From the IMG/VR virus record IMGVR_UViG_3300025167_000484, positions 1-27,726 of that record: a stretch of 27,726 nucleotides of DNA, one strand, 5' to 3'. Both the position numbers and the translations under genes were made by a program. The stretch's first letter is position 1. Each line of letters starts with the position of its first letter. The DNA is from a virus (lineage: Duplodnaviria > Caudoviricetes). This document shows positions 1 through 27,726 of the stretch, one piece after another. The notes under the pieces were generated by a model. The model did no database searches, had not been told where the DNA came from, and was given only the letters and a program-made list of their open reading frames with translations.

Positions 1-664
1 GACCCGAATCTGGTGTTATCATAGCATCAACATTTTTAATAATTGCTACAACTTCTCTAATATCATAACTCCCACACAAGTTTATGACCCCATCATCTTT
101 AAAACCGAAAGGATGGTTATCCATAACAACCACTGTGCAATTATTATATCTTAGCATTCTAATAAGCCTAATAATTTCGTCTGGCACAGGATTCCTAACC
201 CAAGAAGAGGCTTTTAACTGTACCCCCACAATTGGTCTTGAATATTTTGATAAAAAACTTGTTGCCCACTTTTGTTCCTCTGGCAAAACTTCATATACAA
301 ATGATTTGTCTCGTATCAGGAAACCTGCCCAAATTTCTAAGGAATCCAGTGCGTCCATTTCTCTACTATATGAACTAACAACGTGTGGGCAAACCCTATC
401 TGAGATGTAGTAATCTACTCCATTTGTATATGGGGGATTCCCAACACGATCCACGAGTTTATCTATGTAAGAATTTGTTTTATAAAGAGGTTTCCAATAG
501 TTTCCAATCGAAGAAACCCATAATTTTAAATCAGGATTTCTTCTCTTTAACTCTCTGTGCAGACAAGTCCTCCAAAGTGCATCCCCGATCCCCATATAGT
601 GATCCAATAAAAGGACTTTGCCAGATTGATCAATAGAACCATCAAATTGTTTTAAAAGATTCAC
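1..664 (-). CDS. Glycosyltransferase family 9 (heptosyltransferase-like) protein, truncated by the window edge; absent from the ORF track
   Basis: Manual translation from GTG at 664 (AAGGA upstream) is open to base 1: MNLLKQFD...YMGIGDALWRT...PIVGVQLKASSWVR...INLCGSYDIREVVAIIKNVDAMITPDSG. The IGD and 'NLCG...DSG' motifs are typical of GT9 (WaaC/WaaF-like). Confidence 0.88.
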   Translation of the reverse strand, partial: MNLLKQFDGSIDQSGKVLLLDHYMGIGDALWRTCLHRELKRRNPDLKLWVSSIGNYWKPLYKTNSYIDKLVDRVGNPPYTNGVDYYISDRVCPHVVSSYSREMDALDSLEIWAGFLIRDKSFVYEVLPEEQKWATSFLSKYSRPIVGVQLKASSWVRNPVPDEIIRLIRMLRYNNCTVVVMDNHPFGFKDDGVINLCGSYDIREVVAIIKNVDAMITPDSG

Positions 665-682
665 TATATAATTTCCTTATAA

Positions 683-1963
683 TTATTCCATGCTGATTGG
701 GTCTTCATAAAGATTTTTTAATTCCTCTTCTGTATTAAGATCCCCTTCTAAAAAATTCTTAATTGCTTCAAAAGTTAAAACACAGCTATTCCCCTGAACC
801 CCATTGAAAAAGTCTTTTACTATATTTGCTCTACCTTCCATATTTTTATTAGGATTCTTTAGATTTTCCTCTATATAGTTAAACAACTCCCCATACTTCT
901 TGCTTCGGTTCACACACTTATAACTATCAAGCACATTCCAGTACCAATTCATTACATTTTTACGAACCTCATAAGGATGTGACCAATACATATTTTCTAA
1001 TACAACAGGCTTGTTAAATATTAAAGCCTCAAGTGCTGAAGTAGAAGGAATACTACAACAAATATCAGAATTAAATAGTAAATTACCTAAAGCCCATGTA
1101 TCGAAATTATCTAAATGATATGAATGCCCCTCATATTCTTTAACACCGTAAGCAGTGCCTTTGTTAAGGCTTGGATCTGCTATAATTTTAACATCTACTG
1201 TTGGATATTTCTTAATAATTAAATTATATATCCAACTATCCCCAGTTCTAATAGGGTGTGCTTTTATGATTACTTGAGCACCGAATTCTTTAGCCGTCTC
1301 CATAAAATTGTCAAACGTATCAAATACCCATTGGGATATTTCCCCATTTGGAAGATATGTAAATATGGGTTTCTTTATATCAAAACCTATTTCTAAACAA
1401 AATTTTTCCCTATTATAATATTCAGATTTTCTATAAATATCAAAATGACAAGGACCTGTTACAACAACATTAGGTAATGCTTCTTCCACACTTAGTCCAT
1501 GTAAAGACCCAATTGGATGCCAAATCATTACATCCCTTTTTCTTGAATACATTCTTTTAAAAAAATCTCCCCAACACAAGTATAAATCAGGGGTGATTGG
1601 CATTGGATGGAAAATTGAATCTATGAAGTCTTGTATAATTATTATTGGTATTCCTAACGCTCTGCCCATTTTCTGAAAATTAACATCAAAAGTGTGTGCT
1701 GGAACATCTGAATTACCACAAGCCACTATTGCTGAAATATTGCCTCTTTCCATAATATCTTTAATATTTTTAGCATCCCCTTTTTGCATTAAATCTGAAA
1801 AAAAAGTTATATCTTTAAATTCTTCTCTCCACTGTGGGGACAACTCAGCAGGGGAAGCAACAATAATATCATATTCTTGTTTCAATAATTCAAATAATTC
1901 CGTCCTAAGAAGTATCCTAGAAGTCCTCTCCATCGCTGTTGTGATTAAAATTTTCTTTTTCAT
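683..1963 (-). CDS. GT-B fold transferase (CDP-glycerol glycerophosphotransferase / capsule biosynthesis / sialyltransferase-like); candidate nonulosonate transferase
   Basis: Motifs PDLYLCWG, VVVTGPCHFD, VIIKAHP, STSALEALIFNKPVV; lies just downstream of the NeuB homologue. Confidence 0.7.
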   Translation of the reverse strand: MKKKILITTAMERTSRILLRTELFELLKQEYDIIVASPAELSPQWREEFKDITFFSDLMQKGDAKNIKDIMERGNISAIVACGNSDVPAHTFDVNFQKMGRALGIPIIIIQDFIDSIFHPMPITPDLYLCWGDFFKRMYSRKRDVMIWHPIGSLHGLSVEEALPNVVVTGPCHFDIYRKSEYYNREKFCLEIGFDIKKPIFTYLPNGEISQWVFDTFDNFMETAKEFGAQVIIKAHPIRTGDSWIYNLIIKKYPTVDVKIIADPSLNKGTAYGVKEYEGHSYHLDNFDTWALGNLLFNSDICCSIPSTSALEALIFNKPVVLENMYWSHPYEVRKNVMNWYWNVLDSYKCVNRSKKYGELFNYIEENLKNPNKNMEGRANIVKDFFNGVQGNSCVLTFEAIKNFLEGDLNTEEELKNLYEDPISME

Positions 1964-2121
1964 TTATCCCCTTTTTTATGCCCCAAAGTTTGTTTAACAG
2001 ATAGCCACAAGTCTTGCAGTATTTCAGCCACTTGTTTATTACTATTCCATTTCATAATAGATTCTTCCATATCTTTATATTTTTCATAGACTTCTTTTAT
2101 TTTTGATAGATCAGTTTTCAT
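1960..2121 (-). CDS. Small hypothetical protein (53 aa), absent from the ORF track
   Basis: MKTDLSKIKEVYEKYKDMEESIMKWNSNKQVAEILQDLWLSVKQTLGHKKGDK. Its start overlaps the neuB stop (TAATG) and its stop overlaps the next start (ATGA), filling the gap exactly. Confidence 0.7.
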   Translation of the reverse strand: MKTDLSKIKEVYEKYKDMEESIMKWNSNKQVAEILQDLWLSVKQTLGHKKGDK

Positions 2122-2963
2122 TAAATATTCCTCAATTTTTTTATAATTGGTATTTCTGATTCTTGTATTTCTTTACAAGGTTCACCCATACCTTCTTCTA
2201 TAGCTTTTATATATTTTACAAGATGCCTAATTCCTTCTGGCTCAAGTGAAGAACTTTGATCTGAACCATACATTTTTCTATCAAGTGTAATATGTACTTC
2301 AATCATTTTTGCTCCATGAGAAACAGCTAATGAAGGGAATAAAATTCCTCCGGTATGGTCACTCCAACCGATATCACAATAAGGTGTTTTAAAATAATAG
2401 GATAAGAATTTTATCTGATTAAGATTAATATCCTTTAATGGACAAGGATAACTACTAGTACAACCAAGCAAAAATCTTAATTTATCTGTAATTGTAGAAA
2501 CTGCTTTACCCACCATTTTCAAATCGCACATTCCGGTGGACATTATTAAATCAAATCCTGTTTCTACACATTTTTTTAAAAAAACTTCATCTGTAACCTT
2601 TGCTGATGGAATCTTTAAATAAGACATGTTTGGAAAATTAGATTTAAGAAAAGCTATTGATTGTAAATCCCAAGGACTTGCAAACCAAGATACATTTCCT
2701 TTTTCTTTACAATATTCATCAATTTCTTGATACTGTTCTAAAGATAGTTCGAGAGCTTCCTTCTGTGCTCTCTGGGTTTTTCCAAAAAGGCTTTCTCTAG
2801 GGCTATCTAAAAATTCTTTTGTGTAACATAAAGTTATATCTCGTTTTTGGAACTTCACGTAGGGGATATTAAGATCAGAACAAGTATCTATAAGTTGTTT
2901 AATAATACGCATGTCCCCGTTATGATTTATTCCAATCTCCCCAACCAATATCACAGAATTCAT
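2121..2963 (-). CDS. neuB: N-acetylneuraminate/nonulosonate synthase family protein, short form lacking the C-terminal antifreeze-like domain
   Basis: EIGINHNGD, VKFQKR, KIPSA, STGMC, CTSSYP, GWSDHT, IEVHITLDRKMYGSDQSSSLEP. Symbol is family-level; the product sugar is unknown. Confidence 0.95.
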   Translation of the reverse strand: MNSVILVGEIGINHNGDMRIIKQLIDTCSDLNIPYVKFQKRDITLCYTKEFLDSPRESLFGKTQRAQKEALELSLEQYQEIDEYCKEKGNVSWFASPWDLQSIAFLKSNFPNMSYLKIPSAKVTDEVFLKKCVETGFDLIMSTGMCDLKMVGKAVSTITDKLRFLLGCTSSYPCPLKDINLNQIKFLSYYFKTPYCDIGWSDHTGGILFPSLAVSHGAKMIEVHITLDRKMYGSDQSSSLEPEGIRHLVKYIKAIEEGMGEPCKEIQESEIPIIKKLRNI

Positions 2964-3145
2964 TTTATAAATTCCCCCTTATTCAAATCCCATTTCTTTC
3001 TCTTCCATTCCTTTTTTAAATCTCTATAAATCCTAATTAACCCCTTCCAAATAATAGAACCATCTGTACAAAGATATTTTGTTGATTCCGTTTCACCTGA
3101 TTTTTTAGCAAGATTTCTCAAACGTTTTGCTGTTTTTCCTCTCAT
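2960..3145 (-). CDS. Small basic hypothetical phage protein (61 aa)
   Basis: AGGAGG RBS upstream; ATGA overlap with neuB; no recognisable domain. Confidence 0.7.
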   Translation of the reverse strand: MRGKTAKRLRNLAKKSGETESTKYLCTDGSIIWKGLIRIYRDLKKEWKRKKWDLNKGEFIK

Positions 3146-3175
3146 ATATCCTCCTTATTTTTATCATGTTATCTT

Positions 3176-3730
3176 TTATATCCATGATTTATTTCTAATA
3201 ATAAGTGAAATACTTGATGCATCCATATTAAATTCAATACCCAATTCCTTTTGTGTATAATTTCCTGTTTTGTGTAACTTTCTAATTTCATTAGCTTTTT
3301 CTAAAGTTAAAATGACTTGCCTTGTATTTCTTGTGTTCTCTTTTGCAGTTACCCAATTACAGTTAAATGGTCCATAATTACCATCATTATTTATTCTATT
3401 TATTTGTAAATTATCCTTATACCCATTATTTACTGCCCAATCCCTGAAATTAATAAATCCATTTAACTTGTTTGTCCATTCTGGGCATACTGTTATCCCT
3501 CTTCCACCATAGTCTTTGAACTGTTTAAAATTTGAATTGTAAACTCTTCTTTTTATCTCTCTCCAAATATTATACAATCTTGTTCCTTTACCACCATGTC
3601 TATAATTAGGATTATTATCTTTACTATGATGTCCTTGTATATAATTAGGAATACCACACCAATTATGATGTCTCTTTATTTCTATTTGACCACCACAACC
3701 ACATTTACATGTATGAGAATAATAATTCAT
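3176..3730 (-). CDS. HNH-type homing endonuclease-like protein with N-terminal CxCGCG motif and C-terminal HTH
   Basis: CKCGCG, RLYNIW, DYGGRGITVCPEW, INRINNDGNYGPFNCNWVTAKEN; HTH-like TQKELGIEFNMDASSISLII. Confidence 0.85.
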   Translation of the reverse strand: MNYYSHTCKCGCGGQIEIKRHHNWCGIPNYIQGHHSKDNNPNYRHGGKGTRLYNIWREIKRRVYNSNFKQFKDYGGRGITVCPEWTNKLNGFINFRDWAVNNGYKDNLQINRINNDGNYGPFNCNWVTAKENTRNTRQVILTLEKANEIRKLHKTGNYTQKELGIEFNMDASSISLIIRNKSWI

Positions 3731-3735
3731 ATACT

Positions 3736-4710
3736 TTAATTATTTTGATGAAAATTTGATTTTATGTCATAAACGTACACAAGACTTTGTATTCCATCCT
3801 CTAAAGTTGCTAAATTTAACTGCTTTTTTCCATTTATCAAACCAATAAATGCTTCCATCTCACGATAAAACAAATCATTCCAATCATCAGAATTATTAGG
3901 CAATAAATCAAAAGTTTCTATTTTTTCTATACCATAAACAGTAATTTTTCTTGTAGGAACTTTTAATAAAAAATCTAAATTTATTATTATAGGAATACAT
4001 TTATTATCTAATTCTAAAGAACTTAAAATAGTAATATTATCCTCAACCCCATACCCTAATCTATTGCTATAAATAGCTGATATAGGATACTGTTGCCCAA
4101 AAATCCATGTTAAATAATCTATCTCATGGCTTTGGCTATTGAGAACCCCACCCCCCGCTTCATTTTTCAAAGCATAAAAGTCTTTTAAATCTCTACCATT
4201 TGTCCAATTATAAATACTATTACAATGATATGCTTCAATTCTATAAATATCCCCAAATTCATTATTATCCACCATATTTTTTAATTTTTGAAGATTTGGA
4301 TGAAATCGCATCTGAAATCCCATAGCACATTTCAAATTATTTTCTTCAACTTTATCTTGTAATCTATAAATTTGGGCTAAATTGTTAGATAAAGGTTTTT
4401 CTATAAAAAGATTAAATCCCCTCTTTGCTATTTCTATTGCTATATCTATCCTTTCAGGAGGCAATGAACAAACAAAAGCAGCATCATATTTATTTAATAA
4501 TGCTTCATCTAAATCATGATAAATTTCATTTATAGCATAAAAATCTAATAAATTATTGCTAAGTGTAATGTTCAAATTATTATCAAAAATTCTATATTGT
4601 TCTCTTTTAGAACAATAAATATCAATTACACAATCAGGCAATAAAGTTTTAAGATTCCTGAAATGCCTTTGTGCTATATTCCCCGCCCCACAAATTAAAA
4701 AGTTTTTCAT
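3736..4710 (-). CDS. Gfo/Idh/MocA family NAD(P)-dependent oxidoreductase
   Basis: GAGNIAQRH, IEKPLS, GFQMRFHP, GGGVLNSQSHEIDY. Confidence 0.92.
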   Translation of the reverse strand: MKNFLICGAGNIAQRHFRNLKTLLPDCVIDIYCSKREQYRIFDNNLNITLSNNLLDFYAINEIYHDLDEALLNKYDAAFVCSLPPERIDIAIEIAKRGFNLFIEKPLSNNLAQIYRLQDKVEENNLKCAMGFQMRFHPNLQKLKNMVDNNEFGDIYRIEAYHCNSIYNWTNGRDLKDFYALKNEAGGGVLNSQSHEIDYLTWIFGQQYPISAIYSNRLGYGVEDNITILSSLELDNKCIPIIINLDFLLKVPTRKITVYGIEKIETFDLLPNNSDDWNDLFYREMEAFIGLINGKKQLNLATLEDGIQSLVYVYDIKSNFHQNN

Positions 4711-4711
4711 A

Positions 4712-5356
4712 TTATTTCACCCTCTTCAAAAATCCATACGGAGCAAAACTTAAATAAAATTTTTCACAATATCTATCAATTATAAAATTCTTGGAATTAC
4801 CAATAAATTCAAAAACAGCTTCTAATGGTTCTGCTGTATTTGTATCTTCCACAATAATGTAAGACCCTACAGAAACAAATTTACTATATATTTCAAGTTC
4901 TTTTAAAACATGACTTTTAGAATGGTCACTATCAAGAATAACCATAACTTTTTTATCTTTCACCTTTGGATTAATAAAATTTATTGTAGCTTCATCAACA
5001 GAATTAGCCCAGAGATAAGAAATCCTTCCATGTTCAGGCAAGTTCCCCTTACCATTAGTATCTACTGTTATAATTTTCCCATTACCTATCATATCACATA
5101 TTGATGCAAAAAACAATGCAGAACCCCCAACTTTAGTCCCAGTTTCTATAATATAATCAGGTCTTATATTACAAATTAATTCTTGATATATCCAACAATC
5201 TAATGGACATTTCTGAATAGGAACTCCCAACCAATTAGTGTTTTTCCAAGTTCCACCAATACAAGAGGATTCATAGTACAAGTCATGAAAATCTTGAATT
5301 ATTTTATTAACTTTTTCAGTATCATTGTATTTTTTATAAAAAGTTTCTCTCTCCAT
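4712..5356 (-). CDS. CmcI (cephalosporin hydroxylase) family / sugar O-methyltransferase
   Basis: WLGVPIQKCPLD, IIETGTKVGGSA, VMVILDSDHSKSHVLKEL, GSYIIVEDT. Confidence 0.9.
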   Translation of the reverse strand: MERETFYKKYNDTEKVNKIIQDFHDLYYESSCIGGTWKNTNWLGVPIQKCPLDCWIYQELICNIRPDYIIETGTKVGGSALFFASICDMIGNGKIITVDTNGKGNLPEHGRISYLWANSVDEATINFINPKVKDKKVMVILDSDHSKSHVLKELEIYSKFVSVGSYIIVEDTNTAEPLEAVFEFIGNSKNFIIDRYCEKFYLSFAPYGFLKRVK

Positions 5357-5358
5357 TT

Positions 5359-5814
5359 TTACTTAATCCCCCAAACTCTTATGCAATCATCTTTAATTTT
5401 TGATTCCCATATAATAATATTTGAAAAATGATTAAAACATAATTTTACAGCATCTAAACTAAATCTCCAATAATCTTTTGGGTGTTCATGATATTTGAAC
5501 TTATACTCAGGAACACTTAATATTAATTTTCCACCCACTTTTAACACCCTTTTCATCTCATCTAAACTTGTCCAAAAACAAGTATCATGCTCCAATGTTC
5601 CTATAGAAATAACATTATCAAAACTATTTGATTTAAATGGTAAATTGTGACTTGATGCTTGAATATTTACATTTTTGCCTTTTCTTATATCTATTCCGAT
5701 ATAAAAACCTTCACATAAACTTTTTATAGAACCATTTATATCCAAACTACCAACATCTAAAGTTCTGCCCTGCAAATTTAAAGACTTTATAAAATTTTTA
5801 TCTTCTGCCATCAT
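5359..5814 (-). CDS. Class I SAM-dependent methyltransferase (short form)
   Basis: LDVGS, LPFKSNSFD, TLEH, RVLKVGG, HEHPKDYWRF. Confidence 0.9.
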   Translation of the reverse strand: MMAEDKNFIKSLNLQGRTLDVGSLDINGSIKSLCEGFYIGIDIRKGKNVNIQASSHNLPFKSNSFDNVISIGTLEHDTCFWTSLDEMKRVLKVGGKLILSVPEYKFKYHEHPKDYWRFSLDAVKLCFNHFSNIIIWESKIKDDCIRVWGIK

Positions 5815-6645
5815 TTATAATAAATCCCTAACAAATTCAATTTGTTCTTTGATAGTTTCTACTTCTTCCCCTTCCACGCCACGAGCGACTTGTAATGTAA
5901 AATTTCCCAAGTAATCCACCCTTCTTAAAAATGTAAATAAATCCTTCCATCCATTTCTTCCAATAACACCTTCGCCCAATGGAACTGTATTTCCTTTAGA
6001 ATCCTTTTCTTTTATATGAATATGATGTAACATATTATAATCATTATAATTTTCCATTTCTTTAATTACATCTCTATTATAATTATTTCCAATATCAAAA
6101 CAACACCCTATTCTACCCGATCTTGAATTTAATTTATCAGGGTAAGTTAGATCATTTATAAAATTTATTCCTGCAAAACTATTTACATCTAAAAATTCAA
6201 AAGCTATTCTTACATGGAAATTTTCTATGACTGAAGATAACAATGCTTGAATTGTTGGAAAATCCATATTTTTTACATATATGGGAATAACCAATAACCC
6301 ACAATCAACCCTATATGCGATATTAGCTATCCAAGTCAATAACTTTTTTGCAAAAATTAAATTTTCATCCTTATTCAAATCCATATCCATTAAATAATCT
6401 AAACAAACGGCATTAATTGGAACTTTAAAATATTTAATTAAACTCTGGATCGTGCCACAGGAATAAAAATCACCTAAAAATAAATTGGGGTTTGTTTTTG
6501 GTATTATCCATTCAATATAGTCTAATCCAATCTCACTAATTTTTTCAAATTCTTCGCTTATTTCCTGACCATAGGGATTAAATTGCACATGCTCTCTTCC
6601 CCTTGGTGGGATTAATCTTCCTTGCATTATTCCGATATTATTCAT
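5815..6645 (-). CDS. Sugar phosphate isomerase/epimerase, xylose-isomerase-like TIM barrel
   Basis: IGIMQGRL N-terminus, GLDYIEW, IAFE, CFDIGN, HIHIKE, VPLGEG. Confidence 0.85.
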   Translation of the reverse strand: MNNIGIMQGRLIPPRGREHVQFNPYGQEISEEFEKISEIGLDYIEWIIPKTNPNLFLGDFYSCGTIQSLIKYFKVPINAVCLDYLMDMDLNKDENLIFAKKLLTWIANIAYRVDCGLLVIPIYVKNMDFPTIQALLSSVIENFHVRIAFEFLDVNSFAGINFINDLTYPDKLNSRSGRIGCCFDIGNNYNRDVIKEMENYNDYNMLHHIHIKEKDSKGNTVPLGEGVIGRNGWKDLFTFLRRVDYLGNFTLQVARGVEGEEVETIKEQIEFVRDLL

Positions 6646-7403
6646 ATTATATCTCTACCTCCACAACAAATTAAATTACCCCCTTGCATATAATCTGAGT
6701 CTGAACTACACAAAAATTTAATTGAACCATTATACTCATCAACTTTGGCAAGCCTGCCGATCGGTATTTTATCTTCCAAATTCTTTTTTAAAGTATCTGA
6801 TTGCCCATTATACACACTTCCTGGGGATAAACAAACCGACTTGATCTGACTGCCATAATAACTGGCAATGTACTTAGTTAGATGTATAAGACCTGCTTTT
6901 GAGACACTATAATCTGGTGGTTTAATATATCCATTTTCATATATTCTTTGATCACTTGTTATTATACCAAGGTCTGATATTATATTCACAATAGTTCCCT
7001 TAAACCCTTCATTTGTATTTTTCAACATATATTTTATGCATTCTCTACTAAGCAAAAAAGCTCCTGTTAAATTAACAGATAATGTTTTATTCCATTTGTC
7101 TAAACTATAGATTTCAAAACTGTTATTCACACCTTCTTTTGGAGGAAAATTTATAGCAGCACAATTAATAAGTATATCAATTCTGTCATAATTATCATAT
7201 ATTTGATAAATTGTTGTTTTAACATCCTCTTCATCTGTAATATCTATTGGGTAAAAACGTGATTTTTTAATCAATCTATTGATTTTTTTACTTGGCAAAT
7301 CCAAAATAATTACTTCATTATTATCATCTTTGGATAATGTATATGCAAATTCACCCCCAAGTAAACCGTGACCACCAGCAACGAGTATTATTTTTTTATT
7401 CAT
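6642..7403 (-). CDS. SDR family oxidoreductase (PtmA-like, nonulosonate-cluster type)
   Basis: GGHGLLG, DILINCAA, VNLTG, DQRIYE, YSVSK catalytic YxxxK. Confidence 0.92.
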   Translation of the reverse strand: MNKKIILVAGGHGLLGGEFAYTLSKDDNNEVIILDLPSKKINRLIKKSRFYPIDITDEEDVKTTIYQIYDNYDRIDILINCAAINFPPKEGVNNSFEIYSLDKWNKTLSVNLTGAFLLSRECIKYMLKNTNEGFKGTIVNIISDLGIITSDQRIYENGYIKPPDYSVSKAGLIHLTKYIASYYGSQIKSVCLSPGSVYNGQSDTLKKNLEDKIPIGRLAKVDEYNGSIKFLCSSDSDYMQGGNLICCGGRDII

Positions 7404-8152
7404 TTATAAATTCCAGTATTTTTAAAAATTTGAGCAGAATTTTCTTTCATTAAAGCTTCTGCATTAACAAAATCAATTTCATCATTTATACTTATACCAT
7501 ATAATTTATCAATAATAACTGGTTTGCATGGATGAACAATTCTAACCCTATCCTTCAAAAATCTTTCTATTTTAATAGCCCAAGCTCCAACTTCTCTAAA
7601 TAAAGTATCATCATCATTTTGCCTCATTTTCCTATCGGTATATAATGCTTCCCATTCAAACTTTGGTCTCGGACATTTCCAAAATTGCCCAATATCTTCA
7701 TGAATGATAAAAGAAGAATCCACACAATCATCTATTGAATCAAGCATAAGATCTAATGAGTCTATTGGTATTAAGGGGGAAGTCACTTCAACAATACCCA
7801 AAATACCTGTATATATTCCATACTTGTAGAGTTCGTTTAGGCATACTTCCTCAGTTGTTGTGAAACTTGTTGCTAAATCATCTATTCTTTTTGATAAAAT
7901 TAAAGCCTCTTCATCAAATATTAATCCGAAGTGCAATTTTACCATTTCCAAGTACCAATCACTGTCAGAAGAAACTATTACTTTATTAATTTTTCCATTC
8001 TTATATAAGTGATATAATTTTTTGATGGTCCAATAATAAAGTGGTAGATCAAGGAAATTCTTAATATTTTTATTTTTTATTTCCTTTGAGCCTGATCTCA
8101 TGGGTACAATAACTGTAGTATTGTATGTAGGTTTTTCTAAATTATTTTCCAC
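7400..8152 (-). CDS. neuA: Acylneuraminate cytidylyltransferase (CMP-nonulosonate synthetase) family protein
   Basis: IVPMRSGSKEIKNKNIK, VSSDSD, TSPL, RKMRQ, INDEIDF; GTG start. Symbol is family-level. Confidence 0.9.
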   Translation of the reverse strand: MENNLEKPTYNTTVIVPMRSGSKEIKNKNIKNFLDLPLYYWTIKKLYHLYKNGKINKVIVSSDSDWYLEMVKLHFGLIFDEEALILSKRIDDLATSFTTTEEVCLNELYKYGIYTGILGIVEVTSPLIPIDSLDLMLDSIDDCVDSSFIIHEDIGQFWKCPRPKFEWEALYTDRKMRQNDDDTLFREVGAWAIKIERFLKDRVRIVHPCKPVIIDKLYGISINDEIDFVNAEALMKENSAQIFKNTGIYK

Positions 8153-8154
8153 TT

Positions 8155-8334
8155 TTAGTTCTCAAGTTCATTAAAAAGAGTCACAAAAAATCCCCAAACA
8201 AATAAAGCAATTACTGAAATTGTGTATAAAAAATAAAGATAATCATTTTCCATATTAACTCTATACTGCCCAACAAAAACAGATCCGAGCATTGCTCCAA
8301 TACCAAAAAGTCTTTTTTTGTTTTTTAGTTTCAT
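8155..8334 (-). CDS. Small membrane protein (59 aa), absent from the ORF track
   Basis: MKLKNKKRLFGIGAMLGSVFVGQYRVNMENDYLYFLYTISVIALFVWGFFVTLFNELEN. TAATG overlap with the upstream gene; ends 2 nt before neuA; two hydrophobic segments. Confidence 0.7.
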   Translation of the reverse strand: MKLKNKKRLFGIGAMLGSVFVGQYRVNMENDYLYFLYTISVIALFVWGFFVTLFNELEN

Positions 8335-8537
8335 TAATCATTTACCTTCTTTCTTCCCCCTCTTTTTACCACAACACCCTTTTCTTTCCTCCATTGACTG
8401 AGAATCGTTCTGAAAGTTGATTCTTTTAAAGAAACCGATGTAATCATATTATAAGAAAGACTACCCCCAGCTTCATCTAAAAACTTAAATACCTTTTCCT
8501 TTACTGTTGAACCTACTTCCAATTTCTTTCTCCCCAT
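8334..8537 (-). CDS. Small basic hypothetical protein, possibly DNA-binding
   Basis: AAGGAG RBS; Lys/Arg-rich ends with a helical core. DNA binding is inferred only. Confidence 0.65.
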   Translation of the reverse strand: MGRKKLEVGSTVKEKVFKFLDEAGGSLSYNMITSVSLKESTFRTILSQWRKEKGVVVKRGGRKKVND

Positions 8538-8557
8538 TTTAGTCTCCTTTTTATTAA

Positions 8558-9376
8558 TTATTTCTTCCTAAATTTATAGAGTATCTCCGCTCCATTTGCA
8601 GGTCCCGATATAAAAATCCTTTCGTTTGTTACAAATTTTAAGTATTCAAAAAAAGCAACTATTTTTGTATCCAAATCTGCTACTTTGCCCTCCATTGATA
8701 GTTTTAATCTTGTAACAAAATCTCTAACCATATCTAAATACATCCCCCTCTCTTGATCAAAGGTTAAAATTGTTTCACATTCAAAATCATAGCGATTAAT
8801 GTATTCAAATATTTTATCAGGCAAAATCATTTGTTTATCTGTTTTTGACATTTCTGCTCCAACAAACAATTCTAATGTTTTCCATATAACACCCCTAAGA
8901 TTTAGAAAATTTGGATGTTCCAAAACAAAATAACCACCGGATTTTAAAAGTTTATTTGCGATATAAAACAAAATTTCAGGATTATCAAGGTGTTCGATAA
9001 CGCCGATTGATGCAATGACATCAAAGTGTTCTTTATCAAGACAAAGATTTTCCTCAATTTCAAATTTTAGATCTTCAAATGATATATGTCTAAAATCAAT
9101 CTTTCGCAACGCTGTTACTTCGTTTTCTTTTGCTTTATTTATTCCTACCCCAGAAAAGTCATAGCCGTGAAGCTCAGAAGGTTCTTCCAAAGTTGCATAT
9201 CTTGTTAAGAAATTTCCTGTCCCGCACCCCAAATCCAAGATTTTTTTCCCATTTATATGATTTTTAATCATTTTATAAACTTCGGAATATATAAGGTCTA
9301 ATGGAGATGTGAAAAATTCTTCCTTGTCATTTTCATAAACTTTATTATAAATTTCTCTCAATTCTTCATCTGGCAT
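8558..9376 (-). CDS. Class I SAM-dependent methyltransferase
   Basis: ILDLGCGTG, GYDFS, FDVIASIGVIEHL, LLKSGG; GGAGG RBS upstream. Confidence 0.92.
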   Translation of the reverse strand: MPDEELREIYNKVYENDKEEFFTSPLDLIYSEVYKMIKNHINGKKILDLGCGTGNFLTRYATLEEPSELHGYDFSGVGINKAKENEVTALRKIDFRHISFEDLKFEIEENLCLDKEHFDVIASIGVIEHLDNPEILFYIANKLLKSGGYFVLEHPNFLNLRGVIWKTLELFVGAEMSKTDKQMILPDKIFEYINRYDFECETILTFDQERGMYLDMVRDFVTRLKLSMEGKVADLDTKIVAFFEYLKFVTNERIFISGPANGAEILYKFRKK

Positions 9377-10236
9377 ACATCCTCCACGATTTGTTGAACT
9401 CTATGAGTATATAGATGTTTTCTTAAAACCAAGTCTTGTCCTCTTCCTGCAATTTCTTTTGCTTCGCTTCTGTGTATATTATAATAGTAACATAGATTTA
9501 CCAAATCGTCAAAGTCTTTATAATATCTAAGGTGTATCCCATCTTGAAATAATTCTGTTTCCCCTTCCACTTTATTTGTTAGAAGAAGTCCCCCCATACT
9601 CAAAATTTCAAACACCCTCATTTGGTATCCTGAGTTTGTTATTCCTATGTTAAGATTGATTTTTGTGTCATTAACTGTTTTTACATAATCTATATGTGTA
9701 TAAGAATACTGGATGGGGATTCCCTTATCCAATAAATAGTTTATCATATTGATCCTATTCACATTCAGATTGCCAACGAACCCAACATCTATTAATTTAT
9801 TTGATACTTGCAAATCTTTATGAACTTCTTTATCCGCCGCTAATGGAAGGAAAAAAGAATTCTTATTGAATTGTTTATAAAAAGGAAGCTCTGCTTCTGT
9901 GAAGGAATATACAATATCAAATAGAGGGGATTTTGTCTGAATAATGAAAGCGGCTTCTTGGTTTGCTTGCACAGAGTCTTGCAAATATAGTATTTTACAT
10001 ATCCTGCAAGCAAAAACATCCTCTGGGTTTATGCGTTCCCCCTTAATTACCAACAAAAATTCTGCATCTGTAATATATCTTATTCTATTAGAAACTTCGT
10101 GTCTATTCATAACTCTATAATCGGTTTCTATTACTTCATAACCCAAATCTTTAAATGCTTTTGAAATAAAATTTTCCATCCCATTAGGGTTCTTTGTATT
10201 AGCCCCAACCAAATGTATTCTTTTTTTATTTTCCAT
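9358..10236 (-). CDS. CgeB/YkvP-like glycosyltransferase (GT-B)
   Basis: FLPLAAD, DVGFVGN, KINLNI, MRVFEILSMGGLLLT, IAGRGQDLVLRKHLYTHRV. Start placed at ATG 10236 rather than TTG 10251. Confidence 0.88.
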   Translation of the reverse strand: MENKKRIHLVGANTKNPNGMENFISKAFKDLGYEVIETDYRVMNRHEVSNRIRYITDAEFLLVIKGERINPEDVFACRICKILYLQDSVQANQEAAFIIQTKSPLFDIVYSFTEAELPFYKQFNKNSFFLPLAADKEVHKDLQVSNKLIDVGFVGNLNVNRINMINYLLDKGIPIQYSYTHIDYVKTVNDTKINLNIGITNSGYQMRVFEILSMGGLLLTNKVEGETELFQDGIHLRYYKDFDDLVNLCYYYNIHRSEAKEIAGRGQDLVLRKHLYTHRVQQIVEDVCQMKN

Positions 10237-10831
10237 AGTGTACCTTTTCAAAATCTACAATAGAATGCCAAATTTGTCTTCCTCTATCCTTATCTATATG
10301 AATGCCCAAAGAACTTATACTATGATAAACCTCATCATAATTCTCAAGAAAATAGGGAAAATACAAAATATGGTGTTTTATTCTAAGATTTATACACGTA
10401 TTTATAAAAACTTTAAATTTTTCATCCAATTCAGCAGGTGAGAAATTTGTGTAATATCCTAAATTACCATGACTTTTCTTTGATTCTAATGCGTGTAATG
10501 GTTCCCTATAGGTTATTAAAACAGATATATTAGGTTTTACCACAGTCCAAATTTTTAAAATATTTGGATTAAAAAGTAAACGAGGGTGCTTCATAACAAT
10601 TTTATCAATTTTAGCAATTTCTTTTTCCAAAAATAAAATTAGTTCTTCTGAAAAAGGGTTATTTTGAAAAGTAGTTAAAACGGCTTGTACCTGTTCGTCT
10701 TCAAAACCTGCATTTATGGAATCGTTCCAAGAACCTCCTGTATTATAACCTAAGTCATGCAAAAATTTGGTGAGTAGTGAAGTCCCTGATCTAAAAAATC
10801 CCGTGATAAAAAGATGTTTTTGATAATCCAT
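10226..10831 (-). CDS. Sulfotransferase-family protein
   Basis: 5'-phosphosulfate-binding loop FITGFFRSGTSLL, KHP, and 3'-phosphate-binding-like YREPLHALES. Confidence 0.75.
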   Translation of the reverse strand: MDYQKHLFITGFFRSGTSLLTKFLHDLGYNTGGSWNDSINAGFEDEQVQAVLTTFQNNPFSEELILFLEKEIAKIDKIVMKHPRLLFNPNILKIWTVVKPNISVLITYREPLHALESKKSHGNLGYYTNFSPAELDEKFKVFINTCINLRIKHHILYFPYFLENYDEVYHSISSLGIHIDKDRGRQIWHSIVDFEKVHYGK

Positions 10832-10840
10832 ATTTATCCT

Positions 10841-11512
10841 TTATAAATAAACACTCACAATCTCAGAATAATAATTAGTCCAATATTCCCTATTATGTAC
10901 ATTTGTTTTACAATGACAATTACCACACAAAGTTATTAAATTTTCTGGGTTATTGTTTTTCTTGTCATAATCTATATGGTGAATACATAAATTTTCTGTG
11001 TTCATACATCCAGGTGTTTGACATATATTTAAATCTCTATTTTTAATGAATTGTTTAAATTCTTTATTAAATTCTTTAGGATATATTTCAAAAGAAGAGC
11101 CTCCATTCCAATTTGGGGATAATTCCCGTTTCTTCCCATACATAGGGTTATCTTTTCCTATCCATTTACCCTTTCTATATTTAGACATTTTTTGTCTTGT
11201 TTCTTCTAACACTTCTCTCCCCATAGCTTTATTTCTTATTTTTAATCTTGTTTCTTCTGTAACTTTTTTACCAAAAGAGGGGCTTTTTTCACCCTTTTTT
11301 CCAAATTGTGGATTGTTCTTTCCCTTTTTAGATTCAGATACTTTCTTATTTCTTTCCTTAGAATATTGCTGACAACCACAGGATTTACATCTTTTTCCAC
11401 TACTTAATTGTCTTTCAACTTCTTGTAAACAAAAAGAACATAAAAATATGCCATAATAAATCCATCTACCATTCTTATTTTTCTCTTTTCTTGTTTTTCT
11501 TATTAATTTCAT
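10841..11512 (-). CDS. HNH homing endonuclease with NUMOD3-like repeats
   Basis: CSFC/SCGC; repeats TEETRLKIR and EETRQKMS; GKxNP motifs; [23 protein letters not shown]. Start at ATG 11512, 1 nt after the upstream stop, matching the N-terminus of its paralog. Confidence 0.9.
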   Translation of the reverse strand: MKLIRKTRKEKNKNGRWIYYGIFLCSFCLQEVERQLSSGKRCKSCGCQQYSKERNKKVSESKKGKNNPQFGKKGEKSPSFGKKVTEETRLKIRNKAMGREVLEETRQKMSKYRKGKWIGKDNPMYGKKRELSPNWNGGSSFEIYPKEFNKEFKQFIKNRDLNICQTPGCMNTENLCIHHIDYDKKNNNPENLITLCGNCHCKTNVHNREYWTNYYSEIVSVYL

Positions 11513-11513
11513 A

Positions 11514-12746
11514 TTATAATTTTTGTAAAAAACAATCAAAAGACCATGAATTTTGAATTTTATCAAAACTTAATAATTTAAATTGTGTTTGTAATTTAGC
11601 TAAAACCATGTTCCTAAAATCTTCTGGCAAAAAGTCATTTATGTGGGTTGGGTCTGCTTGTTCTGTCCCGATGTTTGGAATATATCTTTTATGAGGAACA
11701 ATAAGTAACAATACCCCTCCAACTCTTAATTTCTTAAACCAATCTTCTACTGCTTGAACAGGGTCTTTAATATGTTCGATAAGATGAGAAGCACAAATAA
11801 AATCAAGTGTTTCATCTCTAAAAGGTAATTCCTTTGTCCCATCCCAAACTAATTCTGGTGTCTTCCCACCATTTCTGTCTTGATCCACCCCAACTGCAAA
11901 ATTCACCTTTTTTCGATTATTACAACCTAAATCCAGGCCGTTCAACATATTTTCTTGTGTCTTTAAAAAATTATTTATAAATTCTGTCTCAGACCTCCAT
12001 AAATGACTACCAGATGTTTGTAAAATAATATTGAATTTCCCCTCAACCCAAAGGTCGGGTCTCCGTTGGAGTGCCCGATTAAATATTAAATTCTTCCAAT
12101 ACTGAGGGTCATTTCCTTCTCTTACCCATTTCTGAGTAAATTGCTCAGAATGCAAACGATTCTCTACCAAAACTTCTGATATATGCTTTAGTTGAACAGA
12201 ATGCCCCACAAGTCTAATAATAAAATCCGTATCTGCGGAATATTTAAGCGTTGTGTCCCATCCCCCAATTTCTAATGTTTTATCCCTTCTGTAGCATTGA
12301 AGATGCCCAATATTTTGAAGATCCTTTATACTTCCAGATTTCCATTCAGGATATTTTCTAACCTGATTTGTTCCTAAAATTTTAAGATCTGAATATATAA
12401 ATCCAATCTTTCTATTTACTTCCTTATCAATAAAATTTGAAAGTTTTTGCAAAGCATCTGGCATCAAAACATCATCGTGGTCTAATCTAATTAACCATTC
12501 ACCTTTAGAATAATAAACTCCTATGTTATGACTCTTCTGTAGGCCAAGATTTTGCTCATTCTTCACGTATATTAAGTCTATTTCAGGTCTATCCGGCAAT
12601 AAAACTTTTGAGGTAGATGGGGTATCTGAATCATCTATAATTACTACTTGAAATGGTTCTTTATATATTTGATTATAACAAGACTCCACCGCTTCTGACA
12701 AAAACTGGGGTTGATTATATGCAGTAATTATAATTGAGAATTTCAT
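11514..12746 (-). CDS. Family 2 glycosyltransferase fused to a C-terminal SAM-dependent methyltransferase domain
   Basis: SIIITAYNQ, VVIIDD, LDHDD (DxD), IGGWD...ADTDF; C-terminal LDLGC, LPFRDETLDFICASHLIEH, LRVGG, DPTH. Confidence 0.92.
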   Translation of the reverse strand: MKFSIIITAYNQPQFLSEAVESCYNQIYKEPFQVVIIDDSDTPSTSKVLLPDRPEIDLIYVKNEQNLGLQKSHNIGVYYSKGEWLIRLDHDDVLMPDALQKLSNFIDKEVNRKIGFIYSDLKILGTNQVRKYPEWKSGSIKDLQNIGHLQCYRRDKTLEIGGWDTTLKYSADTDFIIRLVGHSVQLKHISEVLVENRLHSEQFTQKWVREGNDPQYWKNLIFNRALQRRPDLWVEGKFNIILQTSGSHLWRSETEFINNFLKTQENMLNGLDLGCNNRKKVNFAVGVDQDRNGGKTPELVWDGTKELPFRDETLDFICASHLIEHIKDPVQAVEDWFKKLRVGGVLLLIVPHKRYIPNIGTEQADPTHINDFLPEDFRNMVLAKLQTQFKLLSFDKIQNSWSFDCFLQKL

Positions 12747-13094
12747 TTAATTTTCTTCCTCATCATCTTCCAAATCAACTTCTACTGTAGGGTCTTCCCC
12801 ATTTTCCAATTTTTCTTGACAACATGAGCAAGTCGTCTCATATCTATCACCAAATTTATTCTCAAATTCTTCATAAAAATCATATACATTGGATAAAAAT
12901 CCAATTAAAAATCTATAATCTCTATCTGTTTCCCCAAACTGCCACAAAAGATGTAAGGCATGGTAAATTGAATCTTTTGTTAATTCTATATCATCTTCCT
13001 TTTCATTCAAGGAAAGCCTATTAACTGCGTACTCTATAAAGTCGTCTTCAAAATTTTCTAAAGGTCTTAACTTTTTTTCCTCTTTTTTTGTCAT
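12747..13094 (-). CDS. Hypothetical acidic protein with one copy of an unknown repeated domain
   Basis: GAGG RBS; shares ExF-x6-Y-x3-RL and EFENKFG.RY with the neighbouring gene. Confidence 0.75.
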   Translation of the reverse strand: MTKKEEKKLRPLENFEDDFIEYAVNRLSLNEKEDDIELTKDSIYHALHLLWQFGETDRDYRFLIGFLSNVYDFYEEFENKFGDRYETTCSCCQEKLENGEDPTVEVDLEDDEEEN

Positions 13095-13103
13095 TTTATA
13101 CCT

Positions 13104-13589
13104 CTATTTGTTTTTATACCTACTCCCAAATTTGTTTTCAAATTCACTATAAAGATTATCAATTTCTATTATTTTACTAATAGCTTCTTTAGCATTGCTA
13201 TTGGCTAAAATGGAAAGAGTTTCATCAACCCAATCCTTCTTTTCTTCTATGCTATGATTATTCCAATCATTTGAAGGTGTCCAATCATTTTCTGGGTCTG
13301 TTAATCTACTTGAAATATATGTTAATACTACATCATTATAAGTTTCCTCTGGTTTAATTTGAAATTTCTTATGTTCAAATTCCCACCACAAATAATCAAT
13401 TTCAAGGGTTCTTCTAAGAACACAATTAACACAATATTGGCATAAAAGTTGCAATATAGTTGCAATATATATTGCTGGTTTTCTTGATTCCTCCTTAGAA
13501 GGGTCAGGAACAAATCCCAATCTATGCATAATATATGTATGACAATCCAACCCAAAATCTTCTTTTTTCCTTTTTATTATTTTATTCAT
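13104..13589 (-). CDS. Hypothetical protein with two copies of the same unknown domain
   Basis: Internal duplication: EDFGLDCHTYIMHRL...EIDYLWWEFEHK versus ETYNDVVLTYISSRL...EIDNLYSEFENK. Confidence 0.75.
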   Translation of the reverse strand: MNKIIKRKKEDFGLDCHTYIMHRLGFVPDPSKEESRKPAIYIATILQLLCQYCVNCVLRRTLEIDYLWWEFEHKKFQIKPEETYNDVVLTYISSRLTDPENDWTPSNDWNNHSIEEKKDWVDETLSILANSNAKEAISKIIEIDNLYSEFENKFGSRYKNK

Positions 13590-13606
13590 AGTTTAATATT
13601 ATCATA

Positions 13607-14677
13607 TTATACAATTATGTCAATTAAATGTTTAGAATTCTCAAACCACCCAAGGTTAGCCTCAGCATACTTCCTACTTGCTAATTGCATTTTATATAAT
13701 TCCTCTTTGTTTTCAGATAGTTCTATCATTTTCTCAGCAAAATCTACAATGTCTACCTCACAAGATTTAACGAAAATTCCAGGAATTTCTTTCTTCTCTT
13801 TAACTTTTATTAAATAACCATTTTCCCCCTCAATTATCCTTTCATTTAGAGGAGCACAATCAGTTGCTATTACAGGTCTGCCCAATGCTAAAGATTCCAT
13901 CTGCGGAAGGCAATTACCCTCCCATCGGCTTGGCAATACCACCAAATCTGCCTCTTGGTAATATTTAATAAGTTCCTGAGTAGAGACAGTGGAACTTGAT
14001 TTTATAACATTTTGTGACCTCACTGATTGATTCTCCTGCTGTGTATGAATGTGCAGTAAAGTTTTGTCTCTTGGGCAAATCCAACTAAAAGCATCTACTA
14101 CAGCTTTTTCATTCTTACGATCATTTACCCCACCAAAACCTGCTGGGAAAAAAATTAAGGGTTTATCTTTTTTGATAGGTTCTTGGAAGGAATATTGGTC
14201 TAAATCTATCCCCCAAGGAACAAAAACAGCATTATCTAAAAGATGATCGTTTTTTAAGAGATTATATGAGGATTTGGTAGGACAAACAATATGTGTAAAC
14301 TGTTGATAATATTGAAGTTCTGCCGGATTTATGAATTCCCATACGACATAATTTATACTTTTGACCCCTAATTTGTTGCAAATTGGGACAAGATTTTTGG
14401 TATGTTGTTCCTCTACAAAAATTACTATATCAAGTTTATTTGCAATAATCCATTGTTCAAAATCCCCTTCTTCTATCTTATAATTTGGATAAAGCAAGAT
14501 ATTTGGGTGGAAGTAATCGTCCCAGTATTTTATTTTCTTTCTGTTGTCAGCTATGGACATTCTGGCAAGAATAGATATATTGGCATTTGGTATATGCCAC
14601 TGAATAGCTTGTTTAATCTGTTGACAAATTACGCCAGAACCACGATCAAAATATACAGACACAATTCCAATATTCAT
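13607..14677 (-). CDS. Family 4 glycosyltransferase (GT-B)
   Basis: VPWGIDL, RKN, ADLVVLPSRWEGNCLPQMESLALGRPVIATD (EX7E), IIEGENGYL. Confidence 0.95.
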   Translation of the reverse strand: MNIGIVSVYFDRGSGVICQQIKQAIQWHIPNANISILARMSIADNRKKIKYWDDYFHPNILLYPNYKIEEGDFEQWIIANKLDIVIFVEEQHTKNLVPICNKLGVKSINYVVWEFINPAELQYYQQFTHIVCPTKSSYNLLKNDHLLDNAVFVPWGIDLDQYSFQEPIKKDKPLIFFPAGFGGVNDRKNEKAVVDAFSWICPRDKTLLHIHTQQENQSVRSQNVIKSSSTVSTQELIKYYQEADLVVLPSRWEGNCLPQMESLALGRPVIATDCAPLNERIIEGENGYLIKVKEKKEIPGIFVKSCEVDIVDFAEKMIELSENKEELYKMQLASRKYAEANLGWFENSKHLIDIIV

Positions 14678-14683
14678 TTATAT

Positions 14684-14712
14684 ATTATATCTTATTATTT
14701 TATAAAAGGCAA
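14684..14712 (-). promoter_or_regulatory. Sigma70-like promoter for the glycan cluster; probably a leaderless transcript
   Basis: TTGCCT (14712-14707), 17-nt spacer, TATAAT (14689-14684), 6 nt, ATG at 14677; no SD in between. Confidence 0.75.
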
Positions 14713-14725
14713 GTTTTTATTTGAT

Positions 14726-15181
14726 CTAAGTTAATACAACAGATATGATCTTATGGCAAACCAGAGAGACTACTCCACCCATAACAATTTCTTGGTCTCG
14801 TGCCAAAACATAAGGGGTTATGGATAGAATTTCAGATCCTAATTGAGGACAATAATCATTTATGTCCCAATTTTCCCTTAAAACGTTCCCCAATTTTGAA
14901 AGCCCCGTCCTTAACCCCTGGCGGGAATTTCGGTCATTTAAATTTGCATACCAATATGTTATGGAAAGTTGCATAGAAAGTGTTTTTCTTCTAGGCATTT
15001 CCTTCCATGCTTCTGTAATACTATCCAATTCTATTGTGATATAGGGGTATTTGGGGATGAAATTATCCTCAGTTTTTGCAATATCTGCAACAGCTAAGTA
15101 ATCTTTATAATTACTTATAACTGTGTGCACATTTGTGATTAGGTCTTCAATGTAATTTGTGGTATCTGAAGGATTTGACAT
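14726..15181 (-). CDS. Putative tail terminator / tail completion protein
   Basis: 151 aa, directly after the gpG-like gene; YPYITIE followed by an alternating beta/helix pattern. Mostly a positional call. Confidence 0.55.
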   Translation of the reverse strand: MSNPSDTTNYIEDLITNVHTVISNYKDYLAVADIAKTEDNFIPKYPYITIELDSITEAWKEMPRRKTLSMQLSITYWYANLNDRNSRQGLRTGLSKLGNVLRENWDINDYCPQLGSEILSITPYVLARDQEIVMGGVVSLVCHKIISVVLT

Positions 15182-15690
15182 TATATATTAGTCTCTACAG
15201 CTTTTTCCATAATTTGAAATACTTGCTCGGCTTCCTCTTCCGTGATGAAGAAAAATTCTCTTTTATTGTTAAAAAATTTAGCATAGGGCAACTTCGATCC
15301 AGAAATAGCATACCTGAATTGAACCCCATTTGCTATTTTATCAACTTCAAATATGTTAGCATCTTTCTCTCGTTCTGTTGCGGATGTGTACATGGTATTA
15401 GTTAAGCGTCCCAATTCGTTTAACTTGCATACTCTTTTTCCAAAAGAACCAACCTTAACTTTGTATCCTTTGCTAACTGCTCTTGTTTTCCATTTTCTAT
15501 ACATTGGTGTAAGTGGCTTCCAATTAGACTTCCCCTCTTCAAAACGCTTCTTAATAAAAACACTAATTTGTTCAAATACATTTTTCCATAAAGCATTAGT
15601 AAAAGTTTTATTTTTTAGTGCCTCATCTAATCCTTCAAAATCTCTTATAATTTCGGTTGCACCATCAATTTCTACTTTCCAAGTTATCAT
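15181..15690 (-). CDS. Phage virion morphogenesis protein (Mu gpG-like)
   Basis: RFEEGKSNWKPLTPMYRKWK, LNELGRL, PYAKF...REFF; follows the connector gene. Confidence 0.75.
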   Translation of the reverse strand: MITWKVEIDGATEIIRDFEGLDEALKNKTFTNALWKNVFEQISVFIKKRFEEGKSNWKPLTPMYRKWKTRAVSKGYKVKVGSFGKRVCKLNELGRLTNTMYTSATEREKDANIFEVDKIANGVQFRYAISGSKLPYAKFFNNKREFFFITEEEAEQVFQIMEKAVETNI

Positions 15691-15692
15691 AA

Positions 15693-16181
15693 CTATTTTT
15701 TATAATGAGTTTTTATGTCCTTGGAATCTTCAAGCAATCCGTCTCCGATTCCTTGCACACCACGATCTTTGAAAATCCTTGTAGCACTTGTGTATCCAGC
15801 CATATTAGAAGTATCCCCACTGGCTCCTGAGATGTAACCCTTCTTATAAGATTCGATAGTTTTATCCACCATTTCTTTCCAAGACTTCACTACGTCTGAT
15901 AACTCACCTGGCTTATTTGCACTGAATACTGCACTGTAAAGCAAAAATGCCCCCATATAATCTGAAGCAAACTGAAGGGAATTTGGGGCAGGACTTACTG
16001 GAATGGAAGAAACAGTATCTTCAAGTTGAGAATTTATGTAGCGTTCCCCATCTTCAATGTAAGCTCTTACATCAGAAGTTCCTAACGAATCTGTCATAGC
16101 TGTGCCTATCGAAAGATTCCCATAGGCTATTCTTAAAATACGTTCAATGGTTTGTGTCCCAGTTGAATAATTTATTGACAT
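15693..16181 (-). CDS. Putative head-tail connector/adaptor (Mu gp36/DUF1320-like)
   Basis: YIEDGERYINSQL...IPVSPAPNSLQFASDYMGAFLLY helical pattern; size and position fit. Confidence 0.65.
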   Translation of the reverse strand: MSINYSTGTQTIERILRIAYGNLSIGTAMTDSLGTSDVRAYIEDGERYINSQLEDTVSSIPVSPAPNSLQFASDYMGAFLLYSAVFSANKPGELSDVVKSWKEMVDKTIESYKKGYISGASGDTSNMAGYTSATRIFKDRGVQGIGDGLLEDSKDIKTHYKK

Positions 16182-16182
16182 A

Positions 16183-16260
16183 TTATTTTTTCTTTTTAGG
16201 TTTTATTTTTGTTAAATATGTATTTGTTTTGATCTTAGGTGTTTGTTTTGTTATAGCCAT
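16183..16260 (-). CDS. 25-aa microprotein homologous to the major capsid protein N-terminus; absent from the ORF track
   Basis: MAITKQTPKIKTNTYLTKIKPKKKK versus MCP MAITIQTGKIKTNQHLSKI (14/19 identical); fills the intergenic gap with 1-nt spacing on each side. Confidence 0.75.
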   Translation of the reverse strand: MAITKQTPKIKTNTYLTKIKPKKKK

Positions 16261-16261
16261 T

Positions 16262-16621
16262 TTATTTAACTGTGTAACCTTGTGAATTCAAAAAAGCTGT
16301 GCCAAATAAATTACTTAGTTTTATATTCAAAGCAGTGCCTTCTGAAGTTTTCAATGGGGTTACAAAAAATTCATTTATTTTATCAGCAGTAGGTAATTGC
16401 ATAAAATATAAAAATGCTGTACCATTTAAGAACTGAACAGAACAACCAGCCAAATTACTTGAAAAAGATAAACCAGTGATAAATTGAATATCTCTTCCAG
16501 AAGTAGGGGCAACAGATAAACTAACTGTTCCACCGCTAACAGTTCCTATAGAACCATGCCATCTACGATTCCATGAATCCGTTTCCTTGGATCTTATAAT
16601 TTGATCAAAGTCTCTTGGCAT
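16262..16621 (-). CDS. Hypothetical beta-rich protein, probable virion component
   Basis: Between the MCP and connector genes; five GT dipeptides. Confidence 0.7.
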   Translation of the reverse strand: MPRDFDQIIRSKETDSWNRRWHGSIGTVSGGTVSLSVAPTSGRDIQFITGLSFSSNLAGCSVQFLNGTAFLYFMQLPTADKINEFFVTPLKTSEGTALNIKLSNLFGTAFLNSQGYTVK

Positions 16622-16885
16622 TTATATCAACCCAGTCCCAATAAAAATTCCGATTGCGGTTCCAGCAACTCCAGCATAGGTTCCGCCTCCGACTTGCCAT
16701 ATAGTCACTGATTTCATATTATCAAAAGAAGTTCCGTATGTATGAGCAGTTGATTTATTTAAAGCTGTTATTACATGTTGGGGAACTTTTATAAGCCATG
16801 ATCCATCCACATTCTTATCTCTCATCAATTGAACCCGACCAACTCTATATATTCCAAACTGACTATTATCTATCACATCAGCCAT
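16622..16885 (-). CDS. Hypothetical protein, probable virion component
   Basis: AGGGG RBS; Gly-rich C-terminus; four GT dipeptides. Confidence 0.7.
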   Translation of the reverse strand: MADVIDNSQFGIYRVGRVQLMRDKNVDGSWLIKVPQHVITALNKSTAHTYGTSFDNMKSVTIWQVGGGTYAGVAGTAIGIFIGTGLI

Positions 16886-16902
16886 TGATTATCTAACCCC
16901 CT

Positions 16903-17154
16903 TTATTTCTTATGTGAAAAATTGTGTATTAAATTTTTATCAACAAGAACACTTTTTGATAAATCTGTTACAAAATTTATTTCCTTTTTCCGTTTACCAA
17001 CTTTCCCTTTGGGCTGCAACTCTTGTGGAAGAATTTCGATCCAACCAAGTTCTTTATAATATTCTGCTAAATTTTTAGTAATATCAAAAATATCCCCTAA
17101 ATTTTGGGGACCGTTGGGATATAAGGTGCTATAATGTTTGCATCGCACAAGCAT
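16903..17154 (-). CDS. Small capsid-adjacent hypothetical protein
   Basis: GAGGGA RBS; GDIFDITKNLAEYYKELGWIE resembles the small proteins often encoded right after MCP genes. Confidence 0.7.
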   Translation of the reverse strand: MLVRCKHYSTLYPNGPQNLGDIFDITKNLAEYYKELGWIEILPQELQPKGKVGKRKKEINFVTDLSKSVLVDKNLIHNFSHKK

Positions 17155-17175
17155 TTAAATTCCCTCAATAATATA

Positions 17176-17199
17176 GGGACCTCTTTTTATAGAGGTCCC
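17176..17199 (-). terminator. Stem-loop downstream of the MCP gene (leaky terminator or mRNA stabiliser)
   Basis: GGGACCTCT-ATAAAA-AGAGGTCCC, 9-bp stem, followed by an imperfect U-tract (TATATTATT). Confidence 0.6.
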
Positions 17200-17220
17200 A
17201 TCAATTTAATAAAACTAAAA

Positions 17221-18156
17221 TTAGGTTATGACACCTGAAAGTAAGTATCCGCAATCATTACAGATTACTTTAGGAACATAGTTATGGACCTCTCTGATCC
17301 AATCCCCTTCACGTTCCTCATCCCTCCAGGATGAAACCTGCATATTACGGCTTGACAATACAAATGTTCTTGCAAGAGTAATGGTATCGGCAGGGTTCAC
17401 ATAAGCAAGGATGCAATTTTTACCCCATACATAAGCCATAGAAGGAGCAAGCCCTTGAACAGCACTATTGTAAATAGCGGGAGCAATTACAACTTCCATA
17501 TCCCAAAGGGTTTTTGGCAATCCACCTTTTGTAAGCATGGTTAGATCCACATATTTCCGTAATTCCTTCACCTGTGGATGATGTGCAAGATACCGCTCAA
17601 CGTGGGGAGGAACCAAAATTACATTTGGAACCCTACCAGTTCTTGCAGTAACAGCTTCCTTCCCAGTGCTTATATCGCTCTCTGGGTCTGAGTTTGTGTA
17701 ATCATCCCAAAGATTTGAAGGAGTAACTATGAAATCAGGAGCAGCAGCAGAAATACCACCAGAAGCACCTGTTAGGAGTGTTGCAACGTCAATCTCCACA
17801 CCAAGCTTTATTTTCTCAGCAAGGAATTTAGTAACATCTGCCTTTAAATTGAATACATTATCAGCATTGTTCATTGCACGGTCAGTTACCATATCCTTCT
17901 GTGCTCTTTCGTATGTTGAATATGTATCTTCATCATACGCTAAAGAAGCTTCCTCAGCAGGAGCACCATCAGCCCGTTTAGGAGCACCAGAGAAGTAACC
18001 ATCTTTCTTATACTTCCTATATATATCAGATTCTTTTGTTACAAAAAAGGAAGGTGCAAGCTTTTCAGCCACAAAAGCGGCATTACTATACTGAACCGCA
18101 ATTTTGGACAAATGCTGATTAGTCTTTATCTTCCCTGTTTGAATTGTTATAGCCAT
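17221..18156 (-). CDS. Major capsid protein (HK97 fold, lambda gpE-like family)
   Basis: 311 aa; LSKIAVQYSNAAFVAEKLAP, WDDYTNSDPESDI, TGRVPN, LAHHPQV, YVWG, CGYLLSGVI; follows scaffold and decoration genes; GGTGGTG RBS. Confidence 0.9.
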   Translation of the reverse strand: MAITIQTGKIKTNQHLSKIAVQYSNAAFVAEKLAPSFFVTKESDIYRKYKKDGYFSGAPKRADGAPAEEASLAYDEDTYSTYERAQKDMVTDRAMNNADNVFNLKADVTKFLAEKIKLGVEIDVATLLTGASGGISAAAPDFIVTPSNLWDDYTNSDPESDISTGKEAVTARTGRVPNVILVPPHVERYLAHHPQVKELRKYVDLTMLTKGGLPKTLWDMEVVIAPAIYNSAVQGLAPSMAYVWGKNCILAYVNPADTITLARTFVLSSRNMQVSSWRDEEREGDWIREVHNYVPKVICNDCGYLLSGVIT

Positions 18157-18175
18157 TCATTTCCACCACCTTTCA

Positions 18176-18805
18176 TTAATTTACTGTATTATTTTTAATA
18201 AATCTATCTTTAACTATTTCAACCTTAAACAACTGTCTTGGCGTAGTTGCAACTTCCTTAGCAAAACCAAGCACAGGTTGATCAATTTGATAATAGAAAT
18301 TCCCACCACCGAAAGCACCTGCATCAACTGACATAAGAACAGTCCCACTTGCTTGTAATACCAAGAAAGAATTTGTCCCTGTCTCTCTTACTGACCCAGG
18401 AACAGCCTTGAAACTAAGTCCTGCATGTGGTATAACATGTGTACCTATATCCCCACCTGCGGCTATAGATGCAATAGCTTGAGATGTATAACCACTACGA
18501 ACAAAACCAGTTGTACCCCCACTATTTGTATAATCCAATATAATAGGATCACCTAAAGCAACCGTGCCATTAAGTGAATTCCTCATATTAATTACGCCTT
18601 CAGTAGCAACAGTAACAAGATTGTTCTGTGTTCCATCATTTGCTAAAATACCCCAAGGTATATCAGCAGCAGTATGACAATATTCAGCAGCTTCAGCAGT
18701 TCCTATAGCAGTTCTAACAACATGGCCTTCAAACCCATAACTTGAAGGAACCCACTTTGCTGATCTATGACCACCTTTATTATCCCCTGTAGAAAACTGT
18801 GGCAT
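18176..18805 (-). CDS. Capsid decoration/cement protein (DUF2190-like) with an inserted segment
   Basis: Immediately upstream of the MCP; PWGILAND...VTVATEG...VALGDPI and C-terminal VLGFAKEVA...FKVEI; AGGGGGTGA RBS. Confidence 0.65.
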   Translation of the reverse strand: MPQFSTGDNKGGHRSAKWVPSSYGFEGHVVRTAIGTAEAAEYCHTAADIPWGILANDGTQNNLVTVATEGVINMRNSLNGTVALGDPIILDYTNSGGTTGFVRSGYTSQAIASIAAGGDIGTHVIPHAGLSFKAVPGSVRETGTNSFLVLQASGTVLMSVDAGAFGGGNFYYQIDQPVLGFAKEVATTPRQLFKVEIVKDRFIKNNTVN

Positions 18806-18832
18806 TAAAAATCACCCCCTTCAATAAATTTT

Positions 18833-19537
18833 TTATAATTCTATTTTACCTTCTTTTGTAAGAACTGAACAAGCTTCTTGATAAGAAAGTTTATTTGTCT
18901 TTGCATATTCTTCTACTTCTTTATCGCTCATATATTTCTTATTAGGGTCTTCATTTTTCTTGTTATGAGCAATTTCTTCAAGATTGACCCTAACTTCTGT
19001 TGGAATAGTTTCAAGAATATCAACCAATACTTCACTTATTGACATATCTGACTTATCATCAAGTTTAATAGTGGCAAACTTTCCATCAACATCTGAAAGC
19101 ATGACCTTTTCTACCTTGGCAATCACTGCGGGCCAAAAACCTTTTTCTACAAGAGCAGAACAAGTATTTTTAACCTTTTCTGTGTGAAGGTCTTTATCCC
19201 TTTCAGCAAGTTTAGCTTCAGCATCAGCCAATTTTTTATTAGTTTCTTCCATTTTCTTTGAATTTTCTTCAGAAAGCTTTTTCTCAACTTCAGCAATAGA
19301 AGCCTTATGAGCATCCTCCATAGCTTTCTTATCCTTTGCAAAAGTATCTGAAAGTTCTTGTAGTTTCTTTTCCATATCCTCTAATCTCTTTTCTTCCGCC
19401 ATATTATCTTCACCCCCCTCTTTTTTCAAATCTTTTGTTTTGAGGTCTCCCCCATCAACCAAAGCAGTTGATTTTTCTTTTAATATATTATCTAAAAATT
19501 GAAAAAATTTAACTTTTTGTTCCTCTAAAATAGCCAT
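18833..19537 (-). CDS. Putative capsid scaffolding protein with a second in-frame start at 19402
   Basis: E/K-rich coiled coil; C-terminal EVEEYAKTNKLSYQEA helix pair typical of scaffold tails; GGGGGTGA SD before both ATG 19537 and ATG 19402. Confidence 0.75.
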   Translation of the reverse strand: MAILEEQKVKFFQFLDNILKEKSTALVDGGDLKTKDLKKEGGEDNMAEEKRLEDMEKKLQELSDTFAKDKKAMEDAHKASIAEVEKKLSEENSKKMEETNKKLADAEAKLAERDKDLHTEKVKNTCSALVEKGFWPAVIAKVEKVMLSDVDGKFATIKLDDKSDMSISEVLVDILETIPTEVRVNLEEIAHNKKNEDPNKKYMSDKEVEEYAKTNKLSYQEACSVLTKEGKIEL

Positions 19538-19560
19538 ACTTCACCCCCTTTATATCAATC

Positions 19561-19576
19561 CTATAATATATTATAG
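19561..19576. promoter_or_regulatory. Perfect 16-bp palindrome containing TATAAT; candidate promoter/operator for scaffold-decoration-MCP
   Basis: CTATAATATATTATAG equals its own reverse complement; lies ~10 nt upstream of the scaffold SD; no good -35. Confidence 0.5.
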
Positions 19577-19636
19577 TACAAAAACCTAAAAAAAATAAAC
19601 TTTTCTTTTAAAAACAAGGAGTTATAACCAAAATCT

Positions 19637-20119
19637 CTATTCAAACCAAGAAAAAGTGCTCCAGGGTAAAAAAACATTGCCAGAAGTTTCAGATTCATGG
19701 ACTATACAAACCCCATTCCCCGGCAAAAGTTCAAATTCCTGTTTAAAATCAATGCTTTGTGGTGGTGAACCATTAGAAAAATTGAAAGTTCTTCTATCAA
19801 CAACATTCCCTAAAGTCAAAGATCCCCCGGCATATATTTGGGCAACTGAATTTGGAGAATTAGGATTATATTTAATTATATTTCCTGTTAAATCAGTAGG
19901 CCCACTGCCGATGCTTGTAAATAAAACTGCTTGAGATATAACTGTAATACTTCCACTTGCGGAAGCACCCATACTTATTTCCAAAATATTTAAGTTTTTA
20001 CCACTGCCTAATGGGTTCCATAAAGCAAGGATATTAGAAAAAAGGGGGACATCTGTCCCCCATCTAAAGGAGCAAGAGTATAAATTTTCTTTCCAAAACG
20101 TGCGTCTTAGGTTTAAAAT
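19637..20119 (-). CDS. Hypothetical beta-rich protein (160 aa), probable non-canonical ATT start
   Basis: Frame open from a stop at 20149-20147; AAGGAG 8 nt before the in-frame ATT at 20119; N-terminus LNLRR matches the upstream gene (MALNLRR). The track start TTG 19984 has no SD. Confidence 0.55.
   Translation of the reverse strand: MLNLRRTFWKENLYSCSFRWGTDVPLFSNILALWNPLGSGKNLNILEISMGASASGSITVISQAVLFTSIGSGPTDLTGNIIKYNPNSPNSVAQIYAGGSLTLGNVVDRRTFNFSNGSPPQSIDFKQEFELLPGNGVCIVHESETSGNVFLPWSTFSWFE
20038..20061 (-). terminator. Intrinsic terminator-like hairpin
   Basis: GGGGGAC-AGAT-GTCCCCC followed by TTTTTT on the minus strand. Confidence 0.7.
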
Positions 20120-20152
20120 ATTAAAAACTCCTTTATTATCAAATAGTTATAT

Positions 20153-20179
20153 AAAATTGGGTTTTTGGCAGAAACCCAA
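20153..20179 (-). terminator. Weaker terminator-like hairpin after the fibre-like gene
   Basis: TTGGGTTT-CTGCCAA-AAACCCAA followed by TTTT on the minus strand. Confidence 0.5.
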
Positions 20180-20203
20180 AAAACTGTGAGATTAAATAGA
20201 AAA

Positions 20204-20872
20204 CTATCCCCCTAAATGTAATTCAACTAACTGATTGTAAGAAATTCCAGCAGCGTCATCAGAAACTAATTCTACATCTAACAAATGCCTTCCATTAGCT
20301 ATTGCAGAAATATCTATTTCCTGTTCTTTTAATTCATAAGTTGTAGCCACCGAAGTCTCATCAGAACCTACTGTAACACCATCAATTTTGTATCTTACTG
20401 TAGCTGTGTAAAGAGCATTATTGCTTTTCATTTCAGTTTTAGTTATTAAAGTAGTTCCTGGAAGATTTGATGCTTTCACAAATCTAAGTGTTTTCTGTAT
20501 ACTTGGAGTAACCCCTGTTACAGAAACTTCAGAATCATCACCAATAACTAAAGAAGTTTTGTGCTTAGAAGACAATTCCGCATCAACAACCCCAGAAGCA
20601 ATTTTAGCCCCAATAACAGCATCATCCGCTATTTCAGTAGAACCTACTGCACCATCCGCTATCTTAGCTGAGGTTACTGCATCAGCAGCAATCTTAGCTG
20701 AGGTTACGGCATCATCAGCCAAATCTGTTGAACCAACTGCTCCAGGAGCTATTTTTCCTGTTACAACTGCATCATCTGCAAGTTTAACTGTAATAACCGC
20801 CCCATCTGCTAATTTGGCAGATGTCACAGACCCGTCAGCTACTTCCCCCACTCGTCTTAAGTTTAAAGCCAT
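20204..20872 (-). CDS. Fibre-like virion protein: 10-aa repeat shaft plus C-terminal beta-rich domain
   Basis: Eight [14 protein letters not shown] repeats. Start moved to ATG 20872 because GTG 20881 lies inside the GGGGGTGA SD. Confidence 0.7.
20597..20836 (-). repeat. Eight degenerate 30-bp coding tandem repeats
   Basis: [80 protein letters not shown]. Confidence 0.9.
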
Positions 20873-20891
20873 GAAAATCACCCCCTTTCTA

Positions 20892-21635
20892 TTATAGTAA
20901 GCATTCCATTAATTTACCCATCATTATATTTTGGTAGAATTCTGTAAAATATTGCCTTTTATTTTTGCCATTAGTTTTCATGTGACAACTTCTACATAAA
21001 GTTATAACATTCTCTGGTATATTGTTCTTTTTGTCATAATCTATATGATGTGCATCTAAAGTATTTGATTTATGTTCACAATTTGGGTCTTGACATGTAT
21101 AGTTATCTCTTTCCAATATTTGTTGTTTAAATCCCTTATTGAATTCAGGGGGATATATTTCAAAGGATTTTCCATTTTGCCAATTAGTTGATAATTCACC
21201 AAATCTATGAGTATCATACATAGGATTATTTTCTCCTTTATTTCTTTCAGAATTCCTTCTATTCTCCTCTTCTGTATGTTTTCTACCTATAGCTTTTTCT
21301 CTTATCTTTTGTCTTGTTTCTTCAGATACTATTTTACCATACATGGGATTATTCTCACCTTTTCTTTGCTTAGACCATATTTTTTTAGTTTCTTCTGTAT
21401 ATTTTTTACCTAAATGACTTTCTCTCATTTTTTGTCTTGACTCTTCTGTTCTTTTTTGACCTTTATTTGATTCAGAAGATAATTTGTATTGAACACAACC
21501 GCAAGAGTTTTGTTTTAAACCATTAGTTAATCTTCTTTCAACTTCTTGTAAACAAGCAAGGCATTTAAAAACGGCCCAGGATACTGCATATCCATTTTTA
21601 TCTCTTCTTGTTGGTAAGTTTCTAATTAATTCCAT
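20892..21635 (-). CDS. HNH homing endonuclease with NUMOD3-like repeats; paralog of 10841..11512
   Basis: CLAC/SCGC; [28 protein letters not shown]; [23 protein letters not shown]. Confidence 0.9.
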
Positions 21636-21636
21636 T

Positions 21637-22065
21637 TCAGCGTTTCTCCCAAATTTCTATCAATTGTTGATAAGATGTCCCATATTCTAAATTCTGTAAG
21701 TTAATTTTTATAGAATTAATTCCGTTTAGTAAATCCCCTATATAACAAGTTCCTTCCAACAAAGTAAAAGCTGTTCCAACTGTGGAAAGAACCTTTCTTG
21801 GATTACTTTCTGAATTAATAAAAAATCCTATATTGGTTGTACCTACAGAAGCCATAGCTTCTGCTTTTACAATCAAAGTATTACTTTCCATTTCTGAAGT
21901 ATTCCTAACAAACCTCAATTCCTTCTGTTCAGCCCAAGCTGTCCCTGCATAAGTTACTAAATTATCATCTGCTGTGATGAACCTAGTAATAATACTTTGT
22001 GCTACCCTTGCTTCCAAAAAATCGTAAGAAGCTGCCATAAAAGTTCTTGGTAAGATTATTGCCAT
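21637..22065 (-). CDS. Hypothetical virion protein, paralogous to the C-terminal domain of 20204..20872
   Basis: DDNLV...QKELRFVR...GTSYQQLIEI aligns with DDSEV...QKTLRFVK...[10 protein letters not shown]. Confidence 0.75.
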   Translation of the reverse strand: MAIILPRTFMAASYDFLEARVAQSIITRFITADDNLVTYAGTAWAEQKELRFVRNTSEMESNTLIVKAEAMASVGTTNIGFFINSESNPRKVLSTVGTAFTLLEGTCYIGDLLNGINSIKINLQNLEYGTSYQQLIEIWEKR

Positions 22066-22066
22066 T

Positions 22067-22477
22067 TTATTGTGTTTTTCTACAAATAAATTTTAATCTA
22101 ACCATGCAGTCTTGTTCACCAGTTTTACCCAATCTTTTAATTCTAATTCCTCTTAGAATAAATCCTGTTTGATAAAAAAATAAAGCGTCTCTCTCCTTGC
22201 TAAAGAGATCTTCATCTATCTTGTCAAAAGAAGTAAAATAATGTGCCCCTATAAGATTTAAGGATTCTATCGAATCTTCTGGAATAGGCCATGTATCAAA
22301 TATTTGTATGGAAAAAGAAGAAGGTATATCTGAAAGAATATTTATCCAAAGTTGGTCAATATCTATTACAGGGAAAGCATCTATTTCAACATCACTATAA
22401 GTATTATAATAAAAAGTATCATCCAGAATTAGGTCAAAATAGAAGTATTGCCCCTTTGTTTCAAAACGAGTCTGCAT
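22067..22477 (-). CDS. Hypothetical protein (136 aa)
   Basis: Fills the operon with tight spacing; no recognisable motif. Confidence 0.65.
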   Translation of the reverse strand: MQTRFETKGQYFYFDLILDDTFYYNTYSDVEIDAFPVIDIDQLWINILSDIPSSFSIQIFDTWPIPEDSIESLNLIGAHYFTSFDKIDEDLFSKERDALFFYQTGFILRGIRIKRLGKTGEQDCMVRLKFICRKTQ

Positions 22478-22489
22478 ATTATATATACA

Positions 22490-23011
22490 TTATTTTTTAA
22501 CATAAAATGTTTCAATTTCTGTTACAAGTAAATCTATTATTCTTCTTTCCCACCCTTTTTCATATTTTAAAAGCTTCTCATTCTTTTTCTCAATCTCATC
22601 ATAATAATCTTCACGTTCAAATACAGCTCCAATAGAAACTTTTAAATCAGATTGTAAAGATAGTACTCTAAATGTTTGAGATCCAATTATCCCATCATCC
22701 AACAACCCAAGGTATTTTTGTATAAATTTCTTGGCTGTAGAAACACCACAATTAATAGCTGCATCAAAAGAAACCTTGGCTAACATGGGGTATCCAGCCG
22801 AAACAAGTTTGTCACAATTTGCAGGAATCCAATAATCTTTATAATAAATTTCTTTGGCCTGAGTTATTGTTAAATTTTTAATATCTAAATTTGGATAAGA
22901 TTTTTTACTGACCCCAAATTTTGTTTCCCCACCAGGATCGGAAGGGTCATTTACATAACCACCCTCAACCCCTATTGTAAATTCAAAAGCTTTATCAAAA
23001 CCCTCATTCAT
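22490..23011 (-). CDS. Endolysin, glycoside hydrolase family 108 lysozyme
   Basis: EGGYVNDPSDPGGETKFGVS, AKEIYYKDYW, FDAAINCG, DGIIGSQT, KGWERRI. Confidence 0.95.
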   Translation of the reverse strand: MNEGFDKAFEFTIGVEGGYVNDPSDPGGETKFGVSKKSYPNLDIKNLTITQAKEIYYKDYWIPANCDKLVSAGYPMLAKVSFDAAINCGVSTAKKFIQKYLGLLDDGIIGSQTFRVLSLQSDLKVSIGAVFEREDYYDEIEKKNEKLLKYEKGWERRIIDLLVTEIETFYVKK

Positions 23012-23198
23012 TTACTTTCCTCTCTTGCTCCATGCATGGGGATTTCGTAAGCTCCCCAATGACTACACCCAATGTCTTTATTTGTAAATTTTTAACTTCC
23101 ACATTTTTTGAGAAGTGAAACACAATTAAACCACCAACAATACACCAAACTATGCTTATTAAAAACACATATTTAAGAATCTCTTTAAATTTATCCAT
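23004..23198 (-). CDS. Small single-TM protein upstream of the endolysin (possible lysis accessory)
   Basis: Hydrophobic YVFLISIVWCIVGGLIVFHF; overlaps the endolysin start. Holin or spanin role is unproven. Confidence 0.55.
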   Translation of the reverse strand: MDKFKEILKYVFLISIVWCIVGGLIVFHFSKNVEVKNLQIKTLGVVIGELTKSPCMEQERKVNE

Positions 23199-23995
23199 TA
23201 TTCATTCTCCTCCAATGTTCCAGAATAACTTGCTGCTACATAAGGACCAGCACCACTAACTTCGCAACTTGCTTTAATAACTGAAAGCTGTGGTATTTTC
23301 TTTGGTATATGGAATATTTTATTATATGTGGAATTTTGAAGCATTGCAGTATCAGTAAATAAAAAAACATTTACTATCCTTGTTCCATGTATTGTCGTTG
23401 CTCTTAATCGAACCCTTGCACCATTAGCAGTAGCTAAAGAAGCCCCAGTAGTAGACCATTCATGCAAATAAAAAGTTTTCCCAAAAGGGACCATTCTTTG
23501 ACAACTTAAAGACATATTACCACCAACAGAAATCATATTGTAAACAGCAGCCAATGTTCCATTTGCACATATAGAAATATCCCCTTGAGCAACTGTACCT
23601 GAACCAACTTGTATTGCATGAATAGCATTCACAAATCTTATATTTGTTCCCAAAGCCCTAACCCATGCTGTTCCATTCATATTTACAGTTTCATATTGCT
23701 CATTCCCAATAGCATCTAAATAATCTATTTCTACTTTTTGAATCCCTGTACCAGTTAATCTATCATCATAAGAAGAGGATAAAACCATCATTTGTTCCCC
23801 TCCTGATTGATTAGGCCAAGGCTGTGTAACTGAAGAACCTCTCCATAAATCTGAACCACCAGCAACAACTTGAATAGCATCCCTTTCACCAAAACCTAAA
23901 AATTCTGATATACCTTCTATAGAACCACGAGCTATTTCATCCTCAACAGCATTCGACAAAACCCAATTTTCTTTTCTTCTAATTGTATGGGACAT
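23198..23995 (-). CDS. Hypothetical beta-rich phage protein, probable virion component
   Basis: AGGAG RBS; SSSYDDRLTGTGIQKVEIDYLD...ETVNMNGT resembles a recurrent uncharacterised phage family; seven GT dipeptides. Confidence 0.7.
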   Translation of the reverse strand: MSHTIRRKENWVLSNAVEDEIARGSIEGISEFLGFGERDAIQVVAGGSDLWRGSSVTQPWPNQSGGEQMMVLSSSYDDRLTGTGIQKVEIDYLDAIGNEQYETVNMNGTAWVRALGTNIRFVNAIHAIQVGSGTVAQGDISICANGTLAAVYNMISVGGNMSLSCQRMVPFGKTFYLHEWSTTGASLATANGARVRLRATTIHGTRIVNVFLFTDTAMLQNSTYNKIFHIPKKIPQLSVIKASCEVSGAGPYVAASYSGTLEENE

Positions 23996-24011
23996 GTTTT
24001 AAAACAACTCC

Positions 24012-24962
24012 TTAATAATTAGATTTTACTTCGTTTGGATTATTCATACTTTTTACCCAATCCATATTGTTCATAATTTCATTCATAATTTGTTGCATGT
24101 GAGTTTTAATTATGGACTTAACCATCATTTCCCCATTCTTGGTTTTCATTTCATCCATCATTTCCTGCATGTGTTCTTTCATAACATTCATAATATTTTT
24201 TATCTTTTCTTCATCATGGTTTGCATATTCTTCTAATGCAATCCAAAGTTCTTCTTTTAATTCATTGTTTAAAGTTGAATCTTCATATTTTTGAAATATA
24301 TCCATATCTTCACTAAGGATTATTGGGGCAAGGTCTGTTAAAAATGGGCGATTAGTCAAGGCACCGCCGAAAAGTACATTCTTATATTCTTTCCCAGTTT
24401 CTTTATCAGTATAAGAATCACGATATTCTGGGCTAAAATATTTGAAGCCTTTCTGCTCAATGAGTTCAATCCCCCAAGGGGTCCATTCTATCAAAGCCAA
24501 TAATCTATCACCTTTTATTTTTAACTCCTGAATCCAACCAGTAGCCCCATCAGAGGGTTCATGGGTCTTGTCCAAAGAAATATCCCTCCCCAAAACCCTG
24601 TCTTTCCAATTTTTGATAAAATCACCAAATAACTTAGTTGTGCCTTCTATTATTCCATATTTCGGGTGGGACCATTTACCAATACGAAATATTTCTATCC
24701 AAGAAGACTTTTTCCCTTCTTTTTCTTCCAATTGAATATCAGAAATATCTGTTAAATAATAAAAAGATTTTTCAGGATCTTCTAAATTCTTTTTTACAAC
24801 GGAAGCGGCTTGGCGTATAGCAGAAACTTCACATTCTTTTTGATCCCCACCTTTTTCCACACAACGACTTAAAGCAGAATTGGCAACTTTTACCCACAAA
24901 TCCTTCCCTTTTTTATCAAGACCTTTGTAATGACCATCAACGTCCCCAGAAGTCCAAGGCAT
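24012..24962 (-). CDS. Mu-like prohead protease with a small N-terminal helical domain and a Met-rich tail
   Basis: WIEIFRIGKWSHP, LDKTH, ATGWI, EWTPWG, FKYFSPEY, GGALTNRPFL; start at ATG 24962 from AAGGAG spacing. Confidence 0.9.
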   Translation of the reverse strand: MPWTSGDVDGHYKGLDKKGKDLWVKVANSALSRCVEKGGDQKECEVSAIRQAASVVKKNLEDPEKSFYYLTDISDIQLEEKEGKKSSWIEIFRIGKWSHPKYGIIEGTTKLFGDFIKNWKDRVLGRDISLDKTHEPSDGATGWIQELKIKGDRLLALIEWTPWGIELIEQKGFKYFSPEYRDSYTDKETGKEYKNVLFGGALTNRPFLTDLAPIILSEDMDIFQKYEDSTLNNELKEELWIALEEYANHDEEKIKNIMNVMKEHMQEMMDEMKTKNGEMMVKSIIKTHMQQIMNEIMNNMDWVKSMNNPNEVKSNY

Positions 24963-24986
24963 GTTTATCAAACTCCTTTTTAAATG

Positions 24987-25649
24987 TTAAAATTTATTTT
25001 TCAAATAATACTTCTTTTTTATTTCATCTTCCCATATAGAAAATGCTTCAAAATTTGTATCCATTATGTATGCAACGGCTTTTTCCTTAACTAATTTTTC
25101 CTCCCTAATAGTTAAATCAAAAGAAGAATCAATTTCAAATTCTTTATCCAGGACTGTTTCACCTTTCTTACCAATAAAAACCACTTCTATAATATTATTT
25201 ACTAAAGAATCTTTAACTTTTTCTTTCGTATTTTCTATATTATTAATAACCAAAATTTCTTCTGGATTAAATTTTGGTTCTGGTACTTCTGGTAAAAAAG
25301 GAATAATATCAATTATTTCTTCTTTTTTTCCTTTAAGAAAAGGAACAAGTAAAAGAAAAGGGGCATATCTTGTTATCATACTTTCAGTAGGTTTAATCCA
25401 TGATCTTTCAGGGATAAACTCTTCATCAGAAGTTAGGGATTGCCAGAGACATCTACAATGGGGGTGGGCCGGGGGCATATAAATAGTATATTCTGGGTCG
25501 GTGGCTTCCACAACCATCCCAGATCTGCTTGCACAATAAACACAAGTCTTTGGATCATCTTTTGCAACCCATTTAAATCTAACAATTCTTGGAGAAATTA
25601 TGTCTACTAATTTCATGTTTTTTAATCTATCTAAAGAAAGCATTTTCAC
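24987..25649 (-). CDS. Head morphogenesis protein (SPP1 gp7 / Mu gpF family), Cys-containing half only
   Basis: WVAKDDPKTCVYCASRSG and PPAHPHCRC; directly after the portal gene. Confidence 0.85.
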   Translation of the reverse strand: MKMLSLDRLKNMKLVDIISPRIVRFKWVAKDDPKTCVYCASRSGMVVEATDPEYTIYMPPAHPHCRCLWQSLTSDEEFIPERSWIKPTESMITRYAPFLLLVPFLKGKKEEIIDIIPFLPEVPEPKFNPEEILVINNIENTKEKVKDSLVNNIIEVVFIGKKGETVLDKEFEIDSSFDLTIREEKLVKEKAVAYIMDTNFEAFSIWEDEIKKKYYLKNKF

Positions 25650-25651
25650 AA

Positions 25652-27712
25652 TTAAATAAACTCCTTTGAAATTTTTGCTCTACCTTTATTTAAGAACAAC
25701 ATCCATTCAGAATTAACAATATCCACTAAATTTTTATCTTTTATGGTATCAAATTGAGCTTTTACATCATTTATAATTGCTTGTTCTTTCAATTCAGATG
25801 AAGCTGAAAGTAAAGCAATCTCCGTTTTATACTTCATGTTGGAAAAATATTGGTCTGTTATAACTCTTGTTCTATCTTGTATAAAAGATTTTCCTTCTTT
25901 ATCCAAAATAGGTTTATCTTCAATACCCAATTCTTGAATCGCTGTAGCTTGCCCAAAAAGATACCCCTCTTTCATCAAAGAAGAAAATATCCCCAATATT
26001 TTTGTGTTTAAAGGTCTCCATAAAGTAACAGTTTCAGTATCATTTTGGTCAATAACTTTTTTATACCAAATATCTTCTACTGAACCTTTATCAGATAACA
26101 TCTTTATTATCTTATTTATAACTTGTTCCCTCTGTTTAATCCATATTTCATTTACTAAATTATCTAAATATTCTTTTTCAATCTTATTTGATTTTTCTTC
26201 TATTTCAGAAAACATTTTTGGGTCTTCAAATTTATTGGGTTCTCTCCACCAAGTAATTTCACCAAATTTTTTATTATCTGTTCCTTCTTTCTTAACAGGT
26301 TTGTTACCTTTTACAGAACCTTTCTTATTTTTATTTGAACCGTCAAGGTTTCCTTGACCATCATCATTAGTTGTATTTGGATTTCCATCATCATCAAGGG
26401 GTACTCCCACAACATCAGCAATCTCCCTTGCAGCAGGAATAGCAGATCCATTTTTTATCATTTCCATAAATACATCTTTTAAAAAACCTTTTCGTGCCTC
26501 TGTGATACGTTCAATTTTTATATAACATTCGGGTGCTTTAGCACCAAAGTTATATTCAACAAGGCGTCTAATCACATATTTGTTTACTTGATTTTCTATA
26601 TCTACCAACAAAGCTTCTTCACCTAAAAGAAACATATCTGCGTGGGTCTGAGATAAAGAATAAGACCCTGCTTTAGATGAAGAATCTTGCGTAATTGTTC
26701 TTTCAGGGACAAACATAGCACGGAGGATTTTATTTTCAAAAAAAGTTAGTGCTGAAATGAACATTTCCCCACGTTTATCGTCAAGAAGATAATCAACCGT
26801 CCACTTTTTTGGCGTGTTTTCATACGTTGTACTTGGCACAGCAACAACGCTCTCCCCCTGTAATGCCTTCCCTATCTCCAAAGCAATGTCGGCATGATCT
26901 GTTCCATCTTTTGTTTGCCCCAAAGGAAAACCTATGATTGTAGGAGGGGTTCCTTTTCGTTCAAAATATCTCATCATGAATTGACAAAGATTTATCCAGA
27001 AGAACCAAACATCATAAGCAGGTTTCATTCGACTAACTCCAAACAAATTCCCAAAACTATCACCTTTATCATGTGTAAATATAAAAGATTTTTCCACCGG
27101 AAGAATTACATCTTTACCTACCCATTTTTGAACAATACCATTAAAATTCTCTTTTTCATCTAATTTAATAGTAACTGTATCAGGATATAAAGATTTAAAC
27201 TTTTTCCACACAACAGCCTTGCCATTATAGAAAGGCTTATTTTCATACTTTCTATTCAGACTTATATCTTCTATATCATAAACTATTTCATGAGCTGCAA
27301 AACCAAAATCCACAGCACTTAGTGTAGAAGTTAATAAGTTATACCATAAAGGTCTTAATAATTGGTCAATAAATTCTGCAATATCCTTATCATCACAAAC
27401 AGTTGTCCATTGCTGGCCAATTATGGGTAATTTTATAACTTTAAGCCCAGCAGCTATTTGGGCATTCATCCTCATTTTATTATATGTATCTATAGATATT
27501 TCATCGGGATTGTATTGTCCAATATGCTCTGCAATAAAACCATATATATTAGATAAAGGCCCCCCATGTTTAGCAAGTTCACTTGAATCAACTTTACCAA
27601 CTTTTTTATCCAAAAAATTAGTAAAATCAGCAAGCAATGTGGGGTCTTTGCCAAATAATTGGTTTATTTCTTGTTTTTTTATAAAATTTTCAGAATGTTT
27701 GTATTTTGCCAT
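25652..27712 (-). CDS. Portal protein (DUF935 / Mu gp29-like) with a gpF-like helical C-terminal extension
   Basis: LSAVDFGFAAHEIVY, GNLFGVSRMKPAYDVWFFW, FERKGTP, GSYSLSQTH, VNKYVIRRLVEYNFG; position at the head of the capsid module. Confidence 0.92.
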   Translation of the reverse strand: MAKYKHSENFIKKQEINQLFGKDPTLLADFTNFLDKKVGKVDSSELAKHGGPLSNIYGFIAEHIGQYNPDEISIDTYNKMRMNAQIAAGLKVIKLPIIGQQWTTVCDDKDIAEFIDQLLRPLWYNLLTSTLSAVDFGFAAHEIVYDIEDISLNRKYENKPFYNGKAVVWKKFKSLYPDTVTIKLDEKENFNGIVQKWVGKDVILPVEKSFIFTHDKGDSFGNLFGVSRMKPAYDVWFFWINLCQFMMRYFERKGTPPTIIGFPLGQTKDGTDHADIALEIGKALQGESVVAVPSTTYENTPKKWTVDYLLDDKRGEMFISALTFFENKILRAMFVPERTITQDSSSKAGSYSLSQTHADMFLLGEEALLVDIENQVNKYVIRRLVEYNFGAKAPECYIKIERITEARKGFLKDVFMEMIKNGSAIPAAREIADVVGVPLDDDGNPNTTNDDGQGNLDGSNKNKKGSVKGNKPVKKEGTDNKKFGEITWWREPNKFEDPKMFSEIEEKSNKIEKEYLDNLVNEIWIKQREQVINKIIKMLSDKGSVEDIWYKKVIDQNDTETVTLWRPLNTKILGIFSSLMKEGYLFGQATAIQELGIEDKPILDKEGKSFIQDRTRVITDQYFSNMKYKTEIALLSASSELKEQAIINDVKAQFDTIKDKNLVDIVNSEWMLFLNKGRAKISKEFI

Positions 27713-27719
27713 ATACTAT

Positions 27720-27725
27720 ATTATA
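27720..27725 (-). promoter_or_regulatory. TATAAT box 7 nt upstream of the portal ATG (candidate leaderless promoter)
   Basis: CTATAATATAGTAT-ATG; no SD; any -35 lies outside the window. Confidence 0.45.
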
Positions 27726-27726
27726 G

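Follow-up and report, generated by a model that had tools for sequence, protein, structure and literature searches.

What is the purpose of a gene whose product repeats the first residues of a phage's own major capsid protein (MCP)? The question is raised by the window analyzed here (the entire 27.7-kb virus record, with a GC content of ~32%), in which a 25-codon open reading frame (ORF) situated among the head and neck genes encodes a microprotein resembling the N terminus of the MCP. These head and neck genes all lie on the minus strand and comprise a Mu-like portal and protease, a separate scaffold-like gene (phrog_976/phrog_206), a cement-like gene (recognized through a match below the Pfam cutoff), the MCP gene, and neck genes. 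The MCP gene (17221..18156, minus strand) matches phrog_1005 with an E value of 6e-57, and the fold of its modeled product is matched best by PDB accession 3BJQ and next by HK97 and lambda, in keeping with the original prediction of an HK97-fold MCP that bears an N-terminal arm. MCP residues 1 to 24 (18085..18156, minus strand) constitute this arm, the template of the copy, and residues 1 to 25 have pLDDT values below 50 in the monomer model, as expected for an arm that becomes ordered only within the shell. Among cultured phages, 118 records matched the MCP, none with more than 27% identity. Contigs that carry an identical MCP and an identical gene downstream of the microprotein extend into terminase, tail, and tape-measure genes; the window phage is thus tailed, and a tailless phage is ruled out.

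The microprotein gene (16183..16260, minus strand) encodes MAITKQTPKIKTNTYLTKIKPKKKK, which contains nine lysines and no acidic residues. Codons 1 to 19 (16204..16260, minus strand) align in register with the arm from MCP Met1, and codons 20 to 25 (16186..16203, minus strand) form a Pro/Lys tail that has no counterpart when aligned with the MCP. Upstream is the gene for a conserved viral protein of 119 aa (16262..16621, minus strand), whose stop codon ends 1 nt before the microprotein ATG, and downstream is a conserved gene of 162 aa (15693..16181, minus strand) that starts 1 nt past the microprotein stop, so that the ORF fits the gap with the two 1-nt spacers that had been claimed. The designation of the downstream gene as a connector, in contrast, derives from its position only: searches of PHROG and Pfam returned no matches, and we retain the name for a probable head-tail connector. 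The gene next after it matches phrog_26 (tail completion/Neck1).

The microprotein and MCP residues 1 to 19 are identical at 14 of 19 residues and 41 of 57 nucleotides, and the five synonymous codon pairs singled out in the original prediction are present exactly as described, at codons 10, 11, 12, 16, and 19. The analytic expectation for a match of this quality is ~1e-9 per window, and across all six frames of the window the runner-up 19-mer reaches 8 matches. None of 200,000 shuffles of the microprotein's own residues exceeded 10 matches, none of 300 shuffled arms reached its score, and a profile built exclusively from 28 MCP N termini assigns it 33.1 bits, whereas none of 60 shuffled searches went above 15.6. 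The likeness of the microprotein to the arm is therefore real and not compositional.

Exact copies of the peptide, or of its homolog from locus L026 (see below), are absent among 15 billion called proteins, and the microprotein has no match in PHROGs, Pfam, or GTDB genomes, nor in a tblastn search of 50,697 annotated phage records, which has low power for 25 low-complexity residues. Within IMG/VR, all 4 loci recovered by one degenerate DNA pattern are copies of the window phage, and another recovered such copies together with three distant MCP genes (7 loci). No RNA data set that carries the sequence is listed among 22 runs.

To follow the gene among relatives, we retrieved loci around the downstream 162-aa gene and examined the upstream region in 33 of them (L011 standing for L017, which is on the same contig). 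The ORF is present in six: four (L012, L013, L014, and L015) encode a peptide identical to that of the window, and two (L026 and L027, whose connector is 68% identical) have at the same site a 24-codon homolog, MAITIQKPKIKTTTYVTKKPKKKK, or a one-residue variant of it. Between the window and L026 versions of the gene, 13 of the 17 nucleotide differences fall at third positions, a single codon is deleted in frame, and the start and stop are retained (pS of 0.83, pN of 0.083; Fisher P = 9e-8). The two peptides are 83% identical, with a pN/pS of 0.095 at which silent sites are saturated, whereas the 119-aa, connector, neck, and next genes of the same pair of genomes are 56 to 75% identical, with pN/pS values of 0.32 to 0.47. 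Along with a pN/pS of 0.26 between the microprotein and the MCP arm, these values sustain the earlier suggestion of selection on the peptide as opposed to a recent copy of the DNA. From the pattern of substitutions, we judge the ORF to be a protein-coding gene under selection.

A search of 1.84 billion representatives with a 19-position profile yielded four matches: an MCP fragment, two repetitive proteins, and P0101, a 29-residue variant (MAITIQTSKIKTDKYLSKKTNNKPVKKGK) that likewise consists of an arm copy and a basic tail. A close variant of the window gene, with no stop introduced, was found in two runs and differs by two amino acid changes (N13D and I19V; D13 also occurs in P0101) and one silent change; no constraint is visible at that short distance. 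There is no clear Shine-Dalgarno site before the microprotein or the connector, nor before several of their neighbors, and given the 1-nt spacers, the microprotein is probably translated by coupling to the adjacent genes.

Despite these signs of selection, the gene is optional. It is not conserved in all close relatives, as an essential head assembly factor would be, and is absent from the site in 27 of the 33 loci (a tally of loci, not of lineages, that includes many near-copies). In 11 of these, the 119-aa gene abuts the connector at a distance of 0 to 3 nt, and in the remainder the slot holds genes that we take, from their motifs, to be endonuclease-like, other genes, or noncoding DNA. A tree of the connector (30 rows, 25 of them distinct) splits the carriers into two groups. 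The supported sister of one group is L016 and that of the other is L028, and neither sister has the ORF. The MCP arm of L016 is identical to that of the window. The refuting check proposed in the original prediction thus has a split outcome, the frame being undisrupted wherever the ORF occurs but the ORF being absent elsewhere, and we conclude that the microprotein is not a required assembly part. A further relative, G005 (MCP 82% identical; a 26.7-kb fragment), returned only the MCP match and no second copy of the arm.

Nor does the mini-ORF covary finely with its cognate MCP N terminus, contrary to expectation: the window microprotein scores 54 against its own arm but 63, 61, and 59 against those of three relatives. 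Judging from these scores, the microprotein is a copy made long ago that passes between related phages, not a tightly matched partner. Both the 119-aa gene and the microprotein gene end in AAATAA, a lysine codon followed by a stop (16262..16267 and 16183..16188, respectively, minus strand), and since loss of the DNA between the two hexamers leaves the empty arrangement seen in relatives, the repeat would allow clean removal of the gene. One carrier is mosaic (L014:472-1661), with a connector and microprotein identical to those of the window and an upstream 119-aa gene that is 87.5% identical, which we read as a sign of recombination beside the microprotein. More generally, the slot (16182-16261) is a hot spot, which in this and other loci (L011, L018 to L025, L029, L031, and L044) is empty or contains the microprotein, endonuclease-like genes, or small genes for membrane or secreted-looking proteins. 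Comparison of the two N termini rules out that the ORF is a stub of the endonuclease-like gene occupying the same site in L011.

Ten positions (M1, A2, I3, T4, Q6, K9, I10, K11, T12, and K18) do not vary across the MCP and the four free peptides. Within the MCP arm's second half, N13 and A20 are invariant and L16 and S17 nearly so among 28 sequences, and Y23 is conserved among 37; all of these are changed or missing in the free peptides. Because the peptides keep MCP residues 1 to 12 and lose these conserved positions, the outer arm is the part that is mimicked. As judged from this pattern, the outer 12 residues, with their strand-like alternation, are what carries the selected function, and the remainder has apparently become a basic tail.

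A comparable arrangement exists in T4, whose gp61.1 (54 aa; annotated as hypothetical, phrog_1823) consists of ten leading residues, a segment with 14 of 28 residues identical to gp23 positions 66 to 93, and then a proline and four lysines. The window peptide has the same layout, a copy of its own capsid arm followed by a proline and a lysine run, and both are small stand-alone proteins, but gp61.1 is unrelated in sequence, has a ten-residue leader and an acidic/basic extension, and is encoded beside the primase gene and not in a head block. The leader weakly matches a family of internal virion proteins (phrog_5341; E value of 0.31). PHROG profile searches place gp61.1 in its own family (phrog_1823/phrog_2086; E value of 3e-33) and return no match at an E value of 1 for the window and L026 peptides, that family included. 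Residues 66 to 105 of gp23* are described as disordered before expansion and forming an arm afterward (PMC9546572), and a term search of a review of the T4 head (PMC9958956) found no mention of 61.1.

The arm copy recurs in a second setting. In two distant relatives, L058 and a complete genome of 79.7 kb (G004), whose MCPs are 58 to 60% identical to that of the window, the arm of the phage's own MCP finds its best nonself match immediately after the protease domain of a large head protease fusion. The copies score 68 (L058) and 51 (G004), values reached by none of 300 shuffled arms, and among six arms each scores best on its own (52 and 41, respectively); on the family profile they obtain 11.8 and 10.9 bits, which is inside the shuffled range. 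The two proteases are related proteins and do not represent independent events. The fusions (L058:1808-5341, where it is 1,177 aa, and L114:17620-19661 in G004) combine head maturation protease, methyltransferase-like, and ATP-dependent DNA ligase-like domains. When 58 loci were scanned with their own MCP starts, a second copy scoring above 39 was present only in L055 (the window phage) and L058, and there is accordingly none in the clade of MCPs with 40% identity, within flanks of up to 17 kb. No arm copy was found in proteases of the window clade, and the L058 protease segment, used as a query, matched nothing but itself. The occurrence of the arm copy both in a free peptide and in a head protease points to a portable docking motif, insofar as this can be read from sequence.

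Our preferred reading, which we regard as quite possible though short of probable, is that the microprotein is an accessory head peptide that docks at the MCP arm site on the shell and places its lysine tail on packaged DNA. In the simplest view, a selected copy of a binding segment would bind what the original binds, and arms of related folds hook across two-fold axes and pair with neighboring E-loops (PMC7385642 and PMC11445458): the arm and E-loop build intersubunit sheets in YSD1 and lambda (PMC7385642), and the arms of JBD30 hook over their neighbors and bend at the portal (PMC11445458). Translated by coupling to its neighbors, the peptide could use the β-strand-like alternation of its conserved part, I-T-x-Q-x-x-K-I-K-T, to pair with an armless edge of an E-loop or P-domain, such as might be available before the procapsid expands or along the five hexon edges that surround the portal. 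The tail would contact packaged DNA. Any resulting benefit, to the stability of the head or the handling of DNA, would be modest, which would explain why kin can lose the gene. A precedent is the portal vertex protein (PVP) of P74-26, which at the portal donates a strand and touches DNA with a lysine (PMC12407722). Against docking, a monovalent peptide of 25 residues would be expected to compete poorly with tethered arms. A broader proposal, about which we are more doubtful, is that tailed phages repeatedly copy the tip of their own capsid N-arm as a portable docking module that ends in a lysine tail when free (this gene, P0101, and T4 gp61.1) or is built into a head protein (the L058 and G004 proteases), yielding convergent self-mimicking peptides seated in empty arm sites of the procapsid or portal vertex.

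The main rival to docking on the shell is binding to scaffold, whereby the arm copy would serve as a procapsid address tag that brings a basic peptide, or the protease of L058 and G004, into the head or tunes release of the scaffold. This alternative, which we hold to be unlikely but a serious contender, gives the best account of the protease copies, in that a head protease must enter the procapsid, and it draws further weight from the separate scaffold-like gene of the window phage and from the binding of scaffold by MCP N termini, prior to expansion, in P22, T7, SPP1, and 80alpha (PMC9546572, PMC11456595, and PMC11922011). Yet the proteases of the window clade need loading and lack an arm copy, the leader of T4 gp61.1 would make its arm copy redundant as a tag, and in the free peptides the second half of the arm, though conserved in MCPs, is lost. 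Docking on the shell is favored by the register of the copy with the MCP N terminus, by the retention of the outer strand-like part, and by the position of the T4 copy behind a separate leader. A decoy acting outside the virion, titrating a host sensor or protease that targets the capsid arm or poisoning head assembly in coinfecting relatives, seems improbable. Host systems that sense capsid proteins do exist (Lit and CapRel), and a decoy would suit both the patchy presence of the gene in a slot otherwise holding endonuclease-like or other genes and the higher scores of the peptide on the arms of some relatives than on its own arm; however, the ORF is within the head-neck block, a decoy has no need of a conserved basic tail, its own near-identical arm would be struck too, and the protease copy fits assembly better.

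Two further alternatives deny the peptide any role that depends on the arm. If the ORF were left over from an ancient duplication of part of the MCP, with its frame preserved solely so that ribosomes leaving the 119-aa gene could reach the connector, its peptide would be functionless; the 1-nt spacers, the want of a clear Shine-Dalgarno site before the ORF or the connector, the relatives without the ORF, and the two nonsynonymous changes among three in the close variant are all compatible with such an origin. Coupling, however, requires an open frame and not conserved residues, and a pN/pS below that of all four neighbors, together with the recurrence of the same layout in P0101 and T4 gp61.1, makes this account quite improbable. 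That the peptide is simply a Lys/Thr/Ile-rich DNA-binding peptide whose resemblance to the arm arose by chance in AT-rich DNA is hardly credible: both sequences are rich in K, T, and I and the genome is low in GC, but the residue and arm shuffles described above refute composition as the cause of the match. Nonspecific DNA binding by the tail may nonetheless contribute.

Several known systems resemble the microprotein in part. Like the peptide proposed here, the PVP of P74-26 is an accessory protein, adding an arm strand to the MCP at the portal vertex and inserting a lysine into the DNA minor groove (PMC12407722), but it has a globular domain, and no copy of the MCP arm sequence is reported in that account. 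CpmB of SaPI1 provides a case of short-motif mimicry of a head assembly interface; it differs in being encoded by a parasite, in copying the capsid-binding end of the 80alpha scaffold, and in redirecting capsid size, whereas the window phage copies its own MCP arm (PMC5644958). Nor does the ORF have the setting of a CpmB-like satellite redirector: the phage whose head block includes it encodes a portal, MCP, terminase, and tape measure of its own. The internal proteins of T4 that carry a capsid targeting sequence are similarly small, basic, and dispensable and possess a short N-terminal signal for head entry, but that signal is a cleaved ten-residue leader and not a capsid protein copy (PMC9026906); the window arm copy has no such leader, starting in register with MCP Met1 and showing no match to phrog_5341. 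Finally, gp4 of Patience and Adjutor (PMC11965321) and gp93 and gp162 of phiKZ (PMC11297242) are small proteins, unfolded until bound, that line MCP grooves or pair with MCP arms, though they have at least 54 residues and are not described as MCP copies in those reports. By analogy, then, the microprotein would function much as these accessory head peptides and motif mimics do, without belonging to any of their groups. Our search of the main text of open-access papers located no description of a stand-alone copy of a capsid arm, and T4 virion proteomes published elsewhere may list gp61.1.

If the peptide does bind at the arm site, it would represent an unrecognized kind of accessory component of phage heads that is missed by gene callers, and it could explain short unassigned densities in cryo-electron microscopy maps. 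To this, the present lineage adds a gene that is optional yet more conserved than its core neighbors, as well as a head protease that incorporates the same arm copy. The copy could also be used as a short tag to direct cargo into HK97-fold shells.

Additional features of the window bear on its virion genes. Six small conserved genes near the MCP (16262-16621, 16622-16885, 16903-17154, 19637-19984, 21637-22065, and 22067-22477) have no PHROG or Pfam match and are candidate decoration or vertex proteins; in the ESM Atlas, the 119-aa protein resembles viral β-sandwich clusters, and an 83-aa protein weakly resembles DUF7210. Strong terminator-like hairpins occur on the minus strand just past the MCP gene (17176-17199) and before a 115-aa gene (20044-20061), and the former, being upstream of the microprotein block, may lower the level of the microprotein relative to that of the MCP. 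A promoter scan of 14600-20300 detected 18 sites versus 20.5 expected, from which we draw nothing. Three ORFs that we take to be endonuclease-like from their HNH-type motifs (3176-3730, 10841-11566, and 20892-21635) are interspersed among the structural and sugar genes. The sugar genes make up a block of ~14 kb (683-14677) between the neck and tail genes, whose translations resemble glycosyltransferases, sugar synthesis enzymes, and methyltransferases and raise the possibility of virion glycosylation; L026, L058, and G004 each have a glycosyltransferase-like gene at the equivalent position.
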